Source of the DNA: Selaginella moellendorffii
Taxonomy: Eukaryota; Plantae; Lycopodiophyta
DNA: 64,000 nt
Direction of reading: 5' to 3'
Assembly: GCF_000143415.4 (NCBI RefSeq)
Contig: NW_003314270.1
Span: 2,039,048-2,103,047 of the forward strand
Shown: positions 1-64,000 of the stretch, piece by piece
Layout of the letters: the number at the start of each line of letters is the position of its first letter
Numbering within the stretch: position 1 is the first letter of the stretch
Notes under the pieces: generated by a model
The model's database searches: none
Seen by the model: only the letters and a program-made list of their open reading frames with translations
Told to the model about the DNA's origin: nothing
Position numbers and translations under genes: made by a program

Positions 1-1814
1 TACCAAAGGAGGTTAGGAACTTGGAAGCTTGGTATGCTTGGCTGCTTGTGCTTATGGGGAGTGTAGCCGAACCTTAAGTCCAGTCTAACTCGGGGAGGGG
101 GGATTGGGAGAGATTTGGGAATTCGTGGATGGATGGCTAACACTCCGTTGCTCGTGCAGTGAGTAGTTGAAAACCAAGTAGGACCAAGTAGGAGCTGGTA
201 CCATAGGCGGGAACCTTGGCGAGGGAACTTAACAAAAACCAAGGCAATGTTGGATGAATAAACAAGGTAAGTTGGCAAATTGGAAAGAAAAAATTTGTGG
301 CTTACACCTAATTAGATGTATAAGTTTATGATGTGTGTAGCAAAAGTTTGTTTCAAGTGATTCTTTTCTAGGTGCATCATGGATTCTATTGGTATCAATA
401 CTAAGGGTGTCTAAGGGAACCTTAAAAAGGTGAGTATGTATTTCATATTTTTATTTAATTTTTATACTTTCTTATTTTCCAAGTTATAATGTGGAGTTAT
501 CATGCCTTTTGTAAAAACACATATGATGGGTTTTGTGATAGTGAGCATGCAACACATGTTTTGCCTAGGTACGACAGTTCTACTGATATCATACCCAACC
601 TTATGGATGAGCAAATTTGCAACCATTTCTAGGGTATTAATTTTGATCTCCATCAGCAATGCAAGTTTTGTTTGAGCTCTATTACCCACTATATAGTGTT
701 ATGATTGATTGTAGAGTAAGTAGTGGTTCTATAATGGAGGCAGTATGTGACTTTGGTAAGTCAATGTTTGCTATTGAAAAACATCATTTTTTCAAATGCT
801 AACTTAGAGGATTTTGTGAGTTGCTTCCAACTTCAAGGAGGTAAATTATGTTTATTAAGATTTTAGAATATGTTTTGTTTTGTTTTATAGATCACAGTCA
901 CCTAGAGTTTCTAGAATTTGAGGATTTAGAAGTCTCCCTGAGTATACAAAAGCCATGGCTCAACAAATGCAAGGTAAATCTTCCCCACAATACCAATATC
1001 CTACAATTAATATCATTTCATTATATAGTTTTTTCTTTTAAAAGAAACAGTAATGTAATACAGTAAAATAATTCTAAAATTTACATTTCTTTGTAATATA
1101 GCCTAAAAACTCCTTTTTCATTAGCCAATGCAATATTTCCTAAGGGGATGTTGTTTCTCACCATGAAGTGATAGTGGGTATATGTTCATAACTCATTCTT
1201 GAATCTATTATACATTCACATGTGCATATATTCTAGACCTGCTGTTAGGCAATTGCTATAGTGCTCAAAAAAACTTGTAAACCCATAGAGCATATAGTGC
1301 ACTTTATCTCTCTCCCCTTAAGCTAACTAAAAAAATTATTTTATCCCTATTTATCACCTAAAATTTCAAGGATTTACAATGATAATATATCAATATTAGT
1401 TATCCATCTCATGGGATATATATTGAACACTCACCTAATTCTTTATTTTTAGTTTAGGATTTTAAAATGTAGATATCATGGTAGGTATTGGTAATCTCTT
1501 GGCTATAGTGCTGGTATTAAGACCCATGAGGTAAGAATTTTGCTCCCGACTTTGAGCCATTCAGCTAAACTACCTCTCTAAAAACATTTAGTAGTGATGG
1601 TGTGCAATGGTAGCTTGGATTTGGCCAACAACAACATCAATGGGGCTTTATAGTGATCTTCCCCCCTTTTCTTCCTAAATTCAACTAATTTTTTTGTAAA
1701 TAGGGTAGCCGCAACTATACAATGTAGCCATAGTGGTGCTATTGGCATAGTGGCACTGTTATTTTTTCTTCCTTTTTGAAAGAATGATTAACTCTAATGC
1801 TTGGTTGTAATCTC

Positions 1815-2402
1815 TTGAATTTGAACTTCTTGAAAGGTCATCCAGTCTAGTACTAATCAAACCCAAGGAAACTTAACTTTAAATATCCTAAGACTTTTAA
1901 CCAATTGGAAAAGAGGGTGCACTCTTATTCATGGGCCCTTTCCCATAGATCGTCTTTTGAATCATTCTTTTTAGTTACTTACAATTCACTATGTTTCCCT
2001 ATAAATTCATTCTCTCATGAACAAAAGCTAAGAGCTGTAACTCTCTTGAGAACCTCGCTCTCGTGAACGGAAGCTAACAGCCGTAGCTTTTCTGAGAGCC
2101 TCACTCTTTTGACAGTCAAGCCCAGTTGAAGTAAACTAAACCTGCCAAATGTCAATCAACATGTAATACAATTTCCTTAAGTCAAGCAACTAAATTGGAC
2201 TCGAGACTTCTTTAATACCAAAAATAAGCTTTTGAATTTAAACTTCCCAGGAAGTCACTTAACCTAGTATTATTTAAACCTAAGGACACTTAACCCCAAA
2301 TATCCTAAGACCTTTAACCGATTTGAGAAAGAAGTGCACTTTTATTCATGGGCCCTTTCCCATGGACCATCTCTCAAATCATTTTCTTTAGTTGCTTACA
2401 TT
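1815..2402 (+). repeat. Imperfect direct repeat of ~170 bp (1815-1985 and 2232-2402) flanking a ~46-bp tandem repeat (about 2012-2105)
   Basis: Both copies share ttgaattt.aactt...aaacc.aagga.acttaac...aaatatcctaagac.tttaacc.att.g.aaaga.g.tgcact.ttattcatgggccctttcccat. The inner unit ctctc.tgaac..aagctaa.agc.gta.ct.t occurs twice. Confidence 0.8.
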
Positions 2403-5400
2403 AGTATACAAATGTTTTTTCTTTCTAGAATGTCTCTATATTTAAGAATTGGTTTTTTTTTTTTTTTTGTGGTGCTCTTAGTAACACTACAACCTTTGCA
2501 TGCTATAACTATCATTGGTAAAATCCCCCTATTTTTTGTTTAAAACCTAATTTCTCTAAACTCTTTTACGACTCAAAGAGGCTACTTGATTGTTCTCACT
2601 CTATCTTCACTAGATATTTGTGTTAAGGAGTCTTTAATGATGGCCTTGTATAGGTAAAAGCTTCAAGTTGCTTTTACTTCCTTGTGAATCTCTTATGCTT
2701 TGAACTTTAGAGGCTTGAAGAACATTTAGGGGCCATTGAGATACATGAACATCAACATAGAATTGCTAGAAGTGGAATTTAGGATTGGGACAAACTAGGG
2801 ATATAGTCATGAAAGATAGCAGTTGGAACTGATATGAGATGGTGATAGTTGGTTTTCCTATCAATCTTGAAATGTTTGATTACAAATTCACAATATACTA
2901 AATTTAAACTAATAAATAAACCATATGTCTAACAATTAAATAAACTATGAATTAAAGTTGTTATATAAACTATATATTAAACTAGTATATGAATTATGAA
3001 GTTAAACTATTATATAAAACACATATTAGTTTCACTTCTATTTTTTAACAAAAACTCATATCAATTTTACACATCAGTAAAAAATAATAAAATTCATAAT
3101 AAGGTACCTTTTATGTATATTATATTCATTATAAAATGAGTTGTATCTTACTATAGATAGATAGATTCATGGAATAATGGTTTAGTGATCACTTCTTGAG
3201 TATAGCTTTATTGTGTTTATCTTTTAAAGTAATGTAGATATGCTCTTCATTTGTTTTTGCATTATAAAGTTTTGGTTTATGGATATGTTAAAAAGGATAT
3301 TATAAGTTGTACCATAATTTCTTCTTGAGAATTGAAGTTAGTCAATGCAAAATTTATGATTGTTATTTACAAAGAGACTACATAGCCAACCAATAATTGG
3401 GTGCACCCATCTGGGCTGGTGCATGAATAGGCCCGAGGTAGTGTATAGGATTTGACTGTAGACTTTTTCAAGTTTTTAGTTTTTAAAATTTTCATACTCA
3501 TTTGTTAGGGAAAGGTATTTTGGCTTATTGGTAACAATGATTGTGCATCTATTTTGATGAAGTGATTGATAATCTTTAGTGATAGTTAGCTATTTTTTAT
3601 TTTTTTGGCTTTCCATATTACCACAAGTTTTTTATGGTTCATCTTTTGGGTTTAAGACATTAATAAGATATTGTTGATGCTTCATTTAGCAACTTTGGTT
3701 CCTTAGTATGACTAGAATCTATTTAGATTAGCTAGTGTGATATTTAATATGAACAAATATTTGTTAACCCTTATAACATTCATTTTGATGGTGTTGATTA
3801 TTACTAAAGTTATTTCTAATAGATTGGGATATTTTATTCCTTTAAGTAATACATTTGCAGGCATTTTGCTTATTAGACCATAATACTTTACATAAATTTA
3901 GGTGTCTTTTGTAAGTTATTTGTTATGCTATTTTAGATATTTAGTAGTTAAAGCTTTATTACTAACTTCACTTGGTGATATATTTACTTTTGAATTATCT
4001 TAAGATAATTTAATTCTATGTCTTAGTGATCTTGGTGGTTCCTATAATTAACTAGTTTATTAGATAATAATGTAATTGGACTACTTTTGTATTCTAATCT
4101 AAGACTTATTATTTGATAATTTGATGTCTTTAAGATATGTTTGTCTTTAGCTTTGATATTGTTCATCGTATTGATTTTGACGTTTACACCATTATAGGAA
4201 AATTGGCTTTCACACTTCATATATATGGTGAAATCTTTAGTTATAGGATGGTTATTATCAACTAGTCATATAACTTGCTCTTTCAATATTTCTAATTTTG
4301 TTATAAGGGCATGACCATGTAAATAATTCTAGTCTATCTAAATCTCACTAATAGGTTGTAAGCGATTGAATTTTCTATTCTACTTTAATCAATTAACCAC
4401 ACATCCAACCACTTAAAGAAGTGTCACTCACAACTTCCATAAATTCTATTCTAGATTTAGGAACTTGTTAGTCTTGAAAATGGCATCCATGCCACTCAAC
4501 CATTGCACTTAGTCCAAGTGCTCCATATATCCAATCCTATGATCGACACCCAAAGGTACCATTAATATACCAGCCCGTTATACTAAGGCCATGCCCATTT
4601 ACTTTTGTCACATCAATGATCCAACCCCATTTACATCATAGTCCCATCTCTCAAAGATTGGGCTATCTGTCTATGAGTGATCATCCTAGATCCACTCTTT
4701 AACATCCTCAAGATGCTCGCAAACATGGGGAATAGCCTTCCCTAATATCTCTTTTTCAATCCCTACCAAGTCCCTTTCTGTCCATGGTCGTGTTCACCAA
4801 CACTACCACTGGGTTAAAGCCCATAAGCCCGACCACTAAGTCCTACTATCCTTTAAGACTTCTTTACCATATGACCATATTCTATCACTACACCAAAGGA
4901 TTACTCCTTTTCCTTTCCACAGTCTAGGATTTTGGGGCAACATTCCAGGCCTCATAAGTACTCTCCCCACCTTCCGCCTTTGGGTGCTTTAGCCATGGGG
5001 CTAAAGCGAGGTTCTATTAAGTCATACCATGTATCCAAGTAGGTAGTGCCACTTACATTTGGACTAAAAACATCGACCATTCGATCTCCCGGGAGAGCTA
5101 GAGTTGGCTTTTAAACACTTCACCAAGCTATCCCACTTGTTTGTCTGTATTCACTCTAGCTTTAAATTCTTTAATAGATATATCACCTAGCACATGGGCA
5201 TAGCCTTCTTACATTGGCCTTTCCTAGCCAAACTGGCTCCATTAAAGTCTAACCCCCACACTCTCCCTACTATACTTTTGGTTTTTCCTTTATGGTTTTT
5301 TTCAAAGTGTTTTCAAACTCTATACTATGTTCTCATTCTACTCTCTTTGCTAATTATTTTTATCCATTTTCTTTTTAACATGGCAAATTTAACATGCAAG

Positions 5401-5871
5401 ACTTGGCTTTTACCTTTTAGCTAGTAGGAAGGGTGCAAAATTCCCTCACAACAATAGTGGTTTAAGAGCTTTGGATTCAAGAGAAATATGCCATACAATG
5501 AAGATGAAGGCACTGTAGTGAAAATAAACTAGTTATTTATGCTTAATCCATATTTCTAGGTAACTCAAGTGTTATTGCAATGACAGAAAGATTCACACAC
5601 ATTTACAATGGCAATTTAGTGCAGCTTAGAAGAGCTCTAACCCTTTTTACTATATAGTAAACATTGGCAGATCTATCTAGAGAGATAAAAAAATTGGCAG
5701 CTTGGCTAAAAAATAGATGCAAACTCTATTCTATTACAAATATACTGTGTTCTAAGTAATTGTAATATTATTGTAGTGTTTTTACATTTGATTATGTTCT
5801 TCCAATTGTAGTCATCCTTCTGATAATAAGTAGTTTTCTCATGTCACATGAGAGAAGATAAGGCACGCGTT

Positions 5872-5994
5872 TCTATTCTTGCCCACATCCTTTCCACTAT
5901 TCCCTATATATTTTATAAATACAAACTATATGTGTGTGTGTGTGTGGAATAGTGGCATGTAAGGAATAGTGGCAATGATGAGAGCAAGGATAGA
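5872..5994. mobile_element. MITE-like element with ~32-bp imperfect terminal inverted repeats
   Basis: tctattcttgcccacatcctttccactattcc (5872-5903) versus the reverse complement of ggaatagtggcaatgatgagagcaaggataga (5963-5994), enclosing AT-rich/(TG)n filler. Confidence 0.55.
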
Positions 5995-6159
5995 GACTAT
6001 CTTAAACTTTGCCATGTGGAGGTCAAGTAAAGTTGAAGCATGAGAGTGTGGTGGAGCACCCTTATAGAGCAACAGATGGTGTAACATATATAGTCAAAAC
6101 TATTAATATTTTATTTCTATTTTTATATAAATATATGAAATAAAAATTATTATTATCAA

Positions 6160-6579
6160 ATGTTTCACTACTTACAATTTTTTATTATATTAGTTTTAGT
6201 TTCCAAATGCCTTTGTTATTCAAGGCCTGCTACTGAAATTTGTTTTACAAATGGTAGACAGTTAAGAATTTCTAATGCTGATTATTGTTCTTCAATAAGA
6301 AATATATTAAGTGAATGGCGAAGAAATCCCTTTCAACGAACATATAGAAATATTAATGGAAATTTAAGAACTACTATAAACATACTTGAAAGGAGAACTA
6401 GGAATATAGCATCTGCAGAAACTGATATAGTACAAGCTTTTAGATTTATAAAACGGAATTGTGTAATAAGGCGTATGGGTGGTCAAGTTCGATTACTAGA
6501 TAGATCATTAATTGTGTCAGTAGAGATTATATCTACTGAACTCCATACTTTTAAAATATTACAAGACGAAAACTGTTAA
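6160..6579 (+). CDS. Small secreted Arg-rich protein, divergent Gnk2/DUF26-like fold
   Basis: Intact 139-aa intronless ORF in very AT-rich DNA. Hydrophobic signal peptide (MFHYLQFFIILVLVSKCLC) and an upstream TATATAAATA. Segments IRNILSEWRRN and FIKRNC..MGGQVRLLD resemble ginkbilobin-2 LRAMLADLRQN and IFSIC..IGARVQLVD. Confidence 0.6.
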   Translation: MFHYLQFFIILVLVSKCLCYSRPATEICFTNGRQLRISNADYCSSIRNILSEWRRNPFQRTYRNINGNLRTTINILERRTRNIASAETDIVQAFRFIKRNCVIRRMGGQVRLLDRSLIVSVEIISTELHTFKILQDENC

Positions 6580-7020
6580 ACATATAAATTATTTATTTAT
6601 ATATATAATCTTATTATATATTTACTAAATTAAAATTATACTAAGTATATTATAGTTATTAATTGTATTAAATTATTATTATTATTATGTAGATACTTGA
6701 ATATATTATATACCAATAAGAAAAATAAATTAAGATTTCGGTGAGGAAAATACTGGGGAAGTATTAAGGAGTTGTTATGTCATACCATTGTTTCAGGTTG
6801 CCATTTGGAAAATTATATAACAGCCACTACATACTAACTGTCCAGATGAGAATTTGATTCTATTATAAACAAGGTGTAGCACTCATCATATTACTTTAGA
6901 ATAAAGAAAAACAAGCATGAGCACAAGATAATAGAGGCTAGGAGGGACAAACCCAGCTTACAAGGAAGCCTGGGTAATATTAGCACTAATGCCTTTGCTT
7001 GAGTGAGTTCTGTTCCTTCT

Positions 7021-7140
7021 CTATGAAACGAGCACGATGAGAACCAGCGAGAGGATGGCAGCACTTATGCTGACGAACACGAAGAACATGGCCGGGGAGT
7101 GGCCCTTTCTGCCGCTGGCGTGGTCTAACTTGTCCTCCAT
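7021..7140 (-). CDS. Putative 39-aa tail-anchored micropeptide or gene remnant
   Basis: Manual translation MEDKLDHASGRKGHSPAMFFVFVSISAAILSLVLIVLVS*. GC-richer island, C-terminal hydrophobic helix, divergent from RPS3. Confidence 0.3.
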   Translation of the reverse strand: MEDKLDHASGRKGHSPAMFFVFVSISAAILSLVLIVLVS

Positions 7141-7350
7141 GGCGTCTTCGCATTCCTCTCGGTGGGAGATGGCTTGCTGAGAGTCACCAGGGTTAGGACT
7201 GTTTCAGCACACCTTAACCGACTGGTCTTGTGCTTTATGGGGGGCTTTGCAAGATCATGTACTGAATTAATGAAGAAATAAAATGGCCACAGAATTAAAC
7301 ACAGAAGGATGCCAGAGTGATCAAATGGCATACTGCATAATAATTTGTCA

Positions 7351-7390
7351 AAAGCCCTAGAAGAGCCCTAATTAGGACGGCTAGGGCTTT
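7351..7390. promoter_or_regulatory. Inverted pair of telo-box-like motifs upstream of RPS3
   Basis: aaagccctag (7351) and ctagggcttt (7381) are perfect reverse complements resembling AAACCCTA, typical of plant ribosomal protein promoters. Confidence 0.45.
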
Positions 7391-7396
7391 GGCGGC

Positions 7397-8368
<972 letters not shown>

Positions 8369-8887
8369 AGCCACTAGCTCTCTCTTGAGTCCTGTGTTTC
8401 CAAACTAAAAATGTAGCGTAGGAAATTTTACAATCTTATCATTTTGTCTTTAATAATATTTAGTTTTGTCAGATGATATACCACTTTCTACCATTAATCT
8501 GCACTGGTTAACTAATCATCCCAGTTAATTAATAAAGAAAGGAAGATATTCTTGATATATACCCCAAATAGAATGTCTAAATGGAATCGATCGGACGGCC
8601 AGGTGGAAGCGACGAGTTTGTAAATAAGAAAGCTATGGCAGAATAAAAGTTTCTACCTGGACGGGTAGCGTCATGGAGCGAGGGTTATGCGCTAGGCGGT
8701 GGGATTCTCTGGTGGGATGGAGAGCAGCTGATCCGCTAGCAGCGTAAGGTGATTCTGGCAAATCGGCGATTGGATCTAGCTGCCGCGCGCCGCGCGGCTG
8801 ATCGGGTAGGGTTTTGCGCGATCGATCGATATCTGGGAGCCGATCGCGTCGACCGCTGGCGGTGCATTTGCGCTGCTCCAGCCGAGA

Positions 8888-11511
8888 ATGGAGGCGGATG
8901 CGCCTTTGGATTGCGCTCACTTCCTGCTCACGCCCACGCGCACGAGGTGTGAATTCGATCGAGCATTTTGGTTAAAGAAATCTTGTCGCTGTCTATCTGC
9001 GGTGTGTAGATGCGAGCTTGTGGTTTCCTCTGGCGATCAGACGGAAAAGCTAGCGTCGGGATTGCTGCAGCCTTTCTCGTCGCACATCAAGGCGGTGAAC
9101 GAGGAGATTGACAAGGGTGGCTGCTCGATCAAACTAGAGCCATCTGGAGACGATGCTGCGTCTTGGTTTACTAAAGGTACTATGGAAAGGTACGATTTGC
9201 GATCTATCAGACTATCATGGATTGAACTCTTCTTATTCTATTTGCCTGTAGATTTGTAAGGTTTGTGAGTACTCCCGAAGTGCTCGAGCGCGTGGATAGC
9301 GTGGACAATGAACTGTCTCAACTGGAAGAAACTTTAAGCAGACACAATGACGGTTCTGTGGTACTTTTCGCGGAAGCCCATTGTTGTGGCTAATGAATCT
9401 TCCTTCTGTTTAGAGCGGACCCGAAACTCCAGTATCTGTCAATGGGGAAGCATCGCAAGGCCATCTTGAAAATTTGCAGGTACTTCTTCGTGAATATGAC
9501 TAGCTGCTAACTTTGAAGATGCAGAATTCTTCGGCTGGTGAACAAGAGAATCCGAAGTAAGCGGCATCTTCATAAAAATGCAGCATTTTCTGATGTTATA
9601 AATCTGCAGCTTACAGTTGTTGAAAGCGTTGGAAGCTCGTCGGGCAATATTGCAGAAGGAGAAGTCCATGGCTTTTGCGAGAGCAGAGGCTGCTGGATTC
9701 AGTGCGAAAAATACGTCAGATTTGATGAGGTTCGCCCAACAGTTCGGGGCAAGCCGTTTAAGGTGAGTTTCTTCAAGCCTTGTTAGAGAGTTTGATTTCT
9801 CTTTTTCCTTTTCGCAGTGATGCATGTGAAAGCTATATGAGATTTTGCATGAAAAAGCGGGAAACTGAGATATGGTTGGAGGGAATGCAGTCGCATTCTC
9901 GTGGTGACGTAGAAGACGGTCCCAACTTCGACCTGATTGAAGACTTCATTAACGACAGTAAGGAATGCGACAGTAAGGAAGCCGCAGCGGAATCAGAAAG
10001 GGGCGTACAGGTCATTCTCGATCACGAGGAAGCCTCGGGACGAAGGACGAGTGTTCAAGAAAAGATAACTATGTTCGAAAGCAAGAAACAAGAGATCGAA
10101 GATAGGCGTCGAGTAGCTGATATTGGACGGACAGATACACAGAAACCAGTCTTGCGGAGGTGGAGTTTAGCTGCTGATAAGCTTGGTAGAAAACCGTCGG
10201 AGCTAGTGGAAAAGGGAAAAGACTTGAACCAGTCTTCTATGGGAGGAAAGATAAAGCAGGAACTAGAGGGACCTGTAGATAGCAGTGTTGTAGAAGATTT
10301 GGCTACTGGTGCGATTGAGGACGTGTCTACGACAGGAAACGCCGGACCGCTGTTGCAAGAGCCAGAGCCTAGCGACGATCAAAAGAGCGTCTTGAGCGAA
10401 ACACCGTCCTTGAAGGATACGAAGGGAAGGCTGTATGACACGTACCGCGAGCGTAGGGACGCTAAGCTCAAAGAAGAAGGGACGTCAAAGAAAGCCGAGA
10501 AGCAAGCAAGGCTGAAAGTTATGCAGGAGAGTCTGGATAGAAGGAGAGCAGAGGTAGCCAAAACCTTGAGGTCAAGTAAGAACGATCCGTTGGCCGAGGC
10601 ACGTCTACGAGCGGAAAAAATACGAGCATTCAAAGCTGGTCTCCTGGAGTTGAAGAGAGCAAAGGTAAATTTTCTATCACCTCCGTTTTCAAATTCTGAA
10701 CTGTTTCGTTTTCGTTCTTTTTTAAAACCAGGAAGAGGAAGAACGGAAGCGTTTGGAAGAGCTTCGCTTGCAAAGATTACAGAAGAAAGTTGCTCCAAGC
10801 TCCCCCCATTCAGGTGCTTCTACTCCAAGATTACCAGCGAAAGCCACGTCGAGCAAAGGACTATTGCCAACTTTTCAAAGAGCAAGCACAACTCAGAGCA
10901 GCAATTCTCAGGGCAGCAGAGGCCGCAAACCCGCCCCGGCGTTGGACAATCCCAGAAAAGTCCAGCAAGAGAAACCGGAGGCCATCGCCACGAAGGCAAA
11001 TCTGAAGGACGACGCTCGCTCACAGAACGCGAGGCTGCGCAGCATAGTTTTGAGAAGAAGCATGCCTTCGTCGGAGGCCTTGAGGAGGAGCTCGAGCATG
11101 GGGGCAGGCCACCGCAGGGAAATAGGGAGACTCTCTGGGGAGGCTGCGAGCAGTGGACTGAAGTTCCTGGACGCCGCTGCTACGGACCTGGAGGACGACG
11201 AGGTTTCATCGCCAATGATCAACGTAAACTCCAAGGCTGAGCGAGTCGAAGAAAAAGAAGAGGATGGAGATGAGGCGGCAGCAGCAGCAGCGATGGAAGC
11301 AGAGACGCTGGTGATCCGAGCTCCAGTGACCGCAGACGATGATCTTCTCCCGGCGAGAGTTATCGACGCCGGAACATCGTCGCCCGAAAAAAACGTCGAG
11401 CCTGGTCCTCCTGGAGTAGCAGCGGTTGCGAGAGATGGCGGAGACTACATTGCTCCAATTGCACCAGTCTCGATTTCTCCAATGGTTTTAGTACAGACGT
11501 ACAATGTGTGA
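8888..11511 (+). CDS. COP1-interacting protein 7 (CIP7)-like protein, multi-exon
   Basis: Family N-terminus [57 protein letters not shown]. Later LLKALEARRAILQKEKSMAFARAEAAGF, VLRRWS and GRLYDTYRERRDAKLKEE motifs. The 3' end is approximate. Confidence 0.85.
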
Positions 11512-11549
11512 GCCTTTCTTTTATCTTGCATTTTCTTTTTTATTTTTTG

Positions 11550-13716
11550 GTTGAATGAATATTTTTGGTGCTGTCTTTTATTATAATTAGTATTGTAATT
11601 AATATTAATTTAATGTAGATTACTCTTTATATCTGCTGGAAGTAGAATGTAGGCCAAGAATACAACAGGAACTTTTGCTCTCATCCAGGATAACGCTCTG
11701 GTAAGGATCAAGAAGGATCAAGATCAGTTGGCTTTGATGGGGTCAGGAGAAAAATTTTAGACAAGAGTATGGCTTTTGAAAGAGAAAAAATTTAGATCAG
11801 AGTATGGCTTTTGAAAGAGATGGAGTATAACACAAAGATGGATGACACCTCCAATAATAACACACTTTAATAATATATGTTAGTGGTTTAATGAAATCAT
11901 CTTTATTACCATTTCCCATGAGTGGTCATCCTAGGGCAAGTTCCAGATGCAAAGACCACTTTTGAAGGTCAATCTATCTCTCTATAATATGAAGTTACTT
12001 AGATGAATAACAATGAATAGAGCTTGTCTGCAATCAACTTGGAGTGAACTAATCTTTAATATTAACATCATATCAAGCATTTAGTTCAGTCTGAAGAATA
12101 ATGAGTTCGTATTTCTATTTTTTTATACATGTTTTTGAGGGTCTTCTAGAGTACTATGAGACCACAATACAATGCATGTAAATTGATTTCCTTATCATTT
12201 TTGGTCCCTCTAAGGTTACTTTTGCTATATATATATACTCTTTATTTAAAGTTGCTATTTTGGCATTGGTGTCATTTTAAGAATATCCGATTCAATTAGA
12301 TTATGACTCTCCAAAAGGACTTTAGACATGGCAAAGAGGTGGGTTATAATATTTTAGGGTAGACTGTGAAAATGCTTTTATTTTTGAGGAAGAATACAGT
12401 ATTCTTGTTTCATTCATGATCTATGGCCATAGCATAAATTATATTTCTTTCCAATTTTAACCAGCCAACAGCAAAGGCAGGATTGAGGACGAAAGTCCCA
12501 ACCAGCAAAGATCGAGGAAGAAAGCCCATGGTGAGAATTATTTTATCGGATATCTCTTGTGGAACCAAAGAGGGTCTCTGCCAAGGAAGGAGCTTTGTTG
12601 AAAGTAATAAGCAAGAGACATTATCAAACCATATATCAGTCTGGAAGCACCATTACTGGAATTTCAGTGTAGAATGGAAAGGTGTGTGTCCTTGGCTTGA
12701 AGCTGCCAATAGAAGTTTGAGGTAGATCAGTAGATTGGCTTACATCCTTATCCTATTCATTGGCTCCTTTGTTTGCATAATCAAAATGATTGAGATCAAC
12801 AATGTTTGATCCCATATCCATGGTGACGCAGTAGCAGCTATAAATCCATGCAAGGGTGATTTGAGCACCATATTGTAGAGCACCAAGAAATTGACCATAT
12901 GATTATCATGGATTATGTGTTGTCATGGATCTGGGATCAAGCAAATCTCATGCCTTCTTGGAAATTCAGTAGATCATAGTTTCCAGCAAGCTTCTGATGC
13001 TTTGCATTGCTATGCAATAAGGACTTACTTGAAAAAACAAAATGAAGAGAGAACTCTTAAATAACTCTTAACAAAGGCATTGTAAGTGTGAGATAATGAT
13101 TAATATTCTTCACCATTTTAGAAGGGACCCCAACTCTGCTGGAAAATCCAAGTGCCAATAGGTTTTCTATAATGTATTTTGGTTGACAAACTGCATACAA
13201 GGTTAATTTTTGTGGATATAACTAGAATATATTTGGATATTCTGAGGTATTCTACCATTTAACGGTTGTTATTCATTTAGATTAATTTTTTATTTAAAAT
13301 TTATAAACATGTTTATAGTTTATAAACTTTAGACACTTTCTAGTATATTCTAGTTTATTCTACCATCTAATAGATGATATGCAATAAAATTAAACTTGTG
13401 TTTATAAATTATAAACATATCTATAATTATAAACTTTTATTTGATCAATTGGATTAATAAATAGGAATAACACTACTATTAAGCAAACAAAATATCATTT
13501 GTTATATCATTATAATTTATTAGTTGGTGAAAGAAAGCTAACTTTTATTTACATTTCGCTTCATATTATACATGTTAGATAAATATGAAATATGAGATCA
13601 TAAACTAAATATAAGGTGAACCATTATAAGGTGTATTTGGCCTGTTTCAGTCTCTAATGCAAGCATTGATAGCTATTCAGTTATTAGGATAAGAGTAGAT
13701 TATCTTCCATAAAAAT

Positions 13717-13755
<39 letters not shown>

Positions 13756-15230
13756 ATATTGACAATTAGTGCCACTTATTCCTTTAATCTAACGGCTCTT
13801 TTCTATTTCTGACAGTAATCCATGTGGTTGTAAAAATTTTGTCTTTCCTTTTGAAACTATTTTACAATTTTGCAATACTTAAATTTGTGGTACTTGAGGC
13901 AATGAGACAATGGATTGATCATGCCCTTAATAGATGTAGGAGGAAAGATTCTTTCTTGAGCCACACATTAAATATTCCTTATTTAATCAGATATTCCAAT
14001 TTACAAATATCCAATTCAAACTAGATTTTTGACACTCTAAAGCAATGGTGAAGATCATTACAGGTGGCAAAATGTTGGTGCCTCTTGAATTCTAAATTTG
14101 TAGCTTTAGAAATTTTAGTTTTAAGAAGAAAACCAATTTTATTGAGAAATCCTGCATTTCTTTGGAGACCTTGGGTATTGAAATCTGAAGGTAGGTATGA
14201 TGAATTTAGAAACACTTTTCTTCTTCTTTTTTTTACATTAATTTCATGTCGTTTTGTTGTAGATTTTCTATTGTTAAAGAATTGAAAGGCAGAGAATTTT
14301 TGGGTGCTGTATTCTTGCAGTGATTTGGGTGGAATACAATCCTAAAATTTTGTGTTTTATAGCTATTTTACAATTATGGAGCTGATCGATATATCCAGTG
14401 TTTGCTAGAAATTTTCCAGGAGGAGTAGACTGCTGATGCAGCAGCTTTGCACACTGGCACTCTTGAATTATCATCACTGCAGCCACTGATATGAACATGA
14501 CTGGCCACTCAATCAATCAGTGTGGGAGTAGCATTAATGACTACTTACAAATAGGATGGAAAGAGATGGAAGTTGAAACTGGTTTATACTTGAGAGAACT
14601 ACAAGGTCTTAGATTGACAAACCACACTCCTTGAAGTTTTTAATGAGAGCCAACACATCACCAAATGGGGATGGTAAAGTGTTGCTGTATTCTTGGCTGA
14701 ATACTCTTCTGTTGTAGCATCCAGTAATACTTTGTAATACAATGGCAAGTCCATTTCAGTCATAGGTGGCTCTACCCTTTTGGTTGATCTTGAATTAGAA
14801 GATGTTTCACAGCTGTGTGAATAGATGGTTGCTAGTTACAACACAATCAGTTTTGTCCATGTGACCAACTTGTCTTCTAAAGCTGCATGTAAACTAGCTG
14901 TGCTACAAGATGATGATTTGCTGTAATGGACTCTATTCGATTGAAGATGTACAATCTAAAGGTTCGTTGCACGCTTGAGAGCTACAGAGATACCGATAAA
15001 TTGAAGCTTTTTATAGTTGGTCTTGACACTGAAACAATGTGCAAGAAAAAAAAAGTATGTTTTATTTCTTTATTTCTTTCTACTATGTGTGTGTGGTATA
15101 TGTTTCTAAATATAAGCCAAAGTTAGAACTTCCATATATATATATATATATCCTCTATTAATTTATTATACAATATCTGCAATAATTTTCGATTTTGTAT
15201 TATTATTATTTTCTATTTATATCACTTGAA
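11550..15230. other. Second AT-rich tract, probably degenerate repeat/TE or pseudogene debris
   Basis: AT-rich with only short, non-homologous ORFs. Tandem 35-bp unit (agagtatggcttttgaaagaga) at about 11755-11820, ~108-bp degenerate tandem at about 13245-13440, and microsatellites. Confidence 0.45.
13721..13753. repeat. (TC)n microsatellite
   Basis: Uninterrupted tc run. Confidence 0.95.
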
Positions 15231-15488
15231 AAGTGAGCCATGGATTGACAAGGTTAGCAGGGATCCCCTCTCAGTGTCCGCCGGGATTCAGCGACAGGCC
15301 CGCCTTCCGTCTCTGGCACATGTTTCCCCTGCCGGTTGTCTTTGGTGGACGAATCCTCTTGTAGTGACGAATTTGCCGGGCAAAGTATCAGTCTACTGGT
15401 TTAAATGATACCTATCTACGGCATGGGAAAAATTTATCAAACAAGTATACATGAGAATGTTTGGATTAGGGTTCTGAGGGTTCTCTCC

Positions 15489-17450
15489 ATGAGGAAAAGG
15501 AACCCCGCGCAGCGACCGATCACGATCGACGATGGCGACTCCGGTGCACCGCTCTTGCCTCCCAAGAGAGCTCACGGGTATCGAGCTTGCCGCGGCAAGC
15601 AGCTCGAGGAAGAGGAGGAGGAAGCCGCATTGCAGGTAAGAGCGGTCTCCAAGGAGGAATTCGATGCGGCAGTGCTAGCCTCGCGGATGAGGTGTCGAAG
15701 TGCGAGTTCCAGGGCCACTCCCAGCCGATCATCGCGATCACCGGCGGTCGGGGTGGCGGTGGCGGCGGCGGGAGAAGAGGACGAGAATGTGTTTGAGATG
15801 AAGCCGCCGCCGGCGGAGGCTGGGGAGATTTACCAGGAGTGGTGTGTCTACACGCTGTGTAGCGAATTCCCGCGAGCAACCGTGCTCTGCGTGAGGCAGG
15901 CTCTAAAGCGGCACATGAGGAAGCTGGGGCCTTCTTACGCGGCCCTTCGCAGCGAGTATCACAAGGCATTGGCAAGAGAGCGGGATGGTAACCACGGTGG
16001 TGAGAACGAGAGCTCGAGCTGGCTCCCGGCAGAGGGATTCAAGCTCAATAAATCTCCGAGAAGATTGGTTCGTCCTCGAAAGTCCTGCCCGCTCTTTGAT
16101 CGGGAGTTTGAGATTGTAAAGAGACGCATTGCCAAGGAAGAGAAGGAGGCCAGTTTTGAGTGTGGGTGCTGCTTTTCCGAGTGCTCGTTCGAGCAGCTCG
16201 CGCAGGTACTCGCTTCATATTTCCTCAAGTTCTTCTTTGAAGTAAAATGTGTGTTTGCAGTGTGTCGATGGCCATCTTTTCTGTTTTAGCTGCTTGAGGC
16301 GCCATGTAGAGGAAGCCACATTCGGAGGAGGACAGAGTTACACAGTCTTGTCATGCATGGACACTGCTGGATGCTCGGGTTTTTTCCCCGCCTCTGAGGT
16401 TTTTAAATTTCCTCTAATAGTTTTCCACTAAGTACTCTCATGCCAGGTATCAAGAGCACTCCCTGCTGACGTCTTGTCCAAGTACGAGAGAAGGCTGGCC
16501 GAGGAATCGGTTGCTCGAGCCAGACTAGAGGGTTTAGTACGTATCATCGTCTCGCCGTGTTGATTGATCCAAGTTATTGTGCAGGTGTATTGTCCGTTCT
16601 GCAATTTCCCGTGTGAGTTGGATCCCGGATTTCGAGTGCTAGATTGTCCAAACATAATGTGTGCGAAGGTTGTTTTCCTTGCAAGTTGAAGTGAAGGCAT
16701 GACGGCTTGGTTATCTCCCAGAGTTCGTGCGTGAAATGCAAGGAGCCGAATCATCTGCCGCTAGAGTGCCACGAGGTTGAGAAAGTAAGTCTTGAGTTCT
16801 TACTCGTGATCTAGTCACTCAAGGTCTTGCCAGAAAACTGAAACCTCGCTGAGACGGCAAGTGGAAGAGGTGAGAAAAGCAAAATCTTATGCAGGGGTTT
16901 GTAGCTGAACAGAATGTCTTTGTTGCAGCTCATGACAAAGGCTCTCGTGAGAGAATGTCTTTCGTGCAAAGCCGAGCTTGTGAAAACCGATGGTTGCAAT
17001 AAGGTTTGTCTCTTTCTGGTAGTTCTTTTTTCCCATCAAAACTTGCGCTTTTGCGGTTCTTTTGTTGCGCAGATCACGTGTAGGTGTGGCCAGACGATGT
17101 GCTATGTTTGTCGACAGAAAATCTCGGCCGGCTATTCGCACTTTTGTCAGGTCTGGCTTCCAAACATCTTAGCGAACTGAATTGCTTCCTGCTTCCTTTC
17201 TTGTCTTATGTTTAGCACGCTCGAGAACCAGGAAAGTCCTGTCGCAGCTGCAATCGTTGCGGTTTGTGGGCTCAGGTGGGTCATTCACAAATCCAAGACT
17301 TCGTCTGATTCGTTTGCTTGTCTCATGTTTCAGGAGTCATCCGACGATGTGGTGAAGGCAGCAAAAGAAGCCGCCATGCAAGCAGCTGCTTGTGACGAGC
17401 CTGGTATTCTAAACAAAAAGATTGGCCCGCAAGAGCGACGTGTGAGATAA
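15489..17450 (+). CDS. RBR (RING1-IBR-RING2) E3 ubiquitin ligase, RNF216/TRIAD3-like
   Basis: RING1 [28 protein letters not shown]; [31 protein letters not shown]; RING2 [55 protein letters not shown]. Confidence 0.88.
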
Positions 17451-17777
17451 TTGATTCTCCTGTACAAAGCGGTTTAGTTTTTAAACAGCGTTATTAATCA
17501 CTTTACCCTCCCAATATCACAACTTTATCATTCTCATGGTCTGGAAGTCCTTAAATATTCCAGGTGTATTATATCATGCTTTTATTTTCAGGATATATTT
17601 TACAAATTTGTAAACCCGGCTTTCAGAGAAAACAACAAAAAAGAATGAAAAATCTTGAATGAAGAATTCCTGGTTAGTAGATTGGATTGGACCATGTCTC
17701 TCTGAAAAAACCCCCTGCGCGCTTTGCTTGCCTCTTTTACGAAAACGACCGCGCGACCCTCTCAACCAAAACTTTCT

Positions 17778-20318
17778 CTACTCGTTGATGTTGCACTGCT
17801 GCAAGTAGGGGTGATCAAACATTACGTGCCTGCTCCAGTAGTGCTTGTACTTGGCCATGCCGATCTCCAGCCACGGTTTCATGTTGCCATTGTAGTGTAT
17901 AACAGCGGCGCTGTGGATGTCCTTGCTCTTCACCTCCGAGTTATAGCCCAGCCCCAGTACGTGCCAGTGCTTGTTGAGCGAGTACGTGAGGTTGTAGAAC
18001 GTAATGAGGCCTGGCGGAAGGGTCCCCAGCTTCCACAGCGTCCTGTCCTCGTTCTGTGCGAAACAAAAACAAACACCGGGCATTAAACAAACGTCCCGTG
18101 AAGAACAAAAGACGAACCATGTCTTGCCATCTGTGATAGATGCCAGTGATGTCTCTGTCTCTCCACTGGCGCAGATCGAAGATGTTCATGCCGTAGGCCC
18201 AGCCGCACGCGTTGGGATCGAAGCTCTTGGAGATGAGCGGGTTGGAGAAGTTGAGATACTTGTCGAAGCGATGGAAGCTGGCCCCGCACGTCTCAACCGC
18301 TCCGTTGACGTTGCCGCGGAGATTGATGGACCAGAGAGGTGTCAAGTCTTTCTGGACCACGATGTCATCGTCCAGGAACAGAATCTTGTCCAGCTTGGGG
18401 TAAATCTCCGGGAGATAGAAGCGCAAGTGGTTGAGCATGGACAGGTACTTGGGATTCCTGTACTTCAAGCCAGTTGCCACCGAAGGATTGTTTGAGCGGA
18501 AGTAGTACTCTTTCATCGTCACCGATTCGAGCTGACGAAGAACCGGGCAGTACGACGAGTTCAGCCACTTGAAATCGCCGATGTTCTGGACTTCTACTGT
18601 CGCACCTTTCGGCGGATTTGCCAGAAACCACATCTTCATAGCACCGTAGTTGAGCTTATCTGTTACCAGATGAAATACGTGCCTTCTGGGATCCTGCAAA
18701 CTCGCATGTGAACATCCTGTCGTTGTCTCGAGAAAACATTCCGTACCTTCGCAGTAGAAACAGTCGAGTTGATGACCACTGATGTCGCTAATACGTTGTC
18801 AGAAAACAGCGCATAATGGTAGAGGTTCGGATCTTCCAAATTCTCCTGGTGAGGTAATTCCCGCCTTTCAGGAGGAAGGGAGTAGAACTCCACGCTCAAC
18901 CGCATCGAAAGGCAATGAAGGCCCTTGGGAATTGTCTTCGCAGCTAGCTGACTCAGGAACACGCTTTGTTTCTTGAGCATACGTCCTTCTTGCTCAGTGG
19001 CGTGCAGCATTGCTCGAAGCTTTTTAACCATGGCCGTGCAGTCATAATGTTGAGCTTTTGCTCTTTCCAGTATTTCCCCCATATACTTGATCTTTGAGCG
19101 AGCACTGCACCGAAAGAAGAAAGGTTGAGATGAAAACGAAAACAGCATGCATGAGTACGAACCTGTTTGGGAGCTCAGAATCTGTCTCTGCCTCGAGAAG
19201 AATCTCCTGAATTTCTTTGGTTTGAACTTTCAACTCCTGTAGCAGCCGTAAGTTGTTTTGAGCCTGCGCCAGCGTTGCGTATGCCTTCCCCATAATAAGC
19301 TGGTCTCGCAATGCTCGAATCAAAGAATCGTGAATGCTGCCTTTCTTTTCTTTCCTTCGATTTGGTTCGGGGACGGGGTTTTCCTTGGCATTGGATTCCT
19401 CTTTTCCAATCTGGTCCGCACCCGAGTCCGACACCTGACGTTCTAGCTATCTTAACGGCACAGCTTAAAATGGAAAGGAAACAGGGTACCTTAACTTGAA
19501 GGAGTTGGGGTCCATCGTGCTGTCCACCAACAACAGAATTGTCTGTACGGAGAGGTATTAAACAAACGAACGCACTAACAAGCAATGCGAAGCCATGACA
19601 GCATACCAGGCGTATCTCGCTGCTCCTCTGAGCTGCTAGTTCTCAGTGCCAATTTTTGTTCTTCCAGCTTGTCTGCAGTGTGCTCTGCCGGATCCTCTTG
19701 CTGCAAAACCCGAAGAATTGCTGCTTAACAATCGCAAAAGGAGCTAATCTCTACCTGATAAGAGGTTGCATCTGTCCTGCTGACATCAATTGTTTCTTCT
19801 TGAATCAATGAGGATGACAAATCCTGGCCAACGATGTTGAGATTCAAGGGCTCTGGATCGGTAGACGCTGCTTTAAGGGCCTGCCAGGGTCACGGAAATT
19901 CGGATGAGTGCCGGTGAGAAACCATCAAGCAAACCTCTTGAGGAAAGTTTTGCTCTAATGCGCTCAGCTTTCTCGTGCTTTCGCTGTGGCTCTGGAAAAA
20001 TCGAGAGAGGGTGGGAGAGTGAGCGCACGCAAGGGACAAATGGACTAGTTAGCGAGGTTTTACTCACAAGAGTCGATGCCCAGTCGGTGGTGAATTCCTT
20101 GTGACCTGCGCGAAGCATTCAATGCGTTAGGATTTCCAGGGTCCTGGACGAAAACCGTGGCAAACCTCACCAAACGCTGATGTGAAGCTCCCCGCTCGCC
20201 CGGCCAGGAAAAGGAGGGGAGCGATCACAGAAACAACGAGAGAGACCGCGACAGATTTGCGGCATCCGAAATTTCGCCATCGCTGCTGCGTTGTCGCCGC
20301 TTTCTTGAATGTCGCCAT
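17778..20318 (-). CDS. GAUT: Galacturonosyltransferase (GT8, GAUT1/GAUT3-like), multi-exon
   Basis: N-terminal TM. AKTIPKGLHCLSMRL, HYALFSDNVLA, HVFHLVTD, KYLSMLNHLRFYLPE, ILFLDDDIVVQKDL, LWKLGTLPPGL and VIHYNGNMKPWL motifs. Confidence 0.95.
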
Positions 20319-21187
20319 AATCCAGCTCCGGCGCGAGCAAGAAATCCAAATCCCGAGACCTCCTCGCCTACATTTCGCGAAATCCTGCTATCTCATCCCC
20401 GAGCCGCTGCTTGCTGCCGCCGCATCGATCCACTCCGGCGCGGCAGATTTTTCCCCAAAATGCGCGCCCACCGGCAATGCGCGATCGCTATCGATCGCGT
20501 AGACGCGCTTACGCCTCCAAGAAGAGCAAGAACCCTAGCCTGTTCGTTGTCCTGAACCTTCCAATGCACTCTATAGGTAAAACAATGCCTTACACTGCGC
20601 TCTAGCTTGTCCTTTTCATAGTGTCCTTGCCGCCCGTCAAAGCGGCCGTCAGCACGTCATATTCTCCACGTCACCGTGCTGCCAGCTGGCGACACCTCAA
20701 TGGCCGCGTTTGGCTTTCCGGTCCGGCGCTCCGTTTTCACGCGCGGTTTCGAACCGTGCGAGCGTTTTTACCACGGTGACCCGGGTCAAAAAGTCCAGTA
20801 AAATCACGGGGCCGCGGTAGAAAGACGTTGGGGATCGTGAAGTTCCTCGCTTTTGCGTTTTTGTCATCTTTTTCACTCGTCAAAGCTACCATCTTTCTCA
20901 TCTTTCTTTATTTAATTCATCCAACGGACAACAAGGAATTTTTTAATGGCGTCCTCCCTCTTTCCACCAAACTACGCTTAATAGGATCCTTCCTTCTGTG
21001 CCATGTCCAAATGGCTTGAATACAATGCAAGCTCCAACCTTGGGCAGTGAGCGATCCTTCCACTATTGTTTCGCTTCAAAGATTAAAAAAGAATGCGACG
21101 TGATCACCATCTTCTATGTTCTTCGTTTCTCTTTGATTTTTTTTTTAGTTTTTTGTTATTCACGAACTCTTGGACGTTTTCTTTTCT

Positions 21188-22317
21188 TCACATCATGATA
21201 CGTAGTAGACCAAGGCCAACCGCGGTTACGGAGACGATGGAACCTGTCACAGCGCAAGAGATTTTCTTTTAGAGATCTTATCGGTGTGATTTAGAAGCGT
21301 AAGAGATTTACCAATGCAGTACTTGATCACATCATACTTGGCAACTTCCAGCTGGGTCTTGAGAGTGTGGATCTCCTGTAGATGGTGCGTTCAGAGAATT
21401 CTTTTGAGTGAAAATGATTGCTTACACTATCCAGCTTGTTTGTCAGATTCGCTGTCTCGGTGCTTTGATTCGCCAGGACATCCCTGATGCGCCTGGAGAG
21501 AGAGTGACAAAGTTCTAGTAAACCAAAATCGCAGAGTTTGCCTACCCCTTTTCAAGGTTGAGATCAAGGCGCTGGCCTGCTGTAACCTTGTCGATCTCGT
21601 ATCTACAAGCGGAAAACAATGGTTGAGGAGGAACTCAGGACTTTACTTACGACTTACTTCAACTCGCTTTTCAGCTTGTCAAGATCTGTCCGTAGTCGTT
21701 CTGATTCCCGCTGTGAGGTAGACACATGATGCTCCTGCGATGAATAGCCAGAAGTGACACTTGAAAAAAATCGAGAAAATGAAATAGCTCACGAGCTGGC
21801 TGACGATCTCTGCTCTCAGCTTCGAAAGGACTGCCTCTTGCATCAACTCTTTCTAACAAGAAAAGCACGGGTGAGTGACGAAGACGTCAAGCAATCACTT
21901 ACACGCTGCATCTCTGGCTTGGAAACGAAGGACTGAGCAACATTCTCCAAGCTATCATTGAGCACTTCGGTAATCACAGCGGTGATAGCTTCAGCTTGAT
22001 TATCGGTTAGACCCTGCTTCTCAAGCCGCCTTACCTGTTTTAAATGGACAGCTTAGATAGCCATCCAATCCAAAAACACAACACACAAAACTATACGATA
22101 CCAATTGGAGTGTGTCCACAAGAAACGCTCTTTTCCCATTGTACGATGGCTGGACCACGAGTTGATTCGAGGAGTTCGTCCTGTAGTAGTTCCTCGAGCT
22201 TCCATTCTCTAATCTGTTCCTCAACTCACCAAGCGGTTGAAATCCTCTCGCATTGTCCCAATTCGCATAGATCTTATTCAAGCTACGAACCCCTGATTTC
22301 CTCACGGCCCACGCCAT
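21188..22317 (-). CDS. Mitochondrial FMP32/CCDC90/MCUR1-family (DUF1640) coiled-coil protein
   Basis: Presequence-like N-terminus. KRAFLVDTLQLVRRLEKQGLTDNQAEAITAVITEVLNDSLENVAQSFVSK, LDLNLEKGRIRD, LKTQLEVAKYDVIKYCIG and C-terminal TM SIVSVTAVGLGLLRIMM*. Confidence 0.9.
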
Positions 22318-22733
22318 TCCCTAATTTCTTCTACTCTACGAGCCGAATTCGCTGCAGCGCTATCCCTTCTCGTACCTGCGCTATCGCATTATCCATTGTG
22401 ATGCGTCATCCAGCTCGAGGAACCGGGAAATCGATCCAGCTGACCTAGGAGCAACAAATCCAATAAGAACCCTATAATCTTTCGCGAGAAGTCAAAAACT
22501 TTCTAGTCTTTCATGTCAAGGCCCTCTCCCAGGATTCGATCCCGCGACCCCTTTACTGTGCATTAATAAATGTGTGTCGACGTGGCAGCATAGGCCGTTG
22601 GCAAGGTGACAGCACACCACGAGAAAGAAAGAACAGGCCCGGGCACAGAATTTGGGGTAGAAAAAATTTAGGGCTCTTTCTCGTGCTCTTCCCCTGGGGA
22701 ATCCCTAGCGCGAGCGATCCGATCTCCAAATCC

Positions 22734-22970
22734 ATGGCTGGCGGCGGCGGCAAGGATGTGGACGGGGCAGCGAAAGATGCGGCGCACCGGGAGATGTTTG
22801 CTCACGAATCCAGGCAAGTTCTACACCAGGAGGGCGGGGTTACGTTGAAGAAATCGGGGAGGTATCCGGCGTTTCTTGCTGGAGTTTTGCTCGTCACGGG
22901 CGTGATCACGTTTGCATACTATCAAAGCGTTGCTCCCAGCGAGGAGAAGACTGTAAAAAAGAAGCCTTGA
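22734..22970 (+). CDS. Small (78 aa) single-pass/tail-anchored membrane protein of unknown function
   Basis: MAGGGGKDVDG...YPAFLAGVLLVTGVITFAYYQSVAPSEEKTVKKKP*. Good start context and an apparent GT-AG intron just after the stop (about 22996-23051). Confidence 0.65.
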   Translation: MAGGGGKDVDGAAKDAAHREMFAHESRQVLHQEGGVTLKKSGRYPAFLAGVLLVTGVITFAYYQSVAPSEEKTVKKKP

Positions 22971-23567
22971 TCATCGCGGCGGCTGGATTCTTCAGGTATT
23001 TACCTTTGCTTGGAATCCACACACTCTCTCTCTTTTTTCCTTTTTCTACAGTTCTTTTCTCCTCTCTATATGATACTGCCCTAGATCTCCAGGTTTTGCA
23101 TCAGACATTTTAGTTTGTAGCTTCGTGTTTGAGAAGGGTTTTTCACTCTGGATCGATTGGAATGTGTTGCAGCTCAATCCACGCTCAAGAAGATTGAATT
23201 GGCCGTGTTGAAGAACATCAAAACTTGAAGAACACAAATCCATAAATTTACGTTTGCTTCTTTTTTGAGGCAAAATTTTCTACGTAGGAGGGTAGGGTTT
23301 AGGGTTCTAGGAGATAGATATTTCTTAGCGGCCGTCCGATCGCGAATCCCTGGCCGTCCATCGTTTATCTGGTGGGTAATCCGGAAAGAGGGCTCTAGAA
23401 GGAAAGGTCCAGTCCCTCCCTCTCTCCCTCTCTCGCCGCGGCATTGGAGCTCTGCGCGATCGCATTCGTGGAAGCGATCGAGGGAAAGAACTCTTTTTGA
23501 CCGCCAGAATTCCAGGTTAGCGGCGCAGGTTTAGCAAGGAAAGAAGAGCAATCGAAGCGCGCGAGCG

Positions 23568-25469
23568 ATGGCGGCAGCAAGCGCGGCTATGGCATTGTGT
23601 GGAAGAGGATTGGCGTGGGCGCATGGGACGCGCGCAAGCGCGTCGTCGGTGGTCATGGTTTTCAACAAGGCCAGTGGCGGTGGATTGAGGTTCTATGGGA
23701 GATTAGCTCCAAGGGTAGCGAAAGGAATAGGCGCTCAGGGGAGAATGTCTGCGACGAGGAAGCTGAGCGTTAGAACTCTGGCAAATGCGACCACCCAGCA
23801 GGAGACTGCTCCAACTGAGATTCCCGAGAGCCATGTATGCGTCGATAATCGGGTTCCTATCACTGTGATCACTGGATTTCTTGGCGCTGGCAAGGTAAAA
23901 TCTTCTCTTCTTCTTCATGCAAAGTTTTCTTTGTAAGTTTTTCAACCATGAACTTATCATGTCTTGATGGCAGACTACGCTGCTAAACTACGTGCTCACT
24001 GGCGAGCATGGGAAAAGGATCGCTGTCATTGAGAACGAGGTACTTGTTTCTCTCTTTCTTTTTTCTTCTTATCGCTCATTTTACTTTTGTGATTTCATAG
24101 TTTGGAGAAGTTGGCATCGATGACAGCCTCGTTGTTGGCCGAAAATCTTCCACGGAAGATATCATGATGCTCAACAATGGCTGTCTTTGCTGCACGGTGC
24201 GAGGGGACCTCGTCAACATGCTCAAGGACCTTTTCCTCACAAAGAAAGGCTTGTATGATCACGTCCTGATCGAGACTACGGGTACTGGCTCTTGGATTTG
24301 TCAAGTTTGATTCGAGAGCTTCTTCATCTTTGTCATCGTTCCAGGCCTGGCTAATCCTGCTCCGATCATTCAGACATTTTACGCGGAAGACAGAGTAGCG
24401 CACCATTATCGACTCGACGGCGTTGTCACGATGGTGGACGCCAAGCACGCTCCTATGCATCTTGACGAAGTGAAGCCAGATGGCGCGGTGAATGAAGCCG
24501 TGGAGCAAGTAGCCTATGCCGACCGTATCATACTCAACAAGGTTCGCATTTTCACGACGCGATATCTTTGCCAACCGGCCTTTCTCTTTCTTTTTTGCTT
24601 TCTTTGTAGGTGGACTTAGTTGACGACAAGGCCATTCAAACTCTATCCGAGAGAATAAAGGTATGAAGATCATGTCTCTAGCTTTTCAAAATCTTCTTTT
24701 GCAGCGTATCAATGCAATGGCGAGTGTTAAGTCAACGCAGTATGGCAAAGTCGACATGGATTACGTTCTCGGTGTCGGTGGTTTTGACCTGGAGAAGTAC
24801 GCATTCTGGTTTTCCTTTGCTTCATTGGAGGAACCCGTCTAAGCTAATTGATTGTTTTGTACTTCAGAGTAGCGGGCCTGGAGGTTGAGATCGAGAAAGA
24901 GAAAGAGAAAGCCAATGCTCATGCTCACGATGACCAACACGGTAAGAATTTATATTCTTTTAGTGTGTCTTACACCCGACAAACTAAAGGCCATGACCAC
25001 AAACACGGGCACGAACACGAGCACAAGCACGAGCACAAACACGAGCACAAGCACGACCATCACCACGACCCTGGAGTGTCGTCCGTGAGCATCATGTGTG
25101 AGGGGAACTTGGATTTGGAGAAAGTAAGCTGTTCTCCTCGTCTTCCTTTTACTCATTCTATTGCACAGATCGACACATGGCTCGGGGACCTGCTCGATGA
25201 ACGGAGCGAAGACTTGTATCGAATGAAAGGCATCCTGTCCATCGAGGATTGCAAGGAGCGATTTGTTTTCCAGGTGACTATGCTAGAAGTGTTTGCAAGA
25301 TCTGAAAGTTTTCTCTTTTACTCAGGGTGTTCACGCGGTATACGAGGGAACAATGGACAGAGAATGGGGTCCCAACGAGAAACGCCAGAACAAGCTCGTG
25401 TTCATTGGGAAGAACCTCAACGAAGCCGAGCTCAAGCAAGGCTTCATGGATTGCTTGGTGAAGAGCTAA
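23568..25469 (+). CDS. COG0523/CobW-family zinc-chaperone GTPase (ZNG1-like), plastid-targeted
   Basis: Transit peptide, VPITVITGFLGAGKTT, NEFGE, GCLCCTVRGDL, IETTGLANPAP and ILNKVD. His-rich (HEHK)n insert and CobW_C domain (LYRMKGIL, FVFQGVH, KLVFIGKNL). Confidence 0.93.
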
Positions 25470-25646
25470 AGTTTTTGGAAACACCATCGCTATAGCTATC
25501 GAATAGGACCAGAGCTCTCCTTTATCAGCCAAGCTATGAGATACAAACCAATTCAACGACAAAGGTTTTCTTCTTCTATAAACTTAAAAGCACGAATGCT
25601 TACTTCTTAGTAGTATGGAAATCGTCCCATTCTTTTCTTGACTAGC

Positions 25647-26122
25647 CTAGGCGTGCACTCCAGCTCCAGTGTGGAGCTGGAGCTTCTTTTTCAACTGGTC
25701 CTTGTCCGCTCCAACGATCTTCTCCACCACTTTGCCTTCCTTGATCAAGAGGAAAGTAGGCATCGCCTCGACCTTCCACTCGGTAGTGATCGCCTGGAAA
25801 GAGCAAGGATCGAGTCAAGAACACACAAAAAAAGTAATTTTTAAACTCACAGGCATTTGATCCACATCCACCTTGACGAAGATCGCATCCGTGAACGTCT
25901 TGGAGTACTCCAGGAAGATCGGAGCTATGGCCTTGCAAGGGCCGCACCACGTCGCAGTGAAATCCACCACTAACTGCAAAAGGAAAGAGGAGAAATCGAT
26001 CGATCAAACGATTAAACCCTAGCAATGGCGCCGCTCACCAGCTTCTTGCCCTCTTCCGCCTCCTTGAACTTGGCCTGCCACAACTCCACGCTGGTGATCG
26101 CACACACCGTCTCGGTCGCCAT
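25647..26122 (-). CDS. Thioredoxin h
   Basis: Three exons: ..[30 protein letters not shown]/..[31 protein letters not shown] active site. Confidence 0.95.
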
Positions 26123-26305
26123 CGCCAAAGAATCGAAGCGCAAATTTGCCTTTTCTAGGGCTCTGATTGATCCCAGGAATATCCCTTGGCCACGCGTTCT
26201 TGACTTAGGGTTCTTGAGCCGGGCGATTCTGGGAAAGAGCGCTGGACGCTTCGGGAGAATGCGAGCTCGTCTCTCTCCTTGGAGCTGTGGGGAAATCTCT
26301 GATTC

Positions 26306-27927
26306 ATGGAGGCTGTCGGCGTCCCCGTCTGGCAAGTGATTACGCTCGTCACGATCCTCTCTTGGCTGCGATTCTCCAGCTTCACCAATCTCACCCTGCG
26401 CGCTCGATCCATTCTCCAGCCGCTGGTGACGCAGCGGGTTCTCAAGGGGACTGAGACGATCCTTCACATCCAGGTACGCTTCTTCGTCACGAATCTGGAG
26501 CTAGATCGATTGATCCGCGAAGATTTCTTGCAGCGTTCCAAGAATCCATTCTGGGATGTCGTGTTCGCCGTCGCATCCTCGGTGGTATCGGTGGAGTTCT
26601 ACACTGCGTTTCTCCCGCTTCTCTTCTGGGTAAATAGTTTCGCGTTTGTTCTAAGTAGTAGCCTCCGGGTTTGAATTTTTTCTTTCTTTGTTCTTTGTTC
26701 TTCATTCTTCCAGTGTGGCCAGACGAGGCTTGCGAGGCAAATGACGATCCTTATGGCTGTTTGCATCTACGTTGGGAATTGTGTCAAGGACGTTGTCTCG
26801 GCCCCCCGGCCAGCATCTCCTCCGGTCAGGCGTCTCACTGCCATTAAATGCGAGGAGGAGTCCGCCATGGAGTTTGGACTCCCCTCTTCTCACACTATCA
26901 ACACAATCTGTTTATCACTGTAAGCTTCGGTATTCGCGTGCTGAGGTGATCCATTCCATTGTCTTACTTTGTTCTTTGTTTGTCTTTCTCCAGGTATCTC
27001 TTTAATTACTTCATGAACCACCAGCAGTTTCCAAGCGATTCTCGCGTGTGGTGGCTTGTGTTGGGAATCATCTGCCTCGTGATTGTTCTTGTTGCTTACG
27101 GTAAGAACGGCCAAGTTGTCTTTGCTCAGCGTGGTGTAACGTGTTCCTTGCTTTTTCCAGGGAGACTTTACTTGGGCATGCACACGCCCATCGATGTCTA
27201 TGCGGGGATTCCCATTGGCTTGTGCCTATTGATGTTTTGGTGCTGCGTTGACGATCATATCGACCAATTTGTCACGGAGGGTGAAAACGGTATGCTGCCA
27301 AAATCCAGTTACATGATACGACGAACAAAAGACACTCTTTTTGCAGTTCTTCCGTTCTGGACAAGCATGTCATTTCTCGTTCTCTTCGCGTATCCAAGGC
27401 CAGAATACAAGACACCAAGCTTTGAGTTTCACACTGCTTTCAACGGCGTCGTACTGGGAGTGGTAAGCTCTCCTTCTGTTCTATCCTCGATTCTCATCGA
27501 TCATTCTCAGGTATATGGATCACACAGATTCTACTCGTATGGCCAAACGACAGCCCTCTCAATCTCAACACTCCAGGACACGCTCAACTTAATCCTCAGA
27601 CTCGCGATTGGATTTCCAACCGTTCTAGCTGTCAAGGAGCTGTCCAAGGAACTCGCAAAGCAGCTACTTCCGTGGGTATGCCGAGCCTTCTTCGTCCCCA
27701 TCTATTCCTCTTCCTACGTCCCGCCGCTGCAAGAAAAGGCGAAGAACAGCGACAAGAAGAGCTCTCCCCGCGACGAAGAGACGAGAAATTTGTGGCTAAG
27801 ACTGCTGCCTGTGATCGATGAAGATCACTTGGACGTGGACACGGGCATCCGGCTTTTGCAATACGCTGCTCTTGGATGGTCAGTCGCTGAGCTCGCTCCG
27901 TCCATTTTCCAGTACCTGGGAGTTTAG
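26306..27927 (+). CDS. Sphingoid long-chain-base phosphate phosphatase (PAP2 family, LPP-delta/SPP1-like)
   Basis: KDVVSAPRP, EFGLPSSHTINT and GRLYLGMHTPIDV PAP2 motifs. AYPRPEYKTPSFEFHTAFNGV and DVDTGIRLLQYAALGWSV. Confidence 0.92.
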
Positions 27928-28142
27928 GAGCCACCACGAAGAACCTCTTTTTTTTCGTCCGGGAGGATGATCGTGGTGGAAGAAAAGCTCTCGCTGGAAT
28001 GTTTGTACCATAGTCGCAACTTTGATCATAACAAGTTCTTTGCAATCCATGGTGGTATTTAATAGCAATTTTACCGCGAAAATCTTACGGCTAGGATCGC
28101 ACGGCACATTTTTAGGGTTCTTGCGGGGGGGAAAGGAGCGCC

Positions 28143-29270
28143 ATGGCGCCACTGCTGCTGCTACTGCCACTGCTACTGCTGATTTCGTCGATCGCGCCGA
28201 GCGCCATGGCAGCGCCGGCGCACACGAGCAATTGGGCGGTGCTGGTATGTACCTCGCGCTACTGGTTCAACTACAGGCATATGGCCAACACCCTCTCGAT
28301 CTACCACACCGTCAAGCGCCTGGGCATCCCGGACGATCACATCCTCCTCATGCTCGCCGACGACATGGCGTGCAACGCCAGGAATTCCCGCCCGGCCCAG
28401 GTCTTCAACAACGAGGATCACAAGCTCAACCTCTACGGCGAGAATGTGGAGGTGGATTACCGCGGCTACGAGGTCACCGTGGACAATTTCCTGCGCGTCC
28501 TCACCGGCCGCCACGATCCGGCAGTCCCGCGATCCAAGCGCCTCCTCAGCGACGAGTCCAGCAACGTCTTGCTCTACATGACCGGCCATGGTGGCGACCA
28601 GTTCATCAAGTTCCAGGACGCGGAGGAGATCCAGAGCCACGACCTGGCCGACGCCATCCAGCAGATGCATCAAAAGGGGCGATACAGGGAGATCTTGTTC
28701 ATGGTGGACACTTGCCAGGCCTCGACGCTCTACTCGCAAGTCTACTCGCCTGGAGTGCTGGCCGCGAGCAGCAGTAAGAAGGGGGAGAACTCCTACTCCC
28801 ACCACCTCGACATGGACGTTGGCGTCTCGGTGATCGATCGCTTCACGTACTACACGCTCCAGTTTCTCGAGGGCGTGAGGACCGACAGCGCCGCCACCCT
28901 CGAGAGCTTGTTCCGGGTCTACGATCCCCGGCTGCTCATGTCCAACGCCAGCTTCAGGGACGACTTGTTCCGGAGGAAGCTGGACGAGGTCCGCGTGACC
29001 GAGTTCTTTGGATCCGTCATGGACGTCAAGCACACCCCGTCGGGATACAGTGGCTTCACTGGCGATCCTACTCGACGAAGTGATCGACGCCGCAGCGAAG
29101 GAGAAGCCAAGCCTCGACGAGAGGAAAGAGAAGCTACTGCTGCTGCTGCTGCTGCTGCTAGTGAGCTCGAGGTCGGTGCTGGAGACGAGGGAGATTGGGT
29201 GCTCGGGGTGAGTTGCTTGCTGATTGGAGTCACCACCGTCTTGTGGCACAAAGCTCTAAGGACAGACTGA
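28143..29270 (+). CDS. GPI8: GPI-anchor transamidase catalytic subunit (peptidase C13), intronless
   Basis: Signal peptide, [23 protein letters not shown], catalytic TGHGG and [15 protein letters not shown]-terminal TM. Confidence 0.96.
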
Positions 29271-29303
29271 GCGTCCCAAAGAGAAGCTTTTCGTTTCGTG
29301 TCC

Positions 29304-30994
29304 TCAAGTTCCAGCAGCGTCCTTCGCAGCTTTCAGCTCCGCCAGGCTCTTTGGCCCGTCAAATTGAGATTCTCTCAAAGTGACGCTGTTCCTGGCAGAG
29401 GTGCTGCTGGGAGCAGCACCGGCAGCGGCGGCGAGCTTGGGCTTCTTGGCGACTTTGTTGTGTCGCCAGTGCTGCTGCTGCATCACTCCCAAGTATCTCG
29501 AGTTCCGGGCGTGGTGACGCTGTTGCTGCTGTTGGTGGTGGTGCTGGAAGTTGTGAAACTGGTGCTGGTGGAGTCTCTGGTTAGCAGCATACTTGAGCCG
29601 GGTCTTCACGCTGGGCCTTCCGAGCCTGCTATGGACGCTGCGACTGCCACCATTCGCCACCCTCCAGCTTTCCAGTCGATGGTGAAGAGCAGGATTGGTT
29701 TCGTCGTAAACTAGCCTGTTGTGAGCACTACTGTTGTCGCTGAGAAGCTTTAAGCGGTTTGCGGCAAAGAGGCTCCTGTGGTTCCCTCTCGGAAACACCA
29801 GCCGGTCCTCGAGCCTCCCTCGGTTTAGTCCCTCCAAGTTCCTGGCCATGAGAAGAGCTTCCAAGTCGGGATCAATCCGCTGCTCCTGGACGAGAGGCTG
29901 CCGCGAGCTGATCATGCAGTCGTAAGGGAGCGATGGCTGGTACGGTGGATCGTAAGGCTTGTACTCGTTGAAGCTGTTCCGTGTGCCAGCGCTGGGGCCG
30001 TTTTGGAAAGCTCCTCGCTCGTAGCGGCAGCCTCCAAAGTCGTACGAAGCAGAGTCGAGGAGACGGTGTTGCTGGCTTTGGATTTGATCAAGCAGCTGCG
30101 AGGAGGAGCCATTTACTGGATCGAGGACGGTGTCGTAGTTATCTCCATCGTCCGAGTAAAAATCCTGCTGGGCTCCGGGATCTACGTCGTCGAAGTCGGG
30201 GGAGCTGCCTCCCATCGGCCACTCGTGGTGGTGCAGCCTGTAGAGTTCTTCGGACTTTCCGTCGCCACTGTCGGATTTCTCCTGCTGCTCTTCGTCCTGT
30301 GTCGGCGAGCTGCTGCTCTCCACCTGGTGCTGCTGCTCGTGTTCTTCCGGAGTTTCAAGCTGGACTTGGTGTGGAGGCTCGCCCGGGCCGCTTCTCTGGC
30401 CGATCGAGAGCTTGGAGCCCCCGTTTTGCGTGACGGTAGAGGCAGCAGGAACTTGAGGCTGGGATGGAGTTTGCTGCTGCTGGGCCAAAGTTTGGACCTG
30501 TTGGGAGCGACGAGCAAAGCCGTGCATGAACGGACACTGGTCTCCTTTTGCGCAGTATCCTTGAGAGTAGAAGTAACAGGGGACTCGAGAATTGGAGCTG
30601 GGATTCTCCTCCTCGGACACGTCCAGCGGCTGCGAGAAATCAAATACCATTATCCTCAAAGAAAGAAAAAGACTCTCTATCAAAGAAAGACTATGAAAAA
30701 TCCTAAGAGGAGAAGGAAGAAGACTCACGGGATGACGAAACGGGCAGTCTGGATTGAGGCAGTTCCCAGAGAGCCAGTACCAACAGTCGCGGGGATTTAA
30801 TCTCGCGACCTCGCTGTGCCTAAACTCGCATTGCATTCCCTGTGGCGCGGAGAGAAAGACGAAAAACACATTTTTTGGTGAATGTTCGTGCCCCGGCATG
30901 CGATCTTGCGGGAGAATTCCACATTTCTCACCTTCTTGCATGTGAGCGGCGACGCGAGGAAGTAAACGCAGTCCGTGTTCTTCTTGTCCTCCAT
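29304..30994 (-). CDS. CCCH zinc-finger protein (ZC3H11A-like plant family)
   Basis: NTDCVYFLASPLTCKKG.QCEFRHS; RDCWYWLSGNCLNPDCPFRHP; PCYFYSQGYCAKGDQCPFMHG; SSPDFD; C-terminal FDGPKSLAELK. Confidence 0.9.
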
Positions 30995-31082
30995 CACGCC
31001 AGATCTGGGCAAAACAAGCCCTAAACCTAACCCTAAATATCAGCAAAGGCAATCCAGGGGCTTTTATTTTCTCCTTGTTTCT

Positions 31083-32960
31083 TTACTGGATGGACATAGT
31101 TTGTATGAGGTATCCATCATTCACTGTGGGCATTGGCCAGTAGCTTGTTTTACTATTTGGATTCACTGGCTCCCATCTACAGTGTTTTACAATAATGTTT
31201 GAGTATAAATGGCAAGAAAATGGAGGAAAAGGAAGTACCTGTATTTTGTGATAAGCCTGTGTATGAAAATGCATAGCTCTAACTTAGCTAGTGCACTTCC
31301 TGGGCATGTTCTTTGTCCAGAGCCAAATGGAATAAATGTGCCAGTTTTAGCTGGGACCTGAAGGGAAGATATAAAAAGGTTTGGTAAGTATAAACATGAC
31401 AAATGCCATACTTTAAATCTAGATGGATCAAATCTTGTTGCATTGGGGTAAATGCTCTCATCTAAGTGGATTGCTGACATATGGACGTGCACCATCCAAT
31501 CTTTGGGCAAGGTATAACCTGTATAACACCAAGAGAACGATTGGAATTAGCTTCAATCACATGTAATCAAACCATTGTAGCTGATGTCCTTGGTGATTTT
31601 ACGTGTCACCAGCCCCACAACATTAGAAAGCCTTAGAGTCTCGTGGACAGCCTGCAAAAACACTCCAATTAAATCTAATATAAAAATAAGTGGAGCTCAG
31701 TCCAACCCTTAGAGTGGCTGGCATCAGCTTTGTGTCTTCCCATGTTAACTTATACTTTGTGGAGCCTTTCTCAAGGAGGACTTGTTTTTGCTCTTCCTGG
31801 AAATCAAGATTAATTCAAAACAACAGTTTAATAATAATAATAATAATACCTCCACTTCCTTGAAAGCTTGTGGATTCTCATGTAAGTATTTGATCAGCCA
31901 CAGGAGAGCCAGAGCTGTAGTGTGGTGGCCTCCAAACAACAGTGCCATGAGATTGTCTTCCACCTGTTGATTGGAGAGGGTTCCAACCTTGTCATCTTTG
32001 TGCGTAACAAACTCGCCCAATGCATCTTTGTGTGTCTCGCCCTTGGCAGCTACTTGTGCCCTCCTCTCGTTGATGAGCCCATCCAAGAATGTGTGGAGCC
32101 TTGCCCTGGCCTGATCGAATCACAATAGATCCAGAACTAGAAAGTTATATTTATCAGACACAAACCTGCAATGCTTTGTGATAAGGTGAGAAGGGTATGT
32201 CGATTGGAAACTGGAGCAGCCCCGTCTCTATGGCTTGGACGTCTCGCATGAGATCGATCGTGTCCGGAGTGGTGGGCAGCAGTTTCTGGCACACGAATCC
32301 AATCACCGTACAATAGCTAAACTGGCATGTCAAATGTTTATAATCAGATCAAGCGATCAATCTGGCGTGCGATGTGATCAAACCTTGACAGTTTCTTCCA
32401 TAACCGATACCGTCTTCTTCGATCCCCACGACTCTAGAATCTCCTGAGCCAAGTTATCGATCTTCTCGACATGGTGTTTGAGCACCTCTGGAACCATCAT
32501 CCCCAACATGATTCTCCGGTAGAGCGCATGGTCACTCCCGACGGCTTGGCTTATAGATTCCGGCCCAAACAATCGGCCAAACAAGCCTGAGGGACCGCAT
32601 TCAGCACAGCTGAGGAAGAACTTGGCTGCCTCTACTGTTGTTGTGACAATGGTGGGAGATCCAAGCAAGTTACTCGAGAAAACTCCTCCAAATCTGTAAA
32701 TCGGTCACAAACTTCATTAAATCAAGATCTGAGCGAAAGTCAACTTAGGAGAACCTCTTGCGTCGAGTGGTGAGGAAGTCTAGAGGGGATCCCAGGAAGA
32801 GAGAGACAGATTCTCCGACAAGAGGCCAGCCATGGCTTCCCGCCGGGAGTTTGATCGTGGATGATCCTTGGGAGGTGTAGAACTTACGGTAGATCAGCCA
32901 GAAAGAGAGTAGAAACGCGAGGACGTAAAGAGCATTCCAGGACAGCAGTAAAAGCTCCAT
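31083..32960 (-). CDS. Cytochrome P450, CYP85 clan, multi-exon
   Basis: N-terminal anchor, LPAGSHGWPLVGES, I-helix LLFGGHHTTA, K-helix ETLR, FDPSRF and heme motif FGSGQRTCPG. Confidence 0.93.
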
Positions 32961-34141
32961 AGCTTCTCTCGAGGAGGAACGAAGGATGCACAAGTTTTGG
33001 GATTTAAGTACCAGGCTGCCTTGACTGATTGTTGTGCCAGCTGATATGTTTTGACAGAAGAGAGAGCACAACACAGCACACAGCCCAGCACAAAAGAAGA
33101 TCAAATACCAAGCCTACTCCATAGCATTCTTTTGTTTATAAGTTTAAAATATCCTGTAGCGAGAAGGCTTTTCCATGCAAAATTCTTCGAACGGAGGCTT
33201 CCTCGTGTGCTTATGCTTGACTGCACTAGCCAATGACCTAGTTCCTGGTGGGAAGGAACGTTTTTAAGGGGGCTAAACTTTTCAGCTGAGGTAAATTTCT
33301 GGGAAATGCTCCAGGGAAGCCTCATGCATAGACTCATTTTTTCTTGTATGCTAACAGCCATTCCTGCTTAACGGAAAGCACTATGTAGTTTCTCTAGTAA
33401 TGTAACGGATCTTTCTTCCCTTTTCCCCTTTTTTTTTGAAGGTTCGAGAGTCAAGACAGCTCTAAATGGTCAAATAGCTGCCAAAGTAGTTTTGGATGGC
33501 AAACCCCAAACCATGTTATAAGCTTTCCCAAGGTATCGAGAGATTTTAAGTTTCTTGTCAATGTAGAGATCACTTTTCACCAGTGTTCTAAGCTTTAAAG
33601 TTTTTGAGCTTTCATTGCTTCTATGCTGTCATATAAATCAGAACTAGATATGCGCCTACGGATTACCACTGTGCTAATTACCACGCATGGTCGGTGATAT
33701 GCTCCCATGGTTTGCATTACAAATCGACATTGACAAAAGGCAGTGAATTGTTTTTCCATACAAAAAGCCAACATTGCATTTCCAAACCTCAGGAACTCAA
33801 CCATCAAGTTTGCGTGATGCTGTGTATCATGTCGAGCTCGCAACACTGTGCTTGTCTTAGTAGGCCTGGAGGTCAGAGCTCCTCTGGGGACCGAACAAAG
33901 TGGCAGAAAGCAAAGAGAGAAAAAAACCACAAACGAAGAAAAGATTTGCAGTCACCTCGGGTCCAAATCCGAGCCCGCCAAATGCGTCTACGGAAGTCTG
34001 GGTATGGAGTTCCTTAAGTAGCTCATAGGGCAGCCAGCCAATTGGCAAGCAAGAATCTCTTCTGCGAGGGAGGGAGCGAACTCCACACATCTCCAAACTT
34101 CTGGGAAGAGAGCGCCATTCTTTGTTTGTTTGTTGGCCGCC

Positions 34142-35559
34142 ATGGCGGGGCTCTTCTCGCGGTTTAAGAAGAAGGCGTTCCGGATGGAGATGCTGGTGTG
34201 GTGGACGCTGCTGGGAGTGCTTGTGGGAATCGCGCTGGGAGCTGGGCTTTACAATTCGCATCCCTCTGCTCTAACAGTGGAGCTCCTGGGTATGTATCAT
34301 AAGAGAAAAGATCTCCCCGTCGTTTGTCCTAAAAGCTCGATCTCTTTTCCTTTTTGCTTTCAAGGGTATCCTGGAGAGCTTTTCATCCGAGCTTTACAGG
34401 CCCTGGTTCTGCCATTGATTATGCTCGCATTGATGTCTGGAGTGTTCAGCTTGAGACACACAACCAGTGGGTATGATATTTTTCCTGTGATGTAGCTCGA
34501 TTTCTTTCTTGGCAAAAATGTAGAGTTGGCCGTATCACCAAGTGGTCTCTACTGTATTATCTACTGTCGATGATGCTTGCCGTGGTTTTGGGAATCGTCA
34601 TGGTGTCGGTGATCAAGCCTGGGAGAGACAAGCCATTCGACGACTCGGGTTTCACAAAGTGTGCCACTCGCAATGGAACTTCCCCCACAGAGTGAGAGTG
34701 ATACTTTCATGCTGTTTTCAGTTCTTACTTGAAGTTTTTTTTTATTTCTAGCACACCAAAGGCAGCAGCTGGGACTGTGGATTCCCTGCTCGAGATTGGC
34801 CGCGACTTGCTTCCTACAAACATCGTCGCGGCCGCTGCGAAGCCAAACTATTTGGGAGTCATGACTTTCGCCATTGTCTTCGCTTTCGCCACCAATACAT
34901 TCGGTGAGAAAATCTCTAAACCTGTCAAGGAAAAAAGCTCGTAACTCTCTCCTTTGTGTACCTCCAGGTGAGCGAGCCGAGCCTCTAGTTCATCTCATCG
35001 AGCTCTGCAACACCATCTTGATAAAAATCGTAACTTTCTTGTGTCTTCGATTGATCACAATCTTACATTGCTTTTTTCTTCTCCCGATCAGATCTTTGTA
35101 GTGGTCATGTTCACGCCCGTCGGAGTTGCGTCGCTCATCGCAGGCACCATTCTCAAGGCATGCAACGCCGTCCATCTTCTCAAATCTCTCGGCTTTTACA
35201 TGGCGACGGTGCTGGGCGGATTCTTCATCCATTCCACGCTGGTGCTGCCACTCACAGTCTTCCTCCTGTCGAGGCAAAATCCCCTCAAAGTTTTCAAGTA
35301 AGCAGCCCGGTTCTTTGAGCTCTTGAAGATCACAAGCTGGTATAAAGCGATTTGCTGCGTATCTACCAGATCATTTTTGCCAGCGCTGTGCATGGGACTG
35401 GGAACTTCCTCCAGCGCCGCCACAATGCCAGTGACAATGCAATGCGGCGGAGAACACGGCTGCGACCAGAGCATCGTCCAGTTTGTGATTCCTCTAGGAA
35501 CCAACATTAACCGCGACGGTGCCGCGCTCTACGAGGCAGTCTCAGCAATTTTTATCTGC

Positions 35560-35607
<48 letters not shown>

Positions 35608-36101
35608 CTCTTCGTCCTCCATCTCTCTCTCACTCACTTTTTTCTCTTCGTCCTCCATCCAGGCTCATGGAATCCATCTACCTGTAAGCAGCCTCTTCGT
35701 CATCGCCATCACTGCCACTCTCGCCGCTGTTGGCTCCGCGTCCATTCCCAGCTCCGCTCTGGTGACCATGATCACTGTTTTACAGGCAAGCCAGCTTTAA
35801 GCAAGACTATGCGAAGATTTTTTTCTCAATCTTTTCTTCTCCAGGCTGTGAATCTTCCCCAGTTTATTGGTGACGTTTCGGTCCTTTTTGCCGTGGACTG
35901 GCTGCTGGGGATGTTTCGCACGTCCGTTAACATCTGGGGTGATGCCTGTGCCTGCGTCGTCGTCGATACCTGGAACAAGCGATTCTCCAGGAAGCAACGA
36001 CCTCTCGAATTTCCCGACCAGGTAGCCATTCTTTCTTCTTCTTTCTCTCTCTCTCTCTCTTTGATGAGTTGTTTGTGATTCCCAAGGTGGCGCCAGTTTG
36101 A
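34142..36101 (+). CDS. SLC1/DAACS (dicarboxylate/amino acid:cation symporter, GltPh/EAAT-like) transporter
   Basis: GYPGELFIRALQALVLPL, HP1 GTSSSAATMP, TM7 PLGTNINRDGAALYE, HP2 ATLAAVGSASIPS and TM8 AVDWLLGMFRTSVNIWGD. Ends VAPV*. Includes a GC-AG intron at 35786-35844. Confidence 0.93.
35564..35603. repeat. (CT)n microsatellite in a DAACS intron
   Basis: Long ct run immediately after the donor GT. Confidence 0.9.
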
Positions 36102-36172
36102 TAAAACTCGTTGGAAGTATAATTCCGATCAAACTATCTATAGACACAAAATATGTATATATCAACATTAAG

Positions 36173-39100
36173 TCACTGCTTCTTTCTTCCTCCTTTCTTC
36201 CCGGACTTTTTCTTCTTCTTGTTTGATTTCTTAGGCGCGGGCTTAGTAGCGGACGAGCAAGGCTTTGCTGGCTCACTGGAGATAGTTTCTTTGCGCTGGA
36301 GAGCATCACCGAGCACGTCTTTAAGGCAATGGTTGAATTTGGATCTGCCATAACCTAGTTTCTCTGTTGCTGGATTTGTGACAGATAGAAGTAGCCAATC
36401 CGAGTCCTGCTTCTGGTGGTCGGCATGCCTGAGAGTTTGTAAAGTTATAGATCATCCATACAAGCAAAGCAAACACTTCACTCACCTAGGATCCATAAGC
36501 TCCAACAAAGCCTCGCATTCGCACTTGAAGTCGTTCATCTTCTCCACGAGGTCGTCTCGATCGGCCTTGAGTTGCCCATCCTGACCGGCAAAGGTTCGGC
36601 CTTTCAGAATCTCAATGGCGGAAGCCATGTCCAGCACGAAACTCACCAAGTCCGCCTGCCAGGAGAGTGTTACAAAGAACCGGAGGAAAAAAGAGAAAGG
36701 AAAGTATGCAGACCTTTAGAGGACACACTTCGGAGATGAATGACGAAACGTAGCCGTCGTCTTTACAAGCCATAGTGGTAAACGCGTTTTTGGCTTCCCG
36801 GACATACTCGTCATCCTGGACCAAGTTCTCTCTGGCAACTTGCAGCTTTTTCAGCAGCCTCCAGACCACGAAAAAGCCGAGCTTCGAATCGCCAACTTTC
36901 AGGTACCATGGAGACAATGCTTCTTCTTTTGCGGGAGCCGTCATCTCTGGCTCCGGACACTCGAATGTCAGCTCGACCTCGGAAGGTTTCAGCTCCGTTG
37001 TGTCATCAACTTCCTCCTCCTCAGCATCCACAGTCTGCAGCATCATATCATCCGGTTGCTGCAGTGACGCCAGGCTGAACTTCCACGGCTCCGGCTCCAC
37101 GTTGACATAAGTCTGGAACCGAGACTTAAATCCATGCCTGAATTTGTCTCTCCGCCTCAGAAGCAGAAACTGATCGCCGCATTCAACCATGAACCGGCAG
37201 AAGAGTAGCCGGAAGTGATTGTAGTTTGCACCTGTCTCGAAGAGGCACTGCAGCCCCTGCCTCAAGCTCGGAAGAAGATGGTCCAGCGCAGAAGACTGCC
37301 GGGTCACCAAGCTCCTCAGATCTCTGAATATGTGGCTGTTCACTGCCTGGTTCTCAAACTCCATGAAAATGGTTAAGAGCACTCGAATAATCCGAAAGAC
37401 TACCTCTGACTTTGGGATATCGAGCAGCCACTTGTCCAGGCGGTATCCGAGTAGCAGAGAACTGCAAATCTTCTGAATGACTTCCAGAGAGTTTGTCCCA
37501 ACACTCTTGCAAACTTTCTCCACGGAGCAGCCCATCCTCAACATCCGCGTGTACAGAATTTCCTGCGTAGACCCCGTCATAAACTCCATAGCCAGGCTTT
37601 CCGGGAGCGTTGCCTCTACGATGTGTGATAAGCACGCAATGCTAGAAACAAGTATTCGCTCCAGCATGTAGATGAACATCGACGGAGTGATATAATGCTG
37701 GAAGCCTTCCATGCTAAAGATGTCGTGCAGCCCTTGAGCACACTGGCTCATCGGCATCGCAAAGTGGTAGCAGTACTCGTTGGCAATAAAATCCTGCCCG
37801 GGACCATTCCTCAAATAAGGCTCCAGAATCTGTAGCATAACTGTTTCTTCGACCGAATCACTCGCTGCTGTAATGTCTCTGGCAAGCGCGCCCAGGTGAG
37901 GAGTAACTTTGGGATGGTCCCGTAAGCTAACGGGAGTATTCCCTCGGCGTACGAATAAACACCGGAAAACCTCCATCCTGAGACTTCGGAGTCTTCTTTC
38001 GTGAGTTTCGGACTTCCCCAAGCTACTGACCACGTCCATAATCTTCAACACTGACAGGCAGCTCTCGGCTCCACCAGCATTGCCTGCGTGGCTTTCCAGC
38101 ACTTCACAGAAGATTGCGCTCGTCGACTCTAGCTGACCCCGCCAAAAATCTGTTGCTAGAGACAGAAACTTTTCCGTTTTCAGCTGTGCCTTTCCACTGC
38201 CGACGGTCCAGTCTCCACCCCGTTTCAGCCAGTCAACCATGCTGTCCTCCACTATGCACAGCCCGGGAAGATGGTGCCGAGTAACGCCCATAAATTCCAA
38301 GCAAGAATCCAGAAGTGCGTCGCCTTGCGGAATAATTTTCTCGATCTTTGCCAGTGCCTTCAGCAGCGAGCTTATCTTCTGGAACCAAGTGTTCCAAACA
38401 GCGACCACAAACTGCAGAGTGTTGGTCATGTCACTAGCTGTTCTCAACGGCCTGTCCAAAACCTGTAGAGTAAGAAGCCCGAGCGAAGTCGAACCTTTAG
38501 CCAACTCTAGACCTTTCTCCAAGAGCTGACGCAGCACTATGATGTTTATAGTCGGGTCGTCTTTCGCCAGCTTCCAGTTCTCGAAAACATCTGACAGCGA
38601 GAGGTCGTCGTCATCTCTTAGGACTCGAAGCTGGATTTCTGCTCGAGGATCCCCTTTTGCCATTCTGTGAGCCTCAGTGACGAGCTTTTCATCTTCCAAA
38701 GGCCGCAAAGGCCACCCCAGGTTGTTGTTCGCCCATAGAAGTTTCAGCTGCATGTGTTTGATGATTTTTCTAGCTCCTTCGGCTCGATGTCCAGCTAGTT
38801 CTAGGAACTTTGCAGCGGCTATAAGATCTCCTTTCGCTTCGGCTACCTGAGAAGCTTCTTCGTAGTTCATGTAGAAGAACTCCACTTGCATAAGCTGCTC
38901 CAGATAGTCACGCCTCTTCAAAAAGTCCCGCTTCATGGAAATGCCCGGAAACGCGTGAACAAATTTCATCATCCTGTCAACGTCCTTCTTTCTGTGATAG
39001 TGCTCCGCCGAGGTCTTCAAGAGATTCACCACGTACTTATTGCTGAGGAATGAAGCATCTTGCTGTTCTCGGTCCCGGATAAAGTTCAGTCCCTTCTCAA

Positions 39101-42100
39101 ACAGCTTTCCAGCCAGGCATGCGGATAAGCAACTCTGAAAATCTTCTACCATGGAATATGCTTCTGCTGCTTCATCATAAATCTTTGCTTGTTCAAAACA
39201 TTGGGCAGCATTTTCCCAGCGCGGCGGATTGCACTTGTCCCTGTACAACACACCTGGAAATGACAGAAACGTTAGTGATTCAAAATCGCTACGTATCACG
39301 ATTACATGAATTAATTACCAGCTTGCTTAAAGTTTTTGATCTCCGTCAAACATCTTGCCGCAGCTTCGAACTTCGCAATTCTCTCATAAAGGTTCACTGC
39401 GTCTTGTAGCTGCTGAGTCGCTATGGTGGGATTCCAGACGAGATTCTTCTCCCCATTTTGCTGGTGCAGAGCAGCTTGTGCCCACTGAGCTCTATACGAA
39501 TCATGAGCTCGTTGGTAGCACAAGACAGCCATATCATACTGGCGGTCGTTGAACATCTGTCGATAAGAACACGTAAGTTTATGAAGAGACTTGTGGAGCA
39601 TTGGAAACTAACCTGGCGTCCTCGTTGTAGCCACTCTTCCCGGGTGCTGATTCTATGGAAAGAAGAAACGAGGGATTCGTCCAGACTTCTCGACTGAACC
39701 AAGTCTTTCGTAATCCAGTAGTCTAGCATGGGCTGCTGGAAAATAAAGTCCTCGTCATATATCCAAAGACGCTGCTTGGACCTTGTAATAGCCACATATA
39801 GCTGCTTCAGTTCGTTACACAGGATGTTGTGAAGCCTTTTCTCGAACTTGGGATATCCCTGACAGCAGCAGTTCACAAGACTTGTCTCGTCGAGATAGGT
39901 GTACAGAGTTCTCCACTTAGAGCCGAAGTTCGACAGCGCAAAAAAGTTGTACAGTAGAACATCCTGAAGAGACTGTTATTTAAACCGCTAAACTTCTATC
40001 AATTGACTTACCTGGAACTCGAGACCTTTGCATTCTTCTACAGTAAGCACCAAGCTTCGCGTTCCTAGTCGCTTTAAAAGTTTCTGCTTGGATTCACCAT
40101 CTCGCACTAGAATCACCTGCTCGGCTCCAAAGTCGGACTCCTGTCCAAAACCTCCACTGTGATCAAATAGGCAGGTGATGAGGTTGTAATTCTCATCGGA
40201 CTTCACAACAACGGGCTTCTCGCCACATATCAAACTCCGCTCCGGTTCCAACTTGTCAACTGTTTCCGGAAAGAAGAACAACAGCAACTGCATAATGCTG
40301 TCCGCGAGCTCGACAACCCCTTGGTGAGTTCTAAAATTCTGCGTCAGCTGATGGATATTACATAGTGCCTGCTTCCGCAACTTCCCATCTTTCGTGATCT
40401 GCCTCCTGTCGTCAATTTCCAAAAACTCCTTGTAAAACAAACTCCTGATATCCTCGAAACGAAAGTTTACGCCTTTAGCGATTGTTTGTGCCGTGTCTCC
40501 AGCAAAAACAAATCCTTCTGCAACGTTGTCAGAAACGAACTTGAGAAGACTGATCTGAGCCAGAGTGAGGTCTTGGACCTCGTCGACGTATATAAACTGA
40601 AGCTTCGGTCCTAAAGGTTCCCCACCCTCGATCTGTCGATATAGATATCTGACGTGGTCCAATATATCATACTCGTGTCGCTGTGACTTTAGCTTCTCGT
40701 ATTGTAGAAAGAGCTCATAAATATTTTCTCGTTGGCTCTGGTCCAAAGTATAAGAAGACATATAAACGTAGTCATTTCGAGATAGCCGTCCTTTATGGCT
40801 TCGTAGAGATTCAGGCCTTCCTTTAATCGATGACATGATCTCGGTGAAGACGACTGAGGCATCGAACTTTTTGGTGAAGCTAGAGTTCAAATGCGGCCAA
40901 TAGCTTGCGGCAAAGCAATCAAAATCCACCTCTTTTCTGGGCTGAATCCGTTGAGATGTCTTCGGAGTTTCATAAGAGATATCAATGTCGTCATTTGTAT
41001 CCAAGCGATCGCTGTCGTCGCAATCTTCAACTCTAATAAAAGTTCCTTGCGCTGTCTCCATGTCCCTCCTGGCGATAAAAGGTCTCGGAACGCTGCCATC
41101 GAGCATGGTTAAAAACTTTCGATACGTGATGACGAGAGGAAATGCTTGCGGGGATATGTCGACGAAACTGTCAGGTATGTCGCTGAACAACTTTTCTTCT
41201 GCTTCCTCGTCCAGCAGTAAGCCTTTTCTCTCATACATGTCATCTTTGTTGACAGCGTTGCTTCGCTGAAGAGATCTATGATTTCAAAAGTTAAATCAAA
41301 CAAAAAGGCACTGAACTCTTACCTGCGTGTCCTTTGAAGGTGAAGCTTAATTGCCGCGCATAGTTTTGAGCTGACAGTTATCAGAGCTTGACGTACTACA
41401 GTTTGAGCCGGAGATTCACCTTCAGCGAGCCCATGAGATAGACGAAACTGTTGCTCTCGGTTAAGCAGCTTCATGGTTATAATTGTTGTCTTTCCTGTCC
41501 CCGACCTTCCGACGACGAAGGAACTCCAGGGGAACTTAACAACTTGAGATTCTTGATCTGTTACCTCGAATGGAGGATCGATTTGGCTACCGTCGGTGGC
41601 TGTTAAGAGCTGTCTAGCAATACCTGTTGATAGAGAATAAAACTTCATCAACAGTAAGCTTTCTGACACGCTTGAGTTCTCGCCAGTCGTGGTCTCCTCG
41701 TTCGCCTCAGAGCTTGCAATCTCTTTGAAGGACTTATGCCGAGCTATTTCAGCTCCAGAGCTCCATCTAGCAGGCACGGCCAGCTTCCTACAAAAAGATA
41801 CTGTGAGTCCCTTCAATATTGAGAAGTTGGGACATATGTACCCGTCCGTAAGGCGTTCGCTCGATCTTCTTAAATAAGCACCCGAGTATGTAGCACACAG
41901 GTTCTCAAGACGGCTGACAATCCTAGGAAGGCCATCAAGCTTTAGAAAATCCCAGAACTTTAGGACTTGAACTGTGCAATCGGCGTCCAAGTCAACCGTC
42001 CAAACTAGATACATTTCCATCGTAAGATGAAACTGAACGTAGTTTCGCTTCGTGGGAACGGGGGCCGTAAACGCGTGTCTCGGACGACGTCCATTGGCAA

Positions 42101-45100
42101 GGTTGAGAATGGCATTTAGCACATGCAACTTTGTCGATCCCGACGAGATGGACGTGAAACTAACTTTGAACTCTTTGCTGAAAAACACCTGCAACTAGCT
42201 CTTTGTTAGCATTACAGGACTCTAAACAGCTTGAGTCTTACCTTCCAAACGTTATTGCTAAAAAAATCTGACCGGGGATCCACGAGAGACTCCAGCTGGT
42301 GAATTTCCGCCATAGCTCTTTGAATAGTTCTCTTTACGGTAGAATCCTGTGAAGCTTCTCTATAACATTTCCTATGCCGCGCATCGTTGAGAAGCTGTCT
42401 CCAAACACCGTCACTGGATTCCAAAGTGTTGGCGCTACCGACAATACAAAGAACGTGCCTACAACAAAACTTTTCAGCTGTAAGCTGCTCGATAGGCAAG
42501 TCGAAAGCTACCTTGCGCGAGTTATTGCAACGTTCAATCGTCGATGATCTTCGAGAAAACCCAGGTAACCACCAACATTTGACCGAACGGTGGACAAGAT
42601 AATAACATCTTTTTCGCGTCCTTGAAATCCATCGACAGAACGACAATTGATGCTTAAACTTCCATGGTCCCAGGACTTAAGCCGATCGTTGATGGCCTTC
42701 ACCTGAGCAGCGTATGGAGATATTATGCCTACTTCTAATTTTTCGCCTGGAAACAAAAGTCAGTTTCAGGAGAATAAAAAGACTCCGCACCTGATTGGTG
42801 AAGCATCTTGAGGAGGTGCATCACAACAAGTACTTCCACAGCATTGCTCTTGCTGTGCTTTTCGTCTTTCGTTTCAACACCGTGCACGTTTAAAAATGTG
42901 TAAGGACCAAAGAGCTGCGATTGTGATAACTGGCCATAGAAGTCATCCACAACATTTGGCCCGTCGCAGATTGCACCTTCATAGAACTGGAAATTTGGAA
43001 ACTGACTGATAGAAGGATGCATACGGTACTGAACGTTGAGCATTATACTAGGATGTCCGAGGAGCTGCAGCCTCTCAAAAAGACTTCTGCCATAGCTGTA
43101 GTCCTGAGCAATCTGGGAAACCACGAGAAGCGAAATTTCAGATGAAACCAGGAGGCTATTGACCAAACAAAGTTACCTTGCTTATAACAGTCGCTGGTAA
43201 TTGTTTGTGATCCCCAACTAATACCAGCTGCTTCACGTTTTGTAGACCCATCACAATTGCTGTCTCTGCTTCCACAAGCTGGCCCGCTTCATCGATAACC
43301 GCTGTATAAAAATGTCGAGAGGTATTCTGCACAATTCTCATGCCTGCAGAGGAGACCGTGCAGCAGACTACAGACGCGTGCCGCAGAAGTTCTTCACCAG
43401 TAGGAATTTTACCAGGCGGGTACGTCACAAAATCCATGTTTGTCTTCAACAGGTTCAGAAGAGCTGCTGCGGCCCCTGAAGTAGAACTGACGTAGTTCAG
43501 AACTTCAGAGTCTTCGCGAAATCGTCCAAAGGCTGCATTGATCTCGGTGACGTGGTGTCTGGCTCCAAGGATATCAGTAGACTTGAGAAAGGTGGACGGC
43601 AGGTCGTTGCACACTAAGTCAATGCTACTCAGCATCTGATCCCCAAGAAACGTCATTCTCTCCCTGGAGAAGTCCAGGAAGCTCTCGGCAGGCTCGTCGG
43701 GCTTCTTATCCTGCTTATACTGCCTATAGCGTTCTTCTGCATTCTCCAGAAAGTCCACGACAGAAAGAACTTTCTGTTGCCACCCGCAAGCAGTAGCGAG
43801 GACAGTCGCTAATCGTTCTTCTCTGCTCTGAAGGAAAACAGCGTCAAGGATCTCGTTGTCATCCACTTGAAGATTTTCTTTGTTGCCCACCAACACGACG
43901 TCACGAGGACATACGGTCCTTGTACACCCGATAAAAGAGGAGGGCTGCTTTGTTATCGACGTAAAAAGCCTCACCACAACCTCAGTTATGGCGGCATTTG
44001 TCGGAGCAGACATAAGTATCCGCTTGCTGGAGCCGGCAAGCACAGAGATCAGAGCTATGAGCATCGATGTCTTTCCTGTTCCGGGCGGTCCTTGGATCAG
44101 TCTCACATAAGGCTTCTGTTCCCTCTTCAGAGCGATAACAGTCCTCGAGACAGCTTCCATTTGAGAATCGTTGAGCTTAAACCACCTTGCGCAACTAATC
44201 TCGGAGCTTGTCATACCTTCGACGTCATCTATCTCCGGTTCACCCTGCAAAACAAAAACGCGTCTTAACTAGATATGTAAACGAAGCATGAAGTTTCTTA
44301 CCGAGTTTGCTTGGAGAACTTCTTGAAATATAGGATATTGACCTGCTAGAGCCAGTGAAGGACGTTTCAGAGCCTCCCAAACTCGCATTCCAGTGGCGAG
44401 GGAGCTCAAGTAGACAGCATACCACGGTCGATTGGTTTCAAGGAAGGGGTCGTACTCGGAACTGTAGATAGGAGCGTATACGTCGACTTTGAGCTCGTCA
44501 CTGTCCATGTCGTCGCCAGCGATAATAAGAGCAAGAGTATAAAACTCGCCACTATCTCGCAGAATCGTCAGGCAGTCTGGCTCTGCTGTTGTCAGGAGAA
44601 CCAAATCCTTCGGCTTTAGTATGTCTTTCGAAATTTGCATCTTAAACCTTCTGATCTTGTCATCGCCATCCCGACCACGGACTTCCTTGCCCATCTCGAC
44701 AAGAACGCAAGGCAACTCGTTGATCATCTCAAGACTTTGCTGCAAGGCGGCGCGGGTCTCTTCAAGTAGAAGAGGTCGGAATACGCTCAGATAGTTTTTC
44801 AAATCCGGAAACTCCAAGGGAATTTTGTCAACCTGGCGAGAGCAAGACAGTCACTCGAAGCCAATCACCAAGAGCAAAAAGAAGAAAACCAACCTGATTG
44901 ACGAGCAAGCTTTCGTTGTTTATGTTGTCCAAAGACCATGCCAGAACTTGGCGTGAAAGAGTTTGCTCCTCCGCGGCCATTCCTGGATTGCGGAAAGAAA
45001 CCTCTCTCCCAGCGAACTTTGGCTCCAGCTTCTTGAGAAACTCCTTGGAGGCCTCGACAACCTCCACGGGGATGCGCTTCCCAAGCTCCCTAAACACCCA

Positions 45101-45448
45101 AAGCCTCCGGTTGTCCAAGGTGTACCACGCATTCTCGTGGTAGAACACGCGAATGGGTGGAACTTCTTCCACCCCGACCGAGCCATCTCTCAGCTTGGCC
45201 AGCAGCCCTTCCAGGCTGCCCTCCGCCGCGACCTGCGCAAAGCTCTGCGAAGATCCTTCCTTCTCAGCGCCTTTCCTTAGCAAAGCCACACTCTTTTCAA
45301 ACACCGGCCGCTGTGAGAACCTGATGGATTTCGGATCCATCCACTCGATATGCTGCGATTTCCCTGGCGCCGACTCGCAGGAGCTCATCCCTCTGCCGAT
45401 AATCGCATCCGGCGCCTCCTGATCACTAGAATATTCACCTTGCTCCAT
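36173..45448 (-). CDS. Giant TRANK1/LBA1-type dual helicase: ParB-like + Sen1/UPF1-like SF1B helicase + RelE-like + UvrD-like SF1A helicase + TPR
   Basis: Helicase 1: [54 protein letters not shown]. Helicase 2: [48 protein letters not shown]-like AAQCFEQA repeats and a Lys-rich C-terminal tail. ORF blocks join through short GT-AG introns. Confidence 0.9.
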
Positions 45449-45718
45449 CGCCTCTAAGTACGATCGTCCCAGAACCGCAAGAACCCAGGTGCGATCGGCC
45501 TAGAACTGGAAGAGGATCGATCGGCACACCTGCATTTACCGATTTCGTAGAGGCATCGCGATCGATCACGCAGAGCCCTAGAATATGAGCGCCGCGAGCG
45601 GCAAAGCCGTAAGAATTTAAAACGAGCACCAAAATTTTTACATTTCCTATCAACGTCCATTCATATAGGCCGTCCCGACCTATACGAGCGTGAAACCCCG
45701 GCCACCGTAAGATTCTCT

Positions 45719-46307
45719 CTAGCGACCATCGCCACCGTCCACCAAAGCGTTCTCTTGGAACTCCTCTTGCCTCTCCTTTTGGAGATATATCTCCAGCTGC
45801 TCGCGCTGGTTTTTTACGTTGTTCCTCGCAGTTCCAACCTGTGAAATTCCAGTTTTTGATTCGATAAAACTCCAAGAAAAAAAGTAAAACGAGAGAACGA
45901 GAGAGAAAAGATCGGTTTTCTTTCGCTACCTGTTCGTTGAGCTGATCGATCAACACAGACTGCGATGCCATCTTAAACTTGAGCTTGTCGATCTGAGACG
46001 TAAGCTCGTCTCTCTCCTTCTCGGCCCTGGATTTTGCCTGAGCAATTCGAGATCTAGTGAGAAAAACTAAAGAGAGCAACCGAGAAAACTAGAAACCAAC
46101 CTCCGTGACGTGCTTGCAAAGGTCCTCCAAGCTCATCTCGTTCGCTCTCACTTTCCGGATGAACGCCTCTCTCTCGCGCAGCAATTCCTCCACCGCTTCC
46201 AGTGCTCGTCCTGGATCATCCTCCGGGTCTTCCTCTCTTTCTTCTTCCTCCCAAAGTTTCTCTTCGTCATCCTCGAGCGCCACCGCCGCGTCTAGCCGCT
46301 CCTCCAT
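45719..46307 (-). CDS. Small acidic coiled-coil protein (~144 aa, 3 exons), function unknown
   Basis: Spliced MEERLDAAVALEDDEEKLWEEEE..LCKHVTE/AKSRAEKERDELTSQIDKLK..QLNEQ/VGTARNNVKNQREQLEIYLQKERQEEFQENALVDGGDGR*, with canonical in-frame GT-AG introns. Confidence 0.65.
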
Positions 46308-46385
46308 CTCCCTGTAGCCAAAACTGTTTGAAACAGTTCCTTTCCACGCCACGGTGTAATCGACCGGTAAAGCATATTCCCAATG

Positions 46386-49368
46386 TCACGAGGCCTCGAG
46401 AGAGGCCAAGTTGGACATAAAGGTTGATCCAACTGTCGATCCGGCTTTGAAGAACACGGCTGGAAGTCCAAGCGGTGCATCGATCCAGGCACTCGAGGAT
46501 TGCTCCGCAGAGCCGTAGTTCCTGTTCGTCCAGACGTGCACCCACACGTCTCCCGCTGGAAAATAAGCACGGACCTTTCGTTTGCCTCTGTTGAGCACTG
46601 GAACGACGAGAAGCTCCGAGCCAACTAGAAATTGCTCGTAAGTGATTCTTTGCACGAACTCGTCCTGTGGATAGTGAAGGAAGAGGTGCCTCACGACGGG
46701 CATACCTCGACTTGCCGCTTCCTAGATTGCAAAAAAAATCATTCCTTCCAAGCGTAAGCGCGAATCTATGCAAGGAGTTATACGCACCTTGACAAGTTCC
46801 TTGCGGTAAAACTTCCACGCTTTGAAAATCCTTGCGCACCTAGCAAAGTGTTGCAAAGTTCGCGCATTCGTGTAAAACTGAGAGTTCGCTCCAGGATCGT
46901 TTCCCTGGAAAAGGAAAGTTTTGCAAACCATTTCTAAGAACCTCTTTCTCGTACCTCGTGCGTTCTGAAAATCACAGAGAAGGCGTTGAGCTCCATCCAG
47001 CGCATGAGAAGCTCCTCACTTCGCACGTACTTTAGAAATGGAAAATTCACCGTTGTGTAGCCGCCAATATCACTGTGATTCAGAGAGTATCCGGAGATGC
47101 CACTGCTCAGCAGTCCAACAACAGCGCTTTTTATGCCATCGTTCCTCTGCCAGCTGACCATTTGATCTCCTTCCCAGAACAGGGTCGACCACTTCGGACT
47201 TCTCATAAACCCCGCTCGCATGAAAAACACAAGTTTGTCGATGTCACCGTTTTGTAACTTGTGCTCTTGCTCCCATTCTTCGACGACCTCCCTGTTGAGC
47301 TGAGCCCACAGCTCGGGAAATCGATTGTGAAGGAGCGCTGGATTCTCGTCTGTTGTACACAGGCTTGTCAGGAACCATCCAGTAAAACATCCACAAAACT
47401 ACCTGAGTGAATGACCGAGTCGAAAGGTAATGCTTCGCCAAAGTCCGCCATCCACCCCGAAACTCCAGTACTGATCATGTCTCTCAGTATCTCTTTCAGC
47501 CAGCAACGAGCTTTGGGATTTGTAAGATCAATGACCCCTGCGTCAAAACTCGTGTTCGTAATCATGTAGACGCCTCCACCAGGCTTACGCACCAAGAAAC
47601 TCTCAGCTAAAGCTTCTTGCAATAGATTTCTTCGTTTCGCTTCCTTGCTCTCAACCTTTACATTCAAGGTAAGACATTGGCATCGTAAAGGAAACTCTGA
47701 AAAGAGACTTACACAAGCGAGGAGAGGATTGCAGTACGTCATTGTTCGAATGCCCTGGGATTTGAGCTCTTGCACAAGCTCCCCCCATCCTTGGTAATGA
47801 TCCGTGTCTGCTTCCCAGTTCCACCAAAGTTGCCATCCTATGCTTGTTTTCCTTTGGCCAACCCAGTCCTGTGCACAAAGAAAACGAAATCTTTAACAGA
47901 AGTCGGAGGTGAAAAAAAAAATGGAGAAAAGAAATACGAACTTGCAACCAGAAGGCAGCTATAGGAATGTCGTGCTTCTTAAGTTCAGCATGTATTTTCT
48001 TCACAGCGTTCGTTCCACCTTGCATACCAATGACAGCCCCTTGATGAATCCAGTCCGGAAGCTCTCGCATTCTTCCAATGCTTTCAGTATAGCGCATAAG
48101 CAGCTCTGCGGGTGTCTGTCCATGTAAGATCCGGCCTTCCATCGTTCCCGAATGTACCTGAAAATCACTCTCATCTTAAATTCAGAAAAGGAGAGACAAA
48201 AACAGAACTTACTTGTATTTGAACTCGATCGTGACGACGCAGATCAAAGACGGAGTACTCGTAGTTTTCAAGGAACAAACACCGCATATCCGAGGTCATG
48301 TAATATGGCGATGGTGCATAAGTTGTGTGCCAGCTTCCTCCAGATCTAGAAAGAGAAATTCCAGAAACAAGTTGAAACTTTTGAAGCATACCTGTAAGAT
48401 AGAATGTTTGCTGCAGCGGTAATAGGCTGGTCACCTCTTCCGACGCCTTGCTCCTGAACGAGGATCGGCACTCTCCGTCCTTTCAGATCTAAGCAAGAGA
48501 ACTGCTCGCCAAATCCAAAGAATCGTTCGTTTCTGTGAGAGATGTACGTCAGCTGGACCCTGTTAAAATCCGGAACTTCGTCAATATTGGCTTGCTCAAC
48601 CGGTCGAACTCGTAGCGAGCCATAGCTTCTCCGTCTAAAAATTGATCGTTCCGTCCAAATCCTCTCTAGCACGTCAAAATCACTTTTAAGTTCGGCTTGG
48701 AGCTCGTGATAATAGTTCTCCACTTGTTTTGGTGGCGCGATCCAGAACGGCTTATCAAGCTTGATCGTAAAACCAAGGTGGTGAGGCCTCTTCTCTGTGA
48801 AGCAAAGCGTGTAGCAGACAGCAACACTGTTGGAGCAGTCTTTCCTACGAAAGAAAGGCCGCGGAGAATTTAACGCTGTTTCTGCCGAGAACAAAGTCCC
48901 AGTGATCACCACTGACGAGCCCCCACTCACGGACAACGGGGTCCCATCTCCATCTTTTTGGTTTGACAACGAAACGTGATCATCCGCTAGCTGACTTTGA
49001 GCGCTTGAGCCCGCCAAAGAGAGGATCTTGTCAACACTTTGGTGCTTACAAATTAGCTTGACCTCGTCCTGGATCCCAAACGATCCCCGAAACTCCTCCA
49101 CCGTTTCCACTCCCAGAGCCGCGGTGACGAAAGAAAACCCAGGAGCTGTGGACCAAAGGCTTCTACCTGGCTCGCTGCGATGCTCCACGCTTAAAAATCC
49201 CCCCTTGTCCGGGTTCCAGCAAACCAGGAATCCATCGCCCACCGGAAGCACCACCACCTCCCCAAGAGCCTCGCGATCGAAGAACAAATTCCCCTGGACG
49301 AAACCCATCGATTTGGGCTGCCGCGGGAAGGGAGAATTCACCATTCTCCTCCTCTCTTGCTGATCCAT
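46386..49368 (-). CDS. Glycoside hydrolase family 31, YihQ/sulfoquinovosidase-like
   Basis: GFGEQFSCLDLKGRRVPILVQEQGVGRG, WLQDWVGQR, nucleophile GWMADFGEALP, WEGDQ, HSDIGGYT, RTHEGN and LVAP-like LLVVPV. Start approximate. Confidence 0.92.
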
Positions 49369-49654
49369 TCCGCTCAAGAAAAACAAAACAAAAAACTTAT
49401 ATGGTAGCTACAAATGTGATCGGTGGCTTTTATAGAGTGGATCGCGATGGAAAGGAATAGATAAAGAACACGGGAAGAAACCGAGTAAATAGCCAAATTG
49501 GCCACTTCAAAGTCCACATCTGCAAACCATAGATAATCCCGAGACATAATGGATCTTCCCTGTGACACGCGACAAGCCCACTTTGACCCATTTTGCCGCG
49601 ACGCTAGCCTAATCGATCGATCAGCGCTTCTTCATCTCTTCCTCTTCGCAAACC

Positions 49655-49796
49655 CTAATCCACGTGATCCTGGTCCCTGAATCTCCACCTGTCCAGATTC
49701 ACTGAATGTTCTACGTACAAAATTTCAATTTTAGGGTTCTAATCCACGTGATCCTGGTCGATGTGTCTCCACCTGTCCAGATTCACTGAATGTTCT
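49655..49796 (+). repeat. Tandem ~58-bp duplication, each copy with a G-box (CACGTG), in the GH31/beta-CA divergent promoter
   Basis: ctaatccacgtgatcctggtc....tctccacctgtccagattcactgaatgttct at 49655-49712 and 49739-49796. Confidence 0.85.
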
Positions 49797-49922
49797 TTTA
49801 AATTCTATATTTTATTAAGGTAAATCTGTTTTCTTTACTCTAACAGGTGTCCTTACATTTACATGCCAACAAATCTAGTCTTATCCGGTTCCAGGAATGG
49901 GGTTTAGGGTTCCACCGTTTCA

Positions 49923-51118
49923 ATGTCAGCTTCAGACGACCAAGTGTGGGTCGTCTTCAGGAGGAGGTCTCTTCTCTCCTGCTGCGTCCCCTTCACCGAC
50001 GGTGATGAGGTCGACGTAAAGGTTGAGAGAAGATCGTTGTTGCGGAGGAGGCTCACTTCAGCTGCGCACAGCATCAGAAAGTGTTGGCGCCCATTTGTAA
50101 GTTGCTTTCCCAAGCTTCAGGTTTTGATTGTGTGCAGAAAGTCTGGGAACCGCGGTCTACTAAGAAGAAGACACCTGCTGAAAGAATTCAGCAAGGCTTC
50201 AAGACATTCAAAAGTGTATATCAGTATGTATGATCTCGAATCTCTGCGCTTTCATTCTCGCTCAAGCAACAATTTTCAGAAGGAATCCAGGCTTCTACCA
50301 GAATCTAGCAGCTGGACAACATCCCAAGGTACATTTCCTGGCCTCACTTTTTAATCGTCATATTTTCACTAGTTCATGGTTATTGCATGCTCCGACTCAA
50401 GAGTGTGTCCCACGACGATTCTGAACTTTCGACCAGGAGAAGCATTTGTTGTTCGGAACATTGCCAACATGGTGCCTCCGCCGGAACAGGTATTCCTTTG
50501 AAGTTTTCCTGTCTTCCTCTTAAATACCCTCCTCGCAGGCTGGTTATCCTGGAACGAGTGCAGCTCTCGAGTATGCAGTAAGAGTTCTCAAGGTATAGCA
50601 TTTCTAGGAAAAAAGATGAGCGATAGCAGCGTTTCGGTTGTAGGTCGAGAACATTCTGGTGATTGGGCATAGCAGATGCGGAGGTATAGACGCCCTCATG
50701 ACTTTGAAAGAGAACACAAAGAGATGGAGGTACTTCTGAATGCTTTCTAAGTTTTTAGCGAAGTGCAATGTCCTCAGGTTCATTGATAACTGGGTAAAAA
50801 TCGGTATTCCGGCTCGAGCTGCGGCCTTAGAAGCAACTCGGAAGAATCCGTCATTACAGCACAAGTGCAGGACATGCGAGAGGGTAATTGGTTAATGTTC
50901 TTGTACAGAGACGTCTTCTAAACAGCGCCTTCCACTTCCATGGGCAGACTTCTGTGAACGGTTCACTGGTAAATCTTCTGCGTTTCTCATTCGTCAAGGA
51001 AGCAGTAAGCAATGCCAAGCTCCAACTCCACGGTGGTTACTACAACTTGGCTGAAGGCTCTTTCGAGTACTGGAAGTTTGGAGCTAATGGAAAGTCGGGC
51101 AAAGTGTTGAAGTTTTAG
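49923..51118 (+). CDS. Beta-carbonic anhydrase, multi-exon
   Basis: [40 protein letters not shown], zinc ligands [17 protein letters not shown]. Start approximate. Confidence 0.93.
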
Positions 51119-51589
51119 AATCGTAAAGAGGTTGGAGAAAAATAAAGATGAATCAGGTTGATGAAGCAGTCGACCTTCACGATGCAACCCATCACGTTTT
51201 AATTTGATTGCCGCGCTTTGCATTCTTAGAAGTTTGCTTTTCCTAATCCAAATAAGCATAGATATGAAAGCTGCACAAAAGGGACATCATCGGCGCAACC
51301 ATGTTGCAGCTCCTCCTGCCAAATCTCCAATGCTCGGGTTGATTGCTCTCGCGGCCGTACTCTTCCCGTACTTGTCAGCTTATCGGATCCTCTTGTCATG
51401 GCGTGCCTGTTCTACGTGGGAAAAAAAAAATGGGTCGGATGGAGACGATGAAAGATAGAGAGCCGATCGAATTTTTATGAGCCCACCCAAAAGCCAATGA
51501 AGAGATTTTCTTCTTTCCATTCCCTGTGCGCTTGGACTTACCCGAGTGATGCGTTTTGTCCCAATCTCTGGATGGGGGCGCGAGCGAAA

Positions 51590-51858
51590 TCACGACGATG
51601 CTGGGGTGGTGTCGGGCGGGGGAATCTCTTTAGGGTGCTTGGACGCGAAGTGGTCTCGCAGCTGGTTGTAATTGGCCAATTGCGACTGCCACAAGTGGAA
51701 ATGTGGATAGAGCGAGCGAGATCTATCTTCTATACCTTACAGATTGGGCAGTTTATCTTGAGAGCCGCGGCGCGCGCCTCGATCTGTGATCCCTTGGGCT
51801 TCTGATTGCGCTCCGCATTGCGCTTCTGCGCCTCGATCTTCTGCTTCCCCCTCGTCAT
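51590..51858 (-). CDS. ZNF706/4F5-type small C2H2 zinc-finger protein (72 aa, 2 exons; missing from the ORF track)
   Basis: Exon 1 51858-51736 MTRGKQKIEAQKRNAERNQKPKGSQIEARAAALKINCPICK; 50-bp GT-AG intron; exon 2 51685-51590 SQLANYNQLRDHFASKHPKEIPPPDTTPASS*. Confidence 0.9.
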
Positions 51859-52067
51859 ATCTCGCGCTACTTCTAACCCTAAATTGCCCAAAGAGAGTCA
51901 ACATCTAGTCAACGGTTACAAATAGTCATAGATTTTTGTTAATTTACAAGAAGCTCGTGTTCTTTGGGACCCTCTTTCAACTTTTATTTGAAACGAGTTG
52001 CACGATTCTTGGAAGCTATTAAAAGTGTTGAAGTAGAAAACTTATTCTTTTTCTTGTTACTCACCCC

Positions 52068-52472
52068 TCAGATCTTTCCACCGGTCGTCTTTGACTGCTC
52101 GTCGCCGCTAGAACTCCCATTGAGATTTTGCCGAGAAGAGGAATCGCCATCGCTGGAGCTTCCAACTCTCACTACCTCGTCCTCGTCCTCTTCTTCCCCG
52201 TGGAACTTGGAGCTCCCGTACTTCTCCACCCAGTCTCTGTAAAAGAGAACCGGCCAAGCAGCATCGGGAAGCTTCTTCTTCTTCTTCTTCGTCACGCTCT
52301 GGACAGACTCGGAGGAAGAGGAGCTCGCAACGGCGGCCCCGCGAGATCCCAGCCTAGCAGCAGCAGTAGCATCAAACCTCTTGAAGACCCCGAGAAGCTC
52401 TGGAGAGGGAGAACTTCCAAGCTTCGCCTTGAGTAGACTGTGTGATCCAGCAGTAGCCAGTGTCGCAGCCAT
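52068..52472 (-). CDS. Small intronless protein with a plastid-transit-like N-terminus, unknown function
   Basis: 134-aa ORF starting MAATLATAG, Ser/Ala-rich N-terminus, short ordered core DAAWPVLFYRDWVEKYG, acidic tail. Confidence 0.5.
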   Translation of the reverse strand: MAATLATAGSHSLLKAKLGSSPSPELLGVFKRFDATAAARLGSRGAAVASSSSSESVQSVTKKKKKKLPDAAWPVLFYRDWVEKYGSSKFHGEEEDEDEVVRVGSSSDGDSSSRQNLNGSSSGDEQSKTTGGKI

Positions 52473-52723
52473 TCGAGAGTTCCAAGTAAAACTTCCTTTC
52501 CTTTTTCCTGATTTGAAGGAATCGAGAAGCCGTTATTTACTACGCGCTCTTCGCCTTCCTCTAAACACCCTACCTGGAACAGCACCGAGCGAGAAAGTGT
52601 AAAGTCCAAAGAAGAATCGTGGAAACTTATCAGACAACGATGGGGGAGATGCCTTTTACTTCACGACGGCTGTAATATGAACAGGACGTCACCGAATATT
52701 CGCGTCTCTGAAAGATTATTCGA

Positions 52724-53744
52724 CTAGCTCGCCGCCATGATGGAATCTAGCAAGCCTTCGCAGGCATCCTCCAAGAGGTCTAGCACCTGTCGATCACGAC
52801 AACGCAAAAGGAAAAGAAAACAGAGGGTAGTAACAGTGAGTGGAACGATGAATCAAACGAGAACCTTTTCGAAACCAGCAGGACCACCGTAATACGGATC
52901 GGGAACCTCGGTGGCTTCGTTCTTTTGACAGTAAGAACACATGAGTTTGACCTGCAAGAGTTTTAGTTTTTAGAAGACGAAGATCCAGCGTCCTTGGTGT
53001 TGATGATCGAATGAAAGTTTTCGTGCTCACCTTGTCTCTAGAGTCCACATCGTAAGGTTGGTTTTTGTTCCATATTGTATAAGCCTTCAAGATATCGGCT
53101 GTAACGAGAGATTTCTAAGAACGAAGAACTGAAAAATTGCATTCTCTACCTTTGTTCTTCTTGTCCATCGCGAGGATGAGATCAAACTCATCGAAATCGG
53201 ATGGTTTGATCGGCCTGGAAATCGATGTGAGCAAAACTCCACGTTTGATAGCTGCTGCCTTCATCCTTGCATCTGCTGGATCGCCCTGCAACAAGAAGAA
53301 ACAATCTCGTCAAGCAAAAGAAAAACAATCAACCAGAGCGATCGTGAAAAGCTTGCCTCGTGATAGTCAATAGTTCCAGCCGAGTCGATATTAAATCGAG
53401 AGCTCAATCCCCTTTTCTCAACAATGTATCTAAACACAGCCTCGGCGGATGGACTGCGGCATATATTCCCTGGAAAACGAGAAAAGCTTCAGCTCAATCT
53501 AGGAGAAAATCGTACCCAAGCACACGAAGAGCACTCCAAATGGCCGGTTGGAAGCCATTACTGCCGCGTTCTCTCCTGCGGCCATTGCCGCCATAGCCTT
53601 CCTGCAATTGAGAATCGACTGAGAGGACGCTACTGCCAATCCAACTGAAAATTCGCGGAGGATCTTCGAAGAAGAATGCAGGGGCAGCTTCTTGGAGGAA
53701 AGAACTGGGCTAATCGGCAGCAAAATAGTCGAAACCGCGGCCAT
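52724..53744 (-). CDS. Low-molecular-weight protein tyrosine phosphatase, plastid-targeted
   Basis: VLFVCLGNICRSPSAEAVF P-loop, IDSAGT, FDLILAMD and VPDPYYGG. Transit peptide. Confidence 0.94.
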
Positions 53745-53976
53745 TGCCGCTGCTAGTGTTGGCTAGTCCTCCCATCAAAGCCCTAAAAAATTTTAAACCC
53801 AAAATTTGTTTAGGGCAACTTGCAAATTTTGCCAGTTAACCCTTTACGAATATTCTACTTTTGGATTTTTGTATCTGGCCTTCCGTCTTTTTCGGAAGAA
53901 CCCTAAAAAACTTTACCTTTTTTCACCAACTTTTTAAAAATGTATTGTTTTGTTGTTTTTTTCTTCCCGATTGCTA

Positions 53977-55344
53977 CTATGATCCAAACGAATGCAAGCA
54001 CTCCCGCGGGGCTCTCCAGTAGATCCTTTTGGACTGCTTCTCTTGCGCAGTCATGGACGCAAACTCGTCCCAGTCCTCCACCACCAGCTTGAGATCATTG
54101 ATCTTGCGCTGGAGCCCCGTGCAGCAATTCGCGTGCATGGTGCACACCTCCTCCAGGTCCCTGCTCACTTGGCAGAACCCCCCGAAGAACTGCGTGGTCA
54201 GGAACCGCATCTTCAATCCCAAACTCCAAAACCCCTCCGTATACTTGACGGCGTTGAGCACGTCCTGATCGTGCTTCCCCGGGAACAACACCCGCGCAGC
54301 GTGCCAAAACTTGTAGAACGCCACCGTGCGGTTGTTCGATCGGACATGGACGTAGCCGCCGTTTGGTTTGTTCCGGAGATCCACTGCACTGCCGTAGAAC
54401 TGATCGCAAGCTATCTCAAAGTCGGCTCCCGGATGGAAGTGCTTGAAAGGATCTCGAAACCACAAGATGTCGGCGTCCTGGAATCGCCACTGGTGTTAGA
54501 AAGAACAAAAACTCCGAGACAAAGATCGAGAGCATGACAAGAACTCCCAGACAATATCATCGAGAGCTTGACAAAAACTCCAGAAAAAGATCGCAACTTT
54601 GGTGCTTACCGAGAAGACAAAGTCGTAGCCGAGCTGGAGAACCACGCCCAAGAAATGGACTCTCCTCCACATCATCTTCAGGTAGTCGTCGCTCATGAAG
54701 AACTTCTCGCCCGAGAAGTCGATGCCGTCGGTCTTGAGCACGAAGCAGAACTTGTGGATCCGGACGCAGCGGTCGTGGGCGATCTTGTCGAGCGAGACAA
54801 TGAGGAGATGATCCAGGAACGACGAGATCCCCTCGCCCTTGCGGAAGCTGTCCAAGAACATATCCAACATGTTTCCCTTGGCGGCCCAGGCCTGGTTGGA
54901 GGTGGTGATGATCACCGTGTTGTTGCGAAACGCGGCCTTGCTCAAGAGCGCATCCAGATGCAAGAGCTCCCTGACACTCTAGAGAAAACGAAGAAATCAC
55001 CATGAGAGAGAGAGAGAGAGAGTGAGACGAAGAGATAATCTAGAACTTGATGGGAGACAATGACTTACGAAGTTACTGCTCCTGGCAAGATCTGCGAAGG
55101 CCGGGGCCGCCAAGTTCCGTGAGCGCTGTGGCGTGTTCCTGCCATACCACCCGCTGCTACCGCTGCTACTCCAGATCCTCTCGCTGCCAAAGACGAGCTC
55201 CATTTTCCAGATCAGCGCCGGGCGCGAGAAGAATCCAATGGCGGCGAAGGGGAGAAGAGCCAGGCCCACGCACAGCGCTAGCACCGTGACCTCGAGCGCG
55301 GATCTTCCGCGGCAGCAGCATGGATTGGAAGAGTTTGCCCCCAT
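53977..55344 (-). CDS. Nucleotide-diphospho-sugar transferase (GT77-related) type II membrane protein
   Basis: N-terminal TM, TVIITTSNQAWA..MLDMFLDSFRKG, YLKMMWRR, DADILWFRDPF (DxD), NGGY, HDQDVLN and TMHANCC. Confidence 0.92.
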
Positions 55345-56086
55345 TTTTGTGGAGGAATCGATCGAGGATGCCGCGCGGCGGCCTTCCCGAGCTACATTTC
55401 TACTGGCGCCCCGCCAATCCAATCCAGGGGAGCGTTGGAGTGATATCTCGTACCTTCGAAACTGGAATTTTGTCGGTGATTCTCTCGCCCAAGAGAGTTT
55501 GCCCAAGAACTAGAGCGCTATCGGCCTTGATGTTTTAGCAAGAAAAATCGATGTTGACCGACCATGACCATCGCCAAAACTCGAGTGGAAGTCTAGAGTC
55601 GTTGACCAGTCAATGGGAATGAAGCCAAGCTTAGCTAGCAAACTTATATACATTTTCCAGAGATCTTGTCCTAGGGAAATATTTGTGACTGCTATGATCG
55701 AGAATAATTCCTCCAGGATCTTCTTTCCTGGTGGCCTCCTGGATAGAGATCTAGCCAAATTGGTGACCTAATAATCGCGGCCACATTGTCCCTCCCTCGA
55801 CGAGGATTTCAATTTCTCTCCCACCTAGGGTTTATGCTAGATGCATTTTGCTACTTCTAGGGTTTATCCGCGCGCCAGTGTCGACGGCCCGACGATTGCT
55901 CGCCCCGGATCGAGTCGCTGGAGCGCCTCCTCTCCCCCTCCCACCCCAGCGGCTCGGAATTTTTCGAATTCCTCCTCGGCGCGGATGACAGCGGCCTAGA
56001 TTCGGTAAGGTTCTCGCAATCCCGATCAATGCTGCACTTCACAGTGGCGCCCGGGCCGAAAATGCAGGCATCCAGGCGAATCAAGC

Positions 56087-59255
<3,169 letters not shown>

Positions 59256-59527
59256 CGCTGGTAACCATTTCTCTCTTTCCGATCTAATCTCTGTGTAGCG
59301 GCAGGCAAGCACAGCGTTGTCTCGTTCCTCCCACTGCCATGGAGAGCTGTAATTTCCTTCCATTGAATCACAAACAAACATTCAAGCTAGCGAATGAAAA
59401 GTATAAGTACGCTGCTGCTGTGTGTGGCTGTGTCTCACTTTATTGTACAAGCATAGAAAGGTAAGAGGCTGCAAGAAAAGCGAAAGTTGTCAAGCAAAAT
59501 TCGTTTTTGATCGAGCTACGTACCTTT

Positions 59528-60309
59528 CTAAGAGCCGATGTTGAGTCCCCTTAATTGTTCTATACATTCTCCAGTGCTAGACGATGGCTGCTTTAGCGCT
59601 TGGCCTCTTCCTCCTCGTTTCTGCGTGAAGATTTCCAGTAAGAAACCAGAAAGCTTGATCGAGAGCAAGAGACAATACTAGCAAGACATGATACTTGCCA
59701 GTGATCTACCTCGAGCTTTAGGTACTCGTCTAGAATCTTTAGTAGAAGAGGAGACGACTCGTCGGTTCCATTCAATCCAAGCTTGTCTTGGAGCTCAGCT
59801 CTGGAAAATCCTCTGGGCTGGACAAATCGGGACAGTGAGACAGCAACGAAAGAGGTATTAAAACCACTCACGATGTTGGATTCCGGCAAGTAGATTTTGA
59901 GTGTCCGATCGAGAGAGCACCACTCCAGATACTCGCATATCAAGCCACTCAAGAGCTTTCCTGATCGAAAGGACCCGGGGATTAGTTTGGACAACAAAAG
60001 AATTTCTTCTCCACTTGCCGGCTTGAGACGAGTGTAGGTCCTTTGCTCGATCATTGCAGCCGCCGATGAGAGAAAAGGCATTGGCGTCTCCATCGGCGCG
60101 CTCTTGCTCCTCGATGGCAGCAAACACATTGGCCCGGAGCTCTGCCTGTGCGCCAAAGAGAATGAGAAGAATTCACACAATGCAGGCCCAGATCTGGCAC
60201 GGGGAAATCGACAGGCACTCACCCGGATCCTGGCCAGGACGCCGCGCTTCTCCAGCGTTTTGGTGATGAGCGCCTTGAGCTCCATGAGCTCCCGCGCGGC
60301 ATCGTCCAT
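59528..60309 (-). CDS. TON1: TONNEAU1 (FOP-related LisH protein)
   Basis: MDDAARELMELKALITKTLEKRGVLARIRAELRANVFAAIEEQ..LIGGCNDRAKDLHSSQAGKLLSGLICEYLEWCSLDRTLKIYLPE..PLLLKILDEYLK. C-terminal exon and stop uncertain. Confidence 0.88.
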
Positions 60310-60372
60310 TGTTTACCCAAACCCTAGTATATTCTGCCCTGTATTAATGCGTTAACATGGAGCGAAAAAGAA

Positions 60373-60444
60373 TGTGGCTGCTGGGATTCGAGCCCACGTC
60401 TCCATGGCTACAACTTGGAATTCTAACCAATAAGCTACAGCCAC
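60373..60444 (-). tRNA. tRNA-His-derived gene or pseudogene with a GUA (Tyr) anticodon
   Basis: Minus strand reads GTGGCTGTAGCTTATTGGTTAGAATTCCAAGTTGTAGCCATGGAGACGTGGGCTCGAATCCCAGCAGCCACA. Body matches plant tRNA-His(GUG) but the loop is TT-GTA-GC. One mismatch each in the anticodon and T stems. Downstream T-run. Confidence 0.75.
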
Positions 60445-61092
60445 ATTAACATAACGACGTAGTTAGGTCTTTGACCGGGTGATTATTAGGTTTGGCCTCA
60501 TTGCACTTTGTAAGTCGAGGGCTCTGCTTCTCCAAAATTCTAAGCCTTATAAGATGGATGGTCAAAAGAACCCTCTTGTTAGATCGATCTTGCCTGGGAA
60601 TAACATTAAAAAAATATTACAGCTGCAAAGTATGGCACAAATTGCTTCTTGTTTTTTCTTGGGCTTGATCTTGTTGGACTCCATCCGGAACTGAGATCCT
60701 GATGATTACACAGCATGAACCATTGGGTTTAAATGGAGAATTGACAATGAAAACAGAGAAAATACGGACTTGGTGCCTGGAGACTGATATTAAATGACTC
60801 TATCGCTGCAAATTCCTCACACTCACGCTTCCAATGCTTGTGTAAAAACTTTCCAAGAAATGGCTCGTGAAAACGAAGTGTCCTGGAAATGTCTTGGAAT
60901 GCAATGTTTCTTACTCATCAAACATGTCTCCTAAACAAATTTCACGTGCAGTCACGTTATAGCTTGAAACTGAGATCTGAACCATACTCTAACTGACCTC
61001 AACTGTAAACAAAAACATTTCGATATTTCCTGTGAAAACAATAATAAATTTCAGAATGAAAGTGGTACACAACGTTGGATTCCGGTAAATAA

Positions 61093-61289
61093 GAGCATGC
61101 GCATATCACAAACGCTTCCTTGATATTGCTCGATCATTGCAGCTGCTGATCGCTGAGAGAAAAGGCATTGGCGTCTCAAGCACATTAGCCCGGAGCTCTG
61201 CCTGCGCCAAAAGGGGATTAGAAGAATTCAGTGCATGACACAGGGAAATCTACCGGATCCCCGAGCTTCTCCAGCATTTTGGTGACGAG
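61093..61289 (-). pseudogene. Deletion-riddled partial duplicate of the TON1 5' half
   Basis: Collinear matches to 59915-60270, including intron 1: ttgctcgatcattgcagc, gagagaaaaggcattggcgtctc, cacatt.gcccggagctctgcctg, gaagaattca and gcttctccagc.ttttggtga.gag. Confidence 0.85.
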
Positions 61290-61448
61290 TTAACCAGGAA
61301 AAGCGTAGCATATTCTAAGGTTAGCTAATTAATGGTTAAGATTATTACCAAACTATATTCCTCCGTCGTTGCAAAGTCGCGGCAGGTTTCCTCGATTCTC
61401 TTTGGCGCGAAAACGGTGCTATTGAATAAGCTTGCTTAAGAATCCCAA

Positions 61449-61492
61449 GCCGGCCAGGCTTTTAACCTTGGGTTCGAACCCCACGGGCGGCG
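61449..61492 (+). pseudogene. Internally deleted tRNA-Lys(UUU) remnant
   Basis: gccg..gccaggCTTTTAAcct..tgggttcgaaccccacgggcggcg. The anticodon arm, T arm and 3' acceptor strand are retained, while the D arm and variable loop are missing. Confidence 0.7.
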
Positions 61493-61903
61493 AACGTTCC
61501 CATGCATTACAGTGTTTGGAAGGTGACCAAGTCTGGCGCTGCCAGTTGACCGTTTGCCAAGTCTTTGATGCTGCACCAATAATTTTTACGCCAGATGTGA
61601 AACGAGGCCACGAGAGCAGAGGCCTACTCCATATATGACATCATCTTTTTTGCTGACTGCCAATTAGTTTATGGCCATATCCAGAAGAAATGACACGCGA
61701 AATCAAAACAAAAAGCTGACGTTTATATAGCCCTAACGTGTTATGGAAAAGCAATAATTTATATTATATAGATTCCACTTCTTCTTAAACAAGTGATGCT
61801 TAAACCAGAATCCACCAGCTAGCTGTTGCATCTGTTTCACGTTGGGGAAGTTTGACCTGCAGTTACTATAAAAAATCATGCTTTACACACTGCTGCACCA
61901 GAA

Positions 61904-63355
61904 ATGGATGCGATTACTAAGGTGAATTCTGAATCTCTTCAAGATTGCAATCAACCAAGCAGCAGTAAAGTTGTTCAATATGCCTTCCATGTCGTTCGGC
62001 CTAAGAAAGTTCCACCACCTTCACCTCATTTTCTCTCAAGCATTGATCTTTGCTACAGCAAGCCAGAATTCTCCACACTTGTGCTCTTCTTCAAGGATTG
62101 CTTCTCGCCTTCCACAGGAGCTAAGAGTCTTGTAGACAGCCTCAGGTCTTCACTTTCCAAGGTGCTAGTATTTTATCCTGTTCTCGCTGGAAGGCTCAGG
62201 GTAAACGAGAGTGGAAGGATCGAGGTAAACATGAACGGTCAAGGTGTCCACTTTGTGGAGTCAAAGGTGGACTCGAGCTTCCAAGATTGGCAAGACATAC
62301 GCCAGTGTCCACTAGACATAGATTTATCACTCGACACCGGAGTTGTCAACCCCAGCGATGTTCCTCTTATCAAGTTCCACTTGACGCAATTTCACTGTGG
62401 GAGCATTGCCATAGCAGTCCATTTTTTGCACATCGTTTTGGACGGCTCCAGCCTCTACAACTTCCTCAACGCATGGGCTAAAGTTCACCGTGGCAGCACT
62501 TTATTTTGTGAGAGCTTTGGAAGAGAACGGGCGCTCTTGGCTCGGGATCCTCCAAAGGTGGACGCACCGGTGCCTTTCATCATTGACGCTGCTGCACGCG
62601 ACAAGCAAATTGATCCAAGCAACATCACGCCTTGCAATCTGGTGACACTTCGAATGGAGCAAGCTGCTATAGACGCTTGCAAGCGAGAAGCTCAAACCGG
62701 CGCCTTTGCATACAACGGTGGAAAAGCTACGGGCTTTGAGGCCGTGTTGTCCCTGCTGTGGTCGTCCATACTACGTGCACAGGGAGTCCCTCAACACCTT
62801 GACACGGCTATCTTGTTCTCTATCAACCTGCGGGGCCAGAAGCTAGCAGTCGTCCCCCAAAATTATTTCGGCAATGCCGTTGCCAATTGTCAGGTTCATG
62901 CGTCTCGAGCTGGCGACATAGTTGCTTCGGACTTATCGTATGCTGCGCATCTCATACACAAAGCAAAGATCTCCTGCAATAGAGCGTCGGTGCAGAGCAT
63001 GCTGGACTGGCTGGAGCTGAATTCTGCTCATCTTCACAAGGAACTTCACTGGAGGCGGGGAATCATGTCCACGACCATGACCAATTTCCACATGTATGGT
63101 CTCGATTTTGGGTGGCGAGGAGGAGCACTTTCCCAACTTTGCTTTCTGCCCAGCAAAGTTCCACCACACATGCCATTTGTTGCAATGCTGCCCTCGCCAA
63201 GACCCAAGTCAATAGAGATTGTCATTGGGCTGCATCACCAGGACAGAGAAGTGTTGCTACAAGACCATCTCTTCACACGCTATTTCTCAGCGTCAGAGAT
63301 TAAGCTGTGGACTGGAGATCGCATACGTAGAGCATTAAGGAGAGTCCCAAAGTAG
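61904..63355 (+). CDS. BAHD acyltransferase, intronless
   Basis: LSKVLVFYPVLAGRL, HXXXD motif HIVLDG, NYFGN and DFGWR (DFGWG variant). Upstream TATAAAAA. Confidence 0.94.
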   Translation: MDAITKVNSESLQDCNQPSSSKVVQYAFHVVRPKKVPPPSPHFLSSIDLCYSKPEFSTLVLFFKDCFSPSTGAKSLVDSLRSSLSKVLVFYPVLAGRLRVNESGRIEVNMNGQGVHFVESKVDSSFQDWQDIRQCPLDIDLSLDTGVVNPSDVPLIKFHLTQFHCGSIAIAVHFLHIVLDGSSLYNFLNAWAKVHRGSTLFCESFGRERALLARDPPKVDAPVPFIIDAAARDKQIDPSNITPCNLVTLRMEQAAIDACKREAQTGAFAYNGGKATGFEAVLSLLWSSILRAQGVPQHLDTAILFSINLRGQKLAVVPQNYFGNAVANCQVHASRAGDIVASDLSYAAHLIHKAKISCNRASVQSMLDWLELNSAHLHKELHWRRGIMSTTMTNFHMYGLDFGWRGGALSQLCFLPSKVPPHMPFVAMLPSPRPKSIEIVIGLHHQDREVLLQDHLFTRYFSASEIKLWTGDRIRRALRRVPK

Positions 63356-64000
63356 TTCTTGCCTTTCACACAATATGATATTGCATTGTAATTTGTTAGC
63401 TTAAATAGTGTGACAAATTATTTTGTATTGTTTGTTTATAACTTTAACACCCATTCAAAATGCAATAATGTAGTCGTGTTCATGACAACGGACCGTGTTG
63501 GAACACGGCTCGTTGAGAGGCTGCCTGGCGATGGCTACAGGTTTCACACCATGACACCGTCTCCAAGCACCACCAACCATGTACCTCGACGTGACCATGC
63601 AACTGGAAATCGGAACACCTTCACTTATACTCTGGAAGGCTGGCCAGCTTTTGGAAGCAAAGGCCAGCTCACCGGATTCACTTTGGCTCGATCCTGATAC
63701 TCTGATGGAACAAAGAAAACACAAACTTCAACTTGCAGGAGAGATTGATCCAAAGCTGGAGACCATGCTGTACACCTCTTGTGCACAAAGCCAGTCCTCC
63801 ATTAATAGCAAACGAAAAAAAAAGAGCAAACAAGAAAAAAGATTGAGTGAACCTGTACCTCAGTGCAAAGGTGCACATTTATTTTAATCTTACTAATTTT
63901 TATTTTCTTTAGAAAACCTAGATATAATTTACATTAGATAAAAATAATATTGTGTGAAACGAAAACAAGTGTAAAGAATATACCTGGAATATCCAAGTAT

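What the first reader, a model, noticed from the sequence alone, without database searches (positions are those of the whole stretch)
35500..35945. SLC1/DAACS transporter with a rewired substrate/ion site (NMDG->NRDG; TM8 Asp->Gly)
Seen in sequence: TM7 reads NINRDG and TM8 reads DWLLGMFRTSVNIWGD. Established: in GltPh/EAATs the NMDG Met (M311) couples Na+ binding, and TM8 D394 binds the substrate alpha-amino group, while R397, N401 and D405 (retained here) bind carboxylate and Na+. Inference: loss of the amino-group ligand and gain of a fixed positive charge point to a non-amino-acid di/tricarboxylate substrate or altered ion coupling. To my knowledge SLC1 transporters are absent from angiosperms, making this an unstudied plant transporter class.
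Basis: partly seen in the sequence, partly recalled or inferred. Interest (0 to 1): 0.7.

Follow-up and report, generated by a model that had tools for sequence, protein, structure and literature searches.

The report
Rewired glutamate-transporter relative of non-seed plants
This Selaginella gene encodes an expressed relative of animal glutamate transporters in which the residue that holds an amino acid's amino group is lost and a sodium-coupling methionine is an arginine. All green algae, mosses, liverworts, lycophytes and ferns that carry the gene share these changes, so it probably moves something other than amino acids, but nobody has tested it.

Summary
NINRDG (35503-35520, Arg codon 35512-35514) and DWLLGMFRTSVNIWGD (35896-35943, Gly codon 35908-35910) lie in exons 7 and 9 of a ten-exon gene on the + strand (34142-36101). 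Its product is the 449-aa Selaginella moellendorffii protein SELMODRAFT_438697. It is a full-length SLC1/DAACS protein (PF00375, 335.7 bits).

- **Expression:** RNA-type contigs from three studies show every splice junction and no difference in either motif.
- **Not private to this copy:** a green-lineage clade (100/100 support, stem length 0.88) runs from Coccomyxa, Klebsormidium and Mesotaenium through liverworts, mosses and lycophytes to ferns. No seed plant was found in it. Arg is present in 23 of 23 members and Gly in 20 of 23 (otherwise Ala, Ser or Cys). Synonymous codons differ between species.
- **Further clade-specific changes:** EAAT3 T102 to Met (Na3 site), GltPh T308 to Asn (Na2 site), and single changes in HP1 and TM2.
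- **Retained:** R447, T448, N451, D455, E374 (EAAT3 numbering) and the Asn and Asp of NMDG.

Precedents for a neutral TM8 residue are DctA, mosquito CuqDCT and EAAT3 D444S/T448A. They make a non-amino carboxylate substrate with altered cation coupling the best reading, but this is inference. I found no paper on these proteins. The scan noted the same motif pair on another piece of this genome.

The parts
34142..34289 (+). Exon 1 (start codon 34142; residues 1-49 plus the first base of codon 50; N-terminus and TM1)
   Evidence: Translation and donor GT at 34290; RNA contig joint 34288/34364, cut +1; 100% match to P0151
34365..34470 (+). Exon 2 (TM2). Holds clade-specific Ala71 (34427-34429), which is Ser in other SLC1 proteins
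   Evidence: PF00375 positions 29-58; joints; signature column
34524..34691 (+). Exon 3 (TM3). Ser100 and Met101 (34567-34572) align with EAAT3 T101 and T102, the Na3-site hydroxyls
   Evidence: PF00375 positions 62-98; alignment to EAAT3 chain 6s3q_A; invariant SM in the clade against TT elsewhere
34752..34903 (+). Exon 4 (TM3-TM4 region; lacks the long animal TM4 insertion)
   Evidence: PF00375 positions 107-150; joints; gap against EAAT3 159-210
34968..35029 (+). Exon 5 (20 full codons)
   Evidence: Joints 34902/34967 (cut +1) and 35029/35092 in RNA contigs; match to P0151
35092..35297 (+). Exon 6 (TM5-TM6)
   Evidence: PF00375 positions 176-239; joints
35370..35562 (+). Exon 7: HP1 (GTSSSAATMP, Met300 at 35425-35427) and TM7 with NINRDG (35503-35520). 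Asn326 at 35503-35505, Arg329 at 35512-35514 (CGC), Glu336 at 35533-35535
   Evidence: PF00375 78 bits; alignment to EAAT1, EAAT3 and GltPh; zero differences in RNA contigs
35663..35785 (+). Exon 8: HP2, tip SIPSSA at 35741-35758; followed by a GC-AG intron
   Evidence: PF00375 positions 306-346; RNA joint 35782/35842 with a 5-base ambiguity, consistent with 35785|35845
35845..36021 (+). Exon 9: TM8 motif DWLLGMFRTSVNIWGD (35896-35943). Gly408 at 35908-35910 (GGG) in place of the amino-group Asp. Arg411, Thr412, Asn415 and Asp419 are retained
   Evidence: Translation; alignment to EAAT3 D444-D455; zero differences in RNA contigs
36087..36101 (+). Exon 10 coding part (Val-Ala-Pro-Val, stop at 36099-36101). 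The 3' UTR runs to about 36142-36160
   Evidence: Loose end at 36085 joins the exon 9 end to this acceptor; the C-terminus of P0151 ends ...PDQVAPV

Best explanation
Shown: the window carries an intact, transcribed, correctly spliced ten-exon gene for a 449-aa SLC1/DAACS transporter (SELMODRAFT_438697). Its full elevator-type fold is predicted with confidence. It belongs to a subfamily found only in the green lineage outside seed plants. On that subfamily's stem the solute and ion site was rebuilt and then held by purifying selection. The changes are: the Met of NMDG to Arg; the TM8 Asp that binds the substrate alpha-amino group to Gly (rarely Ala, Ser or Cys); GltPh T308 to Asn; EAAT3 T102 (GltPh S93) to Met; and fixed changes in HP1 (Leu to Met) and TM2 (Ser to Ala). 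The carboxylate-binding Arg, the Asn that binds the main-chain carboxylate, the Asn and two Asp of the Na1/Na3 sites, and the EAAT-type Glu of the YE motif are all kept.

Inferred: with no acidic partner for an ammonium group, and with an extra fixed cation at the residue that normally touches the substrate and separates it from Na2, the protein most likely carries an anionic substrate without an alpha-amino group. C4-dicarboxylates such as malate, succinate or 2-oxoglutarate are the leading candidates, and a more negative tricarboxylate is possible. Cation coupling is probably altered: the Arg may stand in for or abolish Na2, Na3 is weakened, and coupling may be to H+ or to fewer Na+, which would suit organisms that energise membranes with protons. 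Short hydrophilic N-termini without an obvious transit peptide suggest a plasma-membrane or endomembrane location.
For: - Gene model and expression.
- Family and fold: PF00375 335.7 bits over the full profile; AlphaFold2 pLDDT 87.9, pTM 0.85, with a helix break at 328-329; Foldseek top matches are EAAT2, EAAT3 and ASCT2, TM up to 0.87.
- Residue mapping.
- Conservation: 19 of the 22 best 50%-identity cluster representatives carry N(I/V)NRDG, while the next-best hits are canonical. All 37 clade proteins whose motif could be read have NRDG.
- Phylogeny: the clade is one branch with 100/100 support and stem length 0.88.
- Signature columns: 9, of which 6 lie in known binding-site elements.
- Selection: the Arg codon is CGG, CGC or CGT and the Gly codon GGT, GGC, GGA or GGG across five species, and an intron position is shared.
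- Restriction: the NRDG core occurs only in green non-seed lineages among 5.8 billion proteins.
- Literature: D394 binds the amino group and M311 contacts the substrate (PMC12668577). Asp to Asn in CuqDCT and Asp to Ser in DctA go with dicarboxylate selectivity, and EAAT3 D444S/T448A gains succinate transport (PMC3737229). Met is conserved in all known Na+-coupled SLC1 proteins and is Leu in H+-coupled ones; it sits between Na2 and the substrate (PMC8431971).
Against: - No transport, binding or localisation data exist.
- No atomic coordinates were available, so where the Arg329 side chain points could not be measured.
- Gly is not the Ser or Asn of the known dicarboxylate carriers.
- Thr412 (EAAT3 T448) is kept, whereas CuqDCT-type proteins have Ala there, as does the EAAT3 double mutant that gained succinate transport.
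- D405, D312 and N310 are retained, so sodium coupling is not excluded. The published H+-coupling signature (T92 to a hydrophobic residue, M311L, D405N) is absent.
- Single EAAT3 mutants D444S and D444N were transport-dead rather than re-specified. Function after Asp loss therefore depends on context that I cannot evaluate.
Confidence: 0.5

Rival explanations
1. It is still an acidic amino-acid (Asp/Glu) transporter. The substitutions only retune ion coupling, and other groups such as HP2 carbonyls hold the amino group.
For: R447, T448, N451, the HP1 serines and the YE motif are kept. Databases name the relatives 'Amino acid transporter' or 'excitatory amino acid transporter 4-like'. These names are automatic.
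Against: D394/D444 coordinates the alpha-amino group and sets selectivity for amino acids over dicarboxylates. EAAT3 D444S and D444N give no Glu or Asp transport currents. A fixed guanidinium at the substrate-contacting position should repel an ammonium group.
Confidence: 0.1
2. It carries another kind of anion, or is mainly an anion channel or sensor rather than a concentrative carboxylate carrier. Candidates are an inorganic oxyanion, or a keto-, hydroxy- or monocarboxylate. The second fixed cation would create an anion site, and the TM2 Ser to Ala change would alter the SLC1 anion pathway.
For: Net charge of the pocket shifts by +2. A clade-fixed TM2 Ser to Ala change exists. From my own recollection, not checked here, TM2 serines influence the uncoupled anion conductance of EAATs and GltPh. 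The HP2 tip has lost two Gly residues.
Against: The complete transport-domain machinery is conserved, which fits a working elevator carrier: HP1, HP2, the unwound TM7 and the Na1/Na3 acidic residues. R447 specifically pairs with a carboxylate in all characterised members.
Confidence: 0.2
3. It is a decaying or non-functional relic, an assembly or annotation artefact, or contaminant DNA.
For: DNA run X1 shows 1-base deletions inside exons (34373, 34682, 35885).
Against: All those deletions lie in homopolymer runs of a 95-99% alike data set. RNA contigs from three studies give an uninterrupted frame. The protein is identical to the deposited one. There are plant-type introns with positions shared from Coccomyxa to Selaginella. 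The gene tree largely follows the species tree. 79 of 435 columns are invariant across the clade.
Confidence: 0.02

Closest known systems
Animal EAAT1-5 and ASCT1-2 (SLC1A family)
   Same: Best sequence and structure matches: about 35% identity, phmmer E 1e-80 to 1e-64, Foldseek TM up to 0.87. Shares the HP1 serine motif, N-x-D-G in TM7, the YE motif (EAAT3 E374), and R447, T448, N451 and D455. The animal clade is sister to the wider algal/protist group that contains this clade.
   Different: Met367 to Arg, Asp444 to Gly, Thr102 to Met, Thr364 to Asn. No long TM4 insertion. Restricted to the green lineage. ASCTs lose R447 but keep the Asp, which is the opposite pattern.
Mosquito dicarboxylate transporters CuqDCT and AeaDCT (PMC3737229)
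   Same: A eukaryotic EAAT-like protein in which the TM8 Asp is neutralised while the Arg is kept. It was shown to prefer succinate, malate and 2-oxoglutarate over glutamate. An orthologue-type sequence (P0205, DWLVNRFRA) is in my alignment.
   Different: There the change is Asp to Asn together with Thr448 to Ala, and NMDG is intact. It lies inside the animal clade. Here the change is Gly, Thr is kept, and Arg sits in NMDG: an independent and more extensive rewiring.
Bacterial C4-dicarboxylate transporter DctA
   Same: Same family. The TM8 Asp is replaced by a small neutral residue (Ser) and the Arg is kept.
   Different: P0151 scores 191 bits against a DctA cut-off of 513. DctA is H+-coupled with Leu in place of the Met. 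The green clade has Arg, keeps D405, and is phylogenetically of the eukaryotic EAAT type.
GltPh and GltTk archaeal Na+/aspartate symporters
   Same: Same fold and compact size. Residue-for-residue alignment over 12-426. They are the reference for the roles of M311, D394, R397, N401 and D405.
   Different: About 29-30% identity. They have the canonical Met and Asp, and all three Na+ sites are intact.

Membership tests
SLC1 / DAACS (Pfam PF00375, Sodium:dicarboxylate symporter family) | Full-length match to the family profile above the curated cut-off | tested here: met
   335.7 bits against a cut-off of 27.9, profile positions 1-387 of 387. The exon pieces are collinear on the profile.
SLC1 / DAACS (Pfam PF00375, Sodium:dicarboxylate symporter family) | Eight TM helices plus two re-entrant hairpins, with TM7 unwound at the N-x-D-G motif | tested here: met
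   AlphaFold2 pLDDT 87.9. Helix-loop-helix at 284-310 and 353-387, helix break at 328-329. Foldseek probability 1.00 to EAAT, ASCT and GltPh structures.
Na+-coupled acidic amino-acid transporters (EAAT / GltPh type) | Met in NMDG (GltPh M311, EAAT3 M367), conserved in all known Na+-coupled members | tested here: not met
   Arg329. Arg in 23 of 23 clade members. Conservation statement from PMC8431971.
Na+-coupled acidic amino-acid transporters (EAAT / GltPh type) | TM8 Asp that binds the substrate alpha-amino group (GltPh D394, EAAT3 D444) | tested here: not met
   Gly408. G, A, S or C across the clade, never D, E or N.
Na+-coupled acidic amino-acid transporters (EAAT / GltPh type) | TM8 Arg for the side-chain carboxylate, and the Asn and Asp of the Na1 site (R447, N451, D455) | tested here: met
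   R411, N415 and D419 are invariant in the clade.
Na+-coupled acidic amino-acid transporters (EAAT / GltPh type) | Two TM3 hydroxyl residues of the Na3 site (EAAT3 T101 and T102; GltPh T92 and S93) | tested here: inconclusive
   Ser100 keeps a hydroxyl and Met101 does not. Both are invariant in the clade. The effect on Na3 is unknown.
DctA C4-dicarboxylate transporters | NCBIfam DctA model above its cut-off; the H+-type signature (Leu for Met, Asn for D405) | tested here: not met
   191.4 and 173.4 bits against cut-offs of 513 and 570. Arg and Asp are present instead.
ASCT-type neutral amino-acid exchangers | R447 replaced by Cys, Ser or Thr, with the TM8 Asp kept | tested here: not met
   Arg411 is kept and the Asp is lost. 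Compare P0203, which has DWLVDRTCT.
Insect DCT dicarboxylate transporters | Asp to Asn with Thr448 to Ala, inside the animal SLC1 clade | tested here: not met
   Gly408 and Thr412. The green clade is separated from the animal clade by branches with 98/88 and 100/99 support.

The most novel reading that the evidence does not exclude
The invariant Arg in place of the NMDG Met acts as a tethered cation that permanently fills or replaces the Na2 site. Together with the lost amino-group Asp and the weakened Na3 site, this would convert an EAAT-type carrier into a proton-coupled or low-sodium carrier for di- or tricarboxylates. It would be the first SLC1 transporter in which a side chain substitutes for a coupling ion, as Lys or Arg does in some LeuT-fold carriers (that comparison is my recollection, not checked here). 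It would also define an organic-acid transport route of algae, bryophytes, lycophytes and ferns that seed plants discarded.
Probability: 0.25. Interest if true: 0.8.

Novelty: new variant of a known kind. Interest (0 to 1): 0.6.

Why it matters
The two residues changed here are among the most discussed in glutamate-transporter mechanism. Published statements say that the Met is conserved in all known Na+-coupled SLC1 proteins and is Leu in H+-coupled ones, and that the TM8 Asp is stringently conserved in eukaryotes apart from the mosquito DCTs. A whole lineage that fixed Arg and Gly offers three things:

- A natural experiment on how substrate and ion coupling can be re-engineered in the elevator fold.
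- A candidate for an undescribed organic-acid (or other anion) transport route in non-seed plants and green algae.
- A clear gene-loss event at the origin of seed plants.

Tractable models carry orthologues: Marchantia polymorpha (MPTK1_1g13310) and Physcomitrium patens. The question is therefore directly testable.

Tried and rejected
- **Literature.** Searches for plant or algal SLC1/DAACS work found nothing relevant. 'Excitatory amino acid transporter' together with Physcomitr* gave zero papers. One survey only says that SLC1 is 'predominantly in Bilateria' (PMC3058773).
- **Exon 9 against PDB.** It reached EAATs and ASCT2 but not GltPh at E 0.01. GltPh numbering for TM8 therefore rests on the EAAT3 alignment plus the literature equivalence D444 = D394.
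- **Orthologue DNA.** DNA for the Physcomitrium protein (P0167) and the Adiantum protein (P0158) could not be fetched. The Klebsormidium TM7 motif is split by an intron and was not recovered.
- **Side-chain geometry.** The structure tool returns no coordinates. The position of the Arg329 side chain relative to the Na2 and substrate sites could not be measured.
- **Apparent frameshifts.** I read the 1-base deletions in DNA run X1 as homopolymer errors of a divergent data set.
- **Chloroplast targeting.** N-termini in the clade are short and charged, but no predictor was run.
- **Operators' rule on spliced models.** I did not type or join the exons. Exons were searched one by one by reference. 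For whole-protein work I used the database protein P0151, which is identical to every exon piece.

Full report
**1. What is in the window**

The stretch 35500-35945 is not one ORF. It covers the end of exon 7, all of exon 8 and most of exon 9 of a + strand gene with short GT-AG introns (47-100 bp) and one GC-AG intron.

I placed the exons by eye:
- 34142-34289
- 34365-34470
- 34524-34691
- 34752-34903
- 34968-35029
- 35092-35297
- 35370-35562
- 35663-35785
- 35845-36021
- 36087-36101

Three independent checks support the model.
- The nine larger exon pieces, translated by reference, hit Pfam PF00375 in strict order: profile positions 29-58, 62-98, 107-150, 176-239, 242-305, 306-346 and 348-387.
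- Contigs of three RNA-type runs from different studies (X3, X8, X20) carry exactly these joints. They also join the exon 9 end to the acceptor at 36085-36086.
- Every exon piece is 100% identical to P0151, SELMODRAFT_438697 of Selaginella moellendorffii. This protein has 449 aa and its C-terminus ends ...PDQVAPV, as the model predicts.

The window is therefore S. moellendorffii, and the gene is expressed.

**2. The observation**

Exon 7 reads ...GTNINRDGAALYEAV... and exon 9 reads ...AVDWLLGMFRTSVNIWGDA....

phmmer against all PDB chains aligns INRDG with INMDG of EAAT1. Coordinate arithmetic on the reported ranges puts the Arg on GltPh M311 and EAAT3 M367. AVDWLLGMFRT aligns with AVDWLLDRFRT of EAAT3 (chain 6s3q_A, native numbering). 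Gly408 thus falls on D444, and R411, T412, N415 and D419 fall on R447, T448, N451 and D455.

The RNA contigs show no difference over either exon. The only difference shared by all runs is a synonymous A>G at 35686.

DNA run X1 is 95-99% alike and shows 1-base deletions only in homopolymer runs. I read these as sequencing noise or another haplotype, not frameshifts.

ATG to CGC needs three substitutions.

**3. Family and fold**

P0151 matches PF00375 over the whole profile at 335.7 bits.

It does not reach the NCBIfam cut-offs for DctA (191 bits against a cut-off of 513), GltP or SstT.

An AlphaFold2 model built on a 52-sequence alignment has pLDDT 87.9 and pTM 0.85. It shows both helical hairpins and a helix break exactly at N328-R329.

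Foldseek returns EAAT2, EAAT3 and ASCT2, then GltPh, with TM up to 0.87. The best matches are inward-facing states.

Compared with animal EAATs, the long TM4 insertion is absent.

**4. Are the substitutions private?**

No.

*Representative search.* An exhaustive phmmer of exon 7 against 1.84 billion cluster representatives gave a distinct top group. Of the 22 best hits, 19 carry N(I/V)NRDG. The next hits, at 57-60% identity, are canonical T(I/V)NMDG with DWxLDRxRT.

*Relatives of the Diphasiastrum representative.* A search with this protein returned relatives from these groups:
- lycophytes: Selaginella, Diphasiastrum
- ferns: Adiantum, Ceratopteris
- mosses: Ceratodon, Physcomitrium
- liverworts: Marchantia, Riccia, Calypogeia
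- streptophyte algae: Klebsormidium, Mesotaenium
- trebouxiophyte green algae: Coccomyxa, Elliptochloris

There was no seed plant. All 37 of these proteins whose motif could be read have NRDG. TM8 reads DW..G M.RT in nearly all, with Cys, Ala or Ser in three.

*Core-region search.* A word-indexed search restricted to residues 296-345 found only 30 candidates in 5.8 billion proteins. All 24 significant hits come from these same lineages.

*Tree.* I built an IQ-TREE tree (LG+C20, 58 sequences, trait columns removed). It gives the following:
- The NRDG proteins form one branch with 100/100 support and a long stem (0.88 changes per column).
- That branch sits inside a 100/99 group with other algal and protist SLC1 proteins that keep the TM8 Asp.
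- The wider group is sister to the animal EAAT/ASCT clade (98/88).
- Inside the clade, the land plants form one supported group (96/93). The algal lineages lie outside it in an unresolved polytomy.

*Codons and introns.* The Arg codon is CGG, CGC, CGT or CGC, and the Gly codon is GGT, GGC, GGA, GGA or GGG, in Marchantia, Coccomyxa, Klebsormidium (Gly only), Diphasiastrum and Selaginella. The intron after '...F-I-x-Q' is shared.

The pattern is vertical inheritance under purifying selection since before the chlorophyte-streptophyte split, followed by loss in the seed-plant line.

**5. The rewiring is wider than two residues**

I looked for columns at least 85% fixed in the clade, at least 70% fixed to another residue elsewhere, and rare across the boundary. 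There are nine (P0151 numbering):

| Position | Elsewhere | Location or role |
|---|---|---|
| A71 | Ser | TM2 |
| S100 | Thr | Na3 site (EAAT3 T101) |
| M101 | Thr | Na3 site (EAAT3 T102) |
| M300 | Leu | HP1 |
| N326 | Thr | GltPh T308, whose carbonyl is an Na2 ligand |
| R329 | Met | NMDG motif |
| L400 | Ile | not assigned |
| G408 | Asp | TM8 amino-group ligand |
| A422 | Gly | not assigned |

Kept invariant are N328, D330, E336 (EAAT3 E374), D404, R411, T412, N415 and D419.

Overall, 79 of 435 columns are invariant at a median pairwise identity of 54%.

The HP2 tip has Ser and Ala where EAATs have two Gly residues.

**6. What the literature says these residues do**

- D394 coordinates the substrate amino group, and R397 the side-chain carboxylate. 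Together they set specificity for acidic amino acids over dicarboxylates and neutral amino acids. M311 flips into the pocket on Na+ binding and makes van der Waals contact with the substrate (PMC12668577).
- The Met also coordinates Na2 and separates it from the substrate. It is conserved in all known Na+-coupled SLC1 proteins and is Leu in H+-coupled GltP and DctA (PMC8431971).
- The TM8 Asp is described as stringently conserved in eukaryotes. The exception is the mosquito DCTs (Asp to Asn), which prefer succinate, malate and 2-oxoglutarate. DctA has Ser at this position. EAAT3 D444S and D444N are inactive, but D444S/T448A transports succinate (PMC3737229).

**7. Interpretation**

*Shown.* This is a real, expressed, selectively maintained SLC1 subfamily with a rebuilt binding core.

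*Inferred.* The ammonium partner is lost and a fixed cation sits at the substrate-contacting, Na2-adjacent position. The pocket is therefore two charges more positive. This argues against alpha-amino acids and for an anionic, non-amino substrate. Given the precedents, a dicarboxylate is the best guess, and a tricarboxylate is possible.

Changes at Na2 (T308N, M311R) and Na3 (Thr to Met) argue for altered cation coupling. The retained Na1/Na3 acidic residues and the EAAT-type Glu leave H+ or reduced Na+ coupling open.

I put about 0.5 on the carboxylate-carrier reading as a whole. Rivals:
- an amino-acid carrier despite the changes: 0.1
- another anion, or channel or sensor behaviour: 0.2
- an artefact or relic: 0.02

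**8. Novelty**

The proteins are deposited as 'hypothetical protein' or under automatic names such as 'Amino acid transporter'. I found no paper on them.

The fold and family are known. The Arg-plus-Gly signature, its further accompanying changes, and its phyletic pattern appear to be undescribed. I rate this a new variant of a known kind.

The scan's index shows the same motif pair noted on another piece of this genome. I did not examine it; it is presumably the second haplotype or a paralogue.

- Read laying was given 2,301 letters.
Whole-protein analyses used the stored protein P0151.

Noticed in passing
Proteins P0188, P0190-P0193, P0195, P0019, P0027, P0034, P0046 (not in the window): A second set of algal and protist SLC1 proteins (including Botryococcus) keeps the TM8 Asp and Arg. 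It replaces the Asp of NMDG, giving NM(S/T/N)G or NLSG, so an Na3/Na1 carboxylate is lost. This is a different, also uncharacterised, rewiring in the sister lineages of the NRDG clade.
   Followed up: partly
Protein P0057 (407 aa, groups with a deltaproteobacterial sequence): An independent Arg at the NMDG Met position (ALNRNG). It has a canonical TM8 Asp-Arg, but WANG where the others have WGD(A/S). It sits on a long branch and its origin is unknown.
   Followed up: no
window 35786-35844: Intron 8 has a GC donor (CAG|GCAAGC) instead of GT. The RNA contigs confirm the splice.
   Followed up: yes
window 35563-35605 and 36036-36060: (CT)n microsatellites lie inside intron 7 and intron 9. Read laying skipped them as repeats, so the exon 7-exon 8 joint is supported by contig continuity only.
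   Followed up: partly
window 34373, 34682, 34733, 35818, 35885 (run X1): A DNA data set of the same organism label is only 95-99% alike. It shows 1-5 base deletions, all in homopolymer runs, plus about 19 SNPs. Those I checked in exon 8 are synonymous. It is probably the other haplotype or another accession with noisy reads.
   Followed up: partly
   Followed up: no
Selaginella paralogues P0168, P0184, P0187, P0189, P0204: S. moellendorffii has several further copies. P0168 is the closest relative of the window gene. It has Cys at the Gly408 position, Ala for the following Met, and a changed HP2 tip. P0189 and P0204 carry an extra PF25072 hit, which may be gene-model fusions.
   Followed up: no

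Follow-up and report, generated by a model that had tools for sequence, protein, structure and literature searches.

Related helicase and toxin systems

RelE-like toxin folds joined to helicases or sensors have been described in bacteria. An example is CnuH of the bacterial CoCoNuT systems, a UPF1-like SF1 helicase that carries a RelE-like domain termed RTL (Bell et al. 2024, PMC11090510). In CnuH and Cami1 (CARF-RelE) a RelE fold is joined to an Upf1-like helicase or a sensor, and a role in RNA-directed defence has been predicted or proven. Domains of the Tox-ParBL1 class are known from polymorphic toxins. They are predicted to be ParB/Srx-like (HHpred 93% to 1vz0) and have a conserved N-terminal [ST] and an [NT][RT][RT] motif, mostly N-R-R, that is equivalent to the ParB DGHHR; in bacteria they sit at the C-terminus as warheads, behind RHS, FilH repeats or HINT, and scattered eukaryotic members include Viridiplantae (Zhang et al. 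2012, PMC3482391). The type protein is Neisseria NGK_2271. ToxB, a toxin of CdiA, is an ATPase with the ParB-CTPase fold, and its toxicity needs the arginine of a GxxR motif (Kaljevic et al. 2026, bioRxiv 10.64898/2026.05.05.722872). ToxB shows that a ParB-type effector can act by NTP binding or hydrolysis.

RecBCD contains RecB (SF1A) and RecD (SF1B), two motors of opposite polarity that travel the same way along a duplex, each on one of its antiparallel strands. RecBCD/AddAB combines SF1A and SF1B motors with a nuclease-type module in one machine.

Here, we describe a gene from a 64,000-nucleotide stretch of Selaginella moellendorffii DNA (the window). By sequence comparison, its product represents the lycophytes in a protein family that extends across land plants, whose members have about 2,700-2,900 aa and are named in databases 'UvrD-like helicase ATP-binding domain-containing protein' or 'TPR and ankyrin repeat-containing protein 1'. 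The literature searched contained nothing on this plant family and no activity, substrate or phenotype for any member. The analysis provides a testable anatomy for a family of proteins of nearly 3,000 residues that occurs in many land plants and is often multi-copy.

A single spliced gene on the minus strand

The coding region occupies 36173-45448 on the minus strand, with the ATG at 45448 and the stop codon at 36173-36175. It is divided into 14 exons by 13 GT-AG introns of 44-65 nt. The spliced ORF of 8,559 nt encodes 2,852 aa without internal stop, and this frame is open only when all 13 canonical introns are spliced out. The gene is an allele or copy of SELMODRAFT_438696; the annotated protein P0001 is 97.5% identical and its architecture matches the gene model.

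Splicing was analyzed in RNA data. Seven introns were spliced in RNA contigs from two runs (44245-44301, 42747-42790, 42459-42511, 41788-41841, 41276-41322, 39964-40011 and 39557-39612). An eighth, at the joint of exons 1 and 2, was seen indirectly by a contig overhang at 44890. Expression was low, with 2 and 12 reads in the raw-read runs. No joint was listed for introns 43113-43176 and 42189-42241, and none of the RNA reads spans both helicases; the joint of exons 6 and 7 was derived from the open frame and motif conservation, as it restores WKV.FS, which is conserved in homologues. Similarly, joining exons 1 and 2 restores the conserved motif VN.V..IPL.FP. An alternative intron of 42 nt (42470-42511, minus strand) was detected in run X2 at a contig depth of 11.6. 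Its acceptor lies 11 nt upstream of the productive one, and translation predicts a frameshift and a 948-aa product containing only ParBL1 and the Sen1-like helicase.

Two or three adjacent genes (ParBL1, Sen1-like and UvrD-like) might have been read as one by an annotation or assembly artefact. Such an artefact would agree with the lack of a single RNA record covering the whole locus, with the two introns that have no listed joint, with the alternative acceptor and its Sen1-only product and with the shorter ParBL1+Sen1 proteins found in Calypogeia and Closterium. It is at odds with the dependence of the open frame on 13 intron removals, the joint of exons 1 and 2 seen in RNA, the conserved motifs rebuilt at two joints and the collinear architecture annotated in hundreds of plants. 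We therefore rejected the two-gene artefact and regard any artefact of this kind as highly improbable. The proposal of one spliced gene, made in the sequence-only reading, holds for this locus.

Two SF1 helicases of different subfamilies

Exon 2 (44302-44832, minus strand; aa 186-362) encodes the N-terminal module of plant Sen1-like helicases (DUF6469). The match to PF20073 was below threshold (E 2e-5, 25 bits with a cut-off of 27), and the same family was matched by the liverwort homologue P0004 with an E of 1.9e-10. Exons 3-6 (42458-44244, minus strand) encode the core of the first helicase, with Pfam matches to AAA_11 (E 4e-42) and AAA_12 (E 9e-23 and 3e-30). Sequence matches in the PDB were Sen1, Upf1/NAM7, IGHMBP2, DNA2, ZNFX1 and Aquarius, with Sen1 and Upf1 at E 1e-54 to 1e-61. 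Walker A lies at 44068-44091, motif II at 43279-43293 and motif VI at 42458-42543. Judged from its sequence, the first helicase is an Upf1/Sen1-like SF1B enzyme with motifs I-VI intact.

The second helicase is encoded by exons 8-10 (39613-41787, minus strand). UvrD-helicase was matched with 26.5 bits (cut-off 23) and UvrD_C with 20.9 bits, under its cut-off of 25.6; precomputed Pfam entries for P0001 are PF00580, PF13361 and PF13538. Motifs I-VI were identified by eye, with Walker A at 41487-41510, motif II at 40570-40587, III at 40480-40506, V at 40015-40044 and VI at 39763-39798. A phmmer search with this region against the PDB gave no match, and it is therefore called divergent. By its motifs, the second helicase is a divergent UvrD-like SF1A enzyme, again with motifs I-VI intact. 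Thus, the protein contains two SF1 helicases of different subfamilies, each with every signature motif and each with a small domain ahead of it, as had been read from the sequence.

The pairing of motors resembles that of RecBCD/AddAB, a likeness that we infer. In contrast to those machines, the Selaginella motors are in one polypeptide, are of the Upf1/Sen1 and divergent UvrD types and have no RecB-family nuclease. By analogy with RecBCD, a single chain that holds two SF1 motors with opposite polarities could advance one way along a duplex, with one motor on each of the antiparallel strands. Such a bipolar translocase would engage duplex or structured nucleic acid. Kinship with Upf1/Sen1 and the RelE-type fold described below would favour RNA or RNA:DNA hybrids as substrate, but UvrD-like and ParB-like modules are usually DNA-linked, which counts against a preference for RNA.

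A predicted RelE/ParE fold between the helicases

The inter-helicase domain (aa 973-1075; 41892-42253, minus strand) is encoded by the end of exon 6 and by exon 7, with intron 42189-42241 between them. Searches of Pfam, PHROGs and NCBIfam with both small domains of the protein gave no family at threshold. The inter-helicase domain was modelled with AF2 (pLDDT 87, pTM 0.84); exon 7 alone, modelled from a single sequence, reached a pLDDT of 38. The model has the topology b1-a1-a2-b2-b3-b4-a3 (E18-20, H22-29, H34-48, E68-73, E76-84, E90-99, H101-116), and it contains the order b1-a1-a2-b2-b3-b4 over about 85-95 residues by which RelE/ParE folds were recognised. In a structure search of 48,161 PDB chains the top 22 matches all belonged to the RelE/ParE superfamily (Z 5.6-8.5), and unrelated folds had Z <= 5.2. 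RelE, YafQ, YoeB, HigB and ParE were among the structural matches, as was CARF-RelE Cami1; the best were YafQ, HP0892/0894, HigB and YoeB. YafQ gave the best superposition (Z 8.7, rmsd 2.4, 84 of 90 residues) and was also the only PDB sequence match, a weak one in b1-a1-a2. Nearly all of the top 50 Foldseek matches were RelE-superfamily toxins (TM by target up to 0.72), and the ESM Atlas returned RelE/ParE clusters with TM 0.69-0.79. PsbU and Methyltrn_RNA_4, which recurred as weak matches of the alignment, were discarded as noise, given the unanimous structure searches.

According to the model, the inter-helicase domain folds as a RelE/ParE toxin. The RelE-like fold suggested for this small domain in the sequence-only reading is borne out by AF2, Foldseek, PDB superposition and the Atlas. 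No earlier mention of a RelE/ParE fold in this domain of about 100 residues was found in the literature searched. The fold and topology of RelE/ParE toxins are shared almost from end to end (Z 8.5-8.7, rmsd 2.4-2.5, 84/90). In contrast to the toxins, the Selaginella domain is embedded in a eukaryotic protein of 2,852 aa and has two extra helices after b4. No cognate antitoxin gene is adjacent; the neighbouring genes (a transporter, a GH31 fragment, a CCCH protein and a C13 peptidase) are unrelated and include no linked immunity-type or antitoxin-type gene.

The domain was present in all 121 plant relatives tested. Its invariant residues are W975, G1009, D1042, Q1050 and W1055, and K/R positions are also conserved. 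Catalytic residues of the toxins are K52, K54, R61, R81 and Y87 in RelE, E46, R65, H83 and Y84 in YoeB, and H50, H63, D67 and H87 in YafQ. None of these has a conserved counterpart in the plant domain, in which no His or Tyr is conserved; the family keeps W, G, D, Q and W instead of the His/Arg/Tyr/Glu catalytic sets. The single catalytic His of YafQ that could be aligned meets a position that varies in the family; the alignment is weak, and the plant domain may have another active site. Against the model, ParE and the RelE-type RNases differed by no more than about 1 in Z. The domain may lack catalytic activity or may resemble ParE more than RelE.

A comparable situation exists for the RTL domain of CnuH, which was likewise found by structure only and whose activity is uncertain. 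In CnuH, however, the RTL lies ahead of the helicase and a second SF1A helicase is missing, whereas the RelE fold of the Selaginella protein lies between two helicases. CnuH and Cami1 systems are also multi-gene operons, so the likeness is at the level of the fold. Placed between two motors, the RelE-fold domain could hold, and possibly cut, an emerging strand.

An N-terminal domain of the Tox-ParBL1 type

Exon 1 encodes a Tox-ParBL1-type domain (aa 30-185; 44894-45361, minus strand), predicted to be ParB/Srx-like. Its conserved S45 lies in IRFSQ (45311-45325, minus strand) and its D-N-R-R motif (D112, N113, R114, R115) in LDNRRL (45101-45118, minus strand). The [ST] and DNRR were conserved across 316 relatives. 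Position 45 is S in the Selaginella protein; of about 129 relatives in the alignment, 64 have S there and 57 have T. D-N-R-R-L shows almost no variation among 138 sequences. The longer matches carry PT-HINT, RHS_repeat, RHS, Hint_2 and eCIS_core. A degenerate DNA pattern for the motif matched 41 loci and yielded 38 ORFs with the motif, most of which carry it in their last 60-160 residues; the longest are 1,300-2,300 aa. In the ORFs searched with Pfam, RHS, SpvB, or Fil_haemagg_2 together with DUF637 were found. At the sequence level, the domain fits Tox-ParBL1, whose bacterial relatives lie at the C-termini of RHS/CdiA-like toxins. It has the [ST] and N-R-R in common with these polymorphic toxins (PMC3482391), but in contrast to them it is N-terminal, fused to helicases and free of a secretion or immunity context.

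The ParB/Srx-like fold, also proposed in the sequence-only reading, is a prediction. It agrees with the Tox-ParBL1 motifs and toxin relatives, but profiles of the domain found no ParB in the PDB, only chance-level matches (a solute-binding protein, GlnR and phage proteins). ParB_N was the sole Pfam family matched by more than one ParBL1 member, weakly so (5 of 138, best E 0.015). The NCBIfam models Noc and ParB also matched weakly (E 0.05-0.13), and the best named Atlas clusters were ParB_N and sulfiredoxin (0.75-0.78, weak); these weak matches all point the same way. With hhalign, the ParBL1 alignment against P1-type ParB, alone or with 66 relatives, gave a probability of 0.2%; P1-type ParB is a poor comparator, of low diversity and with an N-domain not labelled PF02195. 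A single-sequence hhalign set D-N-R-R on the ParB D-G-S-R-R box, without statistical weight. A classical ParB toxin of the ToxB type was rejected for this domain: ToxB has G-N-H-R and is found with PF02195, whereas the Selaginella domain has D-N-R-R, matches PF02195 below threshold and belongs to the ParBL1 branch.

Most members of the plant family lack the 185-aa N-terminal exon that the Selaginella protein adds. Among the 121 relatives, ParBL1 was limited to proteins of Selaginella, Ceratodon and Calypogeia (lycophyte, moss and liverwort), and it was also present in helicase proteins of the charophyte Closterium. Early-diverging lineages add a domain whose bacterial relatives are warheads of contact-dependent and RHS toxins. 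Each of the four streptophyte lineages with the domain has kept the S and N-R-R motifs intact. With S45 and N-R-R in place, ParBL1 could be an effector or switch that binds NTP or transfers phosphate. The conserved residues K976, D1042, Q1050 and W1055 in the RelE-fold domain, and S45, R114 and R115 in ParBL1, are available for mutagenesis.

Both small domains might instead be catalytically dead adaptors that bind protein or DNA, in a housekeeping enzyme of DNA or chromatin maintenance such as a RecBCD-like end processor or an R-loop remover. ParE-type folds bind gyrase, and ParB-type folds bind DNA or NTP. The usual DNA linkage of UvrD-like and ParB-like modules speaks for such an enzyme, as do Sen1, DNA2 and IGHMBP2 among the closest solved helicases and the closeness of ParE to the RelE-type RNases in Z. 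A core conserved in land plants, with loss in seed plants confined to ParBL1, would also fit, ParBL1 being a dispensable accessory. The intact ParBL1 motifs argue for retained activity instead, the best structural matches of the inter-helicase domain are ribosome-dependent RNases (YafQ, HP0892/0894, HigB and YoeB), and multi-copy clusters in seed plants would be unusual for a repair enzyme. We consider the housekeeping role somewhat unlikely. If both domains are inactive, the protein would clearly illustrate how toxin folds can be domesticated to serve for binding.

The C-terminal region

Following the UvrD-like helicase, a few weak TPR/SNAP-like helical repeats were found at aa 1786-1900 (39147-39556, minus strand). 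SNAP (E 0.019) and TPR_1/TPR_2 (E 0.02-0.1) were all under the Pfam cut-offs, and PF14938 is precomputed on some family members. TPR-like repeats had been claimed from the sequence; the matches that bear on this claim are all sub-threshold. Pfam scans of the Selaginella exons revealed no ankyrin family, the repeat class for which animal TRANK1 is named besides TPR. No Pfam family was recognised in the remaining region (aa 1901-2852; 36173-39146, minus strand), which ends in a lysine-rich tail. Plant homologues have collinear C-termini; the alignment with Calypogeia P0151 (2,620 aa) extends into the C-terminal region of the latter. The helical region might serve as scaffold or sensor.

Taken together, a bipolar translocase for nucleic-acid surveillance with domesticated toxin-derived domains is the best explanation of the protein, which we hold with middling confidence. 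Surveillance, in quality control or in defence, is the most likely role.

Conservation in plants and the question of defence

A query with aa 940-1640 found 726 plant proteins at E<=1e-3 with an identity of about 40%. Over aa 940-1640, identity to proteins of mosses, conifers, monocots and dicots was about 38-44%. The family is collinear from lycophyte to angiosperms, and the Selaginella protein is collinear with it from the DUF6469 module to the C-terminus. An invariant core consists of the DUF6469 module, the Upf1/Sen1-like SF1B helicase, the RelE/ParE fold, the UvrD-like SF1A helicase and a long helical C-terminus. Seed-plant members have merely 25-50 aa before the helicase module and no alternative N-terminal cassettes; the only other state is the same ParBL1 in non-seed lineages.

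The sequence-only reading had suggested an innate-defence 'toxin-helicase', with variable N-terminal effector cassettes as the sign of a defence role. No such cassettes were found, and presence or absence of ParBL1 was the sole variation. In a dedicated immune protein of this kind, C-terminal repeats would sense foreign nucleic acid and license the motors, and the RelE-like RNase and the ParB-like toxin would then stop translation or kill the cell, following the logic of abortive infection. Both small domains come from prokaryotic conflict repertoires, CnuH and Cami1 are bacterial defence proteins with a like logic, the ParBL1 motifs are intact, and seed plants have clustered copies and fused double-length models, all of which would suit this function. 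However, the absent cassettes, the canonical RelE catalytic residues that are not conserved, the sub-threshold TPR matches and the lack of an immunity-type or antitoxin-type neighbour count against it, and a collinear conservation of about 40% in land plants is unlike that of fast-evolving immune receptors. By sequence, this conservation is as compatible with housekeeping as with immunity. Defence is thus a suggested role, and we consider the dedicated immune function unlikely.

A bolder version seems quite unlikely to us. Streptophytes would have an ancient single-chain bipolar helicase of the RecBCD-like type in which a RelE-fold RNase and a ParB-like NTPase warhead are both live, as a eukaryotic counterpart of CnuH/Cami1-type defence that senses foreign or aberrant nucleic acid and responds with translation arrest or cell death; seed plants would have kept RelE and dropped ParBL1. 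If either domain is active, the surveillance translocase that we prefer would also be one of few instances in which toxin chemistry of prokaryotes has been built into a eukaryotic helicase with two motors. It would then matter for how plants monitor RNA or DNA, and for how the surveillance or immune machinery of eukaryotes arose from bacteria.

In seed plants, it is common to find several copies of the gene close together or fused models of double length. Examples come from Cryptomeria (SUGI_06841xx-06845xx, on one contig), Persea (MRB53_022693/022696) and Hordeum (LOC123427746/49). P0154, P0155, P0159 and P0156, which have two RelE-fold domains each, are further examples.

Gene structure and transcripts

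Minus strand 45448-36173 consists of a series of long open frames with short gaps between them. The sequence-only reading had taken 36173-45448 as one spliced gene, and the ends of our final model match these coordinates exactly. The model comprises 14 exons, 13 GT-AG introns and 2,852 codons with zero internal stops, and it is the only copy of the helicase gene in the window. RNA evidence came from transcript contigs and raw RNA-seq reads, two runs of each, mapped to window 39520-45519. Nine minus-strand joints with GT/GC..AG ends were detected, seven of which are productive introns (44245-44301, 42747-42790, 42459-42511, 41788-41841, 41276-41322, 39964-40011 and 39557-39612). The GT-AG intron joining exon 1 to the helicase, 44833-44893 on the minus strand, fits a contig overhang; this contig stops 11 nt inside exon 2 past 44890. 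The minus-strand introns 43113-43176, 42189-42241, 39254-39318, 36656-36713 and 36429-36485 were placed by frame, consensus and the short intron size of the gene. Introns are very short throughout (13 of 13 at 44-65 nt).

Two further joints were observed. In the first, the intron 42470-42511 (minus) ends at an alternative 3' splice site, 11 nt upstream of the one used productively. This was the sole form at that joint in RNA run X2 (depth 11.6), and the productive form was found in run X1 (depth 3.4). The alternative form shifts the frame and would give a 948-aa protein with the N-terminal domain and the Sen1-type helicase only, similar to separate ParBL1+Sen1 proteins of 1,155-1,219 aa in Calypogeia and Closterium. 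The second, a 67-nt GC-AG joint at 40157-40223 (minus) within the UvrD-like helicase exon, occurs in a single contig of run X1. Its use disrupts the reading frame, which then stops at codon 1611; this isoform is probably rare or unproductive.

The top database relative is P0001, the hypothetical protein SELMODRAFT_438696 of Selaginella moellendorffii (2,806 aa). It differs from our model by scattered substitutions (about 2.4% of residues) and lacks 45 residues that include UvrD motif V (window 39964-40146, minus), presumably owing to a longer predicted intron. At this place, the short intron of 48 nt (39964-40011) has RNA-contig support. Therefore, the public model is probably in error at 39964-40146, and P0001 probably represents either the alternate haplotype or a nearly identical copy of this gene.

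Two helicases of different subfamilies

Exons 3-5 gave strong Pfam matches to AAA_11 and AAA_12 and contain the complete motif set. The nearest solved relatives in the PDB were Sen1, Upf1/NAM7, IGHMBP2, DNA2, ZNFX1 and Aquarius, and the domain is therefore an Upf1/Sen1-like SF1B helicase. Exons 8-10 matched UvrD-helicase at the Pfam cut-off, with UvrD_C slightly under it. Motifs I-VI are legible, the precomputed families of P0001 include PF00580, PF13361 and PF13538, and phmmer found zero solved relatives in the PDB. By these sequence features, exons 8-10 encode a divergent UvrD-like SF1A helicase. Thus, the claim that two SF1 helicases of different subfamilies reside in one gene holds. The TPR-like repeats proposed downstream fared less well, as the SNAP/TPR matches at aa 1786-1900 were all below the Pfam threshold. 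The final ~950 residues had zero family matches and are collinear with the homologues.

A RelE/ParE-fold domain between the helicases

The inter-helicase domain (aa 973-1075) was present in 121 of 121 family members examined. None of the sequence libraries scanned gave it a name, and a language-model look-up returned weak pointers to ParE, YhaV and ParE_like. An alignment of 106 copies was used as input to AlphaFold. The resulting model (pLDDT 87, pTM 0.84) has the order b1-a1-a2-b2-b3-b4-a3-a4. The top 50 Foldseek matches in the PDB were almost exclusively RelE-superfamily toxins (YafQ, RelE, YoeB, HigB2, ParE2, HP0892/0894), with TM by target up to 0.72, and VIA-align superposed the model on Vibrio YafQ with Z 8.7 and rmsd 2.4 over 84/90 residues. 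In a Foldseek-independent structure search, the first 22 of 48,161 chains all belonged to the RelE/ParE superfamily, and unrelated folds reached Z 5.2 at most. A shape search of the ESM Atlas returned the domain's own plant clusters first, followed by RelE/ParE/YafQ/Gp49 clusters at TM 0.69-0.79. The concordance of model and searches makes the predicted RelE/ParE fold well supported, in agreement with the RelE-like domain that had been proposed here. The sole PDB sequence match of the family profile was also a YafQ toxin (E 0.6, over b1-a1-a2).

W975, G1009, D1042, Q1050 and W1055 are invariant in the alignment, and K976, R1011, D1056 and R1069 nearly so. These residues do not match the catalytic sets of RelE, YoeB or YafQ, and in structural scoring ParE-type toxins lie within about one Z unit of the RNase members. 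The lack of conserved RelE-type catalytic residues bears on the hypothesis that the gene has a dedicated immune role and argues against it, whereas the toxin pedigree of both small domains speaks in its favor.

The N-terminal domain: motifs and context of Tox-ParBL1

Exon 1 encodes the second small domain (aa 30-185), which had been read as ParB-like. Exon 1 served as query for an exhaustive search, which yielded 316 proteins at E <= 1e-3, mostly small proteins or longer ones with the domain at the C-terminus. In the longer proteins, Pfam identified PT-HINT, RHS repeats, RHS, Hint_2, eCIS core and dockerin, with AAA_11 in five of them; WW, ubiquitin and Egalitarian winged-helix families also occurred. 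The core motif, searched as a degenerate DNA pattern, was retrieved from 41 bacterial loci. Of the 38 motif-bearing bacterial ORFs, most have the motif in their final 60-160 residues. Many of them are giant (1,300-2,300 aa, often clipped by the edge of the 8-kb locus), and a scanned subset carried RHS, SpvB, or Fil_haemagg_2 plus DUF637 according to Pfam. In an alignment of 138 sequences D-N-R-R-L was nearly invariant and [ST]-Q was conserved near the start. These motifs and the toxin-C-terminus context are diagnostic of Tox-ParBL1 and support membership of the Selaginella domain in that family. Tox-ParBL1 was defined by Zhang et al. 2012 with an HHpred link to ParB (93%, 1vz0), and plants were already among its eukaryotic hosts (PMC3482391).

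Profile and cluster signals for the ParB fold itself are only suggestive. Among Pfam families, ParB_N alone drew matches from multiple members (5 of 138, best E 0.015), the Noc and ParB NCBIfam models reached E 0.05-0.13, and the best named Atlas clusters, ParB_N and sulfiredoxin, came from two different family members. PDB profile searches with the ParBL1 alignments gave zero ParB matches, and hhalign against P1-type ParB found nothing.

In the Streptomyces sp. NBC_01013 chromosome, the ParBL1 core occurs in two separate ORFs of 238 aa (L033:3432-4145 and L039:1116-1829 in the retrieved loci), which may be orphan toxin cassettes. Eukaryotic ParBL1 domains were also seen in quite different contexts, in the dinoflagellate Yihiella (P0018), the bug Nezara viridula (P0036), P0017 and the euglenid Rhabdomonas (P0104). 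Among these, one domain comes after an N-terminal module that is repeated five times, six stretches are matched in one protein, and in one the domain occurs as a tandem pair.

Distribution of the family

A search with the region P0001 aa 940-1640 found 726 plant proteins, the best 120 of about 1,500-4,300 aa. Helicase-fused ParBL1 was found in Selaginella, the liverwort Calypogeia fissa (P0151, full length 2,620 aa, plus shorter ParBL1+Sen1 proteins), the moss Ceratodon purpureus (P0157) and the charophyte Closterium. Of the 121 full-length members of the family, the domain is confined to the three from non-seed plants, and seed-plant proteins have only 25-50 residues ahead of the DUF6469 module. 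The fusion is therefore present in early-diverging streptophytes and absent in seed plants. Variable N-terminal effector cassettes, which would support a defense role, were not borne out; ParBL1 is present or absent by lineage.

This absence of cassette variation among the 121 members, the collinear conservation across land plants and the low expression in the two raw-read RNA-seq runs weaken the case for a dedicated immune role. In its favor, multiple copies close together, or gene models fused to double length, are frequent in seed plants. Double-length seed-plant models with two RelE-fold domains are P0154, P0155, P0159 and P0156, and neighboring paralogues occur in many species (Cryptomeria, Persea, Hordeum, Castilleja, Bauhinia). 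The family thus tends toward local tandem arrays.

Proposed mechanism and precedents

The observation of the sequence-only reading is confirmed and its domain calls were largely right. We are highly confident of the architecture, in which an SF1B and an SF1A motor share one chain and flank a RelE-fold domain, with the ParBL1 motifs intact. RecB and RecD, which have opposite polarities, move jointly along a duplex, one motor on each strand. By analogy, the two helicases might co-translocate on both strands of a duplex, which would be RNA or an RNA:DNA hybrid because of the Upf1/Sen1 kinship and the RelE-type fold. The RelE-fold domain could keep hold of the strand between the motors or cleave it, and the ParBL1 domain could work through NTP binding or hydrolysis. 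We regard this mechanism as a tentative proposal, and a rather doubtful one. A classical ParB-fold toxin works via NTP binding/hydrolysis, with the GxxR arginine being essential (bioRxiv 10.64898/2026.05.05.722872). Bacterial precedent for the same logic exists in Cami1, a CARF-RelE fusion. CnuH of CoCoNuT, a UPF1-like helicase, likewise carries a RelE-like domain, detected by structure alone (PMC11090510).

For the plant family, and for a RelE domain in TRANK1-like proteins, the literature search came up empty. The gene was already annotated, the family was known yet unstudied, and ParBL1 in plants had been noted in 2012. New are the structurally predicted RelE/ParE-fold domain as a universal part of this plant family of dual helicases and the way in which the ParBL1-helicase fusion is distributed among lineages.

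Genomic surroundings

The neighbors are ordinary plant genes. A convergent sodium:dicarboxylate symporter lies at 35323-36078 on the plus strand (SDF, E 1.6e-33), with about 95 nt separating the end of its last long ORF from the helicase stop codon. Of the remaining neighbors (28143-31052 and 47368-47775), one is a C13 (legumain-type) peptidase ORF, another codes for a CCCH zinc-finger protein and the third is a GH31 glycosyl-hydrolase fragment; they show no evident connection with the helicase gene. G+C is markedly low (0.29-0.36) in window 1-6000 and 12001-14000 and about 0.47-0.50 elsewhere in the window.

What the first reader, a model, noticed from the sequence alone, without database searches (positions are those of the whole stretch)
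44990..45349. Polymorphic-toxin-type ParB/Sulfiredoxin-like domain fused in-frame to the helicase N-terminus
The ORF reads [13 protein letters not shown]...[52 protein letters not shown]. It continues without stop or intron into [16 protein letters not shown], the usual start of plant Sen1-like helicases. The pattern 'P..IRFSQ / PPIRV / Y.LDNRRL / IPV' matches the ParB/Srx fold (the GxxR motif here as DNRR), as I recall it from bacterial Rhs-type toxin tips. I do not recall this domain on angiosperm homologues, so it may be a lineage-specific or horizontally acquired effector (NTPase, nuclease or nucleotide-depleting).
Basis: partly seen in the sequence, partly recalled or inferred. Interest (0 to 1): 0.85.

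Follow-up and report, generated by a model that had tools for sequence, protein, structure and literature searches.

The report
Toxin-type ParB-like domain on helicase
The first exon of a giant Selaginella double-helicase gene encodes a small ParB/sulfiredoxin-fold domain of the "Tox-ParBL1" type otherwise found at the tips of bacterial Rhs toxins; the fusion is old (charophyte algae, liverwort, moss, lycophyte), missing from about 95 seed-plant homologues, and the domain family was described in 2012, so this is a real but only moderately new finding.

Summary
Window 44990-45349 (minus strand) is residues 34-153 of a 185-codon first exon (45448-44894). RNA contigs show it spliced in frame to the Sen1-like/UvrD-like helicase gene of Selaginella moellendorffii.

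- **Fold:** an AlphaFold model (core pLDDT above 90) matches only ParB/Srx-superfamily structures. VIA-align Z is 7.8 to 4.8 for sulfiredoxin, Atu1540, SerK, PadC, KorB, SbnI and a pNOB8-like ParB. The next unrelated chain among 48,161 scores Z 2.4.
- **Toxin link:** sequence searches tie it to C-terminal tips of bacterial RHS and pretoxin-HINT toxins.
- **Family:** its motifs (IRF-S-Q, PPIRV, LDNRRL) fit Tox-ParBL1 (Zhang et al. 2012), already reported from eukaryotes including plants. No Pfam or NCBIfam model detects it.

- It is not Selaginella-specific and not a recent transfer.
- The same fusion occurs in Calypogeia, Ceratodon and Closterium.
- In a rough domain tree the streptophyte domains group together, apart from the bacterial toxins.
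- About 95 seed-plant homologues lack it.

Function is inferred only: a nucleotide-triphosphate-binding or -hydrolysing module, by analogy to ParB, Srx and the ToxB ATPase toxin.

The scan noted the same domain on another piece of this genome (s1-363757).

The parts
44894..45448 (-). Exon 1 coding sequence (185 codons, ATG at 45448) of the giant helicase gene. It is identical to the N-terminus of S. moellendorffii EFJ31304.1 / XP_024528141.1.
   Evidence: ORF list and sequence. Identity to P0151/P0154. Splice joint in RNA contig X1.
44978..45379 (-).
   Evidence: hmmsearch of the family profile on the six-frame window gives iE 2.4e-37 and a single significant hit (the profile includes this sequence). 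AF2 model. Fold searches.
45311..45325 (-). IRFSQ motif (residues 42-46) on the first strand. It holds the conserved N-terminal Ser/Thr that defines ParBL1, plus a Gln that is nearly invariant in the 26-sequence alignment A2.
   Evidence: Alignments A1/A2/A4. Family definition in PMC3482391.
45233..45295 (-). Streptophyte-specific loop (residues about 52-72) inserted between the first strand and the L..L..G helix. It is low-confidence in the model, and two of the five haplotype amino-acid differences lie here.
   Evidence: pLDDT below 50 for model residues 28-36 and 38-48. Gap in bacterial sequences. Haplotype differences.
45146..45160 (-). PPIRV strand motif (residues 97-101). From general knowledge it resembles the PPIDV of sulfiredoxin and the PI.V of ParB.
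   Evidence: P and I at least 90% conserved in 129 sequences. Strand E75-80 in the model.
45101..45118 (-). LDNRRL motif (residues 111-116) at the start of the helix that follows the beta-hairpin. It occupies the place of GERR in ParB, GCHR in Srx and GNHR in ToxB, so it is the predicted phosphate-binding P-motif.
   Evidence: D, N, R, R at least 90% conserved and L invariant. Helix H89-98 in the model. P-motif equivalence described for ToxB and ParB. The placement here is inferred from the order of secondary-structure elements.
44978..44980 (-). Met157, the alternative start used by RefSeq model XP_024524470.1 of the other haplotype.
   Evidence: P0153 begins MAAEEQ.
44912..44944 (-). [11 protein letters not shown] (residues 169-179), the conserved N-terminal motif of the plant DUF6469/AAA_11 helicases. 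It follows the ParBL1 domain closely in every streptophyte member.
   Evidence: Alignment A4. Seed-plant N-termini.
44833..44893 (-). Intron 1 (61 nt, GT..AG).
   Evidence: Joint 44828/44890 (cut +4) in RNA contig X1. Sequence.
36612..44832 (-). Remaining exons of the same gene: DUF6469, AAA_11/AAA_12 (Sen1/Upf1-like SF1 helicase), a UvrD-like helicase, and a long C-terminal region that carries no Pfam match.
   Evidence: ORFs. Pfam on the 2679-aa model P0154.

Best explanation
Shown: window 44978-45379 (minus strand) encodes a roughly 130-residue domain with the ParB/sulfiredoxin fold. It is the in-frame N-terminus of a protein of roughly 2,700-2,900 residues in the public gene models (2,679 and 2,870 aa), with DUF6469, a Sen1-like SF1 helicase and a UvrD-like helicase, from Selaginella moellendorffii. 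Its features fit the Tox-ParBL1 family of Zhang et al. 2012. This is a divergent ParB/Srx clade whose bacterial members are the C-terminal warheads of RHS and pretoxin-HINT polymorphic toxins.

Shown: streptophytes inherited the domain vertically, already joined to this helicase. The fusion is present in Closterium, a liverwort, a moss and this lycophyte. It is absent from the seed-plant homologues sampled.

Inferred: the intact S/T-Q, PPIR and DNRR motifs form a nucleotide-triphosphate pocket like those of ParB (GERR), sulfiredoxin (GCHR) and the CdiA toxin ToxB (GNHR). The domain therefore most likely binds, and probably hydrolyses or transfers phosphate from, an NTP. It would act either as the catalytic effector arm or as a nucleotide-gated switch of a nucleic-acid-surveillance helicase. 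The substrate and the biological role are not established.
For: Coding and spliced:
- The ORF runs without a stop. The intron 44893-44833 is confirmed by an RNA contig.
- Stranded RNA reads lie on 44876-45277 at about the same low depth as the helicase exons.
- The exon is intact in both haplotypes. All 5 amino-acid differences lie outside the conserved core.
- Public models EFJ31304.1, EFJ34295.1 and XP_024528141.1 start at the same Met1.

Fold:
- AF2 mean pLDDT is 76.6, with the core blocks at 92-95 and a beta-alpha-beta-beta-alpha-beta order.
- Foldseek's top 50 are all ParB/Srx (AtSrx E 3.2e-4; ParB, Noc, SbnI, SerK, PadC, KorB).
- VIA-align gives Z 7.8 (rmsd 3.3, 87 aligned) to 6ky4. In the unbiased search of 48,161 chains the ten best are all ParB/Srx and the next chain scores Z 2.4.

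Family:
- Whole-library E-values to toxin tips are 1.4e-7 to 5e-6 (P0033, P0036, P0067, P0087).
- P0067 is an RHS core plus this domain. P0087 and Streptomyces L016 are RHS plus PT-HINT plus this domain, and L016 is followed by a small DUF7660 ORF.
- 68 of the 149 best representatives carry the domain at the extreme C-terminus. 139 of 149 contain a DN[RK]R string, the form the family motif takes.
- The published definition (ParB fold; N-terminal S/T; [NT][RT][RT], mostly RR; HINT/RHS contexts; eukaryotes including viridiplantae) matches.

Phyletic pattern:
- The profile hits Calypogeia P0155, Ceratodon P0157, Closterium P0039 and a eukaryotic helicase protein P0049 of unidentified species. It hits none of about 95 seed-plant homologues.
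- The junction to the helicase motif is conserved.
- The streptophyte group has support 96/66 and the bacterial toxin clade 98/91.

Mechanistic analogy: ToxB, a ParB-fold CdiA toxin, is an ATPase that depends on the Arg of its GNHR motif.
Against: - No Pfam, NCBIfam or PDB sequence profile detects the domain. The fold assignment therefore rests on a predicted model with middling Z scores (below 8).
- The type member of Tox-ParBL1 (Neisseria NGK_2271) could not be fetched, so membership rests on matching the published definition and contexts.
- No biochemical data exist for any ParBL1 domain.
- RNA coverage of exon 1 is thin (about 1x) and the transcription start is not mapped. One RefSeq model starts at Met157.
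- Eukaryotic relatives occur as tandem repeats (Mya, Nezara) or with WW or ubiquitin domains. This fits a binding or regulatory role as well as an enzymatic one.
- The tree rests on 130 columns and its bootstrap had not converged.
Confidence: 0.8

Rival explanations
1. The domain-coding stretch is a 5' leader. Translation starts at Met157 (44980), so the helicase is made without the ParB-like domain, as in seed plants.
For: RefSeq model XP_024524470.1 of the other haplotype starts at MAAEEQ. Seed-plant homologues begin only about 20-35 residues before the WS..I.NE motif. Met157 has a purine at -3 and G at +4. The transcription start is not mapped and reads over exon 1 are sparse.
Against: - Residues 25-160 are conserved at 35-48% identity, with the invariant motifs kept, in liverwort, moss, Closterium and many transcript- or contig-derived fragments. 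All of these run in frame into the helicase motif.
- The ORF is open in both haplotypes and the amino-acid changes avoid the core.
- RNA reads and contigs cover 45010-45411, upstream of Met157.
- Three in-frame AUGs (Met1, Met21, Met37) precede Met157, and Met1 has a good context (G at -3, G at +4). A scanning ribosome would start upstream.
Confidence: 0.07
2. The domain is translated but is not an enzyme or toxin-like effector. It is a ParB-fold scaffold used only for protein-protein contacts, dimerisation or nucleotide sensing that regulates the helicase.
For: Canonical ParB uses the same fold as a CTP-gated dimerisation switch. Eukaryotic relatives occur as tandem arrays and with WW or ubiquitin domains. 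An N-terminal position on a large motor protein is typical of regulatory domains.
Against: The very residues that are invariant in the bacterial toxin tips (S/T-Q, PPIR, DNRR, the downstream Lys) are retained in the plant proteins. In toxins the domain must itself be harmful. ToxB shows that a lone ParB-fold domain can be a catalytic ATPase toxin.
Confidence: 0.25
3. The domain was recently transferred from a bacterium into the Selaginella lineage and captured by the helicase gene.
For: Bacterial polymorphic-toxin tips are clear homologues. GC content over 45000-45499 (0.576) is higher than in neighbouring bins.
Against: - The closest relatives are streptophyte proteins with the same fusion (E 6e-22 to 1e-11). 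Bacterial hits start near 1e-7.
- The streptophyte sequences, including Klebsormidium and Closterium, group together and apart from the bacterial clade.
- The junction, and probably the intron position, is shared.
Confidence: 0.03

Closest known systems
Tox-ParBL1 toxin domain family (Zhang, de Souza, Anantharaman, Iyer, Aravind 2012, Biol Direct 7:18; type member Neisseria gonorrhoeae NGK_2271)
   Same: Predicted ParB fold. Conserved N-terminal Ser/Thr (IRF-S-Q here). An [NT][RT][RT] motif that is mostly RR (DNRR here). Bacterial members at the tips of RHS and HINT polymorphic toxins. Reported from eukaryotes including Viridiplantae.
   Different: Here the domain is N-terminal, not a C-terminal warhead. 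It is fused to a DUF6469/Sen1-like plus UvrD-like double helicase and carries an extra loop of roughly 20 residues. There are no secretion or immunity partners. The helicase fusion and its loss in seed plants are not mentioned in the parts of the paper's text that I read or word-searched; figure 8C could not be viewed.
ToxB, the ParB-CTPase-fold toxin at the C-terminus of CdiA (bioRxiv 10.64898/2026.05.05.722872)
   Same: A stand-alone ParB-fold domain without an HTH or C-terminal dimerisation domain, used as a toxin. Its GxxR-type P-motif (GNHR) corresponds to DNRR here. It gives experimental proof that such a domain binds and hydrolyses ATP and is toxic, including in plant cells.
   Different: ToxB was found with Pfam PF02195, so it is classical ParB-like. 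The Selaginella domain and its relatives give no PF02195 hit even at E<=10 for the window protein or E<=1 for ten relatives. The sequence clade differs and the activity here is untested.
Sulfiredoxin (Srx; PDB 6ky4, 2rii, 1xw4)
   Same: Best structural match (Z 7.8, 87 residues, rmsd 3.3). Similar domain size. From general knowledge, a PPI(D/R)V strand followed by a hairpin and a helix that starts with the phosphate-binding motif.
   Different: Srx's catalytic Cys in FGGCHR is replaced (LDNRRL), so sulfinic-acid reductase chemistry is not expected. Sequence identity is only 16-18%. Zhang et al. regard ParBL1 as an acquisition by eukaryotes independent of Srx.
Canonical ParB/Noc/KorB CTP-gated DNA clamps (PDB 6sdk, 7bm8, 7ol9, 8qa8)
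   Same: Same N-terminal nucleotide-binding fold, with an arginine pair at the P-motif position (GERR against DNRR).
   Different: No HTH DNA-binding domain, no C-terminal dimerisation domain, no ParA-binding motif and no recognisable Box III. Not detected by ParB Pfam models.
Other ParB/Srx-fold enzymes: free serine kinase SerK, SbnI, PadC, Osa, Atu1540
   Same: Structural matches at Z 5.5-7.0, and Z 3.0 for Osa. They show that the fold supports kinase, ATPase and DNase chemistry.
   Different: Different motifs and extra domains. No sequence-level similarity was detected.

Membership tests
ParB/Srx fold superfamily | Three-dimensional fold (strand, helix, beta-hairpin, helix, strand core) matching solved ParB/Srx structures. 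| tested here: met
   The AF2 model core has pLDDT above 90. Foldseek's top 50 are all from this superfamily. In the VIA-align wide search the ten best of 48,161 chains are all ParB/Srx (Z 7.8-3.0) and the next chain scores Z 2.4. This rests on a predicted structure, not a solved one.
ParB/Srx fold superfamily | Phosphate-binding GxxR-type motif at the N-terminus of the helix after the hairpin. | tested here: met
   DNRR (residues 112-115) lies at the start of model helix H89-98, directly after strands E75-80 and E83-86. Each of the four residues is at least 90% conserved across 129 sequences. The first position is D rather than G. Equivalence to GERR, GCHR and GNHR is inferred from the order of elements and.
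ParB/Srx fold superfamily | Detectable by sequence profiles (Pfam ParB_N PF02195 / ParBc_2, or HHpred to 1vz0). | tested here: not met
   No Pfam, NCBIfam or PDB-sequence hit for the protein, its relatives or the family profile. A profile-profile (HHpred) comparison was not run. Zhang et al. report 93% probability to 1vz0 for ParBL1. The ESM feature search gave ParBc_2 and ParB_N clusters only at 0.77.
Tox-ParBL1 (Zhang et al. 2012) | Conserved N-terminal Ser/Thr that classical ParB domains lack. | tested here: met
   IRF[ST]Q is conserved: S45 here, T in Calypogeia, and S or T in most of the aligned bacterial toxin tips. Definition.
Tox-ParBL1 (Zhang et al. 2012) | [NT][RT][RT] motif, mostly N-R-R, equivalent to DGHHR of classical Tox-ParB. 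| tested here: met
   N113-R114-R115. 139 of the 149 best representatives contain DN[RK]R.
Tox-ParBL1 (Zhang et al. 2012) | Homologues form C-terminal toxin modules of polymorphic toxins (RHS or FilH repeats, pretoxin HINT) followed by immunity genes. | tested here: met
   P0067 and P0133 have an RHS core plus the domain. P0087, P0128 and L016 have PT-HINT plus the domain. A small DUF7660 ORF follows in L016. 68 of 149 representatives carry the domain at the extreme C-terminus. The immunity function of the downstream ORF was not tested.
Tox-ParBL1 (Zhang et al. 2012) | Phyletic range: Actinobacteria, Proteobacteria, Firmicutes, Euryarchaea and many eukaryotes including Viridiplantae and Metazoa. 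| tested here: met
   47 genome loci, mainly Actinomycetota, plus Methanolobus, Chlamydiota and Bacteroidota. Eukaryotes found: Mya, Nezara, Yihiella, Rhabdomonas, Klebsormidium, Closterium, Calypogeia and Ceratodon.
Tox-ParBL1 (Zhang et al. 2012) | Direct sequence or profile link to the type member NGK_2271 (Neisseria MafB-type toxin). | not tested
No Neisseria locus was recovered with the narrow pattern LDNRRL[WVH]AF.
Canonical ParB (CTP-dependent DNA clamp) | HTH DNA-binding domain, C-terminal dimerisation domain and a ParA-binding motif, together with a Pfam PF02195 match. | tested here: not met
   The domain is followed within about 25 residues by the helicase N-terminal motif. Pfam on the whole 2679-aa protein shows only DUF6469 and helicase-type P-loop NTPase families (AAA_11/AAA_12, UvrD and related), with no ParB or HTH family.
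Sulfiredoxin | Catalytic cysteine in the F-G-G-C-H-R signature (established knowledge of the family). | tested here: not met
   The corresponding motif is L-D-N-R-R-L, with no cysteine.

The most novel reading that the evidence does not exclude
ParBL1 plus an AAA_11/AAA_12 SF1 helicase may be an ancient, recurrent functional unit. It is seen in streptophytes from Closterium to Selaginella. A separately branching ParBL1 domain is also fused to this helicase type in a bacterium, beside Dot/Icm type IVB secretion genes. In this reading the toxin-derived ParB-fold NTPase is the executioner or nucleotide-gated clamp of a nucleic-acid-sensing immune helicase. This would be a plant-lineage innate-defence device that seed plants discarded.
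Probability: 0.25. Interest if true: 0.75.

Novelty: new member of a known kind. Interest (0 to 1): 0.45.

Why it matters
- **Annotation:** the domain family has no Pfam or NCBIfam model. This protein and its bryophyte and algal orthologues are therefore annotated only as "UvrD-like helicase" or "hypothetical". Recognising the domain corrects that annotation. It also argues for Met1 over the Met157 RefSeq model.
- **Evolution:** this is a clear case of a bacterial polymorphic-toxin warhead domesticated early in the green lineage. It stayed welded to one helicase through streptophyte algae, bryophytes and lycophytes, and is absent from the seed-plant homologues sampled.
- **Function:** no ParBL1 domain has been characterised biochemically. 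The recent demonstration that a classical ParB-fold CdiA toxin is an ATPase makes the plant domain a tractable, non-secreted representative for testing what this clade does. It also offers a handle on the unknown function of the giant plant Sen1/UvrD double helicases.

Tried and rejected
- Pfam and NCBIfam scans of the exon-1 protein, of the 120-aa core and of about 35 relatives: no family covers the domain.
- phmmer of the protein and hmmsearch of the 129-sequence profile against PDB sequences: only chance hits at E>1.
A six-sequence alignment then worked. Its single pattern is narrow, so the 47 loci under-sample the family and no Neisseria locus appeared.
- The word-indexed search for full-length proteins carrying residues 1-185 found only Selaginella and Ceratodon. 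Its sensitivity is limited. Calypogeia and Closterium came from the exhaustive search.
- The supplement of Zhang et al. held as text has no ParBL1 or Selaginella entry, and figure 8C cannot be viewed. I could not check whether the helicase architecture was drawn there.
- Literature searches for DUF6469 and for ParB-like + helicase + Selaginella returned nothing.
- Comparing the two haplotypes gave 3 synonymous and 5 non-synonymous differences in exon 1 (pN/pS about 0.48). That is too few for a test.
- Recent HGT into Selaginella was rejected on hit ranking and the tree.
- A second weak profile hit at 62216-62374 (+), iE 0.039, was taken as chance.
- No complex prediction was run because no binding claim is made.
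Full report
**1. What is in the sequence**

On the minus strand an ORF runs from ATG 45448 to 44828 (206 aa). The quoted motifs sit where stated:
- IRFSQ at residues 42-46
- PPIRV at residues 97-101
- LDNRRL at residues 111-116
- IPV at residues 126-128
- Met157 at 44980

The frame continues into [11 protein letters not shown] and ends at a GT. An RNA-derived contig (run X1) joins 44890-45042 to 44649-44828, which fixes a 61-nt GT..AG intron at 44893-44833. Exon 1 is therefore exactly 185 codons, and exon 2 continues in frame (VDKIPLEF...).

Three stranded RNA-seq runs place their first mates on the + strand, as expected for a minus-strand gene. Two of the three (X22, X23) cover 44876-45277 at about 0.3-1.6x. 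That is the same order as the helicase exons further downstream. X1 contigs also cover 45278-45411.

The upstream minus-strand gene is a GH31 glycosidase, expressed 10-30 times more strongly. Its assembled transcript ends near 45642. The helicase transcript must therefore start between about 45642 and 45411. The start itself is not mapped.

**2. Whose gene it is**

The exon-1 protein is identical to the N-terminus of Selaginella moellendorffii EFJ31304.1 (2870 aa) and RefSeq XP_024528141.1 (2679 aa). It is 97% identical to EFJ34295.1 (2806 aa) on the other haplotype scaffold.

Pfam on the 2679-aa model gives DUF6469, AAA_11/AAA_12 (a Sen1/Upf1-like SF1 helicase) and UvrD-helicase/UvrD_C. Nothing is assigned to the first 250 residues.

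The RefSeq model for the other haplotype (XP_024524470.1, 2588 aa) starts at Met157.

The two haplotypes are 98% identical over the gene. In exon 1 they differ at 3 synonymous and 5 non-synonymous sites. All five amino-acid changes lie in the N-terminal tail or in the poorly conserved loop (residues 21, 25, 34, 62, 69). None lies in residues 70-153. That is too few sites for a formal test.

**3. Is it a real domain?**

No Pfam, NCBIfam or PDB-sequence model matches it.

An exhaustive phmmer search of 1.84 billion representatives returned 355 proteins at E<=1e-3 and 17 at E<=1e-10. Aligning 129 of them gives the consensus DP..IRF.Q.SI...F..G...L..G.....DIPPIRV....G..YSLDNRRLW.F..AG..IPV. L92 is invariant. 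L62, P73, I75, D88, N89, R90, R91 and F95 are at least 90% conserved (query numbering; add 24 for protein numbering). The Selaginella protein keeps every one of these.

**4. Fold**

AlphaFold2 with that alignment gives mean pLDDT 76.6. The core blocks reach 92-95. The only low-confidence segment is a loop (model residues 28-48) that bacterial members lack. The order of elements is two short strands (one carrying IRFSQ), a helix (L..LL.KL..G), a hairpin (IRVFYH / WYTL), a helix starting at NRRL, a strand (IPVEV) and a helix.

- Foldseek against the PDB lists only ParB/Srx-superfamily proteins in its top 50. These include Arabidopsis and human sulfiredoxin, ParB, Noc, SbnI, free serine kinase, PadC, KorB, Atu1540 and Spo0J. 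The best E-value is 3.2e-4.
- VIA-align re-scoring gives Z 7.8 (87 residues, rmsd 3.3) for 6ky4, and 7.3-7.0 for Noc, human Srx, ParB and Atu1540.
- The search independent of Foldseek covered 48,161 representative chains and found only 12 with Z>=2. The ten best are all ParB/Srx proteins, and the next chain scores Z 2.4.

The absolute Z values are middling. The exclusivity of the list and the placement of the DNRR motif make the assignment secure for a predicted model. That motif sits where ParB has GERR, Srx has GCHR and ToxB has GNHR.

**5. 'Polymorphic-toxin type'**

The bacterial homologues are toxin tips:
- P0067: RHS repeats, an Rhs-associated core (539-623) and the domain at 843-932.
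- P0087: RHS, dockerin, pretoxin-HINT (738-869) and the domain at 921-985.
- P0128: PT-HINT plus the domain.
- P0133: Rhs core plus the domain.
- Streptomyces longispororuber (L016): a protein of more than 1100 aa with RHS repeats, a YD shell, PT-HINT and this domain at its C-terminus, followed by a 110-aa DUF7660 ORF in the usual immunity-gene position.

A pattern scan of GTDB genomes gave 47 loci. Most are Actinomycetota, with others in Bacteroidota, Chlamydiota, Desulfobacterota, Lentisphaerota and the archaeon Methanolobus. Of the 149 best representatives, 68 carry the domain at the extreme C-terminus and 139 contain DN[RK]R.

This is the family that Zhang et al. 2012 named Tox-ParBL1. They describe it as follows:
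- [quoted passage not shown]
- found with RHS, FilH and HINT
- interpreted as an acquisition by eukaryotes independent of sulfiredoxin

All the listed features were checked here and met. The one untested link is to the type protein NGK_2271, which I could not fetch. The 2012 paper is the only one in the library that uses the name in this sense.

**6. Distribution and history of the fusion**

The best hits after Selaginella are 160-280-aa fragments whose sequences continue, as here, into ...VL.WS..D..NE.L.VNKV and then stop. They look like first-exon products of orthologous genes.

Full-length fused proteins:
- Calypogeia fissa (liverwort, 2620 aa)
- Ceratodon purpureus (moss, 2920 aa)
- Closterium sp. 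(Zygnematophyceae, 2217 aa partial; domain at 1060-1203, upstream of AAA_11)
- P0049, an intron-containing eukaryotic gene for a 1155-aa protein with ParBL1, DUF6469, AAA_11 and AAA_12

Klebsormidium has the domain at the C-terminus of a 555-aa protein in which Pfam finds no helicase domain.

I then fetched 100 homologues of the helicase N-terminal region. About 95 are from seed plants: angiosperms from Tasmannia to grasses, and Cryptomeria. None hits the domain profile (best E 0.12, off-position). Their N-termini start only about 20-35 residues before the WS motif.

A maximum-likelihood tree of 54 domains groups all streptophyte sequences together (support 96/66). They are separate from a well-supported bacterial toxin clade (98/91). 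The tree is rough (130 columns, bootstrap not converged). It agrees with the hit ranking: streptophytes at 1e-22 to 1e-11, and bacteria from 1e-7.

The domain was therefore already joined to this helicase before land plants arose. It was inherited vertically into lycophytes and is missing from the seed plants sampled. It is not a Selaginella novelty and not a recent transfer.

A bacterial protein (P0045, 1519 aa) also combines ParBL1 with AAA_11/AAA_12, next to DotI/DotH type IVB secretion genes. Its domain branches apart from the streptophyte group. The pairing with this helicase type may therefore have arisen more than once.

**7. How it probably works**

No ParBL1 domain has been studied experimentally, so this part is inference. 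Members of the fold bind a nucleotide triphosphate through the motif at the start of the post-hairpin helix:
- ParB, Noc and KorB use CTP as a dimerisation switch.
- Sulfiredoxin, SerK and SbnI transfer the gamma-phosphate of ATP.
- Osa is an ATPase/DNase.
- The CdiA toxin ToxB is a monomeric ATPase. Its toxicity and ATP binding need the Arg of GNHR, and it also kills plant cells.

The plant domain keeps the toxin clade's invariant residues. I therefore take NTP binding, with hydrolysis or phosphotransfer, as the most likely activity. It would serve as an effector or nucleotide-gated module on a helicase that probably surveys nucleic acids. A purely structural or regulatory role remains a serious rival (about 0.25). 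Initiation at Met157 is unlikely (about 0.07).

**8. Verdict**

The family and its presence in plants have been known since 2012. The additions here are the helicase architecture, its phyletic pattern and the lack of any database model. Interest is moderate.

The same domain was flagged by the scan on another piece of this genome (s1-363757), presumably the other haplotype.

Noticed in passing
window 45449-45642 (minus strand): Two short upstream ATGs lie between the 3' end of the upstream GH31 transcript (about 45642) and the helicase ATG. One at 45556 opens a 6-codon ORF and one at 45535 an 11-codon ORF. If the transcript starts upstream of them they would be uORFs.
   Followed up: no
window 45642-47000 (minus strand): The upstream GH31 glycosidase gene is expressed 10-30 times more strongly than the helicase. 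Its introns are confirmed at about 45837-45927, 46037-46099, 46721-46786 and 46904-46953. About eleven positions show two alleles in the RNA reads, consistent with heterozygous or haplotype variation. The 144-aa gene model called between the two genes on the other haplotype (L050 649-1230) overlaps this gene's 3' exons and is probably spurious.
   Followed up: partly
P0153 (XP_024524470.1) versus P0154 (XP_024528141.1): RefSeq annotates the two haplotype copies of the same gene with different starts (Met157 versus Met1), although the upstream ORF is intact in both.
   Followed up: yes
L001 748-5307: A bacterial 1519-aa protein carries a ParBL1 domain (about 391-464) and an AAA_11/AAA_12 helicase. 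It lies immediately upstream of OmpA-like, DotI/IcmL and DotH/IcmK type IVB secretion genes. It may be a secreted effector or a component of a conjugative element.
   Followed up: partly
L016 22-3333 and 3258-3590: A Streptomyces longispororuber toxin (RHS, YD shell, PT-HINT, ParBL1) is followed by a 110-aa DUF7660 ORF. DUF7660 may be an immunity family for ParBL1 toxins. Zhang et al. list SUKH and Imm44 as the immunity proteins for this family.
   Followed up: partly
P0008, P0011 (Mya arenaria); P0021 (Nezara viridula); P0035: Animal proteins consist of tandem arrays of ParBL1 domains, from 2-3 up to 8 copies. P0108 (the euglenid Rhabdomonas) has six WW domains plus ParBL1. P0029 has ubiquitin plus ParBL1.
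   Followed up: no
P0002, P0004-P0007, P0009, P0013, P0014 and others: Fragmentary gene calls from public assemblies all end a few residues after ...VNKV. This is where the Selaginella intron 1 begins, which suggests a conserved intron position across streptophytes.
   Followed up: no
window 62216-62374 (+): A weak second match to the ParBL1 profile (iE 0.039, score 2.4). It is probably chance.
   Followed up: no
window 45000-45499: GC content is 0.576 over the domain-coding part of exon 1, against 0.45-0.50 in most other bins of this gene.
   Followed up: no
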